64,000 bases of DNA from Trypanosoma brucei (lineage: Eukaryota). Made by a program: the position numbers and the translations under genes. The stretch is taken from contig CP000066.1 of NCBI GenBank assembly GCA_000002445.1, forward strand, positions 640,001 through 704,000, given 5' to 3'. Shown in pieces: positions 1-64,000 of the stretch. The notes beneath the pieces were generated by a model. It searched no databases. It was given only the letters and a program-made list of their open reading frames with translations, and was not told the DNA's origin. How positions within the stretch are numbered: position 1 is the first letter of the stretch; each line of letters opens with the position of its first letter.

Positions 1-906
1 TGTTGGGAGGCGGTTATACGGAGACAATGTCAACGTGCCAAATTCGAGTACGCAGAGATCCACCACATGCCAAAGGTAAAACTATGCGCCATGCTACAAC
101 AATGCATCGAGCTTCAAAACACTTCTCCACTACAAAAATCTCCCCCCAGTTCTGACGCTATGTTTTATTGAGCACAATTTCGTAGATGAGGGCGAGCCCT
201 GGACGTTTATCGCCCACCATCCCACTACCTTATGTAACGTGACGGACAGCAACCGAACAAAAGGGTCGTATCCTTTCGTTTTCTACACATATCACTTTGA
301 ATCCGAGAAGGAGTTCAACAGATGACAAACATAATGCAGTACGTACTAAAACAAAAAACACTTTTTACTTGAATCCCTATATCAACTCACAATCGACAGC
401 ACATATTCGACATTAACTAACTCCATCATTAAAATACACTCCACTCTAACACAGAAACAACCCAATGTGATGCTTAGTTACCATAACAAAGGAATACGCC
501 TCACGTTTCACAAACATGGGTACGAAGTCATTCCACCCTAGTACACACATTTGGTCACCTCACATTAATAACCTGTTTCTTAAACGCGTAAGGCGTTGTT
601 TAAATTTCACGTTGTCATATAATATAATATTCCATACATAATTCTGCCTGCAGAGTCCACACCATATCGACAGCTGCCTTCATTTTGTTTCAGTGCAAAC
701 GCCTAAACCCCTTCTAAAGGAGTCTGGCGTAGTATAAAGATATACAATGCTACAAATACCAGAGCAGCTAGATTGAAACACAGGTGGTGAGGAACTATCG
801 GCATCTGGGGATGAATGACTTCATTCAAATGGGCATGCACGAATGCAGCACCTTTGAAGGGACAAAAACTCGTTTTAGAAAGAAAACTGACAAATAATTT
901 GTACTC

Positions 907-1563
907 TCAGAGAAATAGGAGCAACACTGGAAAAAAAACCTGGTAGATAGGTGGTTGCAGCGGCTGAGATTTGCTTTTCTGCTGTTCCGGGGGGCGAACA
1001 GAGGAAGTTCCGTTACGTTCGCTGCCAAAAGTGGAGGAGACAGTACCTTTATTTTCGGATTTGAGGTGGCCGTCATCCTTAGAGGGTGAACCATTTTCCT
1101 CCTTTTTAGGGGTCGCAGAAACCGAACTACCATTTCTCACCGGCTCTTCAGAAAGCACAGGGCCGTACTCGGATGATGGAGGTGCCTCACCTTTGTTAGA
1201 GGCCTCGTCGCGACTTGAGTCTCCACCCGCTTCCACAACTGGTGAAGCGACTTCGGGTGTTGAGAGCCCAAGGAACTCACTAACCTTTGCGGTTACACAT
1301 CTGTGCGGTGAAAAGCAGGTCAATCCCCCGCCGCAAACGGTACAGTTCCCCTCTGCAGGTGCGCCCGAAGGAACCCTGTGTGCCAGGGTGCAGTTTTTCT
1401 GTGCATACGTCATGAGACGATTCTCCTCGTTTCTAGTTATACGGCTTTCAATTCCCAATACTTCCGTGCACTTACCCACATATCCAATTCTTCCCTCCCA
1501 TACATTCTCACACATGGCCACACGTTGAACGAAACCGAACAGTATTATTGGTAGGCACAGCAT
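907..1563 (-). CDS. Array copy 1: 218-aa predicted secreted/GPI-anchored surface glycoprotein. Signal peptide MLCLPIILFGFVQRVAMC, Cys-containing N-domain, acidic Ser/Glu/Pro-rich stalk with several N-x-S/T sites, hydrophobic C-terminus ...QVFFPVLLLFL
   Basis: ATG confirmed ('cat' at 1561-1563). Complete ORF on the same strand as every other gene. N-terminal hydrophobic signal and C-terminal hydrophobic tail. N-glycosylation sequons NCT, NGSS, NGSP, NGTS. Confidence 0.6.
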   Translation of the reverse strand: MLCLPIILFGFVQRVAMCENVWEGRIGYVGKCTEVLGIESRITRNEENRLMTYAQKNCTLAHRVPSGAPAEGNCTVCGGGLTCFSPHRCVTAKVSEFLGLSTPEVASPVVEAGGDSSRDEASNKGEAPPSSEYGPVLSEEPVRNGSSVSATPKKEENGSPSKDDGHLKSENKGTVSSTFGSERNGTSSVRPPEQQKSKSQPLQPPIYQVFFPVLLLFL

Positions 1564-2420
1564 TTCAGAATTCTACACTGCCTGAGTTGCTCCAACACCA
1601 GCGCAAAGAAAAATAATAAACACCTCATACATAACATATATCATACAGTTATGTGTGTTTATACTTTGTTTCAAAATATATCGTATTGAATACAAATAGC
1701 AGACACATGACACGAAAAAATCCCATTAAGCGTTAACATGACATAAAATACCCTATTCAGATGCAACCGAACAAAAGGGTCGTATCCTTTCATTTTCTAC
1801 GCATATCACTTTTGATCCAAGATACGGTTAAACAGGTGACAAACATAATGCAGTACGTACTAAAACAAAAAACACTTTTTACTTGAATCCCTATATCAAC
1901 TCACAATCGACAACACATATTCGACATTAACTAACTCCATCATTAAAATACACTCCACTCTAACACAGAAACAACCCAATGTGATGCTTAGTTACCATAA
2001 CAAAGGAATACGCCTCACGTTTCACAAACATGGGTACGAAGTCATTCCACCCTAGTACACACATTTGGTCACCTCACATTAATAACCTGTTTCTTAAACG
2101 CGTAAGGCGTTGTTTAAATTTCACGTTGTCATATAATATAATATTCCATACATAATTCTGCCTGCAGAGTCCACACCATATCGACAGCTGCCTTCATCTT
2201 ACTTCCAAACAAACGCCTAAAACTCTTCTAAAGGAGTCTGGCGTAGCATAAAGATATACAATGACGCAAACACCAAAGAAGCTAGATTGAAACACAGGTG
2301 GGGAGGAACTATCGGCATCTGGGGATGAATGACTTCATTCAAATGGGCATGCACGAATGCAGCACCTTTGAAGGGACAAAAACTCGTTTTAGAAAGAAAA
2401 CTGACAAATAATTTGTACTC

Positions 2421-3077
2421 TCAGAGAAATAGGAGCAACACTGAGGAAAACACCTGGTAGATAGGTGGTTGCAGCGGCTGAGATTTGCTTGTCTGCTGTT
2501 CCGGGGGGCGAACAGAGGAAGTTCCGTTACGTTCGCTGCCAAAAGTGGAGGAGACAGTACCTTTATTTTCGGATTTGAGGTGGCCGTCATCCTTAGAGGG
2601 TGAACCATTTTCCTCCTTTTTAGGGGTCGCAGAAACCGAACTACCATTTCTCACCGGCTCTTCAGAAAGCACAGGGCCGTACTCGGATGATGGAGGTGCC
2701 TCACCTTTGTTAGAGGCATCGTCGCGACTTGAGTCTCCACCCGCTTCCACAACTGGTGAAGCGACTTCGGGTGTTGAGAGCCCAAGGAACTCACTAACCT
2801 TTGCGGTTACACATCTGTGCGGTGAAAAGCAGGTCAATCCCCCGCCGCAAACGGTACAGTTCCCCTCTGCAGGTGCGCCCGAAGGAACCCTGTGTGCCAG
2901 GGTGCAGTTTTTCTGTGCATACGTCATGAGACGATTCTCCTCGTTTCTAGTTATACGGCTTTCAATTCCCAATACTTCCGTGCACTTACCCACATATCCA
3001 ATTCTTCCCTCCCATACATTCTCACACATGGCCACACGTTGAACGAAACCGAACAGTATTATTGGTAGGCACAGCAT
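2421..3077 (-). CDS. Array copy 2: 218-aa surface-like protein. Differs from copy 1 at a few residues (DDASNKG, EQQTSKSQ, ...QVFSSVLLLFL)
   Basis: ATG at 3075-3077. Same architecture as copy 1. Identical in protein to copy 3. Confidence 0.6.
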   Translation of the reverse strand: MLCLPIILFGFVQRVAMCENVWEGRIGYVGKCTEVLGIESRITRNEENRLMTYAQKNCTLAHRVPSGAPAEGNCTVCGGGLTCFSPHRCVTAKVSEFLGLSTPEVASPVVEAGGDSSRDDASNKGEAPPSSEYGPVLSEEPVRNGSSVSATPKKEENGSPSKDDGHLKSENKGTVSSTFGSERNGTSSVRPPEQQTSKSQPLQPPIYQVFSSVLLLFL

Positions 3078-3934
3078 TTCAGAATTCTACACTGCCTGAG
3101 TTGCTCCAACACCAGCGCAAAGAAAAATAATAAACACCTCATACATAACATATATCATACAGTTATGTGTGTTTATACTTTGTTTCAAAATATATCGTAT
3201 TGAATACAAATAGCAGACACATGACACGAAAAAATCCCATTAAGCGTTAACATGACATAAAATACCCTATTCAGATGCAACCGAACAAAAGGGTCGTATC
3301 CTTTCATTTTCTACGCATATCACTTTTGATCCAAGATACGGTTAAACAGGTGACAAACATAATGCAGTACGTACTAAAACAAAAAACACTTTTTACTTGA
3401 ATCCCTATATCAACTCACAATCGACAACACATATTCGACATTAACTAACTCCATCATTAAAATACACTCCACTCTAACACAGAAACAACCCAATGTGATG
3501 CTTAGTTACCATAACAAAGGAATACGCCTCACGTTTCACAAACATGGGTACGAAGTCATTCCACCCTAGTACACACATTTGGTCACCTCACATTAATAAC
3601 CTGTTTCTTAAACGCGTAAGGCGTTGTTTAAATTTCACGTTGTCATATAATATAATATTCCATACATAATTCTGCCTGCAGAGTCCACACCATATCGACA
3701 GCTGCCTTCATCTTACTTCCAAACAAACGCCTAAAACTCTTCTAAAGGAGTCTGGCGTAGCATAAAGATATACAATGACGCAAACACCAAAGAAGCTAGA
3801 TTGAAACACAGGTGGGGAGGAACTATCGGCATCTGGGGATGAATGACTTCATTCAAATGGGCATGCACGAATGCAGCACCTTTGAAGGGACAAAAACTCG
3901 TTTTAGAAAGAAAACTGACAAATAATTTGTACTC

Positions 3935-4591
3935 TCAGAGAAATAGGAGCAACACTGAGGAAAACACCTGGTAGATAGGTGGTTGCAGCGGCTGAGATTT
4001 GCTTGTCTGCTGTTCCGGGGGGCGAACAGAGGAAGTTCCGTTACGTTCGCTGCCAAAAGTGGAGGAGACAGTACCTTTATTTTCGGATTTGAGGTGGCCG
4101 TCATCCTTAGAGGGTGAACCATTTTCCTCCTTTTTAGGGGTCGCAGAAACCGAACTACCATTTCTCACCGGCTCTTCAGAAAGCACAGGGCCGTACTCGG
4201 ATGATGGAGGTGCCTCACCTTTGTTAGAGGCATCGTCGCGACTTGAGTCTCCACCCGCTTCCACAACTGGTGAAGCGACTTCGGGTGTTGAGAGCCCAAG
4301 GAACTCACTAACCTTTGCGGTTACACATCTGTGCGGTGAAAAGCAGGTCAATCCCCCGCCACAAACGGTACAGTTCCCCTCTGCAGGTGCGCCCGAAGGA
4401 ACCCTGTGTGCCAGGGTGCAGTTTTTCTGTGCATACGTCATGAGACGATTCTCCTCGTTTCTAGTTATACGGCTTTCAATTCCCAATACTTCCGTGCACT
4501 TACCCACATATCCAATTCTTCCCTCCCATACATTCTCACACATGGCCACACGTTGAACGAAACCGAACAGTATTATTGGTAGGCACAGCAT
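3935..4591 (-). CDS. Array copy 3: 218-aa surface-like protein, identical in protein sequence to copy 2
   Basis: ATG at 4589-4591. 1514 nt from copy 2. Confidence 0.6.
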   Translation of the reverse strand: MLCLPIILFGFVQRVAMCENVWEGRIGYVGKCTEVLGIESRITRNEENRLMTYAQKNCTLAHRVPSGAPAEGNCTVCGGGLTCFSPHRCVTAKVSEFLGLSTPEVASPVVEAGGDSSRDDASNKGEAPPSSEYGPVLSEEPVRNGSSVSATPKKEENGSPSKDDGHLKSENKGTVSSTFGSERNGTSSVRPPEQQTSKSQPLQPPIYQVFSSVLLLFL

Positions 4592-5448
4592 TTCAGAATT
4601 CTACACTGCCTGAGTTGCTCCAACACCAGCGCAAAGAAAAATAATAAACACCTCATACATAACATATATCATACAGTTATGTGTGTTTATACTTTGTTTC
4701 AAAATATATCGTATTGAATACAAATAGCAGACACATGACACGAAAAAATCCCATTAAGCGTTAACATGACATAAAATACCCTATTCAGATGCAACCGAAC
4801 AAAAGGGTCGTATCCTTTCGTTTTCTACACATATCACTTTTGATCCAAGATACGGTTAAACAGGTGACAAACATAATGCAGTACGTACTAAAACAAAAAA
4901 CACTTTTTACTTGAATCCCTATATCAACTCACAATCGACAACACATATTCGACATTAACTAACTCCATCATTAAAATACACTCCACTCTAACACAGCAAC
5001 AACCCAATGTGATGCTTAGTTACCATAACAAAGGAATACGCCTCACGTTTCACAAACATGGGTACGAAGTCATTCCACCCTAGTACACACATTTGGTCAC
5101 CTCACATTAATAACCTGTTTCTTAAACGCGTAAGGCGTTGTTTAAATTTCACGTTGTCATATAATATAATATTCCATACATAATTCTGCCTGCAGAGTCC
5201 ACACCATATCGACAGCTGCCTTCATCTTACTTCCAAACAAACGCCTAAAACTCTTCTAAAGGAGTCTGGCGTAGCATAAAGATATACAATGACGCAAACA
5301 CCAAAGAAGCTAGATTGAAACACAGGTGGGGAGGAACTATCGGCATCTGGGGATGAATGACTTCATTCAAATGGGCATGCACGAATGCAGCACCTTTGAA
5401 GGGACAAAAACTCGTTTTAGAAAGAAAACTGACAAATAATTTGTACTC

Positions 5449-6123
5449 TCAGAGAAATAGGAGCAACACTGGAAAAAAAACCTGGTAGATAGGTGGTTGC
5501 AGCGGCTGAGATTTGCTTTTCTGCTGTTCCGGGGGGCGAACAGAGGAAGTTCCGTTACGTTCGCTGCCAAAAGTGGAGGAGACAGTACCTTTATTTTCGG
5601 ATTTGAGGTGGCCGTCATCCTTAGAGGGTGAACCATTTTCCTCCTTTTTAGGGGTCGCAGAAACCGAACTACCATTTCTCACCGGCTCTTCAGAAAGCAC
5701 AGGGCCGTACTCGGATGATGGAGGTGCCTCACCTTTGTTAGAGGCCTCGTCGCGACTTGAGTCTCCACCCGCTTCCACAACTGGTGAAGCGACTGCGGGT
5801 GTTGGGAGCCCAAGGAACTCACTAACCTTTGCAGTGACACATCTATAATTGAAAGGACAACGCAAGGTTCCCCCGCCACAAACGGTACAGTTCCCGTCAG
5901 TGGTTGCGCCAGATGGTACGCTTCGGATGGGAGTGCAGTTCGCTTCCGCATACTTCACGAGACGATTCTCTTCTGCTACGCCCGCTGGAGCCTTAATTTT
6001 CAGCAAATCCGTACACATATCCACAACTCCAACTCGCGTTCCCCATCCCTTCCCATAAGTAGCAACAATTTGAACCAATCCCGCGAACAGGGTTAATACA
6101 CAGACACACACAGGTCTCGTCAT
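5449..6123 (-). CDS. Array copy 4 (mosaic): 224 aa from the first plausible ATG. Signal peptide MTRPVCVCVLTLFAGLVQIVATYG. The N-terminal Cys domain is divergent (about 50% identity). The C-terminal stalk and tail match copy 1
   Basis: The ORF-track start at 6210 is a TTG. In-frame ATGs lie at 6204 and 6123, and the 6123 one precedes a proper signal peptide. The conserved core CTVCGGG...RCVTAKVSEFLGL is retained. Confidence 0.5.
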   Translation of the reverse strand: MTRPVCVCVLTLFAGLVQIVATYGKGWGTRVGVVDMCTDLLKIKAPAGVAEENRLVKYAEANCTPIRSVPSGATTDGNCTVCGGGTLRCPFNYRCVTAKVSEFLGLPTPAVASPVVEAGGDSSRDEASNKGEAPPSSEYGPVLSEEPVRNGSSVSATPKKEENGSPSKDDGHLKSENKGTVSSTFGSERNGTSSVRPPEQQKSKSQPLQPPIYQVFFPVLLLFL

Positions 6124-7031
6124 TAATCTTTTACTAACATAACAATAAAAGCAAAAAAACTTCTTTGCAGAGCAATTAACTCGCTTTCTCTCATGTTTAA
6201 ACATTGTCAAGTTACCTTTTGTTTAATATACAGAGCCAGTTAACCACTCAGAAAACAACCAGTGAGTATAATCAGCGTCCACAATACTTATCCGTATGGG
6301 AAGAAATGAAATATGAAGTTACGTCTTTTAAAATCTTTATCAAAAGCAGCAGCCAAGCGACCGGAGACTCACATTTATCAAGTGCGAGTAGGGGGCATCT
6401 GTGGTTCAATAACATAAAAACACATGCAGTAACAAGTTTTCGCAGATAAATATTATGGAGTACCACCTATATAAGTCCAAGTCCACACAAAAAAAACCCA
6501 AGCAAAAGCAAATACACAGTAAAGAAATAATTACAAACACATTTGATAGCACCGTCTGTTGATAGCAAATACTTAAACAGCGAAGAAGAAAGACGTTCAA
6601 AGCATTACAAAACACATCGTGGAGCAGTTCTGTAGAAACGATTACAAATGGGAAATAACCAACTCCCACGAAACAGTACATCACTGTAGCCAGTCCATCA
6701 AGAAAAATTGGCAGCGTCTCGGCGCGTGATTCAACTCTTTTCGAACGCTAGACAGCATCCACAACACTAAGCAGTTAGGTACAAATATAGATCACTACAT
6801 AGCAAAAGCAAAATGCGGTAAGTACCGCAAAGGGGTCCCCCATCCTTACGCTGTTCTATTATTTATTTCGCTTCTTCCACTTTATTGCAGTCTACAATTA
6901 TAGGCGCTTTCTCCCATCATATATTAAAGCATAATAGCGCGAGAAAGAACAAAAGGTCATAGATTAACGTATCGAGCTAGTGTGAGGGGTGATGCTCTGA
7001 GGCAGTATTTGTATCTAGTTTAGTGACGGAT

Positions 7032-7949
7032 TTATCCGGTGATAAAGCATACAATTGCGACAAGGAGGTTCTGTATCGCTCCATATCTCACGTTGTTTCC
7101 TTTTTTGTTTTCTGGTTTGCGGTCGATTCTTCCTGTGTTTGATACAATTCCTGCACCTGCTGCAACTGTATCATCCCGTCCGCGCACTGGTTCCTCCCTT
7201 CCTGGGTCTGCATCCTGTTTCCCATTGGTCGTCGTGCCATCTTCTGCAGCATCGCGCTGGTGATCATTCACTGTACCTTTTTCTGGTGAAGATTCCCCTC
7301 GAGGGTGAGTATGCTTCCCTCCCTGAGTTGCTCCTCCCTTTTCTGGTTCCTTTCGGGTCAAGCCCTCACCTCCAGCTCCGTCCTTTTTCCCCGAAGCTCC
7401 CCGCTTCTCCCCAGCAGTTCCCCGCTTTTCCCCCGGACTTTGCTGATCTTCCTTTGGAGTTTCCTCACCTTCCCCCGAAGCTTCCTGCTCCTCCCCCTCA
7501 CTTTTGGGAGCACTGCTCGCTGTCTCTTCGTCGTCCGAACCGCTACCCTTAGTTGTGTCTGAGGGTCCCTGTTCAGACGCGGCAGACTGCTCTACCGTCT
7601 CTTCTGTAGGGACCTGTTGTGTTATACTCCGCCAGTCGGAGTCGGAGCATGTTGTGGCATTGAGTGAATCCTCGCTTGAGTCCTCGTCCGTGCAATTAAG
7701 GGTGTGCAGCCGGTGGCCGTTTCCATGAAAAATGGCGTACACTTTGAGCTTCAGCTTGAAATATCCCTGTGGTTGTCCCTTTCCGATCAGAAGCACAGGA
7801 GTGTTTGTGCAGTTGGCAGGGTGCCACTTGCCCTTCCATCTGCACAGCGCCCCTTCCGCTTCATTATGCAGACAGTCACACCTGAAAGTCACTGCTGAAG
7901 ATCCCAAAACTACACAACTTGCTAGAAACAACGCTGTAAATGTCAACAT
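7032..7949 (-). CDS. 305-aa predicted secreted/membrane protein. Signal peptide, Cys motif (FRCDCLHNEAEGALCRWKGKWHPANCTNT), long acidic Gly/Glu/Lys-rich low-complexity region, C-terminal hydrophobic segment LLVAIVCFITG
   Basis: ATG confirmed at 7947-7949. Compositional architecture resembles a surface protein. No recognisable enzymatic motifs. Confidence 0.45.
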   Translation of the reverse strand: MLTFTALFLASCVVLGSSAVTFRCDCLHNEAEGALCRWKGKWHPANCTNTPVLLIGKGQPQGYFKLKLKVYAIFHGNGHRLHTLNCTDEDSSEDSLNATTCSDSDWRSITQQVPTEETVEQSAASEQGPSDTTKGSGSDDEETASSAPKSEGEEQEASGEGEETPKEDQQSPGEKRGTAGEKRGASGKKDGAGGEGLTRKEPEKGGATQGGKHTHPRGESSPEKGTVNDHQRDAAEDGTTTNGKQDADPGREEPVRGRDDTVAAGAGIVSNTGRIDRKPENKKGNNVRYGAIQNLLVAIVCFITG

Positions 7950-10900
7950 AGAGTGTTAGCTGCCTGTCCTCTACTTGTAAAAATCACTGAAAAAGGGATG
8001 TACTCGGTAAACACAGGGTCCACACAAACGCAAACACACGTTCCTAACAGCTTTCAATTGCACTTACACTCCCCGTTACTCCAGCAGGTTCCACTGGTCG
8101 TCAAATTTAGCAGTAAATTTATTCCTCACGAAGATAAGCTATCACCAATCCACTAATAGGCAATCGGTCACCCTTCTGGTCGACTTCTGTAGACTTACTA
8201 CCCCATAATTAGTTGAAGTTTTTGGGTAAGGCTACCTGCGCCTGAAGTTTTAGAGACCCCGGGAATTTCTAAGTGCATGCGCGAGTTGCATTGCAGCCAC
8301 ACAACCATATATGCCCCGGCGTGCCTGTAAAAAAGACAAACACGTAGTTACTTAACAAGCAGATGTGCTCGCGCACGAATGTCTCCCAGTAAAAACACAC
8401 ACAAAGGTATAACGTGAAACAACAATTCCAAGCTAACTTAGCGGATATGTATTAAGACAAAATAATTAAAGCAGTCATGGTGGAAAGAACTTGAAATATG
8501 GAACTTAAGGGAACACCGTTTCCCCCTTTTTTCTTAAAGATAAACGGTCTGACTTTCCTATTTATCTTCGTTACCGGTTACGTCATTGTCACTCTGAAGC
8601 TTTGTTTCGATTCTGCTTCCCGCTACAACGCCGGCTGTAGCAATAAACCGGCCTCCTCTTAGGCATGCTTGAGCGCTTTTCATTCCCGCTTTTGTTATTC
8701 GCCAAGAAGTGGCTTGACAGGTGTTGGAGTTTCTTTGATCCACCTCAAACGCGGGGTTTCCTTTTTTTTATTCCCTCCAAAAATACGAAGGGGCAACTCG
8801 CCTAGCGGTGATTCCACCCACAAAAGAGAAAGCACACACAACGTAAGTTAGCGTGATGAATAGGGTGTACAAAGTTAATTATACCCTTTTTCCACCTTAC
8901 GTTGCAAAGGTCAGGCATGTCAGTTAGTTAATATATTTTTCACCACCGTCGGAAAGTAATTAAGTACCACTTTAGGCAATCTTTCCCTCTATGTCCGGGG
9001 ATCAATACGACCTTTCACATCTCTCCTCGTCAACACCTTCCCCCTACTGCGCTTTAGTGAGAACAGCACCAACTCAGGTGAATCAACGAAGTAAATACCA
9101 ACAACTATTGGGGACTTGGAAATGTACCTACCTCCGTGAGCGTTACCGATCCTTCAAATCACTGGGTGTTTTTTTTTAAAAAGAGCGGCTGGAACCCATG
9201 GCCCCTCATGTCACCACAAAGCCGAATCTCAGTACTTGTGCGCCCTCATTCACACGTTTAGTTGTTATCATATTAACAGGTTCCAATAAGATGGTACCTT
9301 TCGCGTTACTCTAGGCCCGAAATCGGTTGTGGAATCATTCAGGACCTACCGCCACCGGTGGGATACCTTTCCCGACTCCAAACTTCAGGTTGCAAACTCT
9401 CCGTACCTGCAGAAAGTAGCAGCGCCCCGATAGAAAGTTAGGTTCCATCACCTCTTATCTTTAAATTTGTTTTTATTCACATGCGACGGAGTTTAACTGA
9501 CGAGGCACCAACCCATTCCTTTGTAACTTCAGGGATGATGCCGCTTTCGGCCGCCCTCTACACGACAACCTCTAATTATCCAGAGTAGCACCAATAACAT
9601 ATGCTGTTACCATTTAAAAGAGCATTCAGCATGGATGACTTCCCCCCGATGTCACTAATAATTGAGTAACGCGGTTCCGGAAGTGTTGTGTTACAACTTA
9701 TTCTCTTAGGATGGAACAAACTCCTTCGTGGTAGCACACCTTAGCGGCATCGTGAGATATTCACCACAGCACCAAGTGGGGGAGATTGATTTAGGCGCAT
9801 GAAGTATGGATGTCACTGTGCGGGTTGTACTGTTCAAAAGAGTGGGTTGTCGGCAAAAGGTGTTACAAGCCACACGATGTTACACGAGTAGACGGAAATC
9901 TAATGAGGTGCGTTCAGCTGTTGTGCGCACGTTCGGACAAGAATACGCCAAAGTGAGGCAATAATGTGCACGTGAAGACGGCACTAACGCGTAGATCGTT
10001 TGCCACTTGTATATCATATTTCCCCAGGAGTCCAGCCCAAAGTATTCGTACCGGCTGAAGGCGCACATTAATGAATTTCAACGGATGCATCAACCACAGA
10101 ACTTAGAGAAGGGCTCCGCTACCACTGGTAAATACTAAAGGAGACATTGCCCCTCTCCCAAAGACATAAAACCGTTGCCGAAGGCGCCTCAGAGAATTGC
10201 GATTATAGAGGGAGTAAGCCGGCATGCAACACGTTGGCACTCGCGCGGCTCTCGCAAAGAGTATTTACATTTTATGTGCAATGCAAACTCCTCTCCGTGC
10301 GGATACGCCTTTCACCGTCGACACCATTGGCACTGAGACTTTAGCAGTAATTGTAGAAATGTATAAGCCCCCGTATGTTGCACTTTTATTTATTGACAAT
10401 GTGATACTTCACGCAATCCCGTGCCTGCCCTCCCCATCGTTTTGTTCATTCCGTTTTTAAGCCATAACTGCGGGGCTGTGGTGACAAGGTTCAAAGCGAC
10501 CACCAATAGGAGAGGAAAGATATATACATACATATATATCATCAGGCTTCTTTTGGCCCGAATGCGCCAAGAAACTATTGAGTGTTTCCCCTCGCGTGGC
10601 AAAACCACTTCATGGGGCGATAAACTCCCGAGCTCACTCACGGGCAAAACATTCCAGTAGGAACTTGTAAAATGTGGAATGGAGGAGGAATGACTAGCAA
10701 CCGAGCGGGAAGTTTTTGGCACACTGCTTATTCCCAGCACCATGACCGCTACCGATGGCATTGGACTCACCTTGTTCTTTTACCCCAAAGAACTTTAGCA
10801 GGTACCGTACTGCTTTTATGTTTTAACACAACCGTCGTTCCCCCTATAAACTCCGTTTACCTTCACTCCTTCCGCAGGGAAGCGCAAACGAGCAAATAAC

Positions 10901-12521
10901 CCCCGGTATTTGAGCTTTGCAGATCCCTCTTACGCATATATCTTGCGATGTTGACAACTGCAGCCCGACGACGATAGCGGTTAATTGCTAGTGACACTGG
11001 CTGATTTGGTACTTTATATATATATATAAAGGAAGTTAAACGTCACCGTCTTGCCCTCCGTAACCAGATGATGATGGAGATTAACTCACTGTCAAGCAGG
11101 TTAGATGCGCAACGCAATGCGGGACTCCTCAGTTTAAAAAAAAAAAAAAGCATCTTAGTCTACCACTGAACCCGCGGCAACTTGTTCTGACAAAAACTGA
11201 CCGTGGTGTGTTTCCCGCCATTTATTAGGGGAAAATGTCACGCGAAACCAAAGTAAAGAGGGCAGAAATAACTACTCACCAACCTCTGACCTGCTGAAAA
11301 ATGGTGAGGGACAGAGAATGTAGTTGGATTACTCAGCCAGGGATAACTTGTATTTGTGCTCGCGTCATGTGTTTCAGACTAGAGGTGTCATTTGCACAGA
11401 TAGATTCACATCATTGTTCCAACAGAAAGAGTAAATAAGGGGTGACGAATGATAGGGTGCGAAGGAAGGAATAAATAACTCAGAACCAAACGAAGTATAA
11501 GTTTCGTCAAGACATTTCGTACGACAAGAGTGAAACGTTATAGTCATCAGTGGCTTCATTTGTGGTAGCGGTGGTGCCGATCACTTGTGAGCCCGCCGGT
11601 AGGATGAAGGGTCTTCCACTGAACAATAACATGGCGGCGCGCTTTTCCACACCCAACTTTGTTAGGTCACACACACACGAAACAAATCCAACTGAATGTT
11701 CCATTGCTAAGGGTACAGTAGCAAAATGGGAGGAAATAAGTGCATAATCTGCTGAAGCGCACTACCAGTCCCTGGAATGAAGGTGATTACAGATAACTAA
11801 CTTCAACATACTCGAGCATTCTTTCAGCCATTCGAGCGGCCAATAAGGGAACCGTTGCACTTCCTTCCTTTCCTCCTCCTTCCCCCTATAAATATCGCAC
11901 TGGTAGCGCCCACGGGGATGCCTCACCGTCCCTAGGCGCTGCGGCGTCCCATGAACAATATCATGAACGGTTAAACAAAAACAGAAGTAAAAAAGTGAAC
12001 TTTTTGAATACTGGTGGAGGAAGAGGAAATAACAAGTATTTATGCACGACACAAAAATGATATTGGTACAAGGTTGAAAGCAAAGTGCTTTGGAGACCCA
12101 TCGTTGGGGCGAGGAATTTCTCACCACTCCCATTCAATGTGCACGAATAAACTCCCGCCTGCTCCACACCTTTGTACGCTCATTATCTCGTTCACCTTCT
12201 CTCACATCATCATCATTCCTTTATCATCTCCCTTCATTTATGCTTGCACGACAGCAGAGGTGTCATCCCGCAGAGACACACATACACATACACACACGCA
12301 CACGTATACAAATATCATCTTCAGCATGCGACGGCCAACACAGTTCAGTGGGAGTGAGGAAGACGCTAATCACATTCCCTCCATTTATTCCCCCTTGTCT
12401 TTCTCCCTCAGTTTCCCCTTGCGTATTTCCCTCGTCTACTCTCGTCGCTCCCCAACTTCCATGACTAGTCAATAAAAATAGATAAAATTAAAACAAAAAC
12501 AAAAACAAGACCGACAAACCC

Positions 12522-15500
12522 TCACTTCTGCTCATTTCGCTTTGCAGCGAGCTCGCTCACCCATTTCGCCTTTTTGGCGGCGTACTTTTCCTCGGCAAAT
12601 CGCTTCTGTATTTGCAGCTGAAGTGAATTTAACCGCTCGGCTACTTTCAGCAACCTCGGAGCTCCCGCACTGTAACCTTCCTCCTGTGCTGTAAAAGATT
12701 CATCAGGCATAATGGCTGTTAGAATGCTGGCGGCCGGTAAGTGAGCCTTCCGCACCAGTCCAGCCAAATTGGAAATGAGTTTTTCGGCTCTGTTGAGCAC
12801 CGAGTAGGAAAGAGACTGTGAGAGCCCATTGAGTTCCTCCAGCATCGTGAAGCGGTAGTTCTTCCGAGTGGTGTCAATCTGCGCTTTAACGCGGAGGAAA
12901 TCAGCGAGACAGGCGTTGATGAGAACCTGCGCTCCATCATGACGCCATCCGTCTGATACATCGAGAACGGGAAGCAGACGACGGTCGCAGAAGAGATCGT
13001 CGCGGAGAGAAAAGACAACTTCATCAACAGAAGTGAAGACGTCACCGCAACCACTGATGGCCACAAACGGGTGACGAGCCTTAAACTGAACGGCAGATTC
13101 CTTGAGCGCATCCATTAGTGGGAAATCACCGGCGCCGTTGCCAAATATAAGTTGGTCGCCACCCGTTTCCACGTATGGCAAGCGGGGACCTTCACTCGAT
13201 TCCTCCTCTTCCTCCTCTTCCTGCTCCTTTCCCTTCTCTTCTTTCTCCTTCTTCTCGTCCAACCTTGACGCCAATTGGTTGTAGAAGGCAGAAAGCAGAG
13301 CAAAGAACTCTGTGTTATCAAAAGGACGTACGGAGGGGGAGCAAACATCAACGGGCGACAGTACGACACGATGTTGTGTGGCATTTGTTTTGCCCTCCCA
13401 CACCACGCTTACAGCCGGGTCAAGTAAAGCGGAACGATGAATTTCCAGCGGTACACCACATGTTTGGTGGAATGAGAAGAGATAGGCAAGCAGTTCGGCA
13501 ATAGGTTCATCCGTAACACCGCTGTGTAGCTCCTTATCGAGAGCAGGTGGATAGTGAGCCTCATGGAAAACTCCAGAGGTCAGCATGCGAATAAAGGCGA
13601 ATCCCTCATTACCCACATGGGCCTCCCTGAAAACGTACATGACATCTTGCAACAAGGAACCCAATGAAGAGGGGCGGTCCCGAAAGTGGAGTCCTTGCTT
13701 CTGCAGGAATACAAGGAGCATTTGCAGGTACTCTATGGTGAATCCCTCCATGTTACTTTGTGCAAATGCCTCCCGGCGTTGGAAAAAGAGCGGATTAACA
13801 AACAGCCTCTCGGCCAACTTCTTAACGTGCTGCTTCCATGCGTCCTCGTGCTTCAACGATCTGTGCGTGTTATAATCATATAACTGAAGTAGTCGCAACT
13901 GTGATATGGGGTCCATCTGCACATTCCCCTTAATCACCGTCATGCCGCTCGTCATAAGCCGCTTAATGCGTTGCATGGTAATCCCTAGGAAAATCAAGTG
14001 GCCGAGGTGATCGAGACCACGACGACCCGCACGACCCATCATTTGACGGAACTGCGTCGGATTTAACAGGATGTGATCACCGGCGAGTACAACAGAACGA
14101 CACGGGCTGTGAATGCCCAGCGCCAATGTTTCCGTGGAGAAAATAACACCGCAGTGGCGGCCTCGGAACAGCCTTTCCACGTGACCACGAAGTTTACCCT
14201 TCACACCGGCATGATGCATCCCAATACCCCGCTTTAAAGCGCGAAGAAGGAGGTCCTCCCCCTCACCTTCGCAGTCCTTTATTAGTTCCTTTACGACATC
14301 GGGTTCCACGCTGCACCCCGCCCCAATGAAAGTGAACTCGGGAAGAATATCTGGGACTTCGCAGACCTCCCCCTCATCTTCTTCACCTTCGTCCACATCA
14401 CGCTCGGCCCTCTCCACCTCACCATCCTCATTAGTCCTGAGGCGCTTTTGCTTCAGCGTGGACTCGCGTTGTTTGTGCCTCGCCTCCCGCTCCGCGGCCG
14501 CGCGCTCCACCTTGGCTTTGTAGAGGGCGAATTCCTCAGTTTGCCGGTAGCGCTCCTCTGCCTCTTCCAGCTGCTCCACAACGTACTTCACCAAGTCTTC
14601 ACAGTCTTCGGACTCGAAGCTGAACACAATAGCTGGGCCCATGTCCCTAGCGGAAATCTCGCGCAACACATTCAAACTTTGCTCTCGAATAAATTGCCTT
14701 GATCCCGGAAAAGCCGCCTCCGGCACCGCCTCATCTGACTCTTGCTCACTTCTACCCTCAGTGTTGGTCCTGCTTTGTTGTTGTGCGCGCTTCCTCTCCA
14801 TAGCTGCAACAGCATAGCTACCGAGCGCCGCCTCCTTCTCGTTCAACTTTTGCGCAAAGGCTGCAAGGATGGTCTCCGTTGCATGTTTCATCGTGGAGTT
14901 GAACTCTTTCACCTGTTCATCGGAGGAAATATCCGGCTTCTTCACGCTACTGTTGCTTAGCAGAACCCACTGAGCGAAGGCGTCCTTTACTTCCCGTTCA
15001 TACAGACGTGCACGCTGCTGGGTAATATACAAGTCCGCTTCAAAGTATCTCCCTGGCTCAAGGAGCTTGAGCTTCGACTGCAGCATCTGAACCCGCGGTA
15101 TCGAAGACAACTTCGGCCAAATGATGTTATCGAAGGCGGTTCGCATTTCCCCAAATAATGATACCACCTCACTGGGGACAAGGGTAATGTCAGGAGGGAA
15201 TCCCCGCTGGAGTTGGTCCGTTGTGAGGATGGACAAGGGATGTAAGTCGTGGATGTAGCGGTTCTCATATGTGGTAGTGAGTTTCTTCAAAGACGTACGC
15301 GTATCGGGAGGGGGAAGATAAATGTACTTCTTTATGTCATTCCATCGCTGAATGGTTTGGCCCTCCGATGGAAGCACGTGTACCCTATAGTCACGTGCCT
15401 TAGCGGGTGTGTCAACTGCCTGCTCCTTCAGCCGAGATTGCACGCGATTAAGCCACCCACACAGTTGCTGAGTTTCTCCCAGCGTGGCTGAAAGCGCAAC

Positions 15501-18500
15501 GAAAGGGCAGGGCAGAAGGGCAAGAATGCGTTCCCACACGTCACCATTGCCATTGCTCTCCATGGAGTGAATCTCATCGAGAATTACGTAATCGATAAGG
15601 TCAACCCATTCAGCGTACTTGGGTGAAAGCAACATGGTTTCAAATGTCTCGGGCACAGTCAGAAGTACTTGGCAGGAATCGTGGAACTGATGGTAGTCGG
15701 CCCCACCAAGAACACCATAAATATATTTACCACTATTTTTGTACTCTTTGGACCCATAGCGAGCGCAGACATCGGCCACCGCTTGATTAATCAACGCACG
15801 GGCGGGAGCAAGGTACACAACAATCCGCCTGTTGGAGCGGCGAAGAGTGTTATACATGCAGTAATACGAAACAAACGTTTTCCCAGCTGAAGTTGGGGCA
15901 CACACTACAGCACTCCCGCGATTGTCCACGATGTCAAGGAGCTCTCGCTGCCAACTGTCTGGGTTGAAGGCAACGCGGTAATCGGGTCTTCGAATGACCG
16001 GCCGCTCAAGCAGGTGTCCCATGTGAATGAGTTGCATCATTTCTGGTGTGTCGGTCAGTTGCCGCATCCGCGGGAGCATCGTTGGCCCTAACAAACTCGG
16101 TGCCTTATTTTGCCACTGAGTGATGGCACGGTCCAGCTTGCTGTAGTAATCTTCCCCAAAGTCCAGGTGCCTCAGAGCGGAGCGTACCGTGTCAAGGTCC
16201 TCTTGCGATATTTGCAGACCCTCGTTTTGGACCACCGACAAGACGTGATGGTGGCAATAAAGAAACAGCGGAATGGCTACCGATAGATCCGGTGTTTCCT
16301 TGGCCAAACGGGCACGCTCCCGCTCACTACGCCAGTTTTCGAGACGAAGTTTAACTACGAAGCATTTGATTTTCATCTGGATGTGCAGTTCCACGTAGGA
16401 CAGATACACCCACCGCAGGTACGACGCAGCTTCCGCGCTTGTTATATCCGACTTGAACTTCCGCAGCCCCTCCAGTTCTCCCCATTCTGTGCTCTTATCA
16501 CTTATGGTGGCGACGAGGTTATCAATGACTGTAAAACCGTATGGCACAGCAGTCTCCGTCTTCAAGCCCTTTTTCTTGACAGCGCGGTTCTTTGCCGAGG
16601 GATCTTCAAGCGTGAGCGCAAACTCCGCCTCACGGAGCCCACTGGAAGCCACAAGCAGGCGCCACATGGAAATCTTTAACGAAATATCGCTACCTTCACT
16701 CTTTCCAATCGTGCGATCGGGCTCGAAACCTTTGGTGAACTTTGCCTCCGCGAGTCGCTTGACTGCAGCCAAAAGTTTCTTCACAGCGTCATCACGATCT
16801 TTGTTGGTCGTACGTCCGTGCGTTGGGTCGATGCTGCGGAGGTGATCGTCCATTTGCTTCAACCAACTCTGAATGCTACTTGCGGCGTCTTTCAAATTCT
16901 TCTGCTCACGAATTTCATCATCCTTGCTACGCCCCTTCTTATTACGCTGTCCCTCGTGCTCATTATTCCCCTTTTTCTTCTTCGCGGCCGCACCCTTACC
17001 ACACCCTCCTGCACCTCCTGATCCAGCGGCGTCAGTGCTTTCTTGCTCATTATCCGAGCAAACCAAAGTTAGTGGTTGGGCGGCGAAACCACTTATTCCC
17101 ATGGACTGCGCCTGCTGGAAGGCGTTACGGACGAACTTCGTCTGAAACTCCTGCGCATGTCTTGCTTCCTTCTCAGTCATGTGAATCTTTGCCTCACGCT
17201 CCCCATCAGCATCAGTAACGTCGTTGAACTTGTCGAAAGGAGTGGTTATATCCCACCCAATAAGCTCATTGGCGGCGCCGTAGCCATCGGGTATCGGCCG
17301 CTTTGCCTTGTGTCCCTCCACCTTGAAGGTTTTGGCCAGGTGCTCTACTAACTCGTGTTTAAGGTACGGATATTCCTGAAGCTGCACAGGTTGAGGCTGA
17401 GCTAGCTCAGGGAGGCTCCTAAACGGTGTCGAGGTAATGTCAAGTGTGTCGTCGTCCATAAGATACTGCCAAGTCATGGAGATGTCCCCTACACCGTCTT
17501 CATCCAACAAATGGCTTGGCGCTTCTTCGCGTAGCAATCGCGCAACGGCGTAGAGGAGATGTCCGTCGATAATGTCGAATACCTGACCGCCTCCGTTGTC
17601 GCAGCCAGCGTGTCGAAGTGCGCTAAGGAGAAATGGTGAGATATCCGCAATAAAGTTTTGGAGCACGGCGCTGGGTAATGCCGCCTGGGCCCTGGCCTCG
17701 CAGCTCAGTATTCCCACAATGTAAGCCGTTATAACAAGGGCCTGACAAAGCTGCTGCTCTTGTTCGCTTCGTTCCTTCATGGTTAGATAGGTGCGTACTG
17801 CCGAACAGACAATCTTCTCACGGAATGTCAGGTCCTCGTTCAGCACGTTCAATGATTTTTGGGACAATGTGGGCAACGTCACTTCACGTTCGAGTGATTG
17901 AGCCAACGCGCGCACCTCCGGCTCGATTCCCAGCGAGCGCTCAAGGGTTGAGCCGTCCACGCCCATGGTGAAGACGATCATAGAGTTCTCCCTGTAGATG
18001 ACACGAGACGAGTACGCGACTTTGAGGCGGCGGGAGGCTGCCCAAAGCAGCAGACATCGAATATACATAGCCGCATCATTTCCTATTTCCTCGTCCTCAA
18101 CGATGCTCCTGTACGGCCGACGTGCAGGCACAGCGACGGCACCGCTGGAGTTGACACCTGAGGATGCATTAGTTGTTTCAACCTCCGGATTGACAAAAAA
18201 CTCTTGCAGCGGGTTCAAGGAACCCAGTTGCTCACCGTCAGACATGAAGATAAACTCCGGCTCCCACTCTTTCAGGTAGGTCTCAAAGGCCTCACTATGG
18301 AAACTTGGAAAGGTACGCACGGTGAAGCGGGAGCCGCCTGGGCACTCGCTCGCGGCTGTCAGTGCCAGTCGTAAGTTTTCCCTCATCAGCATTTTCGCAG
18401 GGGCTCGTTCCCACATCCACAACATACTATCGAAGAAAACAATGTGGAATCGGGCCCCGCGGCACTCCATATCGAAGAGCAGCTTTTGTGCATTGTACAT

Positions 18501-19034
18501 GACATGTAATGGCTGTATGAGGTCCCAGTCTACATTTGGTGGTGAGAGGGCAGACATGAACAAGGAATCACCGTCTATAAAAAACATCTCCGTTGCGGCA
18601 AGATGTGCGAACATGTCACAGAGTTCGGGCCGTGCAGTGGCGTAATGGTGCTCCACCGCCGTACGCAGCAGCTCTTCTTCAATCACAGCTCGCATCTTCC
18701 CATCCTTCTGGACGGCAGCAACAAGGAACTTCCACGCATTGCGTTCCTCTTCCTCGTGCTTCAGGGTGCCGACAATTCCACCGGCTGGTGGCTTCCCTCC
18801 GTTTCGGAACGCGGATAACACGGCGTCACATACGCGACTTAATGCGCTGCGGCGACGTGCAACTTGAGCGATTTTCCCCTCATATGAGGCATCAGCCTCT
18901 TCCTGAATCGGAATGTTTTTGGCTTCGAAAATGGCCTGTAGGGCCCCTACGGTATCCATAGGAATTTTTAAAAAATCATCATCCTTGAGACAGTTACCGA
19001 ACAGCAGGTTAAGATCCCGTTGCTGAGTAGCCAT
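12522..19034 (-). CDS. 2170-aa superfamily-2 DExH-box helicase, Ski2-like / DDX60-like. The helicase core sits in the middle of a very large protein
   Basis: ATG confirmed. Motif I CAPTSAGKTFVSYY, motif II VILDEIHSME, motif III ALSATLG, motif VI QMMGRAGRRGLDHLGH. The helicase-C region (IGMHHAGV...VIFSTETLALGIHSP) matches the Ski2/Mtr4/Brr2/DDX60 pattern. Confidence 0.8.
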   Translation of the reverse strand: MATQQRDLNLLFGNCLKDDDFLKIPMDTVGALQAIFEAKNIPIQEEADASYEGKIAQVARRRSALSRVCDAVLSAFRNGGKPPAGGIVGTLKHEEEERNAWKFLVAAVQKDGKMRAVIEEELLRTAVEHHYATARPELCDMFAHLAATEMFFIDGDSLFMSALSPPNVDWDLIQPLHVMYNAQKLLFDMECRGARFHIVFFDSMLWMWERAPAKMLMRENLRLALTAASECPGGSRFTVRTFPSFHSEAFETYLKEWEPEFIFMSDGEQLGSLNPLQEFFVNPEVETTNASSGVNSSGAVAVPARRPYRSIVEDEEIGNDAAMYIRCLLLWAASRRLKVAYSSRVIYRENSMIVFTMGVDGSTLERSLGIEPEVRALAQSLEREVTLPTLSQKSLNVLNEDLTFREKIVCSAVRTYLTMKERSEQEQQLCQALVITAYIVGILSCEARAQAALPSAVLQNFIADISPFLLSALRHAGCDNGGGQVFDIIDGHLLYAVARLLREEAPSHLLDEDGVGDISMTWQYLMDDDTLDITSTPFRSLPELAQPQPVQLQEYPYLKHELVEHLAKTFKVEGHKAKRPIPDGYGAANELIGWDITTPFDKFNDVTDADGEREAKIHMTEKEARHAQEFQTKFVRNAFQQAQSMGISGFAAQPLTLVCSDNEQESTDAAGSGGAGGCGKGAAAKKKKGNNEHEGQRNKKGRSKDDEIREQKNLKDAASSIQSWLKQMDDHLRSIDPTHGRTTNKDRDDAVKKLLAAVKRLAEAKFTKGFEPDRTIGKSEGSDISLKISMWRLLVASSGLREAEFALTLEDPSAKNRAVKKKGLKTETAVPYGFTVIDNLVATISDKSTEWGELEGLRKFKSDITSAEAASYLRWVYLSYVELHIQMKIKCFVVKLRLENWRSERERARLAKETPDLSVAIPLFLYCHHHVLSVVQNEGLQISQEDLDTVRSALRHLDFGEDYYSKLDRAITQWQNKAPSLLGPTMLPRMRQLTDTPEMMQLIHMGHLLERPVIRRPDYRVAFNPDSWQRELLDIVDNRGSAVVCAPTSAGKTFVSYYCMYNTLRRSNRRIVVYLAPARALINQAVADVCARYGSKEYKNSGKYIYGVLGGADYHQFHDSCQVLLTVPETFETMLLSPKYAEWVDLIDYVILDEIHSMESNGNGDVWERILALLPCPFVALSATLGETQQLCGWLNRVQSRLKEQAVDTPAKARDYRVHVLPSEGQTIQRWNDIKKYIYLPPPDTRTSLKKLTTTYENRYIHDLHPLSILTTDQLQRGFPPDITLVPSEVVSLFGEMRTAFDNIIWPKLSSIPRVQMLQSKLKLLEPGRYFEADLYITQQRARLYEREVKDAFAQWVLLSNSSVKKPDISSDEQVKEFNSTMKHATETILAAFAQKLNEKEAALGSYAVAAMERKRAQQQSRTNTEGRSEQESDEAVPEAAFPGSRQFIREQSLNVLREISARDMGPAIVFSFESEDCEDLVKYVVEQLEEAEERYRQTEEFALYKAKVERAAAEREARHKQRESTLKQKRLRTNEDGEVERAERDVDEGEEDEGEVCEVPDILPEFTFIGAGCSVEPDVVKELIKDCEGEGEDLLLRALKRGIGMHHAGVKGKLRGHVERLFRGRHCGVIFSTETLALGIHSPCRSVVLAGDHILLNPTQFRQMMGRAGRRGLDHLGHLIFLGITMQRIKRLMTSGMTVIKGNVQMDPISQLRLLQLYDYNTHRSLKHEDAWKQHVKKLAERLFVNPLFFQRREAFAQSNMEGFTIEYLQMLLVFLQKQGLHFRDRPSSLGSLLQDVMYVFREAHVGNEGFAFIRMLTSGVFHEAHYPPALDKELHSGVTDEPIAELLAYLFSFHQTCGVPLEIHRSALLDPAVSVVWEGKTNATQHRVVLSPVDVCSPSVRPFDNTEFFALLSAFYNQLASRLDEKKEKEEKGKEQEEEEEEESSEGPRLPYVETGGDQLIFGNGAGDFPLMDALKESAVQFKARHPFVAISGCGDVFTSVDEVVFSLRDDLFCDRRLLPVLDVSDGWRHDGAQVLINACLADFLRVKAQIDTTRKNYRFTMLEELNGLSQSLSYSVLNRAEKLISNLAGLVRKAHLPAASILTAIMPDESFTAQEEGYSAGAPRLLKVAERLNSLQLQIQKRFAEEKYAAKKAKWVSELAAKRNEQK

Positions 19035-19659
19035 GCACTGCCTTACTCACCTTTCACCTTCTTTCAGTTCCCTTTTTCTCCTTCCCTGAATTTTACCCTT
19101 TTCTCTTGTTCGCTATATAAAAACTATAACCTGAGATTTCTCTTTTATATGCCTGCTTTTTGTTCTGCTTCTTAGGATCACTTAGTTAGTTTATTTTTTT
19201 TATTTTATTTTTGTTCTGTGCGTGTATTTCACCTTTGTTAGCTAAATTTCTGACAGATAATGTGAGCAGAAAGAAGGAAAAAGGATTAAGCACTACGTCC
19301 ATCTCATGGTATTACCGGCGCGCAACTTAAACATTCCGCATTTTTTATGCAAAGGAATTTCAAGTATGCCGTGGATAAGCAAACACACGAACACAGGGAA
19401 GGAGAGACCGTCGCAGCATACACAACTGCGTGCGAAATGCAAAGGAGCGGCAAGAAAAGAAAAATGAAACAACACCGACAAAAACAGAAGACGACAAACG
19501 TCAACCATGGATTGGGTAGCCGCAATATTATAAAAAGTTATGGCCCTCACGCCTTCCTGCCGAGACAAGTGTGGATTTTCATCGCAGGTTGGAGGTCGAC
19601 TACGAAAGTCTCGTACGACACCACTGCAGCGTCGTTTGTCTCCCAGTGTGCCGCCAGTC

Positions 19660-19790
19660 CACCAAGCAGCAACAAAAAAAAAGACAGGGAGAGAGGAGGA
19701 AGAAAACGAAAAAAACAAAAAGGAAAGGAAAGGAACACGAGAGCCGTGATTCCAAAAGCAAAGTTAATATACACGCTTTTATTTTCTTAG
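19660..19790 (-). promoter_or_regulatory. Sense-strand polypyrimidine tract (purine-rich on the plus strand) between the PGAP1-like and helicase genes. Candidate trans-splicing/polyadenylation signal
   Basis: Plus strand reads aaaaaaaaagacagggagagaggaggaagaaaacgaaaaaaacaaaaaggaaaggaaagg, which is poly(C/T) on the coding strand. Established kinetoplastid mRNA processing uses such tracts. Confidence 0.4.
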
Positions 19791-22234
19791 TTTGAGGTAC
19801 CAGGAGCTAGAAGGGTGCCACCACTACCACCGGACACGAGCGCCGGACCAAGCAAAAAACATGGAAAGGCGTACAGCAGCACCCAAACAATACGAAAAGA
19901 CGCCACTGGAACACTGATCATCCAAACAAGGGGAATCAGCACAAGGAGAATGCACAAATGCGGTGACAGCCGCTGAATCCATGGGCTGGCCAAAGCCTTG
20001 GCCAAAGAAGACAGTTTGTCCCTATGAAGCTGCTCACAAAACCGTTGCTCATGATATAAAGGCCACATCACGTATGAGAGAATAAGCACGAGTAATAGCA
20101 CCTCCACGGCGCGACTGGTGAAGTCCACTACGGTGGCATCGTCAAACGTGGCTGATCGCAGCGCGTTCCTCCACGCGAAGAAGGGATGAAGGTGAATTAA
20201 GTGCAAAAGGGCGTAGGCCGACACTAACATATACGCCTCCTCCCTTCTGCCGTCACTGCTGTCAAAGGTAGCGGTTTGATATGACGCAGAGAGAGGCAGT
20301 AGAACTATAGTGAGACACAACCACACTAGGGCGCGGTCACATATACGCAGCGGTAACAACACACCACACAGAAAAACAACTACACCAAACACAGTGACCG
20401 GTATTATCCGGTTCCACGGCTCATCGCAATTATCATCGCTACGTGTGGGCGACCTGCGAACCCACCGCGGTAGTCTTAGATAGATGCACGCACGATGAGT
20501 AACCAACCAGAATTTCGTCCATCCAAACTTACTTCCCCTCAAAAGCAGCTGAAGCAAGCGATAAGCAATAATACCCATCCATATGCCTTTCAACGCGGGG
20601 CCGGAAGCGGCAAAAGCACACCAAACCAACATGAGAGGATCAAATGTGGGTTTGCACACAAGCGTGTCAGCGATCCAGGGCGACTTACATCCTTCCATTG
20701 CTGGTAGCAGACAACATGGTATCTGCACGAGTAACAAGTGGCCCACAATTCCCATTATCGGGGTAACCATAACAACAGCCGTGTGCGATGACGTGAACAA
20801 TGATTTCCATGACCAATCTGCGCAGCAATGGGACAGCACACGGAGGTTCAGCAGCAGCCGCAGCAGCAGCGGGTGGATCGCGGAGAGGACGAAAGAACCG
20901 TATGAAAACGCCACCAACACGGTAAGGCCGACATGAGTGTAACTCGCCTCCGCCCACCACGAAAAGGCATCTGAAAAGGAGTGCGGCGGAGGTGCTGGAT
21001 CATTGATGCCCTCTGGTAAAGACCAGTTCCGCAACTTAAGGTTCCTTGACTCGGGTGAAATACCATCCCCCCTGACCAGAGAATTTCTAATAACGGCAGA
21101 GGTCCAGAATTCAACAACACAGTAGTCCCTCATTATATCGTCATGAGAAAACGTCTTTCCACACACTTTTGGGTGCTCTGTGGTGACATCAATACACGAC
21201 CCATTGTTGCACCCAATGCTGTCACTGAGGCGCGTGTGTTTAGACTGCACCATCAAGTCTAACGGCCCCGACGTAAGTGAAAGAATGCGGGGATTGCGAT
21301 AGCCGTTGCGGTCATTAGCCAACACATTTTTCTGAACAGGATCCCAAAGTGTTTTGTACAACCTCCACATGGGCAGGTCAAGAAAAACAGGCATCTGACG
21401 GTTTGGACTGTTCAGTGTAATAACTCCGGCAATCAACGGGAAAACCTGTGAGTCTGATAGAGTCGACAGCGCCATTCGTACCACAACGCCACCCATGGAG
21501 TGACCAATGAGCCATATGAAGGGAGGGTTATGCGTCTCGTTTTTTCGGTCTTCATACAAAGTTATTATTGTATCCGCTACAAAATCTGCCTGATGATGCA
21601 GAAGAGCACCGCGATGGGCATTTGCCTGCTCGGAGAAATCAAAGGTGTACAACCTTCCCTTGATTTTTTGCTCCTGCAAAAAAAGAATGCCAAGCCGGTG
21701 GGCCTGCATGTAAGAGCCTGCGTTTCCATGAGCAAAGAATATAATTACCTCCGGCGGCTTTTCCTGCGTCGGTGCGTATGTGCTGTAACAATCAGGACAA
21801 CTGACTTCAAAAAAGGAGTACGGCGGGCTGCTTCCCCTGTTACTCCTCTCGTCACCCCACTTCGGATTCTGCAAGAACAATCTTCGATAACTCAGTGGGT
21901 GCCACGCAACCGAGTCCGGAAACACACGAAATCGGTTGTTGTTGGCGTAGTCCCTGATCTGTAACCCAAGTCGCACGACCGAAAGTGCGTAGAGCAGTGC
22001 AGCAGCCAAAGAAAACAGTGTAAATAGCACAACGAGATTTTTCTTCCTTTGCGGAAGGGATGTCGCAGCCGGATTGACACCTGACGAGGGGGCACCAATT
22101 CCACTTAACTCTTCATCTTCTTGGCTAGGCATATGTTCGTCGCACAAACCTTTGTCGAAGCAGTACCCACTGACAGGTCCGTCCCCTGTATATGCACTGC
22201 AATCATCCTCCCTTTCATCACCACAAAGGCGCAT
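19787..22234 (-). CDS. 815-aa PGAP1/Bst1-like GPI inositol deacylase: alpha/beta-hydrolase lipase domain followed by a multi-pass hydrophobic C-terminal half
   Basis: ATG confirmed. Motifs IIFFAHGNAGSY and the nucleophile elbow GHSMGG. Several predicted TM segments in the C-terminal half. All typical of PGAP1. Confidence 0.7.
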   Translation of the reverse strand: MRLCGDEREDDCSAYTGDGPVSGYCFDKGLCDEHMPSQEDEELSGIGAPSSGVNPAATSLPQRKKNLVVLFTLFSLAAALLYALSVVRLGLQIRDYANNNRFRVFPDSVAWHPLSYRRLFLQNPKWGDERSNRGSSPPYSFFEVSCPDCYSTYAPTQEKPPEVIIFFAHGNAGSYMQAHRLGILFLQEQKIKGRLYTFDFSEQANAHRGALLHHQADFVADTIITLYEDRKNETHNPPFIWLIGHSMGGVVVRMALSTLSDSQVFPLIAGVITLNSPNRQMPVFLDLPMWRLYKTLWDPVQKNVLANDRNGYRNPRILSLTSGPLDLMVQSKHTRLSDSIGCNNGSCIDVTTEHPKVCGKTFSHDDIMRDYCVVEFWTSAVIRNSLVRGDGISPESRNLKLRNWSLPEGINDPAPPPHSFSDAFSWWAEASYTHVGLTVLVAFSYGSFVLSAIHPLLLRLLLNLRVLSHCCADWSWKSLFTSSHTAVVMVTPIMGIVGHLLLVQIPCCLLPAMEGCKSPWIADTLVCKPTFDPLMLVWCAFAASGPALKGIWMGIIAYRLLQLLLRGSKFGWTKFWLVTHRACIYLRLPRWVRRSPTRSDDNCDEPWNRIIPVTVFGVVVFLCGVLLPLRICDRALVWLCLTIVLLPLSASYQTATFDSSDGRREEAYMLVSAYALLHLIHLHPFFAWRNALRSATFDDATVVDFTSRAVEVLLLVLILSYVMWPLYHEQRFCEQLHRDKLSSLAKALASPWIQRLSPHLCILLVLIPLVWMISVPVASFRIVWVLLYAFPCFLLGPALVSGGSGGTLLAPGTSN

Positions 22235-22363
22235 TTTTCTTTTTTTTTCTTGCCTTGTCTTGTCTTGTCAGCCTTTGTCCGTGCACACCTTTCCCCCAGT
22301 CTGCTCGTTACACCTTTAGTGGTAAAAGAAAAGGAGAAACGAAAGCACAAGAACAACGAGAAA

Positions 22364-22391
22364 TATACATATATATATATATATATATATG
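22364..22391. repeat. (AT)n microsatellite upstream of the PGAP1-like gene
   Basis: Direct read: atatacatatatatatatatatatatat. Confidence 0.85.
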
Positions 22392-22833
22392 AAAACAGAA
22401 AGATAAAATAAAACACTTGAACGGGGAGAAGCGAATGGGGAAGGACACTCCACGCACACACATCCCATTGAGAGAAATATGTATCATATGCCGAGATGAT
22501 AATCACCATACACATCCCACAAAGAAAGGCAAACAAACGAAGAAAAGAAACAAAAGCAACCTCACCCACTTTCTTAGGAGGGTTCACACACCGTCAAGGT
22601 TGTGAGGCCTAAAAGCAAAACCAACTTTCACGCATGAAGGAGGATCAAAACATCCTCGGTAAAACAAAGACATCTACCACTTGCGTACGCTGGCACTCCC
22701 ACATGAGCACTAGTGATCATTACAATTTTAACATTTGACTACGACTAACACTTTCCAAAGCAAAGGGGACGAAACTCAGCAGAGGGTGCCACGGCTAACT
22801 CATATCGCGGCCATCGTTCTCCCATCTTCAGCT

Positions 22834-25800
22834 TCACTCACGTTTTAGTGGCCACTGAAGGAATTTAACTGCACTCACAAGTTTATTCGATATAATAACG
22901 GAGATATTCACCGACACATCTCTCAGGAGGCATACTACACGCCATGGTTGTGGAGGTCGCGAGACACGCGTATGACTCGCAGCGTCGGCCACAACCGCAC
23001 CTTCAATGCGTGTGCGAAGGCAGAGGCGTAAATGGGAATCTTCCAGCCTCACGCTTGTTCGTTGATGGAGAGCAGGTTGCTCCGACGCGTGCAGCGAGGG
23101 GCGGATAGTTTGACCCGCATTATGGTTCATGAGACTTGGTTCCACTGGACTCTTTACTTCCATCAAACGTGGCGAAGCAAAGCCGCTACTGAAGTTGCGC
23201 AACTCCCCTTCATGATTAGTGCCGCCTTGCAGCCTCACACATCCACTCACCTCGCATCCCCCCGGTGCCTCATAGCAACTGCCGCAGCTACCAAATTGTG
23301 TGGAATGGCCACATTGGACAGCTGCTAAGGTAAACGAACTTATATCTAGTCCTTGTATTGGCCCGGACCTCGAGTGCTTTCCCTCATTTCCATAATCCCA
23401 TGGTTGGTTATCAGCACACCATGGCAAGTCGCTCCACGGGATAGAAGTTGTGGGTGATTGGATTCCGCCATGTGCAGCCGTGGAAGAGGCTATTGCATGC
23501 AACACAGAATTCTTCAGTGTTACTGTGGCATGTCTTGCTACAATGATCTCCTTGTAGATGCAGTAGCCGCTACATCCCGTGAGTGATACCTTGGCACACT
23601 CTGCTTGTAAGGCAGGGCCCCCAACAGCACTTATAAATACACTTCGAGTTGCCTCCAGAGAGCTGTCACTAACAACAAATACAGCCTCCGAGCCGGCAAA
23701 AACACAGCGAGTGGCAGCAACCCTTGAATCCATTGCCACCGAAAGCCGTCGCACACGTACATTCTCCAACACCAATGAAGACCCATCCGTAACATGCAAG
23801 CGTACAGGCAATATTGGGGTGTCTGAATCACTCCGCTTCGTGGGTTTTGGTGCTTGCTGGTCACTTTCTTCATTTAATGGGCACCCACCATTTTGTCTTG
23901 GACCAATATCAATATCAGCTGCGGATGTGCGGTAGCGTACGTCATCACGCGGCACACCCGCCACAGCAGCCGCAGGTCTTCTGGACTCTTCTCGTGATGG
24001 TAACCTCCCGGAGTGAGTGGCTCCCTCTGATGTGCTTCGGTGAAAGAAAAATGTCATATTCTTATTGTGCATTGGGGGAACTACATCAGCAGCCCCGCAC
24101 ACCTCACCCCTGGCCCCGCTATGCAGTACTAATGTGTGCCAAATCACCTTGCTGTGAAGTTGGCCTATTTCTCCAGGCTTAAATGAATCAGTGGCACGGG
24201 GGACATGGCCAGATGAAGTGCCGCGAGACAAACCGGCTTTGTTTGCAAGACATGGTGTTGGAACACATTGCAGCAAGACATTGCGCAGTCGAACATACGC
24301 ATTCGATCCCTTAGCAAAGATGGCAGCCCGCACTGCCGGGCATTTGTGCCCACAATCACATTTGTCTTCTTCCAGGACATTCAACTGTGCAGCTTGCGTT
24401 TCCTGCACTATTACATAACACGAGTTCATGGACAGCTGGCCGCCTTCATAAACACGAATGGGACACCCCACTTGCTCTAATACACCATCTAACTCCAGAG
24501 ACTGCGGCGCCATATCCGCAGCGGCAGCAGCATCACCGTCCAGGTGAAGAACGGTGTTGTCGAGTACACATTTCCCAAAAATTCTCACATTCCCCTGCAG
24601 GACGCTGAAGACATTCTTCACACTGGAAAAACGAGAAAACACCTGTGATGCTGTCACGCGGATAGCTCCGCCATGGGAAACTAACAGCGAGTAATTCCAC
24701 ACATTTTGTGCTAAGCAATCAGATAGATACACGTTCGACCCAACTAGAGCGTTGAAGGCGACGTTGCAAAACTCTGCCTTACACCGATACAGGTACGCGA
24801 CAGCTTCGGCACCACACCTCACCGCAATCGCCGCGCCGCCGCCAAACACTGCATTATGAATAACAGCCGTCCCTTTGTCCATCACAAAACAAGATGGGGG
24901 TTGACCGCAAAGACTAGAGCAAGTGGTTGCGGGTCCCAAAGGGCCTGACAGCCGACATGCTCCAAAGTCTCCGGATACGCTGACCTCTAAGAGGCTATCC
25001 ACCGTCGCGTCAAATCTTGCACCGCAGTTTACGTGGACACCTGAGCGCGAGAATCCGCTAATCTTCACATTGCCCTCAACCTGCACAATGCCGTTTCTGT
25101 TCTCAATACCGCACACCCGCGCCCTGTAACTTCCGTGATGAACAATGCACGTTCCCTGATTGAGCACAAGCACACCAACATGGTTACACTCAGTAGTACA
25201 GTGATTAAGACAACATTTCGCACTATCCACCAGGTAACCGTTGGCAACGTCGGACGCTACACATTGCCAGGCCTCCATCTCCGTATCCGCGTCAAGCGCG
25301 GCGTAACCAAAAGTTACGTGACGAACTTCGCACGCAGTTAACTCACAATGGCTACCTGCCCACGCCTTTACACCTAAACTCCACGTTCCACCGCATAAGC
25401 ACGTGGGGGAAGTCGTGGCGGTCTCATCCAAATCCCTGCAAACGCCGCACCCTCCGTCGACACTTACGGAACTGCAAGTGATGACGGGCGCGTACACCGG
25501 CGATTCAGTCGATTGGGGCTCGCCTGGTAAATCGGGCGGCGCTACGGAAGCTGTACAGCCATGGAACGGGTCATCGCTCATGTCCACCATACACTTTTTG
25601 AGGCATAAATAGCCACCGTTGTGAGAAGTAAAACCGCTCTCAAGACTTCCACGGACGGTAACGCCAACGCATCGAACGTGACTCGACCGGCTATCCAATC
25701 CGCGAATGCGGCACTGAAAAATGCAGGGGATGCCACCCAATATACAGTGTGGTGCGTCCGAGTTGTCTATGCTAAGCTTAGACTGATTAAAGGCGAGCAC

Positions 25801-28683
25801 CCCAACCTGCTCTGCGTATGCCCCACAGGAATATAACCTGCACTCCGCACCATCAAACACAAAACTGTTGGATCGGCACACCCCCACGCATTCCCTGCAA
25901 AGAACAACAGATCCTTGGGAGGCAGTAAACCCAAGAGAGTGATCAGTAACTAAGCAGCGACTCAATGTTGCACTACTGTTCACAATTCTAACCGCGCACG
26001 TTTTACGCGATGCCGGAAGTGTCGACATGACGATCACGTCGGTTAACTCGATAGAACTTTTATCGTAGGCAAATATGGATGTTATCCCGGTGTCCTTCAG
26101 TATCAAACCCCTGGCCACGACAGTTGCCTCGCGTACCTCTAGCCCAAATGCACCTCCTACGAACGACAGCGGCAGTAAGGTCTCCGTGTTCGCTTCCGTT
26201 GCTACACCTTCACAGTCATTGCTATTGTTTGCTTTATTCGCTTTACTTTTGGTGGTGCCACTTCCCCTCCGCTTTTTCGAAAAAGCTCTTCTAATAGAGG
26301 AGACATAATCATTTTCTTGCTCAACTTCATCCACAGCCAACGGCAGGGCAGACTTGTGTACGCCGCGCCAGCCGCGACCCATGTCGTACCGCAGCTCACC
26401 TCCCTCCACAGTAAAAACTGCATTGCTCTCGTTATCCCCCCCAGATCCACAGGTATTCATTAGAGGCAGTCGGTACCAGCCGTTTTCACGACCACGTAGC
26501 GCCAGTAGCGTGCGGCAGCGTTTCTCAAATAGCTCTGGGGGTCCTGCGTCGTTGTTGATTGTGCACTTGGCACCGTTCAAAGCAAATATGCCCACATGAT
26601 TTGTGAAGGCAGAGCTGCTGTCAAATGTTGCACGTGAGGCTTCAACTGTGTATCCGTTAACGACGTGCTCAGCGTGGCAACTGTAGAAGTGTGCCACCGA
26701 GTGTGATATCACTGAAAAACCAAAATAAACGTACTCAGCGAGGCAGTGACGGGCGGTAACCAATCCACCCAGCTCTACACTGAGGCCCGTGGGACGGTTA
26801 CCGTCGGATGCCTCAAAAACGACTTGATCCCCGCCATAAAACCGAGTGCCAGCGAAAAAAGCCCGGCATCCAGCAACGCTCACGGCATTGATGTAGCCAG
26901 CCATGATGTCACAATCAGAGATATCCACAGAAGCATCCTGCTCAGCAAGAATAACCCGCTCACACTCGGACGGTGCAATACTGCATCCGCCACGGGCACA
27001 CAACCGTGCGCTATTTGAAACATGAATAAAAGAATGCAAAACGTTCAGGGAGGCCACTCCCGTAAAACCAGTGTCCTGGCAATCAGCGGAAGGGGGAGCA
27101 TAGCGCTTCATCACGGTCCCATCGCGCAGATCCAACTTCGATTCATCCAATACTAGAATTCCCTCGCGGTAGCCATCCGGCACATCGACGAACAACTTTG
27201 AACGAGAGAAAATCACTTGACCCTGCCCTTCCACCACAATGCTTCCGGTGACAATACAACTATCTACTTCCAGCGTTCCTAATACGGTGATAACGGAGGC
27301 ATACACCTCGAGTTTTTGCAACCGTAACGTACAATCTGGTGGAATTACACACTGCTCGGTGGTGCTTGACCATCTGATGGAGGTGAGGAAAGACTCTACT
27401 CCGCTCCCACCCTCACCACAAAGGACCAGTCGGATGGGGGCACATTCACAGGTTTTGTTCTTGTCGCAGAAGGCACAGTTGATCCCAGTCCCCCCACTCC
27501 CCCCTTCGCCAACGGAGTTGCTTTCTTCTCCAGCTTCTCCTTCACTTGCAGCGCATGTGCAGATCACTGGGGTCACCTCGTCCCTCCCCTCCTCGGCTAA
27601 GCGAGACAAAACTTCATTTTCCATTGTTTCGGCGGCATCCGTCTTGCATTCTCCCGCCCCAGCTGAACTCCCAAAAGCGGGGCTATTGACTGTGGGATTC
27701 GCATTGTTATCTAGCGGTGGATTAAGCATCCCTTCCCTCGCGCACAGCGGCGCAAGCAAAATGTTAAAAGATAAGTTTTCGCGAAGTGCGCCACTGGTGG
27801 ACGGGAGGTTGCAAACGAACATATCATCATCCACAACCGTGTCCTTGGTAGGGTGCTCCGGTGACTGAAACAACGCCCGCCTTCGTGGAGCGTCCAAGAA
27901 AATGTCCATCACCTCAGACGAGAAACGCATCTGCTGCAATTCTCCACATGAACACACCACCTTCTCCCTCCGTGTCGTGCCCGAATCCCCTTCAATCCCG
28001 TCATCACTTGTGATTGCAGAACTGCGCTGCCCCTCATCGTTCGTTACTGCCGTGGCTGCTGCTGATAGCCCCTCCCTTGTTGCAAGTTGGTTTGCCTCGG
28101 GAATTCGCTTTTGTCCAGTAACCTTACTTCTGAAGAGATGCGGGTGGGAGTTTCGAATGTGTTGGATTCCTAAGTCATGCTCCTCAAGAGAGTAGGCGGA
28201 AGCGGCTGACTGCTGTGGCATCCATGCGGCATCGTCGTTTCCTCCATGAGCTCCATTCCCAACCAACCACCGCCGCGACTCATCAACTGTTACTCTGCTG
28301 TCACACCCGAACGGGTTGAGTGTTGTGTAAAGGGAGTGAAACAGCAAACTGAGACCCTCCACATCCACCGTCCACTGCTGAGACATGAGTTCAAAAGAGC
28401 AAATGGCTCCATAATGGATAAACGTCGCAAAGAGACGGGGCGAGACAACAAAAACAAGTGGCATGCGCTGCAGCTCTTCTAAAAAAAGCACTCGCAGGGA
28501 GATGATAAACTCTTTCTTGTTCTCATCCTCGTAGCGCAACTGAACGAACCAGTTGGTCAGGTCATCCTCGTCAAGAAGCTCAACAGCAGTGCAGCAACCC
28601 CCTAATAGCGTGTGAAGGTTCTGCTTAAAATGGGCATAAAGCCGTTGTAGGCGTTGAAGGTACGAAGTGGACAGTTGGAGCAT
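22834..28683 (-). CDS. 1949-aa protein with an N-terminal UBC-fold (E2/UEV-like) domain followed by about 1700 aa of Cys/Gly/Val/Asn-rich parallel beta-helix (PbH1/CASH-like) repeats
   Basis: The track ORF starts at a TTG (28977) that runs through a sense-strand pyrimidine tract. The ATG at 28683 ('cat' at 28681-28683) begins MLQLSTSYLQRLQRLY..., which aligns with the UBC N-helix. The core NWFVQL..FIISLRVLF..MPLVFVVSPRLFATFIHYGAICSFELMSQQW..LSLLFHSLYTTLNP matches the UBC consensus W..i.GP..F.l.i.F...YPf.PP.v.F.t...HPN....G.ICLdiL...W.P. Downstream repeats of the form N..G..V.....F..N.vGI.a.ng...I.NN recur throughout. Confidence 0.55.
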   Translation of the reverse strand: MLQLSTSYLQRLQRLYAHFKQNLHTLLGGCCTAVELLDEDDLTNWFVQLRYEDENKKEFIISLRVLFLEELQRMPLVFVVSPRLFATFIHYGAICSFELMSQQWTVDVEGLSLLFHSLYTTLNPFGCDSRVTVDESRRWLVGNGAHGGNDDAAWMPQQSAASAYSLEEHDLGIQHIRNSHPHLFRSKVTGQKRIPEANQLATREGLSAAATAVTNDEGQRSSAITSDDGIEGDSGTTRREKVVCSCGELQQMRFSSEVMDIFLDAPRRRALFQSPEHPTKDTVVDDDMFVCNLPSTSGALRENLSFNILLAPLCAREGMLNPPLDNNANPTVNSPAFGSSAGAGECKTDAAETMENEVLSRLAEEGRDEVTPVICTCAASEGEAGEESNSVGEGGSGGTGINCAFCDKNKTCECAPIRLVLCGEGGSGVESFLTSIRWSSTTEQCVIPPDCTLRLQKLEVYASVITVLGTLEVDSCIVTGSIVVEGQGQVIFSRSKLFVDVPDGYREGILVLDESKLDLRDGTVMKRYAPPSADCQDTGFTGVASLNVLHSFIHVSNSARLCARGGCSIAPSECERVILAEQDASVDISDCDIMAGYINAVSVAGCRAFFAGTRFYGGDQVVFEASDGNRPTGLSVELGGLVTARHCLAEYVYFGFSVISHSVAHFYSCHAEHVVNGYTVEASRATFDSSSAFTNHVGIFALNGAKCTINNDAGPPELFEKRCRTLLALRGRENGWYRLPLMNTCGSGGDNESNAVFTVEGGELRYDMGRGWRGVHKSALPLAVDEVEQENDYVSSIRRAFSKKRRGSGTTKSKANKANNSNDCEGVATEANTETLLPLSFVGGAFGLEVREATVVARGLILKDTGITSIFAYDKSSIELTDVIVMSTLPASRKTCAVRIVNSSATLSRCLVTDHSLGFTASQGSVVLCRECVGVCRSNSFVFDGAECRLYSCGAYAEQVGVLAFNQSKLSIDNSDAPHCILGGIPCIFQCRIRGLDSRSSHVRCVGVTVRGSLESGFTSHNGGYLCLKKCMVDMSDDPFHGCTASVAPPDLPGEPQSTESPVYAPVITCSSVSVDGGCGVCRDLDETATTSPTCLCGGTWSLGVKAWAGSHCELTACEVRHVTFGYAALDADTEMEAWQCVASDVANGYLVDSAKCCLNHCTTECNHVGVLVLNQGTCIVHHGSYRARVCGIENRNGIVQVEGNVKISGFSRSGVHVNCGARFDATVDSLLEVSVSGDFGACRLSGPLGPATTCSSLCGQPPSCFVMDKGTAVIHNAVFGGGAAIAVRCGAEAVAYLYRCKAEFCNVAFNALVGSNVYLSDCLAQNVWNYSLLVSHGGAIRVTASQVFSRFSSVKNVFSVLQGNVRIFGKCVLDNTVLHLDGDAAAAADMAPQSLELDGVLEQVGCPIRVYEGGQLSMNSCYVIVQETQAAQLNVLEEDKCDCGHKCPAVRAAIFAKGSNAYVRLRNVLLQCVPTPCLANKAGLSRGTSSGHVPRATDSFKPGEIGQLHSKVIWHTLVLHSGARGEVCGAADVVPPMHNKNMTFFFHRSTSEGATHSGRLPSREESRRPAAAVAGVPRDDVRYRTSAADIDIGPRQNGGCPLNEESDQQAPKPTKRSDSDTPILPVRLHVTDGSSLVLENVRVRRLSVAMDSRVAATRCVFAGSEAVFVVSDSSLEATRSVFISAVGGPALQAECAKVSLTGCSGYCIYKEIIVARHATVTLKNSVLHAIASSTAAHGGIQSPTTSIPWSDLPWCADNQPWDYGNEGKHSRSGPIQGLDISSFTLAAVQCGHSTQFGSCGSCYEAPGGCEVSGCVRLQGGTNHEGELRNFSSGFASPRLMEVKSPVEPSLMNHNAGQTIRPSLHASEQPALHQRTSVRLEDSHLRLCLRTRIEGAVVADAASHTRVSRPPQPWRVVCLLRDVSVNISVIISNKLVSAVKFLQWPLKRE

Positions 28684-28740
28684 CTGCTTCTTCCTCCTGT
28701 GCGTCCACCTCACGATCCAACCCTCTTCTAGAGCTATTGG

Positions 28741-28870
28741 AGAGAGAAACGGAGTAGAAGCCCTTATCAAACGGAAGAGACAAAAAACAAAAGACACACA
28801 AGTTGGCGTACGGCACTCGGTAAGTAAAGTTAGCAGAGAGCTAAAACAAAAGTAAGACATAAAAAATAAT
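28741..28870 (-). promoter_or_regulatory. Sense-strand polypyrimidine tract upstream of the UBC/beta-helix gene. Candidate splice-acceptor region
   Basis: Plus strand is AG-rich (ggagagagaaacggagtagaag...aaaaaacaaaagacacacaag). The TTG-extended ORF translates this as FFMSYFCFSSLLTLL, a signature of reading through a pyrimidine tract. Confidence 0.4.
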
Positions 28871-30203
28871 TGCCCTTCCGCTTTCATGAGAAGCAGCCAC
28901 CCCCCTCCTCCCAGCGACGGCTGCCGTTTCCATACGAGAGGGGAAACAGGTGACAACCACTTGAAAGAGAAATGCAAACGATAACAACATCATATACCCA
29001 ACACAAGCAGTCAAAGTGGGCTACGCGGCAAAGTGCTGGCAGCGGAAGCAAAACACACTATGATAATAGGATGACAAAGTGGAAAAAAAACAGAATGACA
29101 AAGATGACGGGTAGCACTACAACAATAATTCTTTTGAGAATCACTACGAGCAGGTCTCGTGGTTTTCCTGTCCCTCTGTGAGAAACGACAACGTAAATCG
29201 AAATAAACAAAAATAAAGGCACAATATTGTAGGAGAAGGGTCTTTTCATCCTGATATCCCCGTTCTTTTTCTTTTTCTTGGTTCGTGAGATACCCGTACG
29301 GGAAACTGAGCAAACACGTCTGCCCTGTTGAAAGGGGGAAAATGGACCACGACATTTCCAAAAATATAAAAGAACACCACTTTGTACTCCCTCTCGCTCC
29401 CCATTGCATAATCATACGAACTCTCTTGCACCACATGGCGCTTGTCTCTAATGCTTATGAAGCTGCTCTTCCCCTTACAGCGCGGCCGCACTCCGCTGCG
29501 CAACGGAAGACACCACGAGAAGAAAACAATAACGCACACCTCAGTCGACCTTCAATTTCCCATGCACTCCACCGCGGTGTGCCAGCCTTCTCGCTTCACT
29601 TTCTCTAGCTGATATTGTTGACGGTAGCCACATCATCTTACATCTACAATGCAAAAGATTCCCGCAGCATCTTCCGGTGCACACGACAACTACGGTACAG
29701 GGCACCTCATGATGGTGAGATGCTATTTTTAAGGCCAAATGTGCTCGATGTCACATAACCTGCGCTTTGAGTCTGCGGGTACACACATTTGTCATTTCCT
29801 CGGCGAAATGTTCATCCGCTACAATGTTAGGCCATTTCCGTCTCTCTTCGGGCACTTGTCTGTGTGCGTACGCGGCGGAGCACATAGTGCATATATGAAT
29901 GTCTATCTGATTGAGGACAGGAGCTTCAGCTCGACAATGGCCACGCGAACTCTTTGGGACTATTGAGTGGAAACATTATGAATGTCAACTGATCGAAAGG
30001 AAATACAAAGAAAAGAACGATTAACGACTACATTGGGTGTACTGCGCGAACGAAACAGTGAGATAACAATATTAAGCGCTTTGTGTCGATGCCCACGAAT
30101 ACCACAAAACGCACCTCTTCCCTCCAAGTGGCATCGATAAGGTAACGAGTCACCCAAAGTCCCACCCAACCCTTCAGATATTGGTGAAAGCCTCCTTCAC
30201 TTC

Positions 30204-32552
30204 TCACAGTGCAGCTGCCTGTTGCTGTTTCATGCACTTTACAACCGAGGCAAATCTGGAAAAAACCATCGACAGCTTCACAACCCTCCTTCGTTTCCCT
30301 TGTGAACGGTTGTTTGTATCCTTCGCTGCACCGTCGCTTTCATGCCGGTTATCATTCCATCGCACCTCCAACTGTAACCGTTCGGTCTCCACAGCAGCAG
30401 CAACCCGAGGGGCGAGTTGAATAACCTCTTGGGGCATCGTAAATGTGTTCGCTGCTAAGAGCTCACGCCCTACCAAGAGGTCAACAAGGGCAACTGCGCG
30501 CCGTTGCCAGAGGGGCACAACATTAACTGTTTTTACACCATCACTAGTGGCAGTGTCATGTGCCTTAACACGCCGAGCGCCCACCAGCCTCGTAAAGACG
30601 TAGGCAACCTCAACAACAAATGGGTGCTCATTTTCTCGCGGTATTTGAAGCAGGGCAGAAAGTAATTTCTCCACAAGTCCCGGGCGCTCCATCAGAAACC
30701 TAAGTGACTTCACGCCAGCATGCGCATCATTTAACAATGCCTCATACAGAGCTGTGGCTTGAGCATCCAATGCGCTGCACCGCGCAGCTTGCCCTTGGCA
30801 ACGACAATATTCCATTGTTATAGATACGATGTGATTGAGGCTCTCAAGAAACACCGGGAGTGTTCCGATGTCAATGAAACTAGTGGTAAAGTGGCCGACC
30901 TGCTTCGCAGATGTGGCAGAACGTTCCGCAGCGGGTAGCCCCTCAGCAACTCCCAGTGGCTCCGAAGAGCAGGTCCGAGTGGAGAACAACTGCAACTCAT
31001 CATCATCATCATCATCATACCCACCGCTTTCTGCGGTATCCATTGCGCCAGCATCAGTGCCGGGGCAGTCTAGCTCCGCTGTCACTACCCCTGAGGCTAC
31101 CAGAGAGGCGCTATCCAGTTTGTGGTGCCGTTTTTTTAATGATGTTGACTGAGTGTCGTAGCGGCAGCCGCGTTTCCGCATTGCATTGAGCAGCGTCTGC
31201 AAGAGTAACTCAGTTGTTTCTACCGCGCACACCTTCACCTCACGACGTCCTAAAAATAGTACAACACCGAGGAATTGGCCGGGAAATGCCTTGATGGCCT
31301 CATGTAGCTGTGGAAGGAGCACCTCCGCACAATCATCTCGAAACCATTTGATCTTGGCCAGAGCCAACGTGAGGAAGAAAAATGTCGCTGGAGAGCCCTG
31401 CCGCGTGATGTGGAGAGAGCCATCCCTTATGCCGCGAACAAGCCCCCCTACTACCGTTTCATAAAGGGACACGTTTAGAATGGGGTGCTTGAGGTTCTCC
31501 ACTGCCACTGTTACAGTATTGATAGAGGAAACACCAGGGGAAGTTGTGTACCGATTCATCAGCGGCACTTCCGCCTTCAGCAACCTCATAAACCGGATCT
31601 GGCAACGCGATATGGCGTCCAGTAACACAGCATAGCTACTCACGCCGAACAACTCTCCTGCGTTCGAGCCAGGGGCGGAAGCACGCAAAGATAAATGAGA
31701 GGGACCCTGAAATGCGTTATTGTTTAGGTGAACCCTAATATTATCACATAAGGTTTCCAGCACGGCATCAGCGTGGAATAACTTTTGCTGAACGATAAGG
31801 TGAAGAAACGTCGCACTGCTAGATGGGCTAAAGCAAGCCACGCGGACCGTTAACCACTGAAGCAGTAGATGACTAAGCTCTGAGACCCACACTTCTCCCA
31901 CCGTATCGTCCATACAAGCAGCGACGACGGAGGTGTGCTGAATACTGTCCAAATTGATCTTCGCCAAAGTCCGCAGTACACACTCCAATAAGTAGTCACT
32001 TCGAAAGAGCGGCAATGAGCCTGTGGGTGCGGGAATATGACCACCCACACCCGTCCCCCCGCGGGCTTCTGGAACGGAAATTACAAAGGATGAAGGAGGA
32101 GCATCACGCAAGCGTCGCCATACCTCCACAAGGCACTGTACCATGTGTCCATGATGCATTCCTTTACATTCTGCCTCCATCCGGGTGGCAAGCTGTGGCC
32201 CAGAGAGTTCCCAAAGGGAGTGACGGTACATGGTTGAAAAGGTAACAACGTTGCCATTCGTCTGCAACCCGCCTCCTCCGGTTGAGTTTTTGCGCACCTG
32301 AGGATCCGGCTCTGTGGCGTGTTTTCTTCCAGCTGCGTCCTGTTCGTGACGACGGACGTCGGGATACGCGGCGTCATATGCCGCTCCATCTGCTGGAGGT
32401 GGCGGTTTCGGCGCTCCATCGGTTTCACTTAGCTCAGCGAACGCCTTTGCCAACTGCGATAGCGATAGCGGACGCAAAGAAACCGTTACGAGTGGTGCCG
32501 CGGCACGAGTGAGCACCATACCAGTAACCCGTGGGGAGCTAAACACCCGCAT
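30204..32552 (-). CDS. 782-aa hypothetical protein, probably alpha-helical with a poly-Asp stretch. No recognisable catalytic motif
   Basis: Track start at 32594 is TTG. First in-frame ATG is at 32552 ('cat' at 32550-32552). Long uninterrupted ORF in the sense orientation of the unit. Confidence 0.5.
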   Translation of the reverse strand: MRVFSSPRVTGMVLTRAAAPLVTVSLRPLSLSQLAKAFAELSETDGAPKPPPPADGAAYDAAYPDVRRHEQDAAGRKHATEPDPQVRKNSTGGGGLQTNGNVVTFSTMYRHSLWELSGPQLATRMEAECKGMHHGHMVQCLVEVWRRLRDAPPSSFVISVPEARGGTGVGGHIPAPTGSLPLFRSDYLLECVLRTLAKINLDSIQHTSVVAACMDDTVGEVWVSELSHLLLQWLTVRVACFSPSSSATFLHLIVQQKLFHADAVLETLCDNIRVHLNNNAFQGPSHLSLRASAPGSNAGELFGVSSYAVLLDAISRCQIRFMRLLKAEVPLMNRYTTSPGVSSINTVTVAVENLKHPILNVSLYETVVGGLVRGIRDGSLHITRQGSPATFFFLTLALAKIKWFRDDCAEVLLPQLHEAIKAFPGQFLGVVLFLGRREVKVCAVETTELLLQTLLNAMRKRGCRYDTQSTSLKKRHHKLDSASLVASGVVTAELDCPGTDAGAMDTAESGGYDDDDDDELQLFSTRTCSSEPLGVAEGLPAAERSATSAKQVGHFTTSFIDIGTLPVFLESLNHIVSITMEYCRCQGQAARCSALDAQATALYEALLNDAHAGVKSLRFLMERPGLVEKLLSALLQIPRENEHPFVVEVAYVFTRLVGARRVKAHDTATSDGVKTVNVVPLWQRRAVALVDLLVGRELLAANTFTMPQEVIQLAPRVAAAVETERLQLEVRWNDNRHESDGAAKDTNNRSQGKRRRVVKLSMVFSRFASVVKCMKQQQAAAL

Positions 32553-32611
32553 GCTGTCACCAACAGCTCCTTCTTCCCCGGCCCCTTCTACCAATAACTG
32601 TTAAGGTAACG

Positions 32612-32690
32612 AAACAACAACGACAACAACAGCAACAGCAACAGCAACGTGAGACAAACAAAAACAAACAAACAAACACAAAAACACAGT
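32612..32690. repeat. (CAA/CAG/CAAA)n low-complexity trinucleotide/tetranucleotide tract upstream of the 782-aa gene
   Basis: Direct read: caacaacgacaacaacagcaacagcaacagcaacg...caaacaaacaaacaaaca. Confidence 0.7.
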
Positions 32691-33015
32691 TAAAATAGCT
32701 TCCATACACACATTCACTCAACGCCAGAGGGCGGCAAGACACGTTAGATGCAACGAAGCAAACACAGCCAGTGCACAAAGAAAGAATGGTGGATAATAAC
32801 ACAAAGGAATTAAAGGTGAGCCAACTAGCACGACAGCGTGTCCACACCTTTCCATTTTGTGCTGTACACTGAATGATCACATCAAGAAGCGGGGGTAAAC
32901 TCCTGTCACCGCAGCATAAACCCAAACTGAAGTCGGACTGCAGGAGAGGACAGCCCGGAGACTCTCTACACAACCACCGTTATCGCTGCCTGTATACGTA
33001 TGGGTCCTGCACGGC

Positions 33016-34149
33016 CTACAAAACCTCTTCGTCCCCCAGTGGTGGGAAGCACACCAGTAATCGAACGTTGTCAACCCGCTCAACATTTGTTGGCTGCGCC
33101 GTCACCATACGCGGGCAAGGAATGCTGCCTGTTAACATTTTTTCTAAGTTAGCAATAAGCTGGCCGCTGTAACCTACTGGTCCGCCACTGACCGGGTCAT
33201 TTGAGTTAGCCCCCGCACCGGAAGCATCCCCCAAACCACTAGAATTAGTCCTAGTCAAGCCACGAACCAAACCATGCCCGCCCCGTGGACTTCCGAGGCC
33301 CCCAAAGGATTGCGTGTTGGGACCCCTGGCGGAACTATTACCAGCGCCGCCGCTGCTCGCGGTGGCTCGATACGGAAAGAGTATATCTCTACCAACGAGT
33401 GTCATGGCACTATCGCTTATACCCACGAAGGTTGACGTGACCTCTGAGGGGTACTTTTTCTGTACATGAGTAAAAACCATCTGACCCAAACGGTAAGGTC
33501 TGCTTTTGTGCGGCTCACCGCCAAGAGACTTGCGGGACGCCACAATATCCAAAATGAGACGGCAGCGCGGTGCATTGTGAGGAGGGTGCCACTGCTTCAA
33601 TAAGTTGGCCATAATCTCCTCATCCTCTTCATGCCGATCGCGGGCTGGCGACCGCTGCGACACATATGGGAGTGACGCCCTTCTCCCCCGCGATCCAACA
33701 TTCGTGATGGGAGTGCGATGATGTTTTGATCGCCCAATAACACTCTGTGACAAGGATGGCGTCTCTGAAGGATTGGAGGTCCGCGAGGCAACCCGCCAAC
33801 TGGTTTCCTTCCGCAAGAAAGTAGTAAGAAGTGTACTACTCAGCGGCGCTGAGGGAAGCATCAAAAGTTCCCTCACCGCGTGGACGCGTTGCGTCTGTGC
33901 GGGCAACTTCTCCCAGTAATCAACTGCAGCATTAAAGGCAATTCTGGCTGTCTCCACCATGGTATCCACAAGCTCGAACACCCCGAGCATCGCTTCTTCT
34001 ATTGTGTAGTCCCACTTGAACTCAAAGTTTGCGTACACACAAAAAAAGTTCAAGGGATCACACGCCAGACGGTCACGGAAGTGAGGAAAAATTGTTATAT
34101 TGTGCCTTTGCTTCGCCTCCTTCAAGGGGCCGGCTGTGGTGATGGACAT
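33016..34149 (-). CDS. 377-aa hypothetical protein
   Basis: Track start at 34158 is GTG. First ATG is at 34149. ORF lies on the unit strand. Confidence 0.45.
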   Translation of the reverse strand: MSITTAGPLKEAKQRHNITIFPHFRDRLACDPLNFFCVYANFEFKWDYTIEEAMLGVFELVDTMVETARIAFNAAVDYWEKLPAQTQRVHAVRELLMLPSAPLSSTLLTTFLRKETSWRVASRTSNPSETPSLSQSVIGRSKHHRTPITNVGSRGRRASLPYVSQRSPARDRHEEDEEIMANLLKQWHPPHNAPRCRLILDIVASRKSLGGEPHKSRPYRLGQMVFTHVQKKYPSEVTSTFVGISDSAMTLVGRDILFPYRATASSGGAGNSSARGPNTQSFGGLGSPRGGHGLVRGLTRTNSSGLGDASGAGANSNDPVSGGPVGYSGQLIANLEKMLTGSIPCPRMVTAQPTNVERVDNVRLLVCFPPLGDEEVL

Positions 34150-34714
34150 CCGGATCACACCACGAACTGCGACCTGTAAATAGAGGGAAAGGAAACAGTA
34201 GGGGGAAATAATGGGGGAAATAATGGGGGAAAGGAATATTTGAGTTGAATGGGGAGGGCACCGTGGGTTTTATACAGAAGAGAGTCAACATAGCAGAAGC
34301 CCGTGACGGAGATGGTCGAAACATTTTGTAAATAATAAGTGTAAAACCAAGAGAAGGCAAAAAATAATAATAATAATAATGTAAAATGAAGCTTCGATCA
34401 ACGGAAACCGTAACTGCCACAATTACAAAGCACCGATAACCTTTATGACTAAAAGAAAAAACGAAAAAAAATATCTTACCTCCCGAATCGCACAATCGTC
34501 TCGAAACTGCATGCCGGCAACACAAAAAGTTTTCAACAACTTTTCGTTGGTGTGAACAGCGTATGAAACAATTCCCCTCACCGGTAAAATCACACATTTC
34601 ATCTTCCTCCGTTTTCGCTTCTTAATTCCCTTCACGTCTCATGATAACGATAGCAGCAACAACGCAACAGTCGTATAGCGTCCAACAATATTCATCTGTT
34701 AAGTTAACACGACA

Positions 34715-34936
34715 CTAAAAACTCCGGACACTCCCTCGGAGACGCTCGACTTCCTCTTCCGAAAATCCCTCATGGAGCAGGCATTTGTAGAATGCCCCAA
34801 TTTCCTTTTGGCAGGCTTCTACACCCTTTAGAAGAGTGCATTCATCACGCGCCTGACGTTCCGCTGGGCACGCGCAGCATATCTTACAAGCCGGTTTTTT
34901 ACCCTTTCCGGTGGCAGCAACTTCGTCACTCGACAT
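34715..34936 (-). CDS. COX17: 73-aa COX17-type mitochondrial copper chaperone
   Basis: ATG at 34936 ('cat' at 34934-34936). Sequence MSSDEVAATGKGKKPACKICCACPAERQARDECTLLKGVEACQKEIGAFYKCLL carries the hallmark K-P-C-C-A-C-P-E-x-(K/R)-x-R-D-x-C copper-binding motif and twin Cx9C-like cysteines. The ORF track shows it as a 102-aa TTG-initiated ORF. Confidence 0.8.
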   Translation of the reverse strand: MSSDEVAATGKGKKPACKICCACPAERQARDECTLLKGVEACQKEIGAFYKCLLHEGFSEEEVERLRGSVRSF

Positions 34937-35208
34937 AGTACGCCGAGAACGGGGTTGTGAATACAAACTGGTGAAAACAAAAGAAAAAAACACAGAATAA
35001 TAGAGAAGAGAGGAAGGAATCAAATAAAGGTATCAACGATAGGAGCAGTAGAAGCAAAAGCATTGCAAATGTAATTTAGACATATTTTTTTTCTTCACAC
35101 CTTAATGCTGACCAACCAGAATTATTTTTAGTGCCGCTATGCCCTCATATGTTTGCAAGGGAACTTTTAGCGAGTACATCAACAGGGGCGCACAACATAC
35201 GACAGGGA

Positions 35209-37398
35209 CTACTCAGAAGGGGTTTCACTTACGCTGTGTCGGTTACTTTTCTTATTTTGCTTGCGTCGCGCCCTCCGCCCCGCAGCAGTGTCCTCCACTA
35301 CCCGCCTCTCATCGTCACCGTCACCGTCTCCATCGCTGACCTTATCAACATCGTCCTTCATGCCAACGTTGGCAACGTTTGACCCATCGTGATGACCTCT
35401 GTGCTGCTTGGGCGCAAAATTCTTGTTCCGGAAGTGCGTAAAGTTCGAGCGATTGTTGGTTTTAACATTCTTTTTGGCCTCTTTTACCTTTCGCTTGCCT
35501 TCACCGTCGTCATCACTGTCACTTCCACAACCGTGCCCAGCAGTCTCGCGCTCCAACAACAGTTGTTCCCGCTCCCGTGCAGCTTCCAACAGAAGTTCGT
35601 CAAGATCACCTCCCGCCTTCCTCCCAATTGGGGCCTCAACTTTGGTGGCCGCCAATCTTGCAGTAGTCCCCGCGATTACGCAGCCACAAGGACAGGAGCA
35701 ATCATCAGCAGCAGTGCCCAACTTGGAGCCGCAACCGCCGCAGCTGACCGTTGCATTCAATCGGTGCACAACAACGCCACTATCTTCAACGCACCACTCG
35801 CCCTCTGCACCATCAACGACCCGAAGAAAGCAAACACTGTCGCACGAACCAACCGCCGGTTGGTGCTTACCCTTCAACGCACTTTTTCTCCCTGCCACTG
35901 CCTGGCGAACATTGAAATGGGCTCGGGCAGCATCTGGGGGGTGCGTAAGAAGAGCGCGTTCATGGAACAGCTTCCGCCTACATTTAAGACACAAGTAATA
36001 TCGCATAGACTCAGGTGAGGATTTCACTGCGTCAGACGATGTCTTAATGGAGGGATCAAAATGCACAGGGGGCTTTGGAGGCTTATCCGCAGCTTTTTCC
36101 CCCACCGCCTCCTCCGTTCTGGCGTCACACGGTTGTTGTGGCGACTGCTTGCCGCTAGGAGAGGACCCGAAAAATACGCGAAGAAAGTTGTCGCGCACGG
36201 TAGCGCAGAATTCCTGGTGCTCTGGTGACTCAGCCAACACATCTTTACTGATGGCGTTGTGCACCGCGAGGGCGACGTACTGATAGTTGGCCGGTTCGTT
36301 GTGCATCGTTCGTAAGTATTCATCAGGGATATTTTGTGGCGTGTTCCACGGTGAACCCGTGCCAATGAGTAACTGGGACAGCGATACGTAGTTGCGCAGG
36401 GAATGAACAAATGATGGTCGATAGATTCCCGGCGCATTACTGCTTGTGACACCTTCAGCAGTCGCTAATACATAAATAGGTGGTGTACCACGACCGATTG
36501 CCCCTGTTGTTGCTTCTGACGGAGCTTTGGGAACATGCTTTCTGACTAGTTCACGCATTGCTGAGGAACAGCTCAACGCGCCAACACCATTGTGAAGGAC
36601 AACAGCGGTGGGATTCTTCCTCGTGGCTCCGTGCTCTTTTCCGCAGCCGCCTTCATCCGCTTGATCCAACATGAGCTCAGCGATCAGCTCAGCAGCCCGG
36701 TCCACAGTGTGATTTCCGTCCGTCAGCATGTTTTCACTGTTTCCGTTCGCACCAATATCCTCGGGTGTTACCACGGCTCCGTCTCGCTCGTCTGGACAAA
36801 GGTGCAACACAATCGGTAACTGAAGTTCACCCGCTTTCCGCCACAGCTCCTTGAGTAACCATTCCTGCGCAAAGTGCGTGCCACTGTCTCGGGTAAGGCT
36901 GAACCCTGATAACAACCCAATTACCTCCTGGTGCCTCGTCCACGCTACAACGCCCTCCATCCATTTTTCCTGCTGCTGCTTGTGGGTACGATCCACACTA
37001 TTCACATGCACACCCACCAAACAGTAGAGTTTGCTGCAACCCTCCTCCCCATCCAACACAGATGCTGCAGCGTTGTGCTGCCTGCACAATTCAATGAGCG
37101 CATCCTGCTGCTCAAAATTACCGCACCACGTGAGCGCAGCTCCAACTCCACCCTCCCTTGCTGCCCTCACCAGCAGTTCGCTGTATCCCGTACCGAACTT
37201 GCGGGAGAGAATGGCAACTGAGGCATCTACATGTTGCACATGATCCCTGAAGGTTGGTGGTACTGGAGCCACACGTGCGAGTGGTTGTTGCTTCACGGAG
37301 GAGGCCTTTCTGGCAGCAGGGGCGCCAGGGTTCTTCTTGGAGTGCCGTAGGCTCGACCCCTTCGCTTCACGACCGCCACCACGGTCGACAAATCCCAT
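35209..37398 (-). CDS. 729-aa protein with a TatD-like (amidohydrolase-fold) domain and a Cys-rich, zinc-finger-like C-terminal half
   Basis: ATG confirmed at 37396-37398. TatD-like landmarks: CLVGVHVNS (cf. GCHP), QLPIVLHLCPDE (cf. LPMFLHCR), IGTGSPWNTP (cf. IETDAPW, with the Asp/Glu metal ligands replaced by Gly). C-terminal clusters CLKCRRKLFHE and CGGCGSK..CSCPCGC. Confidence 0.4.
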   Translation of the reverse strand: MGFVDRGGGREAKGSSLRHSKKNPGAPAARKASSVKQQPLARVAPVPPTFRDHVQHVDASVAILSRKFGTGYSELLVRAAREGGVGAALTWCGNFEQQDALIELCRQHNAAASVLDGEEGCSKLYCLVGVHVNSVDRTHKQQQEKWMEGVVAWTRHQEVIGLLSGFSLTRDSGTHFAQEWLLKELWRKAGELQLPIVLHLCPDERDGAVVTPEDIGANGNSENMLTDGNHTVDRAAELIAELMLDQADEGGCGKEHGATRKNPTAVVLHNGVGALSCSSAMRELVRKHVPKAPSEATTGAIGRGTPPIYVLATAEGVTSSNAPGIYRPSFVHSLRNYVSLSQLLIGTGSPWNTPQNIPDEYLRTMHNEPANYQYVALAVHNAISKDVLAESPEHQEFCATVRDNFLRVFFGSSPSGKQSPQQPCDARTEEAVGEKAADKPPKPPVHFDPSIKTSSDAVKSSPESMRYYLCLKCRRKLFHERALLTHPPDAARAHFNVRQAVAGRKSALKGKHQPAVGSCDSVCFLRVVDGAEGEWCVEDSGVVVHRLNATVSCGGCGSKLGTAADDCSCPCGCVIAGTTARLAATKVEAPIGRKAGGDLDELLLEAAREREQLLLERETAGHGCGSDSDDDGEGKRKVKEAKKNVKTNNRSNFTHFRNKNFAPKQHRGHHDGSNVANVGMKDDVDKVSDGDGDGDDERRVVEDTAAGRRARRKQNKKSNRHSVSETPSE

Positions 37399-37839
37399 TT
37401 ACTAGTACCGTGAGCGTTGCGCAAAATACAACACATAATGTACGTATGTGCACGCACATAAGTGAACAGAGAACAGCGGAAAGTGTGGAAATAAGGATGA
37501 ACACGATTATGAGAAAGCAAAAAGAGGGTTTTATTACAAGCAGTGAAGGATAAAGGGAGAAAGTAACGCCGACTCATTGTACAATGAACCCTCTGCCCCT
37601 TTCCCGCATGTACAGCTCGGCGGTGGCGTTTACCGAACGCCACTGCCAACAATACGAAAAGGCAGAGGGTGTGCGTGTGTGCATTCTGGGAATGAGAAAC
37701 CCTGCAAAAAGGTACACCTTTCCTCCACAGGAATACTTGGCACCGGTTCCCTTGCTGTACTCTAAACTCCTTTCACCTTCTTAAATAGCCCTCTCCTCCA
37801 TCAACCCTCACATTATCTGCCTTCTTGCACCCATTATTT

Positions 37840-38649
37840 TTATTTCTGCACTGTGGGCGTCCCGTCTTCGGATCTTCCATCTTCAAGCACCTCCTTCGCC
37901 ATACCAAGCTCATCTAACACATATTGATTGAACCCATTACCTGCTATATTAGGAAGGAATCCTTCGAACACGCCGCGATCTACCTCGCCGCACACAAACG
38001 CCACCGCCTCAATCTGGTTTTGTTTACGGAAGTCAAATATATGATTTGCATCGGCCTCCATTTGCATTGGCACAGGAATGAAGCGCTCCACCCTGAAAAA
38101 CTCCACCGGCGGACACCACGCGCCGCTGTCGCGAGACCCCGCGGCCCCACTAACTTCCTCCCTCCCATCATTAGCGGTGCCAGACGTCTTCCACTCCGGT
38201 TCCGTTGAGGTTGCTGATTCCCTTGTCCCTCCGCTACCGGCCACGAGAGGTTCCCATTCACTGCTCAGCTGCACCGAAAATATACGTATGAGTACTGGCG
38301 TGCCAACCTTCAGCGCTGCTGGCAGAATTGTGTTGCGAAACACGCGGGGGTCAACACTTGAGGCATCCACAAGCACGGCCAGGCGTCGCCGCGGATCACC
38401 GAGATCAGTTGCTGGGGGCGGATAGCGATCCTTCACGGGCCCGCCTCCACCGGCACCGCCGCCGAAACCACTGCGACGTTTTGTTGTTGTATTCGTCCCT
38501 TCGGCTCCGCTCCTCACGGCAGCACCCGCTGCGCTGCTGGAAAAAGCGACAGTTTGGAAAGTCACTTGCGGGATGGATACCGGTGGTTTGAGCCGCAGGT
38601 CGGCACATCTGACACGTGCGCATGTCGATCTAAAAAAGAGTCTCTGCAT
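37840..38649 (-). CDS. 269-aa hypothetical protein with a Gly-rich region (GFGGGAGGGG)
   Basis: Track start at 38697 is TTG. First ATG at 38649. A stretch LAVLVDASSVDPRVF gives a weak PIN/NYN-like hint only. Confidence 0.35.
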   Translation of the reverse strand: MQRLFFRSTCARVRCADLRLKPPVSIPQVTFQTVAFSSSAAGAAVRSGAEGTNTTTKRRSGFGGGAGGGGPVKDRYPPPATDLGDPRRRLAVLVDASSVDPRVFRNTILPAALKVGTPVLIRIFSVQLSSEWEPLVAGSGGTRESATSTEPEWKTSGTANDGREEVSGAAGSRDSGAWCPPVEFFRVERFIPVPMQMEADANHIFDFRKQNQIEAVAFVCGEVDRGVFEGFLPNIAGNGFNQYVLDELGMAKEVLEDGRSEDGTPTVQK

Positions 38650-39158
38650 GAAATCACTCACGTGGATCTCCGCCGTTGGGCTAATGAAGTTATTCAAGTC
38701 CCTGTGTTCAAGCGAGTTCTAAATAAGACGTGAAAAAAAAAAAAGAAAACCGGAAGGTTGCGCGACGAATATTAGGAAGGAAGTCGGACCGATATTGTTT
38801 GTGTTGAAGGTTAGCGAGAGATACGCCCATTTATTTTTATTTATTTATACGCGCGGCCTCATATCTATGTGGAGTAAAACAGAATATCCGCTACCATTCG
38901 TATTTCCAACTTAAATCACCCCTCACCGTGTGCATGTTCCCTACGAAAAGCGGCCGCTAGAAAAGACCCTCAGTTGGCGTCATCATCAGGGCTCTCCAGG
39001 GAACCACCGCGCATAAGGTTTCACAAACGGAGAGTAATCAATCATATAAGAACAACGAGAGCTGCATAAGGTTGGTTGCTTTGCAGCGGTGGCACGGCTG
39101 CGAATTAATATTTCAATTCTCTTCGCTTCGCTTCAGGGAGTGTTGCGAGGCTCATGCA

Positions 39159-40754
39159 TCAACTCCGAAGGGATGTGTCAACTACCAGTACTATGGCCCG
39201 GTCACACATGCCGTAGAATGAAAGGCTCTGCAGCTCATTATCCAGTTGTGTCGGTGCCTCTACCACTCCAGCATCACCTGACACGAAGGACAAATGCTGA
39301 TGGGACGGAGCCACGCTATACACTGCACGCACAAGGGCCTTCAACTTCCCAACTGACATTGAGCTTGGCACTCTCTTGTGTGTGTCCTCGAAACCGTCGC
39401 ATCGGAGGACTATGTTCAGCATCATGTGCATGGTACCATCGTGACTTGCCGTCTCACCTTCGCGGTAGATCACTGTGATAACATCCTTATGCTTCTCTCG
39501 CAGAACATCGAGTAGGGGATATCGCAATGTTTCTTGAGTGACTTTACTCTGACTCCCATCTTGTGCCTCTCCCACCTGCTGTTTTTGCTCTGCAGCCATG
39601 CCTCGCTGGATGTAAAATATCTCTGAGTCCATCCGTTCCTTTGCCCGTACTTGACCTCTGTTCAACGTTGTGATACTCGGGAGCGATGCAACAACGTACA
39701 TGCGGCCGAGTGTCTCATTCCATTGCGGGAATATAGCACTATACGTGATGCGGAATGTGGTTAAGTGGGGACAGAGGTATCGCACCGCATCCAGTGTGCA
39801 TGCATCTGTGATGGTTGGATTCTCATTCAAGCACAGGAGCTCAAGTGGTTGCAGATACGCGTAATCCACGAGGGATCCGTCGCTGGTGTCCCCATCACCA
39901 CGTTTATTACCGCCTCCGTGAGGTACGATGGAAGCACAGGCACGTGTAATGCTGAGATTCGGCATCCGATTACTGGTCAGAAATAACCGTTTCAGGCCGG
40001 GAAACGCTGTGCCTATCGATTCCTGCAAGCCGCTCTCTAAACCCCACGACGACAATTCGTTCTGCGCAAGGCTAAGTGTATTAACCGCGGGAAACCAACC
40101 ACTCTTTATATCATTACCACTGTTGTTATCATTCTTGTTAGCTTCGTGAAGGATGCGATGAGCAGTTTTTTCCTCGTTGTCATCCACAAAGAGGGCAAGT
40201 CGTTTGATGCTGTTGTTGTCTAAGTGCAACTCCTCAAGCAGGGGTAGTTGTACAACGGCCCGTAGTTGCCATATGGATTGCACGCCAACATGATTTAGCA
40301 CCAGCTTTCTCAGGTGTGGCGCCACAAGAAGCGACTCAAAGGGAGAAGCAGAAATCTCTGCAGTCCCCACAGGAAACAACTCGGGGCTATGGGAAAGCTG
40401 AAGGACTTTCAGGGCCGGGAGATGTTGAGCCATGCGCCCCACTTCCCTTATAGTTAGCTGAAAGTTCTCCGACAGATCGACCTCCTCCAATCGGTGCAAA
40501 GCCGCTTGGGCAAGTTCACCAGTCGTACTCTCCGCAACGGTAATGTTCATGCCGCGCAGCACAACATGCACAAGTTTTGAGTGATCCGCCTGCTTCTGTC
40601 GAGTTTTCTCCATCCCAACAAGCTCCCACTTCTTGTTGCGTCGACGCGAGGCCTCACCTACGAGGAAAGATTCGGCGCTGTACGCCGCACTGTCATCGGG
40701 CGCACCATACCGCTCGCGCACGGCGTCCATGAAACTGACTTCCGGACTCGCCAT
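39159..40754 (-). CDS. 531-aa tubulin-folding-cofactor-E-like protein: leucine-rich repeats plus a C-terminal ubiquitin-like domain. No CAP-Gly motif is seen
   Basis: Track start at 40823 is GTG. ATG at 40754 gives MASPEVSF.... Leucine-rich-repeat segments (LEELHLDNNSIKRL, LKRLFLTSNRM, LELLCLNENP). C-terminal beta-grasp-like tail ...MSVGKLKALVRAVYSV...LSFYGMCDRAIVLVVD. Confidence 0.5.
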   Translation of the reverse strand: MASPEVSFMDAVRERYGAPDDSAAYSAESFLVGEASRRRNKKWELVGMEKTRQKQADHSKLVHVVLRGMNITVAESTTGELAQAALHRLEEVDLSENFQLTIREVGRMAQHLPALKVLQLSHSPELFPVGTAEISASPFESLLVAPHLRKLVLNHVGVQSIWQLRAVVQLPLLEELHLDNNSIKRLALFVDDNEEKTAHRILHEANKNDNNSGNDIKSGWFPAVNTLSLAQNELSSWGLESGLQESIGTAFPGLKRLFLTSNRMPNLSITRACASIVPHGGGNKRGDGDTSDGSLVDYAYLQPLELLCLNENPTITDACTLDAVRYLCPHLTTFRITYSAIFPQWNETLGRMYVVASLPSITTLNRGQVRAKERMDSEIFYIQRGMAAEQKQQVGEAQDGSQSKVTQETLRYPLLDVLREKHKDVITVIYREGETASHDGTMHMMLNIVLRCDGFEDTHKRVPSSMSVGKLKALVRAVYSVAPSHQHLSFVSGDAGVVEAPTQLDNELQSLSFYGMCDRAIVLVVDTSLRS

Positions 40755-42252
40755 TACCGTGGTAAAAACGGACAATGCCCTCAGTAAGAAAAAAAAACTT
40801 TGTGGCCGAGTTCCGGCGGACACGAGATGTGTGCACGAAATTAGGACTTCTATCGGTGCCTGTTCCTACAGTTATATACCAACAAAACCAGGAAAAAGAA
40901 GAATGCGCGGTTCCCCAAAGGAAGAGGAAAATATATACGGTAATGACATACAAACATACAGGTACATGTCAGTGGATACACGTTTGCAGTTGAGCGGCTT
41001 TGTAAGAAAGGAATCAACAGGTCAAGGAATAGTGAAGAGGAAATATGAAGAGGGAGGACACAAGTTAACACATAGAGACGGCACTCCAGCACAAGTTAAA
41101 AGACGATTGGCAGAACCCTGCGTGCCGAGTACTGGCTTGTTGTTGTAGTTTTTGTTCCGTATCCCCGCCCCTTCCTGCATGTTTGGTGGTGTAAACAGAC
41201 GTGTGTGCGTATTTTCCCTTTACACGCTTATCGCAGCGGAAGGATATGCAAAAGCAAAGAACGACGGCACAAACAACCAAACAATTTGGCGATTTAAGAA
41301 ATGAAAGAAACGAAAGAGACAAAGTGTCTTCTCCCCTTTTAGTCACTGGGTAGTTTGAAGTGAAAAAGTTTTTCGTATATGTACATTTACTTAAACCTCC
41401 GTACCACGTAAGCAGGAACAACAAGAAGGATACATCGATAAAAAGTAACGCTAGCAAAGGAAAACGAAGCAGTTTATGGTGAGAACAAAAAGGACTAATC
41501 AGCTAGAACTAATGCCCACCACAACACGAAAGAAGACAAAAAAAACTGCATCTCTGCCCGAGTGAATAGAAAATACCTCGCGTATTGATGGAAATGCACA
41601 TGTACTCCTCCCGTACACCAATTGTACTTCACCCCATATGCCCACACAAACACACTAGCAGGCTTATACATGCGTATATATATATACACGCATATGCGTC
41701 GATGTACCTGGTGTGTGTTTCTCATGTGCACAACCTTATGAGCGTATCAACGCGCACCCTGCTCACTTTCTGGGAAACGGTGAGTCACGGTCAGTTGCAG
41801 ACACACCCATATAAACATGCACATAACAAACTATTGCTTACTGGGATCGCTCTCTTTTCACCACTAGACGGTCTCAGCAACGACCTGTTATGGCGTGAAC
41901 GCATTTCGCACGATGAAAACAAATGAACAAACTTGACACAAACAATAAGACTAGCGAGAGGGGGAATGTAATGGAACTTTTCCGATACTTTTTTTTCATC
42001 GGAAGTCAATCAAAGTAATAACAACGAGTGGCCCCCTCTTCTGTTCCGCACTTCAACGTACCCCGCTCCCTCAACTTCATGGGAAAAGATAAGTTAAAGG
42101 GAGGAAGAGAGAGGGGGCTAGTAACTGAGTTAACCCTGGGAACGAGGGCGGAAAGCAACCTCCCGTAATCCCCTTCAGCATACATATTTCTTCGCTCTTT
42201 CTCCCCGTTCCACGCAGGTGGCGAACAGCGTTTGCTTTATTAGAGACATTAT

Positions 42253-45200
42253 TTACGTGTTCCCAACACCCTCCAAGCTTCCCAGTAGCCGCGCGCCGCC
42301 CGAATGACTGTTGAAGGTGAAGTCCATGAAGTGTGGTAGAGCCGTGTTAGCACCTGTGAACTCGGTGCTTTCCATTTTGTGCGAGACGCTATTCTCAGCA
42401 TTACTATCAGAGTTTTGGCCGCTACCCAATGTGGCACAGAATGGTAAACAGAATTCACTCCCCTGCGTTATAAAATTGTGTGACGCCACCGAACTGCGAT
42501 TGCTGTTGAAGTCGTCGTACTGTCTCGACTCTCGGTTAAGGTAGCCAGCCAATATCGGAGAGCGAATATCTGTCGAAGCCAACTCACCTCCTGCTTGATG
42601 GCTTTGCGATAGCACCCGCCGCGTGGCGACGGGTTGGTGACCGACAGGCGGTGGTCGACGCGAGTGATGGCCTACGGTTGGTGAAGAGGTACGTTGACAG
42701 ATCTCTTCCGCAACGCATCGACCCAAGGAGTTGTGCGGGGGGATTCCCGTACGGTTTAACAGCACCGCTCCACGCTTTTTTGACCTACTGGGCACATAAT
42801 CGTCCACGTCGTACGCCACACCCGTAAGTGTATCGGGTAACTCTGCCGCCGGGTGATATACCATCTCAGTAGCCTTACCGCACTCCGTTGCTGAAGTGGA
42901 GTAAGTTGTTCTAGATGAAGAAGAGGCCACAGATGCGTTGAACTTAGGCGATAGACACACACCCCTTACGGAACGTCGTTGACCTTCCTCTCCCACTTGC
43001 TGAACCTCTTCCGCAAGTTTCGTTTCACATTTCGTGGGGGTACACACTGGCCTTTGGTTGTCCTCACCACCATCAACATGGCTGCCCACGTTGACGGTGG
43101 TTCCCAAAGGCGAACCTAAAGCTACCGTCGATGTTGAAAACCCATTGCGAATCCGATCCTCCACCCACTCCATAGCCATCTGCTCCGGAGTCCGAACGTC
43201 CTCTGCACTTGGACCCGAAGAATGCCCCATATCTTTCCTCTTATATGGTTCGGACGGGAACCCCTCTGCAGATGTTGACGTCACCGCGTTAGGTGTTTGT
43301 GGGGCCGACACTGACCCAAAGAAGTCAATCCGCCTCCCTAATTTTGGTTCGCAGTTCGGCTCGTTTGTTTCCTCCTCCTCCCCGAAGTCCGGCTCAGGGG
43401 TGGTGTTGCACTCTGATATCGCCGACAACACCAATCTTTCCCTGGGGCAAACAAGTGGCGTGTGAGAACTTTCTTTCATCCCTTTGAATTCTTCCTCCTC
43501 TTCCACACCGCCTGGAACAATGTCTAAAGGGAATGCTCGAGCCCCTTCTGTTGAAAAGGATACAGAGGCGCTCTGCTCTACCAGCCGGCTCCTCGCTGAA
43601 TTGGTGCGGAGGTCATTATAACGAGAGTGCCGCTTGCGAAGCCCTCGCTGTTGATCGGCCACCCGCTTGCCTGTGGCCGTCACAGCGTGGGGGAAATAAC
43701 GCAGATCATCTGCAGCTCGGAGACGTGGAACGTACGGCGGTTTGATGCCTCCCGACAGAAATAGTTCCCGCCATTCTGCGGGCCGCTGAATTGGGAAACG
43801 GTGTAGGAAATCTTGCGCGAACGGTGCGCCCGGTGGTCTGACAACCTCCGGGTCCGAGGTTCCTTTGGTGTCACTACGACAGCTTCGGCTCGCGACACTT
43901 GCCCTTCTGAGTGAACGGAAACTAGCCAACGGCAAGCCCATCAAGGGGAAAGCTTGGTCCAATGTTGTGTCCGTAGCGTCGCTGACATGAGGTAAGCAAG
44001 AGGTGGCATTACAACTAAGCGTCGACCCACCGGAATTCCTCTGGCCGCAACTGACAATGGATGTTTTCCTCGTGCAGTACAGCTGCGAAGTAGCGTAGGG
44101 ACATAAGAAGAAGGGATGTTCCAAAACACGCTCACCGCAAAGCCGTTTTTCGGGCGACCGCTGAAGTAATGCAAGAATCAAATCCTTCAGTAATGTACAT
44201 GCCTCTGTCAGCTCTTCTGTTGCGTGTTCCGTGAAGGCGTCGCTACTCTCGAGTGACACGGACCCCACAGGAAGAGGGTGGTGTTCCGTGGAGCTCGCGT
44301 TCGCCCTCTCACCACTGGGTGCCGACCACGTTTCCTCAAAACACGTAGCCGTATCATATACGCTCAACGTCTTTTCTGTGACTTCTGAATGCTCAACCAG
44401 ATCTGGGAGGGGAAACGTCCAGAGGGCGGGACCAGATGGTCGCAACGGCTGCCCAGCACTGTCGCCACCGGGCCACGGAGCCGTTGCATGTTGTCTACCA
44501 TCACCCCGCTCGACGAGAGAACCGCGGAACGGCCGGTGGGTGCCGTACTCCTCCTCATACTGGCATGTCAATTGTGCAACACGCGCCGCCAACTCGAGCT
44601 CAGTGATCATGAAATCCCCGGGCTGCAGCTGAACATCGGTTTCAACGATGGATTTCATTATATCGTACCGGTTATTTGCATCGAATGGTCTGCGCCCGTT
44701 TGCCATTTCGAACAGCATGCAACCAAAGCTCCACCAGTCAATACGAGAGTCATGTGCCTCACCCAACAGCACTTCTGGACTCATGTAAAGCGAAGTGCCG
44801 GCATGGAAATCTGTTCGGGTCCCCGAGTCAATCGTACCACCCGCACCCGGAACGCCGCGGTATTTGGCTACACCAAAGTCTGCAAGCACAACATTGCCAT
44901 CAGATGTCATCAGAACATTCTCCGGTTTGAGATCACGGTACACAAAACCCTGCGTGTGCAGATACTGCAAAACTAGAGCGATTTCGATGGCACAAAATAC
45001 TATAATCCGAATAGGCGTGCGACTATCATCGGGGGCGAAGCGCATGGAGGAGAAACGTCCTGGTGAGGGCGGCTGCCTTAAGGGTGACTCGGAAACAATA
45101 ACTTTGCTGTCCGCTAATCCTGACCCTTTCCGTTGGTTGAACCCCGCGCCTCGATGCAATTTACGACGCATTTCCCTAATCCACGGCTTCGTCTCCAGGA

Positions 45201-46038
45201 ACACATACAAGTCACCACCCTGTGCGAAGTCAAGGACGAGGTAAAGGCATGACTGGCTCTGAAATGCCTGGTGAAGGTTGACTAAAAAGGGATGCTTGAA
45301 TGATGCAAGCAGATGCCGCTCGGTGAATGTACATTGGACGCAGTCCTCATCCCACACCTTCTTCTTGGATATCTTCTTGACAGCATAAAATGTATGCGTT
45401 TCTCTATGTCGCGCCAACGTTACCTCAGCAAAGGTGCCCTTACCTATATACGCCAGCAGTTCATAATCCCTAAGTGATCGAGCGGCAGAAGAAGAGTCAC
45501 TCTTGTAGATGGTCCAACTCGGCGATGAGCCTCGGCCCAACCCACTTAAGGCTACATCTTCCCATCCACTCACTTTGAGCGGGGTGTTCGTCAAACTCTT
45601 CACCTCCGAATCCTTATCGTCTTCTACGGATCTATCAGCCGCATCCGCAGGAATAGGAAGGGGTGCTTGACGCTTGCTATGCCCACTAAGGGAAATATCA
45701 CTCCTACTGATTTCACCCAGAAATTCCTCGTGCCCACCATCAATAGAGCCTAGAAGAAAAGTGAAAAAGGCATCGTCATCACCATCCCGTGGTAAGTTTC
45801 CCTCGGAAATACTGCTCTCTGGGGCCGTTGCGCCCGGTGATTTTTTGGTCGTCTCCCCCAGATCCCGGTGGCCTTCATTTAACCTCATTGGGGTGAAGGC
45901 ACTTGGTTGTTGTACATCCGCCTCCGGGGCTCCAGTTTCCTTCATTTTGGTGGTTGTGAGCACATCTGTACTTCCCTTTGCCTTAGACGCGCCTCTCATC
46001 CACGAAAACGCACTCGCTACTCGTTCATAGAAATTCAT
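42253..46038 (-). CDS. 1261-aa Ser/Thr protein kinase, AGC-like catalytic domain, with a roughly 60-aa insert between subdomains and a long low-complexity C-terminal extension
   Basis: Track start at 46089 is TTG. ATG at 46038. Kinase motifs IGKGTFAEV, AVKKISKK, YRDLKPENVLM, ADFGVAK, SPEVL, DWWSFGCMLFEM. Confidence 0.8.
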   Translation of the reverse strand: MNFYERVASAFSWMRGASKAKGSTDVLTTTKMKETGAPEADVQQPSAFTPMRLNEGHRDLGETTKKSPGATAPESSISEGNLPRDGDDDAFFTFLLGSIDGGHEEFLGEISRSDISLSGHSKRQAPLPIPADAADRSVEDDKDSEVKSLTNTPLKVSGWEDVALSGLGRGSSPSWTIYKSDSSSAARSLRDYELLAYIGKGTFAEVTLARHRETHTFYAVKKISKKKVWDEDCVQCTFTERHLLASFKHPFLVNLHQAFQSQSCLYLVLDFAQGGDLYVFLETKPWIREMRRKLHRGAGFNQRKGSGLADSKVIVSESPLRQPPSPGRFSSMRFAPDDSRTPIRIIVFCAIEIALVLQYLHTQGFVYRDLKPENVLMTSDGNVVLADFGVAKYRGVPGAGGTIDSGTRTDFHAGTSLYMSPEVLLGEAHDSRIDWWSFGCMLFEMANGRRPFDANNRYDIMKSIVETDVQLQPGDFMITELELAARVAQLTCQYEEEYGTHRPFRGSLVERGDGRQHATAPWPGGDSAGQPLRPSGPALWTFPLPDLVEHSEVTEKTLSVYDTATCFEETWSAPSGERANASSTEHHPLPVGSVSLESSDAFTEHATEELTEACTLLKDLILALLQRSPEKRLCGERVLEHPFFLCPYATSQLYCTRKTSIVSCGQRNSGGSTLSCNATSCLPHVSDATDTTLDQAFPLMGLPLASFRSLRRASVASRSCRSDTKGTSDPEVVRPPGAPFAQDFLHRFPIQRPAEWRELFLSGGIKPPYVPRLRAADDLRYFPHAVTATGKRVADQQRGLRKRHSRYNDLRTNSARSRLVEQSASVSFSTEGARAFPLDIVPGGVEEEEEFKGMKESSHTPLVCPRERLVLSAISECNTTPEPDFGEEEETNEPNCEPKLGRRIDFFGSVSAPQTPNAVTSTSAEGFPSEPYKRKDMGHSSGPSAEDVRTPEQMAMEWVEDRIRNGFSTSTVALGSPLGTTVNVGSHVDGGEDNQRPVCTPTKCETKLAEEVQQVGEEGQRRSVRGVCLSPKFNASVASSSSRTTYSTSATECGKATEMVYHPAAELPDTLTGVAYDVDDYVPSRSKKRGAVLLNRTGIPPHNSLGRCVAEEICQRTSSPTVGHHSRRPPPVGHQPVATRRVLSQSHQAGGELASTDIRSPILAGYLNRESRQYDDFNSNRSSVASHNFITQGSEFCLPFCATLGSGQNSDSNAENSVSHKMESTEFTGANTALPHFMDFTFNSHSGGARLLGSLEGVGNT

Positions 46039-47014
46039 CTTGAGGTAAACGTTTCGAGTGTACCTAAACGTCGCACACGTCGAATCCAAATAAATGCAAA
46101 TTTGCTTTTTTTTCTTTCGTTATTTTTCCTCCCCCTTCAGTGGTGATGAGCGGCAAACTGACCAGTAAGCTTCCACTGCAGCAGATTGTTCCAACAATGA
46201 TGATAATGGTAATAGTAACAATGGGAAACCAACGCGCACGGTTACCCAAAACCACACAGCCGCAATGAAAAAAGAGAAAAGGAGGGCTAGCTACCGATGA
46301 AACTATACAAGTGAAAAAAAAAAAATTAAACTCCTTTTTTATTTCGATGACACTCCTAGAGAAACGACAGGGTAGTCTTATCACCCTGGTGCCCTCCTGT
46401 GAAAGACAATACCTCTCTCTCTTCCGCCCCCTTTCCTTCTGTAGCACTGTGAGGGAGAACAACAACTCCTATTGTGTGCGATTTTCCTCCGGTTTTTGGT
46501 GGGTCAGAAGTTTGAGACCTCTCTCTCTAAAAAAAGAAAGAATATTAGCGCACTTGCAAATAGAAACAGCGTGTATATTTTTTTCTATTTGAAAAAAAAT
46601 ACAATATATATATATATGGGCTTATGTACGTGTGTGAATCTTCAGACCTTTCTGGAATCCCTCAGTTCTCTTGACTAATGGGAAAACTTCGGAAATAGTT
46701 TGATGTCAAATAAACGTGTGAAGTTGAGTTATACAGCGGTCAAGAAAGAAGGGAAAAGACGAAAAAGAGATTTTTTTTTTTAAAGGAAAAAAGGAGAAAT
46801 GTAAGTTCGTTGCAATTAACAAAGATTATTTTTAATGACATTTATCTTGTGGTACATCTGACTAGATGCTTATACGTTGAAAAGGGCCAAACGATTCTCC
46901 AGAAGCTGCAACAACCGGTTCGTGTAAAGGAGCGCTCAGCCCTGAGCACACAACGCGACAGCTCCACCGTTTTATCTCCCCCCCCCCCTCATCACTTCCG
47001 TCTCGTCGCACTCA

Positions 47015-48181
47015 CTAGGCGAATGCCTCCAAAATACCCTTCTCAAGAAAGGCTGAAAGCTCCTCATTATCTCCCGTGTATTGCTCCAAATCTTCCACAA
47101 CCCTATACACGTCAAGACTATTCTTTGGCCTGGCAATGACGAGTTGCATTACATCCTGCTCCGTCCACTGGCGGCGTCGAGGCTCGGGTGTGGCAGCATC
47201 AATGAAGGTGACACCGCCCCTACTAAGTCGACCTGCACTTGCACCACTGGCTACCGGATGCTGATCACTGAGAAACATCGCGAGTGGAACAGTAGGCTGA
47301 GCAAACAACTTACGGGCTCGATCTTCCACAGGTCGCCTTTCATGCCACTTGCCTTCGTCCTTCCCTGAAGCTGGCGATTCATCGCCGTTCTGGTTTGCTA
47401 CTCCAACACGCCTCTGCAACTCACGCAACACAACGTTAAGTCGTGCGGCACTTTCCCGCTCTGCATCACGGCCTTGTTGTTCCCATAGTGAGAGTAGTGA
47501 CTCCATCCCTCTCACATGGCCGACAGTTCCTGGCCGATGCTTCTCCAACAGTCGTAAGGCCTCCGCCTGCACCGAATCATCAAAAGCGCCAATACTCTTA
47601 TCAACGCTATCTTCATTTCTACCTTCTTCATTTTCACACGCAGCTGCTGGTGCGAGTTGTTGGTTCTCCGCCTGCTCATCAGCGTGGGCCTCCAGTCTAC
47701 TAGCACAAGCGGTACGGAGACGACAGGGTTGCCTGTTATAAATGCTTGAAGGGCCGTAAATTGCCCGAACACCATCATTGCCACTAATGGTGGAGTAGCG
47801 GCTTAGGTAACGCAGCACTCTCACCTCCGTTAAAAGTACCACCAGATGAGACGCAGCGGGTGATGCAAGTAATGCGCTGTTCTTTGGGGGATTTAAGAGA
47901 CCCACAGGTGGTGTGGACATGAAACCCGAATAGGAGGCCTCAGAAGACTTTAGAACCGCATCGGGTGGATAAAAGAAATTGGATTGGGTGGCAGTTGCCA
48001 TCGATTGACTACCTGCTTTCGGGGCAGTAATCCGCTGGCTCTGCTGTTGAGCAATGCTGCTGTTCCCAAGGAACTGAAGCCCAAACGACGGCTGATGTTT
48101 CCCGTTCCGCTCATCACGTCGACGGCGAAGCAGCGAAAACACCTCACCGTTTGTCATGGGAACGCCTTCTGAAAGGATCAT
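47015..48181 (-). CDS. 388-aa hypothetical protein
   Basis: Track start at 48262 is TTG. First ATG at 48181. ORF on the unit strand. Confidence 0.4.
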   Translation of the reverse strand: MILSEGVPMTNGEVFSLLRRRRDERNGKHQPSFGLQFLGNSSIAQQQSQRITAPKAGSQSMATATQSNFFYPPDAVLKSSEASYSGFMSTPPVGLLNPPKNSALLASPAASHLVVLLTEVRVLRYLSRYSTISGNDGVRAIYGPSSIYNRQPCRLRTACASRLEAHADEQAENQQLAPAAACENEEGRNEDSVDKSIGAFDDSVQAEALRLLEKHRPGTVGHVRGMESLLSLWEQQGRDAERESAARLNVVLRELQRRVGVANQNGDESPASGKDEGKWHERRPVEDRARKLFAQPTVPLAMFLSDQHPVASGASAGRLSRGGVTFIDAATPEPRRRQWTEQDVMQLVIARPKNSLDVYRVVEDLEQYTGDNEELSAFLEKGILEAFA

Positions 48182-48843
48182 CTCTCTGTCTAACACCGCT
48201 GCCTGCGCCCGTGCACAAATGCGAGTACAAATACACGAAAAAAAAAAAGGAGAGGCCTCCAAAGTTCCAGTTCTGTTTCCTTTGCCTTTATTTCCACTAG
48301 GTCAAGGTCACGACTTTGCTGTTAACGCCTGTGCGACTTTAAGTGTCAAACGCTGTCGCTTGTTGCTATCAGACAAGCCACACCACTTTCGCTTCCAGTG
48401 TAGGCCTACGACAGCGCTAACTTCAGCCAAAGCGACAAAACATATATAAACATACGTACGTGTATATATAAGAAAGACAGTACGAAGATGATCATAACAG
48501 CAATAAAAACAGTGAGAATGATAAACAAGTACCAGTTTGTGAACAACTAGCTGTGAAAACAGAGCTCTGACGGTTAAATAGTCTGAGAAACGAGGGAAAA
48601 TGTACTGACGTGCGGTCCTGGCAACAGTCACTTGCATACACATCAATACATCTGTATTGAAATATTTCATGTCCCCTTCCAAGTCGCACAGTACCAACAC
48701 GGAATCGAAACGTTAAATTTACAAACAAAAAAGGCAGTAATAAGGGTAAAGGTGAGAAAGGGAGCACTCACGCGACTGCTGCAGAGAGGGAAAGAATTTC
48801 CCGCCCTTCAGACGAGGCGTCGCTATTTTTCCTTTTCTTTGTT

Positions 48844-48859
48844 TGTGTGTATACGTGTG

Positions 48860-48895
<36 letters not shown>
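48844..48895. repeat. (GT)n microsatellite of about 26 units, with one GC interruption
   Basis: Direct read: gtgtgtgtgcgtgtgtgtgtgtgtgtgtgtgtgtgtgtg. Confidence 0.9.
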
Positions 48896-49179
48896 GATAA
48901 GGGGGAAGGAATATTGCCGGTAACGTTAATAGGAAAGGAAAAGAATTTTTAAAAAAGCAGTTAAAAAAGGAAAGAAGTAGAGCGCGTGGTATATTTAGCG
49001 CAAATCGAATAGGCATTATTTGAGCCACAAACCCTCTGCTGCCTGATAACCTCATTCCCCTCGAAAAGAAAGAAAAAGAAGGAAAGGAAAAAAGGAAAAG
49101 GAACGATATACATCTTACCACGTCAAGGGGGAAAACATACATCATTATATAAGTGCATATACATACTTCCACGTATATT

Positions 49180-49181
<2 letters not shown>

Positions 49182-49212
<31 letters not shown>
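49182..49212. repeat. (TA)n microsatellite
   Basis: Direct read: tatatatatatatatatatatatatatatat. Confidence 0.9.
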
Positions 49213-49216
<4 letters not shown>

Positions 49217-49653
49217 CCCTTTTCCTTTATTAACATACTCCCTTATCGAAACACGATTTTTTCCCCGCACTCCTTCCATTTTACTCTCGCGTTGTCTTCC
49301 TTCTTTGCTTTGCGTTAGACGTACTTCTGAATACGCTTTCACAGATTCCCTCCTCGTGAAATCTCTTGTTGCTGTTTAGAGAACTTGTACACAAACTTAG
49401 GCGGCCACCGCAGCTGAGACGAAAATGCGGTGGACGTCCACAGTTGCATACAAATCAATGGAAAAGAGGGAAAAAACGTGATATAATATAGCAAAAACAT
49501 AACGAAACGAAAAGGTAAACCGACAAAGAAAACAAAAAAAGAGGAAAACCATAACGATACACAACCCTAGAAGCAACAGTAGTGACAACAATTGCGGCTG
49601 CGGATATGAACCTGCCGTCCCGCACAGACACGCACACACACATAAATATACGA

Positions 49654-49677
49654 ATATATATATATATATATATATAT
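49654..49677. repeat. (TA)n microsatellite immediately 3' of the PFK-2 stop codon
   Basis: Direct read. Confidence 0.85.
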
Positions 49678-49700
49678 TCCCTCACCTTCCGTCGTCTCAC

Positions 49701-52700
49701 TCATTCGCTCGGCTGCAGTGGGCGGTCACAGGGCTTTACCAGCTGGTGTACGGTTATATCACCCTTCACGCTAATTTCTACTACAGCGTGTGAAGGGAGG
49801 CGCAAAGCTGGAGCCATTTCAGGCAACGCATCAGCAAAGAATGCGAGAACCCCTTGCGCTGGTACGGATGAGGCGACAACAAACACCGGACCACGCACCC
49901 GCATGACGGCCATAAGTGCCGGCTCCAACCGAACATTTACCTGCCTGCAACTCTCACCGTTGGGAAACTGCACGCAGTAAGAAAGACGAGGGTCCGCCCC
50001 GTTGGGAACATGGAGAAAGCGGCGAAGGCCCTCCGCACATATATTAGCAGCGTCTGATGCGCATTCTGCCGTCCCCAGTAACGGTGGCTCCTCTTGCTGA
50101 GCCTTCTCTTTTCCAGGGTCAGCAACTTCATCATCCGCTGCGATATAGGAACCACTCCCCATCGGCGAGCCTGCGTAGAGAAGCTTGCAGAGTTTTGAGT
50201 ATCTGATCCGTACCTGCTTAACTGTCCGACCGCAAAACCGCCCAAAATTGATTCTGTCGAGACCGGGAAGTGGACAAAGCAACTCCGCCAGCGGCACGCA
50301 AAAGCCGCCGCATCCGCGAGCCCCCCTCGGGAAACTGCTGCCATCGTCGCTGCTGTCCGGCTCTAAAGCCTGTTCCAGTGGCCGCAGTGTATTCATAACG
50401 TTCGGATTTGTTCCGTGAAGCACGACCATGTTGGGTGCATCCCGCTCCAATATAAACCGCTTTAGGGCATCCGCAAACTTCTCACCAAGAGGGGTGAGGC
50501 GGTCATCCCCGCCGTATATGTGTTTCCTGTCACCCACGGTTTCCCCGGGAACCGCAATATAAATGGGATGAGCAACAGGGTGAAGATTTAATAAAAAGAA
50601 CGAGATGAGACTTGCTAGTCCGCAGGGAATCTTGTGAAGAATGACATGATGCTTTGCATTGATAATGCGAATGAAACTAATGCCTTCATCCGCATCCAGC
50701 TGCTCGTACACCTTTTCATACTCCGCAATCCGAGAGTAAAATGCGGAGATCACCTCACCCGCGTCCTTGACATTCTTAAAGTCATCATTACCACACTTTG
50801 CACGTAGTATGTTCTCTGTGATGAGGTTTAAATCATTGCACACTGACTCAATGAATATTACTCTACAGTTGATGTTGTGTTTCTTTGCTTCCTGTTGCAA
50901 GCACTCCAACAAATACTTCCTGCGAGCCTTCGTGGTGTTTGTTGCGTCAAACACGCCACAGGCCACCCGATGGTGGGCAATAAAATGAATAAGATCTCCA
51001 AAAGCAAGAGTTGCCACCTTGTCACGCATTTGCTTCGCCTGCAAATTTTGCGGATCATAGAAATCTGCACTGCACGTACCCTCCACACCGAGGAGCCTAC
51101 GGCGGTAGTTCCCGACATTAAACACACGACAGGGAACTCCCTTCCAATTAAGATAACGTGCGATCCGTCGGCCAATAAACGACTTCCCCCGTCCCGGTAA
51201 CCCCACCATACAAACAATGAGGGAAACCGCATCCGACACAGTCGTATAACTTGAGGACATGTTGGCAATGTCGTCCACTGCATTAGGTAATCTCCCTTCC
51301 GCCCCTTGATCCCTCACCCTGTTCAAGCAATCTCTCGCACGGTATTGTGCCACCATATCAGGGGGGAGGGCGGAAAAGAGAACGCTATCGCCCGGTGACA
51401 CGGCCAGCGGTGCCTTGGATCCCCATCCACGCGTCCCTTTCGTATCCTTCACTGTAGACTGCGACGCGGATCCCTTTTTGCAGCTGGGAAGTGAAATGGA
51501 CGGCATCGCTGGCGAATTTCCACCACATGAAGGTCCTTCTGTTGCCGCAGCGCCACATGTGGGCGTGCCGTGATAATTTGGGGAAATAGAGCCGTTACCA
51601 CGGCTTGAATGAACGTGATGATGTCGCTGCTCCTTTTTCATCTGAGCATGCTTCGTCACCGCCACTAGAAGGCGGCACACACCACTATGACGGTTCTCCG
51701 CAGCCCAATCAAGCGGCGTACGACCCGTGTTGTCGATTGCCGTAATGTCGGCACCAAACGATATGAGAACGCGCACTACGGATTCGTTTCCTCCGAGCGC
51801 CGCCACGTGAAGCGGGGTGCAACCATTGTAATCCCGTTGGTTGACATCTACTAGTTTCCGTTCTAGCAAATAGTGCAGCTCCGATGAATTACAGGCGCGG
51901 ACAAGAGCAAATATATTCCACGCAGAGACTTCACGTTGAAGCCAACCGAGTTGAACCTGCAAGAAGCCCTTGCGTCTCTGCAGTTCGGCTATGAGAGCGT
52001 TGCGACACTTCTCACGCGCCGCTAATGGATCATTAGGATCTGGAATGCTGAGCTGGGGCAATAGTAACCCCTTCCTCTTGTGGCAGCAGGAAGGCGACGC
52101 GCGGCGTTCATCGAATTTGCACATATCCTCCTCAGGGCATGATAGGCACCGCGAGTGATGAGGCATCTTGTCTATTGGCAATAACACCTCTCCTTTACTC
52201 CTTAGTCCTCGTCCAACATTCCGCACACAAGATTCTAGAGGGAGTGACATGAACCTTCCACGTTTGCACATACCCAATTGCTGTGAAGAGGCTACGGACA
52301 CACCATCGCTATCCCCTGAGGTTGCATGGCCCAAATTCCCCAGTAACGACGCCCCAAACTCTGAAACCCCGCATCCCCCCACGCTTGAAGCCGCACCACT
52401 GGCCAAAAACGGCGAGGCGTGGCTGCTACTCCTTAGTGAGGGGCTCCTGTGTGATGGACTTGCGCCATAAATATGAACCCATTCCTGTTCATTGGAATCT
52501 TGTGAAGAAGGCGGGTTCCTTCTCACATCTACTCCCATAGGTCCTCCTCTTCCCTCTGCCGCATCCACTTCTTCCTCTTTCCCTCTTCGTCCAGGGGTAA
52601 CTGAAATAACTTCACATGGCGGTCGTCTCCCCTCATCGGTGGAGTCCGCCGCGGCCTCATTTCCTTCTTCTCCTCCTCTTCCTCCTATTTTTGTTGCGGT

Positions 52701-52772
52701 CGTTGCTGTTTTAGAGGTCGTTTCCAACAACTTTTCCGACAACGCGCAACAAACGTGATTTTGTGGATTCAT
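49701..52772 (-). CDS. 1023-aa 6-phosphofructo-2-kinase/fructose-2,6-bisphosphatase homologue with N-terminal ankyrin repeats. The kinase motifs are intact. The bisphosphatase domain lacks its catalytic Arg/His residues
   Basis: ATG at 52772 (the track M at 52775 is TTG). Ankyrin repeat: GCTPLHVAALGGNESVVRVLISFGADITAIDNTGRTPLDWAA. PFK-2 motifs: VCMVGLPGRGKSFIGRRIARYLNW and FNVGNYRR. FBPase-2 region: IYIAVPGETV...GGDDRLTPLGEKFA aligns to the canonical IYLCRHGESE...GGDSGLSARGKQYA, so RHG is replaced by VPG. The second catalytic His context (ICHQAV) reads VVASSVPAQ here. Confidence 0.8.
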   Translation of the reverse strand: MNPQNHVCCALSEKLLETTSKTATTATKIGGRGGEEGNEAAADSTDEGRRPPCEVISVTPGRRGKEEEVDAAEGRGGPMGVDVRRNPPSSQDSNEQEWVHIYGASPSHRSPSLRSSSHASPFLASGAASSVGGCGVSEFGASLLGNLGHATSGDSDGVSVASSQQLGMCKRGRFMSLPLESCVRNVGRGLRSKGEVLLPIDKMPHHSRCLSCPEEDMCKFDERRASPSCCHKRKGLLLPQLSIPDPNDPLAAREKCRNALIAELQRRKGFLQVQLGWLQREVSAWNIFALVRACNSSELHYLLERKLVDVNQRDYNGCTPLHVAALGGNESVVRVLISFGADITAIDNTGRTPLDWAAENRHSGVCRLLVAVTKHAQMKKEQRHHHVHSSRGNGSISPNYHGTPTCGAAATEGPSCGGNSPAMPSISLPSCKKGSASQSTVKDTKGTRGWGSKAPLAVSPGDSVLFSALPPDMVAQYRARDCLNRVRDQGAEGRLPNAVDDIANMSSSYTTVSDAVSLIVCMVGLPGRGKSFIGRRIARYLNWKGVPCRVFNVGNYRRRLLGVEGTCSADFYDPQNLQAKQMRDKVATLAFGDLIHFIAHHRVACGVFDATNTTKARRKYLLECLQQEAKKHNINCRVIFIESVCNDLNLITENILRAKCGNDDFKNVKDAGEVISAFYSRIAEYEKVYEQLDADEGISFIRIINAKHHVILHKIPCGLASLISFFLLNLHPVAHPIYIAVPGETVGDRKHIYGGDDRLTPLGEKFADALKRFILERDAPNMVVLHGTNPNVMNTLRPLEQALEPDSSDDGSSFPRGARGCGGFCVPLAELLCPLPGLDRINFGRFCGRTVKQVRIRYSKLCKLLYAGSPMGSGSYIAADDEVADPGKEKAQQEEPPLLGTAECASDAANICAEGLRRFLHVPNGADPRLSYCVQFPNGESCRQVNVRLEPALMAVMRVRGPVFVVASSVPAQGVLAFFADALPEMAPALRLPSHAVVEISVKGDITVHQLVKPCDRPLQPSE

Positions 52773-53696
52773 CAACGTTTTCTTTACTTTGCTTTAATAT
52801 TGTTGTTATTACTGCTGTTATTTGTTATCCCCCACTCTTCAGTTCTGCCCTTACAGAGCCCGCTGTCCTTACGCGACTATTGTTTTCGGAACTATGCGGT
52901 ACCTCTTCCTCTCCTCTTTTACTTTCTTTATTTTATTTTTATTTCCTTCGCTCCGCGTATAGGGGAATATTATGGGGCAATAAAAATAACAACTGTTATT
53001 AATAACTAATAACTAACAATAATAATGACTGGTAACTTGATAAGACACGCCGTTCCTTGACCTGCTATTTTTCCAGATTCTTCTCCCCTGGCTTAGCTTA
53101 ACACTTCTTTTCTTTACTTCAGAAGGGCAAAAAAAAAAAAAAGAACGCAGAAGAAATAAGTGGAATAACAATGATGTAAGCAGTGATTAATAGTAATGAG
53201 CGAAAAAAAAAAACCGTGGCACCGCACTAACCTGAAAGTATATTTAATTAACCTCGCCCCAAGTCGCTTCAATCAAACACCACCAACGTGATGAATAGGA
53301 GAAGGGAAAAAACAAATGAAGAGACGAAATGAAAGAAACATGTGCAGGCGCGCAAACATATTAATAACGCACGCGAACACTTATATTTAGGTGTTCATGT
53401 TTTACCTAAATTTTTGCTTATGCTTTCACGATCATTTGTACATATGTTTAAGATGGTAAACGTTGCGCGTGCTCAACTTAACAGCATTTTCTACAAAAAA
53501 ATAATAATAGTAGAAACACCAACAAAGAATGGCGTCACTTTTCTTTTCTTTTTTTTTAAAAAAAGGAAAACGCAGTGTCCCTCCTCCTTTTTTTTCGTGA
53601 GCGTACCTGAAAAAGGCGATTAAAAAAAAACAAAACAAAAATCTCAGTATAGACAATCGACATTAGTACGAAGTTCGCAAAAAAAACCAAAAAAAT

Positions 53697-53717
53697 AATA
53701 TATATATATATATATAC
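53697..53717. repeat. (TA)n microsatellite
   Basis: Direct read. Confidence 0.8.
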
Positions 53718-53755
53718 ATATGTATGATCTTTTTCTTTAAAAAAAAGATCTAAAT

Positions 53756-55060
53756 TCATGAAAGGAAATAAACCTTCATTTCCTTGGAAGGTCTGAAAAG
53801 GTTACATAGCACCGCGAGTGACATAAGACCAGCTCGGACAGATATTACCGTCAACAAAACAATTCGCAGGCTCGCAGCATCCGCCGCAGCAACTTTTTGT
53901 AATTTCGCAGCATCCCACCCTTCTGTAAGAGCAATTTGCGCCACGGTGAGGGCCGTGCAAGTTATATACAACGGTACAATCGGCTTCAACAATAACATCC
54001 ACGGACTTTTAAGCGATACCTCAACTTCCCACGAAGCGGCAGCAGCAGCGTTAGGCGCAACATCACCTCCATGGGAAATGTCTTTGTGCTGTTGCAAGTG
54101 ACTTTGTGTTTTGACTCCTGCATTTGAATGCCTCACATCACACCGTAAGCCAGGAGCCACTACTGTTGCAGCATTGCTACACGTATCAACATGTGAAGTG
54201 ACGGGATTGCACGAAATGGGGAAACGCGCACCGTCAATAATACCCTCGCGACGGAACAAATGCTGAGGAAGAGGATTAATACCAGCGGGGCATCTATCAC
54301 TCACTTCCTCAGCGCACTGTTTATTTGCAAACCTCCATGCAAATGGCGTCAAGGAGGCAACTAAAAGTAAAATGAACAAGAACTGAAAAGCAGCACCCTC
54401 ATAACTGTGTGTGATGGCAATGTACAGAAGTAGTGAATCCTCCACCGATTCTTTCTCCCACGCTACAAAAATAATGAGCCACAAGAGTGAAAAGATGGAA
54501 GCGCCTGCGGTTAGCGAACTCATCGTCACCTCCATATGGTTCATGTATAAAAGCAGCACTTTGATTGCGTGGCGGTTTCCTTCCGCGGAATCAACTGGTT
54601 CGGGGAGATGTAAAGGCCGAGCTCCTATACCTGCGCTGTTATGTGTCTTAATTCTACATCCAATACATGACGACTGCGGCTGCGGCATTTCACGCATCAC
54701 ATCAGAGACAACGTCATCCCCCGTCAACTCTCCGCATTTGTTTTGCTCAACGACAGGCACGAACACATTGGGGCGCGATTCCAAAACAACGTGTTTCCGC
54801 TGCGGTGGGATCCCCCGCTGCAAATCACAATTACAGCCCTCACGAACAGCCTCTGGACTCTCCGGTTCAGCGAAGAGATTTATGCCAACGAACCCATCGT
54901 CAAACTCATCAACGTCTTGCACGTTCCCTGTAGAAATTCCACCATGTGTTGTGTTGTGAAGTCCCCGCTGGTGTCGCCTGCATGACGCGCGTGGTGTGTT
55001 GGCATGAGATGAAGGACAAGTTCCAAATGGGTCAACATATGAAGGAACTGACTTTTGCAT
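53756..55060 (-). CDS. 434-aa hypothetical polytopic membrane protein
   Basis: Track start at 55168 is TTG. ATG at 55060. Several hydrophobic segments (IFSLLWLIIFVAW, FQFLFILLLVASL, IVLLTVISVRAGLMSLAVL). Confidence 0.4.
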   Translation of the reverse strand: MQKSVPSYVDPFGTCPSSHANTPRASCRRHQRGLHNTTHGGISTGNVQDVDEFDDGFVGINLFAEPESPEAVREGCNCDLQRGIPPQRKHVVLESRPNVFVPVVEQNKCGELTGDDVVSDVMREMPQPQSSCIGCRIKTHNSAGIGARPLHLPEPVDSAEGNRHAIKVLLLYMNHMEVTMSSLTAGASIFSLLWLIIFVAWEKESVEDSLLLYIAITHSYEGAAFQFLFILLLVASLTPFAWRFANKQCAEEVSDRCPAGINPLPQHLFRREGIIDGARFPISCNPVTSHVDTCSNAATVVAPGLRCDVRHSNAGVKTQSHLQQHKDISHGGDVAPNAAAAASWEVEVSLKSPWMLLLKPIVPLYITCTALTVAQIALTEGWDAAKLQKVAAADAASLRIVLLTVISVRAGLMSLAVLCNLFRPSKEMKVYFLS

Positions 55061-55722
55061 TGAGATTGCTCTTATCGTCACCAGTAATCCCTTTTGCCTT
55101 TGATTTTTTTTTAAAATGGAGCTTCTTCTCACAAATGTAATGACTTCCACCTCACCAAACTCACACAACGACGGTCTAGAAGACGAAGGGGGGAAATGAC
55201 GTTATAATGTGGGAAAAGATGTCTGTTTTCTTCGCGTTTTAATTTTATTTGGGGACCTTTGTATAAATTGCCTTAACAAACATTCATGAACACTAAATAA
55301 CCCCTGCAACACAAATTCTCAGTTGAAGAAGAGAAGATACGGAGGAAAAGAATAATACGAAAAACAAAAACTGATAAATTAAGTCAGTTCGGAACACATG
55401 CAAAGAAGATGTGAAAGCTTCTACTTGTACAACTAACAAAAGCAATTTCGTTATACAATGAAAAAACACAGCGGCAGGTGGAAAAAAAACATTCTTCTAG
55501 AGAAAAAGCAACAAGTCTATGCCCGATAGATCCTCTTCCTCCTACCCCCTTCGGTACTTAGAAGGCAGAAGAAGCAGAGGGAGATCGTACCCACAAGCGG
55601 GAAATGATCGTTGTATGGTAGAGAAGGAACCGGATTCCAACTCTGCTGCTCACTTATGATACGCAAACTGCTTAGCATTACACACACACGCACACACCCT
55701 TATCAACTCGCATGAATCTCCG

Positions 55723-58700
55723 TTACTTCCGCTTTGCCGGCCGCTTTCGCAGATCCTCTGGCACGTAATCACGCCTATGATCCAAAGGCTGTTCGTAGTT
55801 GAGATGCCGCCTTAGCGTTTCATGTAGATGTGTGGCTGGAGCCGTATCCTCCAAATGTTCAGATCCGCTTCCACTTGATGTTAATTTGGTGGTCTTCGCG
55901 GTGTTGGCGGATGTAGAGGTACTTTCCGTCTTTGTTGTTGATGTTCCCGCAGGTGACGATGGCTTCGGCATGTGATGGCGGTGCTGCTTACTCACGGGTT
56001 CCTGTTCAAGGTGAAAAGAGGAAGAGTACCGAGTTGTCTCGGTCGTCTTCGAAGACGAGCCTTCAGCATTGTGGAAATGCCGGTACACGTCACAGCAACC
56101 TTCTCCAAGCAGAGAAACAATGGGCCGGGCAGCGGCCGCAACATTGGCCGTTGGCACCGTACCACGGCGTCTAGTGAACTGTGGGGTTCCGCCCTCAGTG
56201 AGGCTGCTAGTGTGAGCTGAAGAGAGCCACGAAGAGGAATCAGCGGCATCTATTTCCATTAGCAGTCTCCTTCGAACATCCCGCTCCACTGGTTCAGTGG
56301 AATCCTCGTCATCGTCATCTGTCGTTGCTGTTGCCCTCCCGTCAGTCACAGCAATTCCGACACGTTGTTTGGGATACGTTGGTTGTCTCCCTTCAGCCGC
56401 CATACTCGCTTCCCGCAGCTTTTCCCCAAACGTCTTCTCCGTCTTTCGAGGGTCAAACTCACGCATCCACTCGAATATGAATTTTGTAATGGGGTCACGA
56501 ATTCCAGTTGAAGGTGCAGCTTTCGCCGGATCATCTCCCGCGGAGGCATAAGAAACATCAGCTGGAGCAGCAGGAAGAGAGTGGCTTCGCTCCACCCTTG
56601 TGTGCCTAACCACCTCAGACATCACAGGAGACTGCCTCTGAGCCGCCAACCTCTCATTCAGCATGCTTTCCAAAATATGTTGCTGTTGTTTCTTCTCCCT
56701 CTCCACACGGACGATGTGCTCGTGCTCCCAATCCCACATCATCACAAATGAATACCGCATCATCTCTTCTTGCTCACACACCAACTGCCGGCGATGGTAC
56801 TCGCCCTCCTCACACAAACGACGTGCCTCAGCGAGCTGCTCCTCATGGATGGCCCTGTGGACAAGTTGAGGCTCTCCGGATACTGGGAGATGTGGAGGGA
56901 CGGATGAAATGGGGAGTAGAAGTGGCAGGGGCGGAACCGTTTCTTCCGGAACATTCGGCGCCGGTATCTCTTGTCGCAGCGGTGGGACATCTAAAACCGC
57001 GACTTGCGTAACAGTGCCACCGAGTCCACTAGACTGCAAATCAGGAAGTTCAAGCCGTGGTAAAGTCTCCTCAGTTGAGCATGGTAGCCGCGGGTCTTCA
57101 GTCATGGGACCCGGACCCTCTGTCATTTGGCGCCACTGCTGCATCCCTTCGTGTAACTGCTCTGCTGCTTGCGGCAGCAGCCGCGCAGTGGTTAGAAGTT
57201 GAGTTACCGGTGCCACATCGAGGACGATTCTGATCGTGTTACCCCCAACCGCCCCATCAGAGATGACCGCGGGATCCCCGATAGCACCTTCCACTGCCAC
57301 AGCAACATTGGAAAGCGTCGCGGCTGATGGGGTTACAAAATCGCCACCGGTAACTCCGCCTACGTCTTGTTGTTGTTTCAGCTGCGGCTGCAAATGAGCA
57401 CTAGTAGTCTCTATCTCTGCTGACGGTGACCGAAGTGGATCATCACCCGCTCGGATGATTTCATGAACCCACTGCGGGCTTTCCTGTGTCATTACGCCTT
57501 CCAACTGAGCATGCGCTGAATGAAGCGAAGGAGATCCCACACTGGGTGTTGCTTCTGCCTTTCCTTCTTGGGCGCTTTCATCATTCCTGATGCCACATTC
57601 CTCTTCAACAGAGTCTTTTTCGGCACCTTCCACCGCATCCGCGATGACCCTTACCAACTCCTCTTGAATGTGGTGCAGTAGTGTTTCCTCCCGGCTCACA
57701 CTTTCAAATGCAGGAGCACCGAAAGAACCGTAACGGTTCCTTAAACCTTTCACAGTTTCTGCCATTTGTAGTTGTGTTATGTCACCTGGTTCTTCGTCAG
57801 AGGCAGCCCTATCATTCTCCAGAATTCTATGGATTTCAGCTCTCACAATGTCACTTTCGAGAAGCTGCATCAGTTCGCCAAATAGGTCTCCCTCAACTCC
57901 TTCTTCAATGACACAGCGAATCACGTCGCTAGAAATGAGTTCACATAGCCGCCGCTCAAACCTCTCCCCCACGCCTTCTTCGAAGGAAGTGGACGGTTCA
58001 CCGAATTTCCGTTTGTTGCCACCAATCGAGAGCTCCTTAATACGCTCTAAACGACGCCTTGCCTCCAGCAGCGACTGCGCCTCAACAGCGCGCAGCTCAG
58101 CTCGACGGCGCGGAGTTAACTCATCGCGCTCAACACCGTAGAAGTAGGCATCACACGGCCGCTCAAGTCCTCCTTCAACATTGTTTGTAGGAGGTGGTAC
58201 GTGAAGATTAACATCAAAGGCATTTTGGACCATCCGCTTCCGGGCCAACTCGTCTGGGGTGAGATTGTCGCCGAGCAAAACAACGCTGCGCATAAACATC
58301 GCTTCCGCCTCACGCCGACCACAGCCACGGCTGTCACCAATGGCGGCAGCAGCTGCGGCGTCCTCAAACGTACGTGTTAAACCACCCTCGAGCCTAACAG
58401 TATCCGGTAGGTCGTCTCGGAATGAAGGAAAAGATGAAGCGAGGGCAATTTCTTCGGTATTCTCAAATCCACGGGCTCTATTAATCTGTGCGTTCTTGAC
58501 ATCAAACGCATAAGAAGGCACAACAGATCCGATATTCTCTTGAGTGGCACTTAGGGAAGGCTGTGAACCGTTACCTCGTGGGGATGCAGCGCTGTTCCTC
58601 TTGGACTGCGACGCAGAAGTGGCACGGCCCTTTGCCGTTCCACCCGATGATAGCCCACTTCCACGCTTAACGGCTACACCTCTCATTTTCGCTGAGGCCG

Positions 58701-60807
58701 GCAACGACCCGCTTGCCCTTCGGTCTTTAGAGACGGAGCCACGCTTCCCAGATTCAGGGTCACAAAAATCCTTCGCGGCCTCCCCTCCTTCATCATCAGA
58801 AAGAACCACAACCTCTTCCGTTCGTGCCTTCCCGCCAGCTTGAGGTGAGGGGCTGGGAGAAGTTGTGGTGGCCCCTTCACCTTCCCCTGGAAGGAGCACA
58901 ACCTTGAAGGGCCCCTTCGTTGTTGACTGGGCCCCCTCACCCCCGCTGGGCTCAGCAGAAGTCCCCGGTTTGTTTCTAGCGACGCTCTTTTCGGGTGGCT
59001 GCCTTCTTCCCACCTTTCGCGCAGGCAAGCCACCGCGCCGGGCCTTTGATGGCTGATTACGACCTTGGAAAGGTGAAACTTTGCTCACAGGGGTCCGCGT
59101 GCCCGTTTCGCACAGCACCTTGGACACCATTTGCTGCATCGCGCGCTGTTGCTGTAACTGCGATGCATGCTGCATTCGTTGTTGACGCACTTCCTGAGCC
59201 GCAATGATACGCTTAGTCTCTTCAGCGTTCACCCGCTGTTGGTTCATCGTGAAATTGTGCATAGCCTCCGCCGCGGCCTTCTTCTCCCTTTCAAAGGCAT
59301 CCTTCTGATTCTGCACGAGTTCCGTCCACGCCCGACGCTCGTCACGCAAAATACGTTCGTATTGTTGGTGAACCCGCTGCAGCTCCTCCTTTATTACGTG
59401 AGGGGGAGGGATGGGTCGCGGGGGGGGAATCGGGGGCTCAGGCTGATTAGACATAATTGTGATAACGGGCGGAATCGATCGTTGCGGGCTTCGACGTAGT
59501 TGCTGGTGTTGCTGCTGCTCCGTTCGCTGAACCATTCCTGTGGTATGATGCAGCTCTGGTACTTGCATGGCTTCTGGAACGTACAAATTGAACAGTGGAT
59601 CGGGACGCGGTGCCATAAGACGCCTCCGCGCCGCCTCCTGTTGCTCCTTTGAGTGTCTTCGAAGGCTTTCCTCCTGCGCTGCGGATAGTCGCTCGAGCAG
59701 TCGGCGCTGGTCCTGAAGCTCCTCTATCAGTTCCCTGGGTATCGTTGGTAAGGATCCAGCTACAAGCCTCGCCAACTCCTCTACTGACGGCGGCTTCGCC
59801 TTCGCGGCACGAGGCGGCGGTGACACAACCGGTGGCGCGGCCTCCCCTCGCACCGCGCTGCCCTTTTTCCCAGTAAAAACGGGTATCTCATTTTTAGGAC
59901 AGTGAATCCGCTGGGCCTCCTGACAGCGATGGATGCACGCCACAACGTCTGGACGATCTGACTGTACACTATAATCAAGAAGCCGCATCGCCTCTTTCAC
60001 ACTTTCAGAGTCGGGAAAGATGTCCCGAAGGTTGTCACTAGATGTGCCTCGTTGCTGCGCTTCCAGCAGCAATACGTCGTTGCCCCGTGCAGCCGCAGAA
60101 CCGTGAAGTATCGGCGCCACATAACGGTCCGGATCAAAGTCGGATTCTCCAGCTGAAGACGAGGAGTCCTCAACGCCAGAGCCTGCTTCATGGATGCCTA
60201 TGATGCTGTGAGCCTTGCGCACACGACGGCCCTGCCTGTTTTTGATTCTCTCCATACGAAGTTTCAGCCTTCCGAGATCGTCAAGGATAGCCTCCGGGGA
60301 ATCGTGATCGGGCGCGTTGCCCAAAGGAGGTGACAAGAGACGAGATGGCGTGAGCACTTCCTTTTCAGTAAGCAACGCCTCATCATCTCCCCGCAGCTTT
60401 TCCTCACGCGCGACCTCCCGCCAAATATCATTTATTCGATAGGTATCTGGATGTATCGTTTGACCCTTCAGCTCTTCCCGTGTGCGGTGAAGAGAATCCT
60501 TCCAATGAGACTGGAACTCACGTTCGGCCGTCTCGTCGTCCACATCGTCGTGGTCATGGCCTGCTGTGAAACTGCCATCGCCATCAGAGAAGACAAGACC
60601 GGCATCAGACTGCAAATGCCCATCTGCATCAGCCATCATTTCGAAGCTGTGAAACTCTTGCAGCACCTCACGCCTTGAGGCAGCTGCCGTCTCGGACACC
60701 GCGCCACGGACGAGACTGGGAACAGTAGTGGCAACACTCGTGGAGGGCCTCATGCGCTTGTAAAGGAGTGTGGGTTTTTCGGTTCGTATGGGAATTGTGA
60801 GAGACAT
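55723..60807 (-). CDS. 1694-aa hypothetical protein, largely low-complexity/coiled-coil (Gln/Arg/Glu-rich), with a basic C-terminus
   Basis: ATG confirmed at 60805-60807. Very long uninterrupted ORF on the unit strand. No recognisable enzymatic motif. Confidence 0.5.
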   Translation of the reverse strand: MSLTIPIRTEKPTLLYKRMRPSTSVATTVPSLVRGAVSETAAASRREVLQEFHSFEMMADADGHLQSDAGLVFSDGDGSFTAGHDHDDVDDETAEREFQSHWKDSLHRTREELKGQTIHPDTYRINDIWREVAREEKLRGDDEALLTEKEVLTPSRLLSPPLGNAPDHDSPEAILDDLGRLKLRMERIKNRQGRRVRKAHSIIGIHEAGSGVEDSSSSAGESDFDPDRYVAPILHGSAAARGNDVLLLEAQQRGTSSDNLRDIFPDSESVKEAMRLLDYSVQSDRPDVVACIHRCQEAQRIHCPKNEIPVFTGKKGSAVRGEAAPPVVSPPPRAAKAKPPSVEELARLVAGSLPTIPRELIEELQDQRRLLERLSAAQEESLRRHSKEQQEAARRRLMAPRPDPLFNLYVPEAMQVPELHHTTGMVQRTEQQQHQQLRRSPQRSIPPVITIMSNQPEPPIPPPRPIPPPHVIKEELQRVHQQYERILRDERRAWTELVQNQKDAFEREKKAAAEAMHNFTMNQQRVNAEETKRIIAAQEVRQQRMQHASQLQQQRAMQQMVSKVLCETGTRTPVSKVSPFQGRNQPSKARRGGLPARKVGRRQPPEKSVARNKPGTSAEPSGGEGAQSTTKGPFKVVLLPGEGEGATTTSPSPSPQAGGKARTEEVVVLSDDEGGEAAKDFCDPESGKRGSVSKDRRASGSLPASAKMRGVAVKRGSGLSSGGTAKGRATSASQSKRNSAASPRGNGSQPSLSATQENIGSVVPSYAFDVKNAQINRARGFENTEEIALASSFPSFRDDLPDTVRLEGGLTRTFEDAAAAAAIGDSRGCGRREAEAMFMRSVVLLGDNLTPDELARKRMVQNAFDVNLHVPPPTNNVEGGLERPCDAYFYGVERDELTPRRRAELRAVEAQSLLEARRRLERIKELSIGGNKRKFGEPSTSFEEGVGERFERRLCELISSDVIRCVIEEGVEGDLFGELMQLLESDIVRAEIHRILENDRAASDEEPGDITQLQMAETVKGLRNRYGSFGAPAFESVSREETLLHHIQEELVRVIADAVEGAEKDSVEEECGIRNDESAQEGKAEATPSVGSPSLHSAHAQLEGVMTQESPQWVHEIIRAGDDPLRSPSAEIETTSAHLQPQLKQQQDVGGVTGGDFVTPSAATLSNVAVAVEGAIGDPAVISDGAVGGNTIRIVLDVAPVTQLLTTARLLPQAAEQLHEGMQQWRQMTEGPGPMTEDPRLPCSTEETLPRLELPDLQSSGLGGTVTQVAVLDVPPLRQEIPAPNVPEETVPPLPLLLPISSVPPHLPVSGEPQLVHRAIHEEQLAEARRLCEEGEYHRRQLVCEQEEMMRYSFVMMWDWEHEHIVRVEREKKQQQHILESMLNERLAAQRQSPVMSEVVRHTRVERSHSLPAAPADVSYASAGDDPAKAAPSTGIRDPITKFIFEWMREFDPRKTEKTFGEKLREASMAAEGRQPTYPKQRVGIAVTDGRATATTDDDDEDSTEPVERDVRRRLLMEIDAADSSSWLSSAHTSSLTEGGTPQFTRRRGTVPTANVAAAARPIVSLLGEGCCDVYRHFHNAEGSSSKTTETTRYSSSFHLEQEPVSKQHRHHMPKPSSPAGTSTTKTESTSTSANTAKTTKLTSSGSGSEHLEDTAPATHLHETLRRHLNYEQPLDHRRDYVPEDLRKRPAKRK

Positions 60808-61652
60808 TGCAGCAAAAAGTTACGGCAACGTTTCCCGGCAGTAACCTTTCCTTGGTTTACTAGTTGTCACCGCCTTATGTTGATAAACAGGGATTGTTTT
60901 CCCGCCTGGTCCCTTACTGTTCACGCTTGCACGTGGCTTCCGTGGAAACTATATGCCAGTGACGGAGGAATGAGCGGTCCGAACAAATTGCAGAAGCCCG
61001 TTCACACCACTGGGTGCCTTTCCGGCCCCTCTCCTACTCGAAGTTGGCTGATTACAATTTCCTTTCCTCTTTTGTTCATTGTGTTCCAAAACCACATGAC
61101 GCATGCAGATGTGTAAGAATTGACAGATTTGTTGTGGTGTGACAAAAATAAACAAGAAACAGTTATCTGAAAGGAAATTAACGACGTTAGCATATGGTCC
61201 TTGTGAATAAAAATACAAGAAAAAAACTAACAAAGTTATCCTTTTAACGTTAAAAGGGTCAAATCGAAAGCAAGGGCGGGCACACAGCCTGTTTCTTTTT
61301 TATTGTGTGTGGATGCTGCTGGAACCCTTAAACAGAAAAAAAAATAAGCAGAAACAACGAAAAACGCCCCGAGACCCAAATGTGCAGTGGTTCGCTCAAC
61401 CATTATATTCGCCTCAGCAGCTGGAGTTTTCACTACAACGCACTCCTTCGCCCCCTGCTAAGGTAAGTGTTAGATTGAAAAGAATAGAGGTGGAGCACCG
61501 CTCAAATCGTACGGTTTCCATGGCGCTGCGCCACTGGAACGGTGCAGGAGTACCACACAATCTACCTCCAAAAGTGATGAGGGAAGCTACTGCCATCATT
61601 CCGAACGTGACACAGGTGCTTGAGCTCATAGCCCCAGCCACGATCCTCTCCA

Positions 61653-62573
61653 TTAACGATCTAAGAACCATTTTTCCCAGAATGTGCGGGCTGTATCCTC
61701 TACTGCCAGTTCAAAGACTTCAACATGACACTTGTCAGCCTCTTTCTCCAGTGATGTCTCCTTGTGCCGGCGACAAATCGGATCGTTGTATCGCACAATA
61801 AAAGTGAGGTCCTCATTGAACCCAGAAGTGTCAGCTTCACCTGTACTATTTTTGACTCCCACTGTCTCTAGAAGGGGTAGCCGCTCATCTACACGATGTT
61901 CCTCCTCCCTGCATGCCAGCCTGTGCTGCATCCATCGTCCCTGATACACGACAGCTCGGTCAAGATCGAAGTTTCCGTACCGTCGCACCAGGGGATCCAA
62001 CACCACAGAGAAAGATTTGGGCGTCTTAACTATGTCATCCAGCTTGAGACAATGCATGAGGAGCCGATTATCTCCTCGAGGGTCAAAGCGAAACCGACCA
62101 AATGCATCTCGCTCCAGCAACAAACATTCCTTCACAAAAGCCTCCACAGGTGCTTCACATGGGTGAAGTCTTTCACCAGTCACAACGTCTCGAGGAAGGG
62201 CCTCAAACCGCAGCGTCGTATGCTGCAAAAGATGATCCGTACGTACGTCACTCGCAATAAGGGTGCGTAACAGAGCCGCAGCTCCCACCTCTGGGCTACC
62301 GCTTATACTCATCAACTGCACATAGTAACCACAGATGGCATAGAGCTCATACGCGAGAAGTCGTGACAATGGATCATGCCTTATAGCCGCATAGAGATGG
62401 GATTCGGGTTGTTGCCTTCTCCATGCAAGGTCCATGTCCAGCAGCAGCCGATGCGCTTCCATCTCTGCCTCCTCAAAAAGCGCACGAAGATCCCGCTGCG
62501 GTGATTGTCCCTCAAGCATCCGCTGAAACCCTTCAGCCAGCAACATTCGTGGCAGGGCCGGTAGCGGCACCAT
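61653..62573 (-). CDS. 306-aa hypothetical protein
   Basis: Track start at 62669 is TTG. The frame is open upstream to a stop at 62804 with no ATG. First ATG is at 62573. Confidence 0.4.
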   Translation of the reverse strand: MVPLPALPRMLLAEGFQRMLEGQSPQRDLRALFEEAEMEAHRLLLDMDLAWRRQQPESHLYAAIRHDPLSRLLAYELYAICGYYVQLMSISGSPEVGAAALLRTLIASDVRTDHLLQHTTLRFEALPRDVVTGERLHPCEAPVEAFVKECLLLERDAFGRFRFDPRGDNRLLMHCLKLDDIVKTPKSFSVVLDPLVRRYGNFDLDRAVVYQGRWMQHRLACREEEHRVDERLPLLETVGVKNSTGEADTSGFNEDLTFIVRYNDPICRRHKETSLEKEADKCHVEVFELAVEDTARTFWEKWFLDR

Positions 62574-63303
62574 CTCCAGTGCGCCCAGCACGCGCTGGAT
62601 GAGATGTTCCTGGTGGATGAAGGCGTGCCTGTAGAGAGCGGCGGCTGAACCCGGTCCCTCTACTCGCAACGGAATGACATTCCGAAGGAAACTCCACTCA
62701 ACTCCTTTAGTTGTGGTGGCCGCGTAGGGCCCCGCTGCAGCAACAGCAGCCGCTGTGAAGCGGGATGGCGCTGCCGTTGCGGTGACGGGGAACCAACCCC
62801 TCTACTAACCTATCTAACTAAAGGATAGTGAGTGACTGTGGCACCCGTTTCTTGTTGAAATGAGGAGGTGAGAATAGAAAACGACGAACAAAGGGAAAGG
62901 AAACCGTGTGCTCCGGATTAAGCACCGTCTCCCTTACAACACTCAAAAATGCTCTCATTGGTTAATAATCCGCCAGCTGCATGCGATTACGTGGCACCCA
63001 GCGGCACTCGATACTTTTGTGTTGCTCTCCCTCCTGCACTCACACATTCTTAAACGCGATTTAATTAACTTCACTATCCCCTCCGGTGGGTCTCCCCTAA
63101 GTGGTTCTCTTCTTTCACCACCATCGAAACACACGTAACTTCTCTTATTCCTGGATCCCGCGTCCATGCAGCCGGACATATCAGAAGCGCATTCTCTCCA
63201 CAGCAGCTCCTTTGCTTGAAAACAACACATATGCAGTAAGGTACAGACATAAAGTTAGGCTGTAATGGAACTCACTCTTTATCCTCTTCTATTGGAACTG
63301 GGG

Positions 63304-64000
63304 TCAACCGCGTTTTGTGTTTCGTTTGTTCGCCTTCCTACCGCGGCCCTTCACTTTTCGAGGCGCATGCCGCACGTATCCGGGAACCTTCGCTGACGGA
63401 TCGAGTGGCTTGTAATTTCGGTTGAAGCGCGACTTGTTGAATTCCTTCGCTGCGGCCTTCTTTCGTGCACGTGCGGAAAGCTCTTTGCCGGACCCTCCCT
63501 TGCTTCCACTTTTTGCTCCAGTGAGCAGCGCACGGTCCTTTGCTCTGCGACTCTTGTCAGGTTCTTCGTTGTCATCATCGTCATCATCACCGCTGTCATC
63601 CTTGAAGCGAATTGGCACCGAGTTACACGTTCCAGCTGTGCGTCTCGTCACGAGATCTCCAACTACGCGGAATGCCTCGGGATGCTGAATAAGGAAATCC
63701 ATCAGACTTACGCCGAGGACACCGTCGAAACGTGCGTTAAAGCGGAACCACCTGCCGACAAGATTTCCAACATCACCAATGTACATGGGCCGAGGCTTGC
63801 GTGGCATCGCCATCAGAATTTCTTCCACTGCCTGCTGCTGTAGCTGCTTCACCCTCAGTTCACGATTCATCACTATTGGGAGATCCACCCATGGCAATGA
63901 AACTGATTCTCTTACGACTGATCCAGTGCGTACCGGCAGCATGCGCCGTAGCTCTCGCAACTCGTCTGCGCTCGGGGTTGTCTTTCGAGCGGATAAGGTG
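63304..64000 (-). CDS. Partial (5'-truncated by the window edge) hypothetical protein. Conserved-looking N-region, Asp-rich patch, Lys/Arg-rich C-terminus
   Basis: Track start at 63960 is TTG. An in-frame ATG sits at 63942, but the frame stays open to position 64000, so the true start may lie outside the window. Confidence 0.35.
   Translation of the reverse strand, partial: TLSARKTTPSADELRELRRMLPVRTGSVVRESVSLPWVDLPIVMNRELRVKQLQQQAVEEILMAMPRKPRPMYIGDVGNLVGRWFRFNARFDGVLGVSLMDFLIQHPEAFRVVGDLVTRRTAGTCNSVPIRFKDDSGDDDDDDNEEPDKSRRAKDRALLTGAKSGSKGGSGKELSARARKKAAAKEFNKSRFNRNYKPLDPSAKVPGYVRHAPRKVKGRGRKANKRNTKRG

What the first reader, a model, noticed from the sequence alone, without database searches (positions are those of the whole stretch)
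22834..28683. Unusual architecture: N-terminal UBC-fold (E2/UEV-like) domain fused to about 1700 aa of parallel beta-helix repeats
The first 230 residues or so from the ATG at 28683 align well with the ubiquitin-conjugating-enzyme core. They keep the cysteine at the active-site position (GAICSFEL, cf. GSICLDIL) but lack the HPN triad (ATFIHY instead of HPNI), so this is a non-canonical E2 or a UEV-type pseudo-E2. The rest of the protein is a long run of Cys/Gly/Asn/Val-rich repeats with the hallmarks of right-handed beta-helix (PbH1/CASH) repeats. CASH repeats occur in the ubiquitin system in FBXO11, but an E2-like domain fused directly to a giant beta-helix is not an architecture I recognise.
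Basis: partly seen in the sequence, partly recalled or inferred. Interest (0 to 1): 0.7.

Follow-up and report, generated by a model that had tools for sequence, protein, structure and literature searches.

The report
Giant E2-like enzyme fused to beta-helix
A 1949-residue Trypanosoma brucei protein starts with a ubiquitin-conjugating (E2) domain of the unusual UBE2Q type, which current annotation and published E2 inventories miss, and continues into three beta-helix modules; the combination is conserved across kinetoplastids and diplonemids and probably acts as a self-contained ubiquitin-transfer enzyme.

Summary
The finding holds, with corrections. The window is Trypanosoma brucei. The CDS 22834-28683 (minus strand) encodes a 1949-aa protein conserved across trypanosomatids.

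**N-terminal domain (residues 1-186).** This is a genuine UBC-fold domain, and it is closest to the non-canonical UBE2Q family.
- Family profile against PDB: UBE2Q1 at E=5e-11, canonical E2s at about 3e-7.
- hhalign against UBE2Q: 98.6% probability.
- Cys95 sits at the catalytic position and is invariant in 23/23 relatives.
- HPN is absent, as in UBE2Q.
- UBE2Q1's Y343/H409/W414 triad is matched by F88/H180/F184.

**Beta-helix.** It is real but smaller than claimed. There are three homologous modules (residues 443-729, 839-1037, 1100-1335), about 722 aa or 37% of the protein, not about 1700 aa. Disordered linkers separate them, and the C-terminal 600 aa are unassigned.

**Distribution.** The same E2-plus-beta-helix architecture recurs in Bodo, other free-living kinetoplastids and a diplonemid.

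**Annotation.** Pfam does not detect the E2 domain. The published Leishmania E2 inventory lists only 16-49 kDa E2s.

**Most likely function (inferred, not shown).** An E3-independent E2/substrate-receptor hybrid.

Novelty: new variant of a known kind. Interest: 0.6.

The parts
22834..28683 (-). Complete CDS, 1949 aa plus stop (TGA at 22834-22836). Trypanosoma brucei 'hypothetical protein, conserved'.
   Evidence: ORF list and translation. 99% identical to the T. b. gambiense protein P0001; orthologues in T. cruzi, T. grayi, T. rangeli, T. conorhini and Leishmania spp..
28725..28870 (-). Polypyrimidine tract followed by AG dinucleotides upstream of the ATG; probable trans-splice acceptor region.
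   Evidence: Read directly from the sequence. The function is inferred from general trypanosome gene structure (my own knowledge).
28126..28683 (-). UBE2Q-like UBC (E2) domain, residues 1-186, with a poorly conserved insert at residues 136-162. Leishmania carries an insertion of about 250 aa in the loop after residue 70.
28399..28401 (-). Cys95, at the position of the E2 catalytic cysteine (UBE2Q1 Cys351).
   Evidence: Aligned to the catalytic Cys of UBE2Q1/Q2 and of canonical E2s. Invariant in 23/23 family members from kinetoplastids to a diplonemid.
28420..28422 (-). Phe88, aligned with UBE2Q1 Tyr343 (first residue of the YHW triad); at least 90% conserved.
   Evidence: HMMER and hhalign alignments, conservation. 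There is a one-residue indel between this position and the Cys, so the equivalence is probable, not certain. Y343F retains activity in UBE2Q1.
28132..28146 (-). His180...Phe184 in the C-terminal helix motif Y164-x3-E-H-x2-G-x7-H180-P-x-L-F184-R. They are aligned with UBE2Q1 His409 and Trp414.
   Evidence: hhalign columns. The Y-to-H spacing of 16 residues is identical to UBE2Q1. H180 is at least 90% conserved.
27358..28125 (-). Linker, residues 187-442. Mostly poorly conserved and low in complexity. Contains a conserved 'ELQ..F....MD..LD' segment (about residues 241-300) that resembles the N-terminal cap of beta-helix proteins.
   Evidence: Conservation profile. No relation to the modules by hhalign. 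The cap reading is inferred from sequence pattern only and was not modelled.
26497..27357 (-). Beta-helix module 1, residues 443-729; the most conserved part of the protein (residues 651-700 are 75% identical across orthologues).
   Evidence: AF2 pLDDT about 90 with regular short strands. PF13229 at 26.7 bits, above the 25.9 cut-off, for residues 578-711. Orthologues score 42-56 bits. Foldseek hits are all right-handed beta-helices.
25573..26169 (-). Beta-helix module 2, residues 839-1037.
   Evidence: AF2, confident. hhalign to modules 1 and 3: 98%, E about 1e-13 to 1e-15. PF13229 at 16.3 bits, E 0.008.
24679..25386 (-). Beta-helix module 3, residues 1100-1335.
   Evidence: AF2, confident. 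hhalign to modules 1 and 2: 98%. Alignment of the three modules shows a shared core of about 75 residues.
22837..24678 (-). C-terminal region, residues 1336-1949, unassigned. A possible degenerate fourth module lies at residues 1651-1741 (window 23461-23733). The last 90 residues or so are moderately conserved.
   Evidence: AF2 low confidence for 1336-1500. Weak module-HMM matches at 1651-1741, independent E-values 0.002-0.03. No Pfam hit in T. brucei or five orthologues.

Best explanation
The gene encodes a giant, probably catalytically active, non-canonical E2 built as a single-chain E2/substrate-receptor hybrid.

**Shown here**
- Residues 1-186 are a UBC-fold domain, homologous to E2 enzymes and closest to the UBE2Q family.
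- The cysteine at the catalytic position is invariant, and there is no HPN triad.
- Residues matching UBE2Q1's Tyr/His/Trp activity triad are present as Phe88/His180/Phe184.
- The domain is followed by three homologous right-handed beta-helix (PbH1/CASH-type) modules.
- This architecture is conserved from trypanosomatids to free-living kinetoplastids and a diplonemid.

**Inferred**
- An E1 charges Cys95 with ubiquitin, or possibly another ubiquitin-like protein, as a thioester.
- The beta-helix solenoid acts as the built-in substrate-binding platform, as the three CASH modules do in the F-box protein FBXO11.
- The protein therefore transfers ubiquitin to bound substrates without a separate E3, in the manner of the hybrid E2/E3 enzymes UBE2O and BIRC6.
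- Human UBE2Q1 lacks HPN and prefers hydroxyl nucleophiles (Ser/Thr, sugars), acting without an E3 in vitro. Non-lysine chemistry is therefore a reasonable expectation for this protein too.
For: **Homology and fold**
- Profile of 23 family N-termini against PDB: UBE2Q1 4.9e-11, UBE2Q2 3.2e-10, RAD6/UBE2A-type and UBE2C about 3e-7.
- hhalign against UBE2Q1/Q2/P0032: 98.6%, E 5.9e-16, 147 columns including the C-terminal helix.
- In an exhaustive search of 1.84 billion proteins, the first hit outside the family is a genuine PF00179 protein of UBE2Q type.

**Signs of catalytic competence**
- Cys95 is invariant in 23/23 sequences. P82, R83 and G92 are invariant. F88, H90 and H180 are at least 90% conserved.
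- Cys95 lies opposite the catalytic Cys of canonical E2s.
- UBE2Q1 needs Y343/H409/W414, yet Y343F stays active.

**Beta-helix**
- PF13229 above its cut-off in T. brucei and in orthologues.
- AF2 solenoid segments.
- Every Foldseek hit in the listed top 50 is a right-handed beta-helix, including AlgG 4NK6/4OZZ.
- The three modules are mutually homologous.

**Conserved architecture**
- 11 of 13 distant relatives combine the N-terminal E2-like domain with PF13229 or NosD hits downstream. They include Bodo, Papus, Apiculatamorpha and Sulcionema.

**Precedents**
- UBE2Q1 ubiquitylates Ser/Thr and sugars without an E3 in vitro (PMC10971424).
- FBXO11 carries three CASH beta-helix domains, which that paper modelled on AlgG (PMC8825234).
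Against: - No experiment shows thioester formation, and no E1 partner or substrate is known.
- Pfam UQ_con does not detect the domain at E up to 1.
- The AF2 model is least confident exactly around the active-site segment (residues 81-100, pLDDT 56-65) and the C-terminal helix. The spatial proximity of H180 to C95 is therefore not shown.
- The Trp414 equivalent is Phe, and W414F is among the UBE2Q1 mutants that failed to discharge.
- F88 aligns with Y343 only across a one-residue indel.
- T. brucei itself has Tyr where nearly all relatives have His91.
- The role of the beta-helix as a substrate receptor rests on analogy only.
- The beta-helix modules have no sequence-level relative among solved structures.
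- One third of the protein (residues 1336-1949) is unexplained.
Confidence: 0.6

Rival explanations
1. Pseudo-E2: the UBC-like domain is non-catalytic, as in UEV1/Mms2, TSG101, AKTIP/FTS or RWD domains. It would serve only as a docking module for ubiquitin, for a charged E2 or for another partner, on a large beta-helix scaffold.
For: - HPN is missing.
- Pfam UQ_con does not recognise the domain.
- The W414 equivalent is Phe, and W414F is among the UBE2Q1 mutants that failed to discharge.
Against: - Known pseudo-E2s have lost the catalytic Cys. Here it is invariant in 23/23 sequences across kinetoplastids and a diplonemid, and it sits in the most conserved motif, PRLxAxFIHHGAxC.
- The sequence profile hits only catalytic E2s and no RWD or UEV entries.
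- The closest family, UBE2Q, also lacks HPN yet is active.
- His180, the counterpart of the essential His409, is conserved.
Confidence: 0.22
2. The beta-helix is the business end: a carbohydrate-active or carbohydrate-binding domain (lyase, epimerase or lectin-like, as in AlgG/AlgE4, tailspikes and NosD-type proteins). The E2-like domain would merely regulate or localise it.
For: - The closest structural matches are polysaccharide epimerases, lyases and tailspikes.
- Pfam hits in relatives include NosD and the pectate-lyase-like family.
- The most conserved stretch of the whole protein lies in module 1, residues 651-700 at 75% identity.
Against: - The matches are at fold level only (7-12% identity, E no better than 5e-5), and no catalytic motif was identified.
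- The protein has no signal peptide and begins directly with a cytosolic-type E2 domain.
- Cytosolic CASH modules in FBXO11 are found in a ubiquitin-ligase substrate receptor.
- Strict conservation of the E2 active-site motif argues that the E2 domain is not an accessory.
Confidence: 0.1
3. The domain conjugates a ubiquitin-like modifier other than ubiquitin (for example a NEDD8-, UFM1-, URM1- or ATG-type UBL, or a lineage-specific one), as other divergent HPN-less E2s such as UFC1, ATG3 and ATG10 do.
For: - Nothing in the data identifies the modifier.
Against: - The best sequence relatives, UBE2Q1/Q2 and then RAD6/UBE2A and UBE2C, are ubiquitin E2s.
- UFC1 and the ATG3 and ATG10 families do not appear in the sequence-profile hits.
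Confidence: 0.08

Closest known systems
UBE2Q family (human UBE2Q1, UBE2Q2, UBE2QL1): non-canonical E2s
   Same: - Best sequence and profile match.
- HPN is absent.
- The catalytic Cys lies in G-A-[IL]-C-x-E-L.
- The 'P-[PL]-V-F-V-x-x-P-x-L' strand before the active site is shared.
- The C-terminal helix has a Tyr and a His spaced 16 residues apart (H180 = H409), followed by an aromatic residue (F184 ~ W414).
- An aromatic residue sits at the Y343 position, and Y343F is active in UBE2Q1.
   Different: - Here the UBC domain is at the extreme N-terminus with no preceding RWD domain. UBE2Q1/Q2 have an N-terminal extension with an RWD domain.
- The triad is F/H/F, not Y/H/W.
- There is a conserved His-His (residues 90-91) before the Cys where UBE2Q has Gly-Gly, plus a one-residue deletion.
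- The domain is followed by about 1750 further residues, including three beta-helix modules.
- It falls below the Pfam UQ_con detection limit.
Hybrid E2/E3 giants UBE2O and BIRC6 (BRUCE/Apollon)
   Same: - They are very large single-chain proteins in which a UBC domain is joined to substrate-binding domains.
- They ubiquitylate substrates without a separate E3 (established knowledge).
   Different: - No homology outside the UBC domain.
- In UBE2O and BIRC6 the UBC domain is C-terminal and canonical (established knowledge, not tested here).
- Neither contains a beta-helix.
- E3-independent activity is untested for the trypanosome protein.
FBXO11 / FBXO10 (F-box proteins with three CASH beta-helix domains)
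   Same: - A ubiquitin-system protein with three right-handed beta-helix (PF13229/CASH-type) modules.
- FBXO11's CASH domains were modelled on AlgG 4NK6/4OZZ, and the same structures appear in the Foldseek list here.
   Different: - FBXO11 reaches its E2 indirectly, through F-box/SKP1/CUL1/RBX1. Here the E2-like domain is fused directly to the beta-helix.
- No F-box or Zf-UBR domain was detected.
- A specific relationship between these modules and FBXO11's CASH domains was not tested.
Generic right-handed parallel beta-helix proteins (Pfam PF13229 Beta_helix, PF05048 NosD; AlgG/AlgE4 epimerases, phage tailspikes, pertactin)
   Same: Fold and repeat type.
   Different: - Those proteins are mostly secreted or extracellular, from bacteria or phages, and act on polysaccharides.
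- This one is a eukaryotic protein without a signal peptide, and no catalytic motif was recognised.
- Sequence identity is only 7-12%.

Membership tests
UBC/E2 superfamily (ubiquitin-conjugating enzyme fold) | alpha/beta UBC fold (alpha1, four-stranded antiparallel sheet, active-site loop, alpha2 and following helices) | tested here: met
UBC/E2 superfamily (ubiquitin-conjugating enzyme fold) | Statistically significant sequence homology to known E2s | tested here: met
   Family HMM against PDB: UBE2Q1 4.9e-11 and five E2 sequences at or below 1e-5. hhalign 98.6%. A single-sequence search found nothing.
UBC/E2 superfamily (ubiquitin-conjugating enzyme fold) | Cysteine at the catalytic position | tested here: met
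   Cys95 aligns with the catalytic Cys of UBE2Q1/Q2, UBE2A-type E2s and UBE2C. It is invariant in 23/23 sequences.
UBC/E2 superfamily (ubiquitin-conjugating enzyme fold) | HPN (His-Pro-Asn) motif about 8-10 residues before the Cys (defines canonical E2s) | tested here: not met
   F85-A86-T87 lies opposite HPN. The residue at Cys-8 varies across the family. The protein is therefore not a canonical E2. UBE2Q and UBE2J also lack HPN.
UBC/E2 superfamily (ubiquitin-conjugating enzyme fold) | Pfam PF00179 UQ_con above the gathering score | tested here: not met
   No hit at E up to 1 for T. brucei, for the orthologues or for the distant relatives. Only the bridging protein P0032 hits, at 37.1 bits.
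UBC/E2 superfamily (ubiquitin-conjugating enzyme fold) | E1-dependent thioester formation with ubiquitin or a UBL | not testable with these tools
   Needs a biochemical assay.
UBE2Q family | Closest family by profile comparison, over the full domain including the C-terminal helix | tested here: met
   UBE2Q1/Q2 score 43-45 bits against 33 bits for the next E2s. hhalign covers 147 columns. The first out-of-family hit in 1.84 billion proteins is UBE2Q-like. No phylogenetic tree was built.
UBE2Q family | Tyr343/His409/Trp414 (YHW) activity triad | tested here: inconclusive
   The aligned residues are F88/H180/F184. His is kept. Y-to-F is tolerated in UBE2Q1, but W414F was among the mutants that failed to discharge. 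The alignment needs one-residue indels at two of the three positions.
UBE2Q family | N-terminal extension with an RWD domain preceding the UBC domain (UBE2Q1/Q2) | tested here: not met
   The UBC-like domain starts at residue 5 or so of the protein. There is no RWD hit.
Right-handed parallel beta-helix, PbH1/CASH type (Pfam PF13229) | PF13229 above the gathering score | tested here: met
   T. brucei residues 578-711 score 26.7 bits against a cut-off of 25.9 when residues 430-745 are scanned alone. Orthologues score 42-56 bits. Distant relatives reach 127 bits. The full-length T. brucei protein gave no hit.
Right-handed parallel beta-helix, PbH1/CASH type (Pfam PF13229) | Solenoid of stacked short beta-strands, structurally similar to known beta-helices | tested here: met
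   AF2 gives three segments at pLDDT about 85-97. Every Foldseek hit in the listed top 50 is a right-handed beta-helix protein, best E 5e-5.
Hybrid E2/E3 enzymes (UBE2O, BIRC6) | E3-independent substrate ubiquitylation by a UBC domain joined to substrate-binding domains | not testable with these tools
   Only the architectural analogy is shown. There is no homology outside the UBC domain.
FBXO11-type SCF substrate receptor | F-box domain linking the CASH modules to SKP1 | tested here: not met
   No F-box or any other Pfam family was found in the T. brucei protein or its orthologues.

The most novel reading that the evidence does not exclude
The protein is a self-contained machine for non-lysine ubiquitylation. 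A UBE2Q-type E2 domain, whose human relatives discharge ubiquitin onto Ser/Thr and sugar hydroxyls, is fused to CASH-type beta-helix modules, a domain class named for carbohydrate binding. Together they would ubiquitylate glycans, glycoconjugates or other hydroxyl-bearing molecules in the cytosol of Euglenozoa. This would be a dedicated, E3-free sugar or ester ubiquitin ligase arising outside animals and fungi. It would also show that the UBE2Q-type lineage is much older than the 'metazoan/fungal' origin currently proposed (PMC11354881).
Probability: 0.12. Interest if true: 0.88.

Novelty: new variant of a known kind. Interest (0 to 1): 0.6.

Why it matters
- **A missing E2.** Trypanosomatid ubiquitin enzymes are being pursued as drug and PROTAC targets. 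Their E2 inventory was compiled by InterPro/Pfam domain searches and lists 13 E2s of 16-49 kDa (PMC7647121). This protein would add a further, giant E2-type enzyme that those searches miss. It is conserved in T. brucei, T. cruzi and Leishmania.
- **A new hybrid design.** It extends the short list of single-chain E2 hybrids (UBE2O, BIRC6) with a completely different design, in which an N-terminal UBE2Q-like domain is joined to three beta-helix modules.
- **An older UBE2Q lineage.** It places a UBE2Q-like, HPN-less E2 lineage in Euglenozoa, whereas a recent survey regards UBE2Q as a late metazoan/fungal addition (PMC11354881).
- **Directly testable.** UBE2Q enzymes carry out non-lysine (Ser/Thr, sugar) ubiquitylation, so the fusion to a carbohydrate-binding-type fold gives a testable lead into non-canonical ubiquitylation in protists.

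Tried and rejected
- **Pfam on the full protein and on the first 250 aa:** no hits at E up to 1.
- **Single-sequence phmmer of the N-terminus against PDB:** no hits. Only profiles worked.
- **The search for homologous proteins with the bridging E2 P0032:** it returned only itself, a wasted search. I recovered the UBE2Q1/Q2 sequences from printed PDB alignments instead.
- **Foldseek against afdb50:** the library was unavailable.
- **Whole-length family profile against PDB:** no hits, the signal being diluted.
- **Module-only profile against PDB:** nothing significant.
- **C-terminal third:**
  - hhalign against the modules found nothing.
  - Module HMMs gave only weak hints at residues 1651-1741.
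  - Pfam on six species' C-terminal segments found nothing.
- **Gene neighbourhood:** the neighbours are a PGAP1-like hydrolase, a TatD-like protein, a TBCE-like LRR+Ubl protein and a large helicase. I rejected this as functional evidence because trypanosome polycistronic units group unrelated genes.
- **Reading the domain as RWD rather than UBC:** rejected. The sequence profile hits only E2s and the Cys is invariant.
- **Literature:**
  - Searches for UBE2Q plus trypanosomes, right-handed beta-helix plus T. brucei, and CASH plus E2 found no prior description.
  - The key comparative paper on the E2 fold (Burroughs et al. 2008, PMC2701696) is not held and could not be checked.
- **Gene identifier:** I did not obtain the TriTrypDB gene ID, so localisation and fitness screens could not be consulted.
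Full report
**What the window is.** The 64-kb window has large ORFs almost all on the minus strand and about 50% GC. The ORF in question is 99% identical to a 'hypothetical protein, conserved' of Trypanosoma brucei gambiense. The window is therefore a T. brucei polycistronic transcription unit.

**The observation: ORF and start codon.** An open frame runs 22834..28977 on the minus strand, and from the ATG at 28683 it encodes 1949 aa. The ATG at 28683 is the real start for two reasons. Every orthologue (T. cruzi, T. grayi, T. rangeli, T. conorhini, Leishmania) begins within a few residues of the same 'LQRLQRL' helix. The 150 nt or so upstream are a polypyrimidine tract ending in AG dinucleotides, the usual trans-splice acceptor layout. 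The T. b. gambiense annotation (2017 aa) starts inside that tract and is probably over-extended.

**N-terminal domain: first searches.** Single-sequence searches fail: Pfam gives no hit at E up to 1, and PDB phmmer gives none. A profile of 12 orthologue N-termini already picks UBE2Q1 (E 0.008) and UBE2Q2 as its only meaningful PDB hits.

**N-terminal domain: wider family and profile evidence.**
- An exhaustive HMM search of 1.84 billion representative proteins found 23 proteins. These are full-length kinetoplastid orthologues, shorter relatives, and one 200-aa protein (P0032).
- P0032 is a genuine Pfam UQ_con member (37 bits). Its best PDB matches are UBE2Q1 (3e-17) and UBE2Q2.
- With a 23-sequence family alignment (A2), the profile hits UBE2Q1 at 4.9e-11 and UBE2Q2 at 3.2e-10. 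RAD6/UBE2A-type E2s and UBE2C follow at about 3e-7.
- hhalign against a UBE2Q alignment gives 98.6% probability, E 5.9e-16, over 147 columns that include the C-terminal helix.

**Active site.**
- Cys95 lies opposite the catalytic cysteine in every alignment, both to UBE2Q and to canonical E2s. It is invariant in all 23 family members, including Bodo saltans and the diplonemid Sulcionema.
- HPN is absent. F85-A86-T87 lies opposite it.
- UBE2Q enzymes also lack HPN and instead depend on Tyr343, His409 and Trp414 around Cys351 (PMC10971424). In the alignments these correspond to Phe88 (at least 90% conserved), His180 (at least 90%) and Phe184.
- The Tyr164-to-His180 spacing of 16 residues is exactly that of UBE2Q1's C-terminal 'Y..H' segment.
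- In UBE2Q1, Y343F was the only triad mutant that still discharged. W414F was among those that failed. The triad is thus partly, not fully, matched.
- The AF2 model is least confident in just these segments, so the three-dimensional arrangement is not shown.

**The repeat region.**
- Orthologues hit PF13229 (Beta_helix) at 42-56 bits. The T. brucei fragment 430-745 reaches 26.7 bits against a cut-off of 25.9, and fragment 835-1055 reaches 16.3 bits.
- Local hhalign shows that three blocks are mutually homologous (98%, E 1e-13 to 1e-15). An alignment of the three modules from several species shows a shared core of about 75 residues. Five of nine module copies hit PF13229 individually.
- An AlphaFold2 model of residues 440-1500 gives three confident all-beta solenoid segments, at residues 443-729, 839-1037 and 1100-1335. 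Low-confidence linkers separate them, and there is no confident structure after 1336.
- Every Foldseek hit in the listed top 50 from the PDB is a right-handed parallel beta-helix: phage tail proteins, AlgE4, AlgG, capsule lyases and pertactin. These matches are at fold level only (7-12% identity).
- The beta-helix is therefore real but covers about 722 residues, 37% of the protein, not about 1700.
- The C-terminal 600 residues remain unassigned. The only evidence there is weak module-HMM hints at 1651-1741, and there is no Pfam hit in six species.

**Distribution.** Eleven of the thirteen distant relatives combine the N-terminal E2-like domain with PF13229 or NosD hits further downstream. Those with a named source are Bodo saltans, Papus ankaliazontas, Apiculatamorpha spiralis (kinetoplastids) and Sulcionema specki (a diplonemid). 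The rest are metagenomic. The fusion is therefore an old, conserved architecture within Euglenozoa, not a T. brucei oddity or an assembly artefact.

**Mechanism.** I favour an active, non-canonical E2 working as a single-chain E2/substrate-receptor hybrid (confidence 0.6).
- Cys95 would be charged by an E1.
- The beta-helix modules would bind substrate.
- Transfer would occur without a separate E3.

The homology, the conserved Cys and the conserved architecture are shown. The charging, the substrate-binding role and the E3-independence are inferred. The inferences rest on three precedents:
- UBE2Q1's E3-independent activity in vitro.
- FBXO11, an SCF substrate receptor with three CASH beta-helix domains, which that paper modelled on the same AlgG structures that appear in my Foldseek list.

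The main rival is a pseudo-E2 docking domain (0.22). The invariant Cys argues against it, because known pseudo-E2s have lost that residue. Other rivals are a carbohydrate-active beta-helix with an accessory E2-like domain (0.10), and conjugation of a UBL other than ubiquitin (0.08, a variant of the main idea).

**Comparison with what is known.**
- The source databases call the protein 'hypothetical', 'uncharacterized' or 'right handed beta helix domain-containing'.
- The systematic Leishmania survey of ubiquitination genes used InterPro/Pfam UBC searches and lists E2s of only 16-49 kDa (PMC7647121). This protein, roughly 280-300 kDa in Leishmania, is therefore not in the inventory.
- A recent evolutionary survey treats UBE2Q as essentially metazoan/fungal (PMC11354881).
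- I found no paper describing an E2 fused to a beta-helix. I could not read Burroughs et al. 2008 on the E2 fold, which might mention it.

**Verdict.** It is a new variant of a known kind: a new E2 subfamily and domain architecture. Interest is 0.6. It would be a real surprise for ubiquitin and kinetoplastid specialists and is directly testable, but its function is still inferred.

Noticed in passing
window 907-4591 (minus strand), plus 5449-6210 and 7032-7949: There are three tandem copies (period 1514 bp, 99.6-99.7% identical) of a 218-aa ORF. Each has a signal-peptide-like N-terminus, a Cys-rich domain, a Ser/Glu/Pro-rich middle and a hydrophobic C-terminal tail that looks like a GPI signal. 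A fourth, diverged copy shares the C-terminal 130 aa or so, and another small surface-protein-like ORF follows. None has a Pfam hit. This looks like a small surface-protein gene array.
   Followed up: partly
window 28684-28887 (minus strand): The T. b. gambiense annotation of this gene (P0001, 2017 aa) starts 68 codons upstream of ATG 28683. That start lies inside a polypyrimidine tract which is not conserved as protein in any orthologue, so it is probably over-extended.
   Followed up: yes
Leishmania orthologues P0008-P0012 and P0014-P0017, within the E2-like domain: Leishmania and related genera carry a low-complexity insertion of about 100-250 aa in the loop between strand beta3/4 ('SLELVFxED') and 'RMPLVFVV'. 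The UBC fold is thus split by a long disordered loop. One L. donovani entry (P0013) lacks the active-site segment altogether, probably an assembly or annotation defect.
   Followed up: partly
window 39159-40823 (minus strand): A 554-aa ORF has leucine-rich repeats and a C-terminal ubiquitin-like domain (PF14560). This resembles tubulin-folding cofactor E-like proteins. It is unrelated to the finding as far as can be told.
   Followed up: no
window 12522-19034, 19787-22234 and 35209-37398 (minus strand): The neighbouring genes are a 2170-aa helicase-like protein, an 815-aa multi-pass membrane protein with a PGAP1-like alpha/beta-hydrolase domain (a GPI inositol-deacylase-like protein), and a 729-aa TatD-related protein with a long C-terminal extension.
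   Followed up: no
protein P0032 (metagenomic, 200 aa): This stand-alone UBE2Q-type E2 of unknown organism has a motif (SPRLMGGYVFENGAICSEAL) intermediate between UBE2Q and the trypanosome family. It was the bridging sequence that linked the two. Its source organism was not identified.
   Followed up: partly

Follow-up and report, generated by a model that had tools for sequence, protein, structure and literature searches.

A 64,000-nucleotide stretch of the Trypanosoma brucei genome (contig CP000066.1, positions 640,001 to 704,000; hereafter the window) contains a gene whose product public databases continue to list as 'PFK-2/FBPase-2, putative'. Does its product make fructose 2,6-bisphosphate (Fru-2,6-P2), degrade it, or both? 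The answer given here draws on direct observations of the identity of the gene and of the domain architecture, residue status, fold and conservation of its protein. The open reading frame (ORF) is Tb927.3.2710, and it very probably encodes a monofunctional 6-phosphofructo-2-kinase (PFK-2), with predicted kinase activity and a dead bisphosphatase (FBPase-2) half.

Gene identity and domain architecture

The coding sequence runs on the minus strand from an ATG at 52770-52772 to a stop codon at 49701-49703, with an in-frame stop 8 codons upstream of the ATG, and encodes a protein of 1023 amino acids (Table 1). This protein is identical to XP_843864.1 (Q582Y3) of T. brucei TREU927. GenBank entry AAS77611.1 (UniProt Q6PY95), which its depositors named "6-phosphofructo-2-kinase [Trypanosoma brucei]", has the same length and matches without gaps at 1018 of the 1023 positions (99%); the five differences are strain-level. 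Furthermore, the two qRT-PCR primers published for Tb927.3.2710 both lie within this ORF, at 52444-52463 (-) and 52285-52304 (+). The best T. cruzi match in the homology search was named '6-phosphofructo-2-kinase 1'. From the name of this orthologue, and from the location of the paralogues Tb3 and Tb4 on other chromosomes (PMC8483307), we infer that the product is probably PFK-2 isoenzyme 1.

Table 1. Features of Tb927.3.2710, with positions counted from the first nucleotide of the window
Feature	Amino acids	Position	Strand	Description or evidence
Complete CDS Tb927.3.2710	1023 aa plus stop	49701..52772	(-)	ankyrin-bearing 6-phosphofructo-2-kinase, single ORF
N-terminal extension	1-248	52029..52772	(-)	Ser/Gly-rich, poorly conserved
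Conserved long helix	249-285	51918..52028	(-)	adjoins ankyrin repeats on N-terminal side
Three ankyrin repeats	286-381	51630..51917	(-)	Pfam, PDB matches, model
Linker, ankyrin repeats to kinase	382-505	51258..51629	(-)	low pLDDT, low conservation
6-phosphofructo-2-kinase domain	506-732	50577..51257	(-)	Pfam 6PF2K, PFKFB3 match, invariant residues
Walker A, GLPGRGKS	524-531	51180-51203	(-)	
FNVGNYRR motif	551-558	51099-51122	(-)	
Pseudo-FBPase-2 domain	733-1010	49743..50576	(-)	histidine-phosphatase fold
VPG, replacing the RHG phospho-acceptor motif	741-743	50544..50552	(-)	HMMER and MAFFT alignments
Arg840, replacing catalytic Glu327 (rat liver numbering)	840	50253..50255	(-)	alignment
Ser968, replacing His392 (second catalytic His)	968	49869..49871	(-)	HMMER and MAFFT alignments

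The protein consists of five parts. A disordered N-terminus is followed by a long, conserved helix and three ankyrin repeats, and then come a 6PF2K kinase domain and, at the C-terminus, a domain with a histidine-phosphatase fold. We found no Pfam domain in the N-terminal extension, which shares 14-28% identity with other Trypanosoma orthologues and is left out of the AlphaFold2 model (mean pLDDT 79, pTM 0.72, 407 residues with pLDDT of at least 90). The long helix (model residues 5-41, with a block pLDDT of 93-94) is 37-77% identical in Trypanosoma and can still be aligned with environmental relatives; it may be a coiled coil.

The ankyrin repeats are 69-82% identical among Trypanosoma. Pfam models Ank_2, Ank, Ank_4, Ank_3 and Ank_5 matched aa 290-371 (E 1e-14 to 1e-8), the region matched DARPin and ankyrin entries in the PDB, and the AlphaFold2 model contains three helix pairs there. 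These data bear out the claim of the first-pass annotation that ankyrin repeats lie N-terminal to the kinase. It had also suggested that the repeats regulate the enzyme by protein-protein interaction, and in the searchable literature we found no test of this for trypanosome PFK-2. The linker that follows is predicted to be disordered from its low pLDDT (below 50 over most of the region, at model residues 148-219, i.e. aa 392-463, and 42-66 in the remaining blocks to aa 505), and is only 8-25% identical among orthologues.

Residues of the kinase and bisphosphatase domains

The kinase domain was recognised by Pfam 6PF2K (PF01591) at aa 512-732, with an E value of 5.5e-61 and a score of 206 bits (cut-off 27); like the ankyrin scores, this is far above chance. 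An HMMER match to human PFKFB3 (E 1e-56) aligned both halves of the enzyme. The Walker A sequence and the FNVGNYRR motif are both present, as initially reported. The check covered Lys and Ser/Thr of Walker A, Asp of Walker B, the YRR and RR pairs, the catalytic Lys, and Arg and Tyr of the fructose 6-phosphate (F6P) site, all of which are present. The residues concerned (K530, S531, R557, R558, R583, D609, T611, N612, R617, R618, E642, K659, R681 and Y685) were invariant, 14 out of 14, in 44 aligned homologues that included canonical bifunctional enzymes. Judged by these catalytic and substrate-binding residues, the kinase half appears intact, in agreement with the original prediction.

A directly fused C-terminal domain with a histidine-phosphatase fold follows the above-threshold 6PF2K domain, as in the PFKFB family (HMMER, model). 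Its Pfam score for His_Phos_1 (PF00300) was below threshold, at 15.7 versus 21.7 bits. The model nevertheless superimposed on the rat FBPase-2 domain in isolation (1FBT/1TIP) with TM scores of 0.86-0.89 at 17-18% identity, and on whole PFKFB1-4 structures with TM scores of 0.80-0.88 normalised to the target. The fold is interrupted by two lineage-specific insertions (approximately aa 801-833 and 866-922) of low pLDDT and low conservation.

The catalytic residues of this domain were examined in a MAFFT alignment of the protein with rat liver FBPase-2, whose reference sequence was 190/190 identical to PDB 1fbt_A, and two canonical RHG-bearing enzymes. The RHG motif is replaced by VPG (IYIAVPGETV; R257→V741, H258→P742), and there is no second catalytic His (H392→S968), as the first-pass annotation had read. 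The third catalytic residue, which that reading had overlooked, is also replaced (E327→R840). Further replacements affect N264, R307, Y338, Y367, Q393 and R397, whereas Glu260 and a GES motif are kept. Hence RHG/His258, Glu327 and His392, which are expected of an active histidine phosphatase of superfamily branch 1, are all lacking. A histidine phosphatase that lacks the phospho-acceptor His would not be expected to remain active. With all three catalytic and most ligand-binding residues replaced, the bisphosphatase half is predicted to be dead, as had been proposed.

A shifted register, with an intact RHG elsewhere in the domain, had been named beforehand as the point on which this reading could fail. 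The HMMER alignment with human PFKFB3 places 'iyiavpget' under 'iylcrhgen' and 'vfvvassvpa' under 'vlvichqavl', the alignment with rat FBPase-2 gives the same register, and none of the orthologues has a canonical residue at the triad columns of the alignment. Because the three agree, mis-registration is ruled out.

Ankyrin repeats are thus followed by an intact kinase and an inactive FBPase-2 domain (sequence and model), which is the arrangement of the trypanosomatid ankyrin-bearing PFK-2 enzymes. The initial assignment to this kinase-only class is further supported by the identity with XP_843864.1, the 99% match to AAS77611.1 and the name of the T. cruzi match.

Conservation and possible roles of the pseudo-phosphatase domain

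A homology search with the whole protein, whose matches were dominated by ankyrin proteins, yielded orthologues from T. congolense, T. vivax, T. cruzi, T. rangeli, T. grayi and Phytomonas. A second search used the catalytic core alone. The T. brucei paralogues Tb2-Tb4 were absent from the matches of both searches. We also considered whether published phosphopeptides of a T. cruzi PFK-2 (PMC6380580) come from the orthologue of Tb927.3.2710. As none of the retrieved proteins contains them, their source is a paralogue.

The best-conserved part of the protein is the C-terminal core at aa 923-1010, with 81-90% identity within Trypanosoma versus 67-79% for the kinase domain. The replacement residues are themselves conserved in the clade (LPG; in the C-terminal core S-Y-C-V-Q-F-P-N-G-E-S-C-R-Q-V-N-V-R-L-E). 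Moreover, every ankyrin-bearing homologue retrieved, environmental ones included, has lost at least two of the three catalytic triad residues. Since this core of the pseudo-phosphatase equals or exceeds the kinase in conservation, it is not a decaying relic, and the domain may have a role beyond keeping the kinase in shape.

It is possible, though not likely, that the dead domain has been repurposed as a regulatory module that tunes the kinase, which would extend our best explanation rather than exclude it. Such a module could sense a ligand, offer a surface on which the ankyrin repeats or a partner dock, or carry insertions regulated by phosphorylation. The higher identity of the core than of the kinase, the conserved replacement residues and the two low-pLDDT insertions would all fit this role. 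However, the conservation could also arise simply because the kinase depends structurally on its partner domain, as it does in mammalian PFKFB, and most phosphate-binding residues needed to sense a sugar phosphate are gone. Slightly more doubtful is the wider proposal that the dead FBPase-2 domain is a conserved regulatory pseudo-enzyme that controls PFK-2 activity or location together with the helix and ankyrin repeats, in an architecture older than parasitism. The latter part follows from the environmental relatives: because they have the ankyrin, PFK-2 and pseudo-phosphatase architecture in common with the parasites, it would predate parasitism.

That both halves are inactive, leaving a pseudoenzyme or pure scaffold whose only working part would be the ankyrin repeats, is very improbable. 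Pseudoenzymes are generally known to be common in trypanosomatids, but here all 14 checked kinase residues are the same as in canonical active enzymes, the kinase domain retains 67-79% identity across Trypanosoma, and the depositors of AAS77611.1 named it a 6-phosphofructo-2-kinase. Even less credible is a bifunctional protein whose C-terminal domain still hydrolyses Fru-2,6-P2 via other residues: the product name, the retained fold, the strong conservation of the domain and the reference by Kabani et al. 2009 to the gene as fructose-2,6-biphosphatase are in its favour, but Pro has replaced the nucleophile His258, Arg the proton donor Glu327 and Ser His392, the further residues listed above are replaced together with R257, and no orthologue or ankyrin-bearing relative keeps more than one of the three triad residues.

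Fru-2,6-P2 function and comparison with known enzymes

As a kinase-only PFK-2, the Tb927.3.2710 protein would phosphorylate fructose 6-phosphate on its 2-hydroxyl with the gamma-phosphate of ATP, and the resulting Fru-2,6-P2 would then allosterically activate cytosolic pyruvate kinase rather than PFK-1. This target, already named in the first-pass annotation, agrees with published work, in which trypanosome pyruvate kinase is activated by Fru-2,6-P2 (PMC8483307; PMC12965863) and T. brucei PFK-1 (TbPFK) is insensitive to it (PMC10917290). The C-terminal half keeps its fold but is predicted to be unable to form a phospho-histidine intermediate, because Pro, Arg and Ser have replaced His258, Glu327 and His392 and most phosphate-binding residues have been lost. 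Breakdown of Fru-2,6-P2 would fall to separate FBPase-2-type paralogues, for example Tb3 (Tb927.10.4520), which has FBPase-2 activity (PMC8483307). The helix and three ankyrin repeats probably serve partner recruitment or self-association, and could thereby control activity or location.

The mRNA of Tb927.3.2710 is enriched in the stumpy form (PMC2753553). If the protein synthesises Fru-2,6-P2, as predicted, this enrichment reads as more synthetic capacity. Other expression data filed for the gene under 'PFK-2/FBPase-2' or 'fructose-2,6-biphosphatase' would call for the same reading. A role of the dead domain as a regulatory pseudo-enzyme could fit the same stumpy-stage enrichment.

Chevalier and co-workers are said to have described ankyrin-bearing, kinase-only PFK-2 isoenzymes of trypanosomatids and to have noted ankyrin repeats in the two PFK-2 isoenzymes. 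They reportedly predicted that no isoenzyme has more than one active domain, and confirmed this with recombinant T. brucei proteins. Their study (Chevalier et al. 2005, FEBS J 272:3542) is cited in PMC7729029, PMC10917290 and PMC8406214. The protein in the window is the T. brucei PFK-2 of Chevalier et al. 2005, with nothing of substance different. Hence the identification of Tb927.3.2710 as an ankyrin-bearing kinase-only PFK-2 is correct but already known, and restates published work. The label 'fructose-2,6-biphosphatase' in the 2009 transcriptome paper (Kabani et al. 2009) is contradicted by the sequence. The main value of the analysis is correct annotation of the gene, as a predicted maker rather than destroyer of the activator of trypanosome pyruvate kinase. 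Its three small additions are the conservation of the dead domain, the loss of at least two triad residues in every ankyrin-bearing homologue retrieved and the mislabelling of 2009; the current picture of trypanosome glycolytic control is unchanged.

Mammalian PFKFB1-4 (for example PDB 2AXN, 1BIF, 1K6M, 5HTK) have the two-domain core of kinase and histidine phosphatase in common with the T. brucei protein, and the same catalytic, F6P-binding and ATP-binding residues in the kinase. Unlike these enzymes, the T. brucei protein lacks the FBPase-2 triad and ligand-binding residues, has two insertions in the phosphatase fold, and carries an N-terminal extension of ~500 amino acids with the helix and three ankyrin repeats. 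Its product, moreover, acts on pyruvate kinase and not on PFK-1.

Yeast PFK26 and PFK27 follow the same functional logic, being kinase-only PFK-2 enzymes that keep an inactive FBPase-2-like half while a separate enzyme degrades the product. However, the loss in yeast was independent and involved other substitutions, ankyrin repeats are absent, and the product activates PFK-1. Closest to home, Tb3 (Tb927.10.4520) and Tb4 (Tb927.8.1020) belong to the same PFK-2/FBPase-2 gene family, with at most one active domain per protein (PMC8483307). By its published description, Tb3, with its FBPase-2 activity, is the reverse of the Tb927.3.2710 protein (PMC8483307).

Gene identity and genomic surroundings

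The gene at 49701-52772 (-) is a single ORF, with an ATG at 52770-52772 and a stop codon at 49701-49703. An in-frame stop lies 8 codons upstream of this ATG, which is therefore the first possible start; the extra TTG codon given by an ORF finder set to the bacterial code has no bearing on a eukaryotic gene. The 1023-aa product (the window protein) is identical to XP_843864.1 / AAZ10305.1 / UniProt Q582Y3 of T. brucei brucei TREU927, encoded on a 1,653,225-bp record taken to be chromosome 3. The 90% cluster of XP_843864.1 includes AAS77611.1 (Q6PY95), named '6-phosphofructo-2-kinase [Trypanosoma brucei]', which matches the window protein at 1018 of 1023 positions without gaps. Primers for qRT-PCR of Tb927.3.2710 were given by Kabani et al. 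2009 (PMC2753553). Each has one match in the window, without mismatches (52444-52463 (-) and 52285-52304 (+); none expected by chance), and both matches are convergent and inside the ORF. Hence, the gene is Tb927.3.2710. The top T. cruzi homologue is named '6-phosphofructo-2-kinase 1', and the paralogues Tb3 and Tb4 are Tb927.10.4520 and Tb927.8.1020, respectively (PMC8483307), from which we infer that the product is isoenzyme 1.

Substantial ORFs all lie on the minus strand, with negative GC skew across the whole window; both fit one trypanosomatid polycistronic unit. Three genes downstream on the same strand have recognised features (Table), and no Pfam domain was found in the immediate neighbours (47015-48262, 53756-55168 and 55723-60807). 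The 3' flank (48630-49980) contains simple repeats downstream of the stop codon, whose translation into runs of CV/TH and IY points to microsatellites of the (TG/CA)n and (TA)n types. A tandem array at 249-6210 (period 1514 bp, at least 4 copies, 96% identity) carries a 218-aa minus-strand ORF in three copies and a 253-aa variant in the fourth. The one 218-aa product translated (907-1563) has hydrophobic termini and several N-x-S/T sites, suggestive of a small surface or GPI-type protein, and had no match in Pfam.

Kinase and phosphatase halves

Every motif quoted in the first-pass annotation, which described an ankyrin-repeat PFK-2 with a dead FBPase-2 domain, was found at the expected position. 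The C-terminal 523 aa matched human PFKFB3, PFKFB2 and PFKFB1 and rat testis PFK-2/FBPase-2 in PDB (E 1e-52 to 1e-56); of the two matching stretches, the first spans the kinase and the phosphatase start and the second the phosphatase end. In the kinase half, 14 residues are invariant in all 44 aligned homologues, canonical bifunctional enzymes included; from the rat testis and PFKFB3 structures, we take these to bind ATP and fructose 6-phosphate (F6P). A fully inactive scaffold is accordingly a very improbable reading of this protein.

The phosphatase half was numbered by the rat liver FBPase-2 domain (190/190 identical to PDB 1fbt_A), using a MAFFT L-INS-i alignment with the window protein, 11 relatives and one bacterial and one fungal canonical enzyme. 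The canonical enzymes have the rat residue at 17 of 17 tabulated positions. Owing to the substitutions in the window protein, the catalytic triad (phospho-acceptor His, proton-donor Glu, second His) is entirely lost, together with most phosphate-binding residues. HMMER likewise aligned 'hpiyiavpgetvgd' to 'rtiylcrhgenehn' and 'vfvvassvpaqg' to 'vlvichqavlrc' of PFKFB3. Both histidines are thus absent, as first proposed, and the loss of Glu327 is additional. A truly bifunctional enzyme, with both activities retained, is even less credible. The window protein is very probably a kinase-only PFK-2.

An AlphaFold2 model of aa 245-1023, built from the 44-sequence alignment, had a mean pLDDT of 79, a pTM of 0.72 and 407 residues with pLDDT >= 90. 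Foldseek against PDB returned first whole PFKFB3, PFKFB2, PFKFB1 and PFKFB4 chains (E 1e-28 to 1e-32; ~500-535 aligned columns; TM 0.80-0.88 normalised to target), next the isolated rat FBPase-2 domain (1TIP/1FBT; TM 0.86-0.89, 17-18% identity) and then phosphoglycerate mutases. By these matches, the modelled C-terminal domain keeps the histidine-phosphatase fold. The helix directly preceding the ankyrin repeats is conserved among orthologues, can be recognised even in environmental relatives and may serve self-association as a coiled coil.

Features of the window protein and of downstream genes (aa positions unless marked nt)
Feature	Position	Source	Detail
Protein kinase	nt within 35209-46089 (-)		1278 aa; Pkinase E 6.9e-51
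Leucine-rich repeats, C-terminal ubiquitin-like domain	nt within 35209-46089 (-)		554 aa
TatD-like protein	nt within 35209-46089 (-)		729 aa
6-phosphofructo-2-kinase domain	512-732	Pfam	206 bits, E 5.5e-61
Ankyrin families	290-371	Pfam	E 1e-14 to 1e-8
His_Phos_1	934-1005	Pfam	sub-threshold, 15.7 bits (cut-off 21.7)
Long helix	249-285 (nt 51918-52028)	AlphaFold2	block pLDDT 93-94
Ankyrin helix pairs		AlphaFold2	three
Linker	392-463, then to 505	AlphaFold2	low confidence: pLDDT <50, then 42-66
Kinase domain	after linker	AlphaFold2	
C-terminal alpha/beta domain		AlphaFold2	low-confidence parts are its two insertions
Walker A	K530, S531	44 sequences	invariant
YRR	R557, R558	44 sequences	invariant
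Walker B region	D609, T611, N612	44 sequences	invariant
Other kinase residues	R583, R617, R618, E642, K659, R681, Y685	44 sequences	invariant
Rat liver R257, H258, N264, R307, E327, D329, Y338	V741, P742, D748, N791, R840, N842, V851	MAFFT	replaced
Rat liver K356, Y367, H392, Q393, R397	R929, C942, S968, S969, Q973	MAFFT	replaced
Rat liver G259, E260	G743, E744	MAFFT	kept
N-terminus	1-250	Trypanosoma orthologues	14-28% identity
Ankyrin repeats	286-381	Trypanosoma orthologues	69-82% identity
Linker	382-505	Trypanosoma orthologues	8-25% identity
Kinase	506-732	Trypanosoma orthologues	67-79% identity
Pseudo-phosphatase segment	733-800	Trypanosoma orthologues	69-81% identity
Pseudo-phosphatase segment	923-1010	Trypanosoma orthologues	81-90% identity
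Phosphatase insertions	801-833, 866-922	Trypanosoma orthologues	18-39% identity
Dead phosphatase core	733-1010 (nt 49743-50576)		contains the best-conserved segment

Conservation of the degenerate domain

Region-by-region identities between the window protein and other Trypanosoma orthologues place its best-conserved part in the dead phosphatase core, in segment aa 923-1010, outside the two insertions that the rat enzyme lacks (about aa 801-833 and 866-922). Judged by these identities, constraint on the dead domain equals or exceeds that on the kinase. It could be purely structural or reflect a new regulatory role; such conservation suggests retention for one or the other.

All ankyrin-bearing homologues in the 44-sequence alignment, metagenome and transcriptome proteins included, lack two or all three of the catalytic residues. 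In three, RHG reads 'LHG', with the His retained but not the Arg, and Glu327 and His392 are missing. The metagenome and transcriptome relatives (P0103, P0104, P0108 and others) are shorter, at ~620-870 aa, and combine ankyrin repeats, PFK-2 and a degenerate FBPase-2. This architecture seems to predate the parasitic trypanosomatids, and the source of these relatives may be free-living kinetoplastids.

Predicted activity and published isoenzymes

Tb927.3.2710 mRNA was more than 2-fold enriched in stumpy forms compared with every other stage, in a study whose text names the gene 'fructose-2,6-biphosphatase' (Kabani et al., PMC2753553). This label is the opposite of the kinase-only activity that the sequence predicts, which would reverse the metabolic reading of the stumpy enrichment.

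The reference work on these enzymes is Chevalier et al. (FEBS J 2005, 272:3542; cited by PMC7729029, PMC10917290 and PMC8406214). FBPase-2 activity resides in Tb3, and fructose 2,6-bisphosphate (Fru-2,6-P2) activates pyruvate kinase (PMC8483307). It regulates the T. brucei pyruvate kinase (PMC12965863) and has no effect on T. brucei PFK-1 (PMC10917290). In the window protein, ATP would be held in the Walker A/B site and F6P by the conserved arginines, and the Fru-2,6-P2 released would activate pyruvate kinase. Hydrolysis would be performed by separate paralogues, so that synthesis and breakdown could be controlled independently. Residue status and fold come directly from the alignments and the model; the kinase activity and a regulatory function of the ankyrin repeats are inferred.

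T. brucei and L. major reportedly have four PFK-2/FBPase-2 genes, each protein with at most one active domain. One PFK-2 and one FBPase-2 are said to have been confirmed with recombinant proteins, and the two PFK-2 isoenzymes reportedly bear ankyrin repeats in N-terminal extensions. The first-pass interpretation agrees with this literature point for point; the observation is confirmed, the interpretation supported, and the feature is already known.
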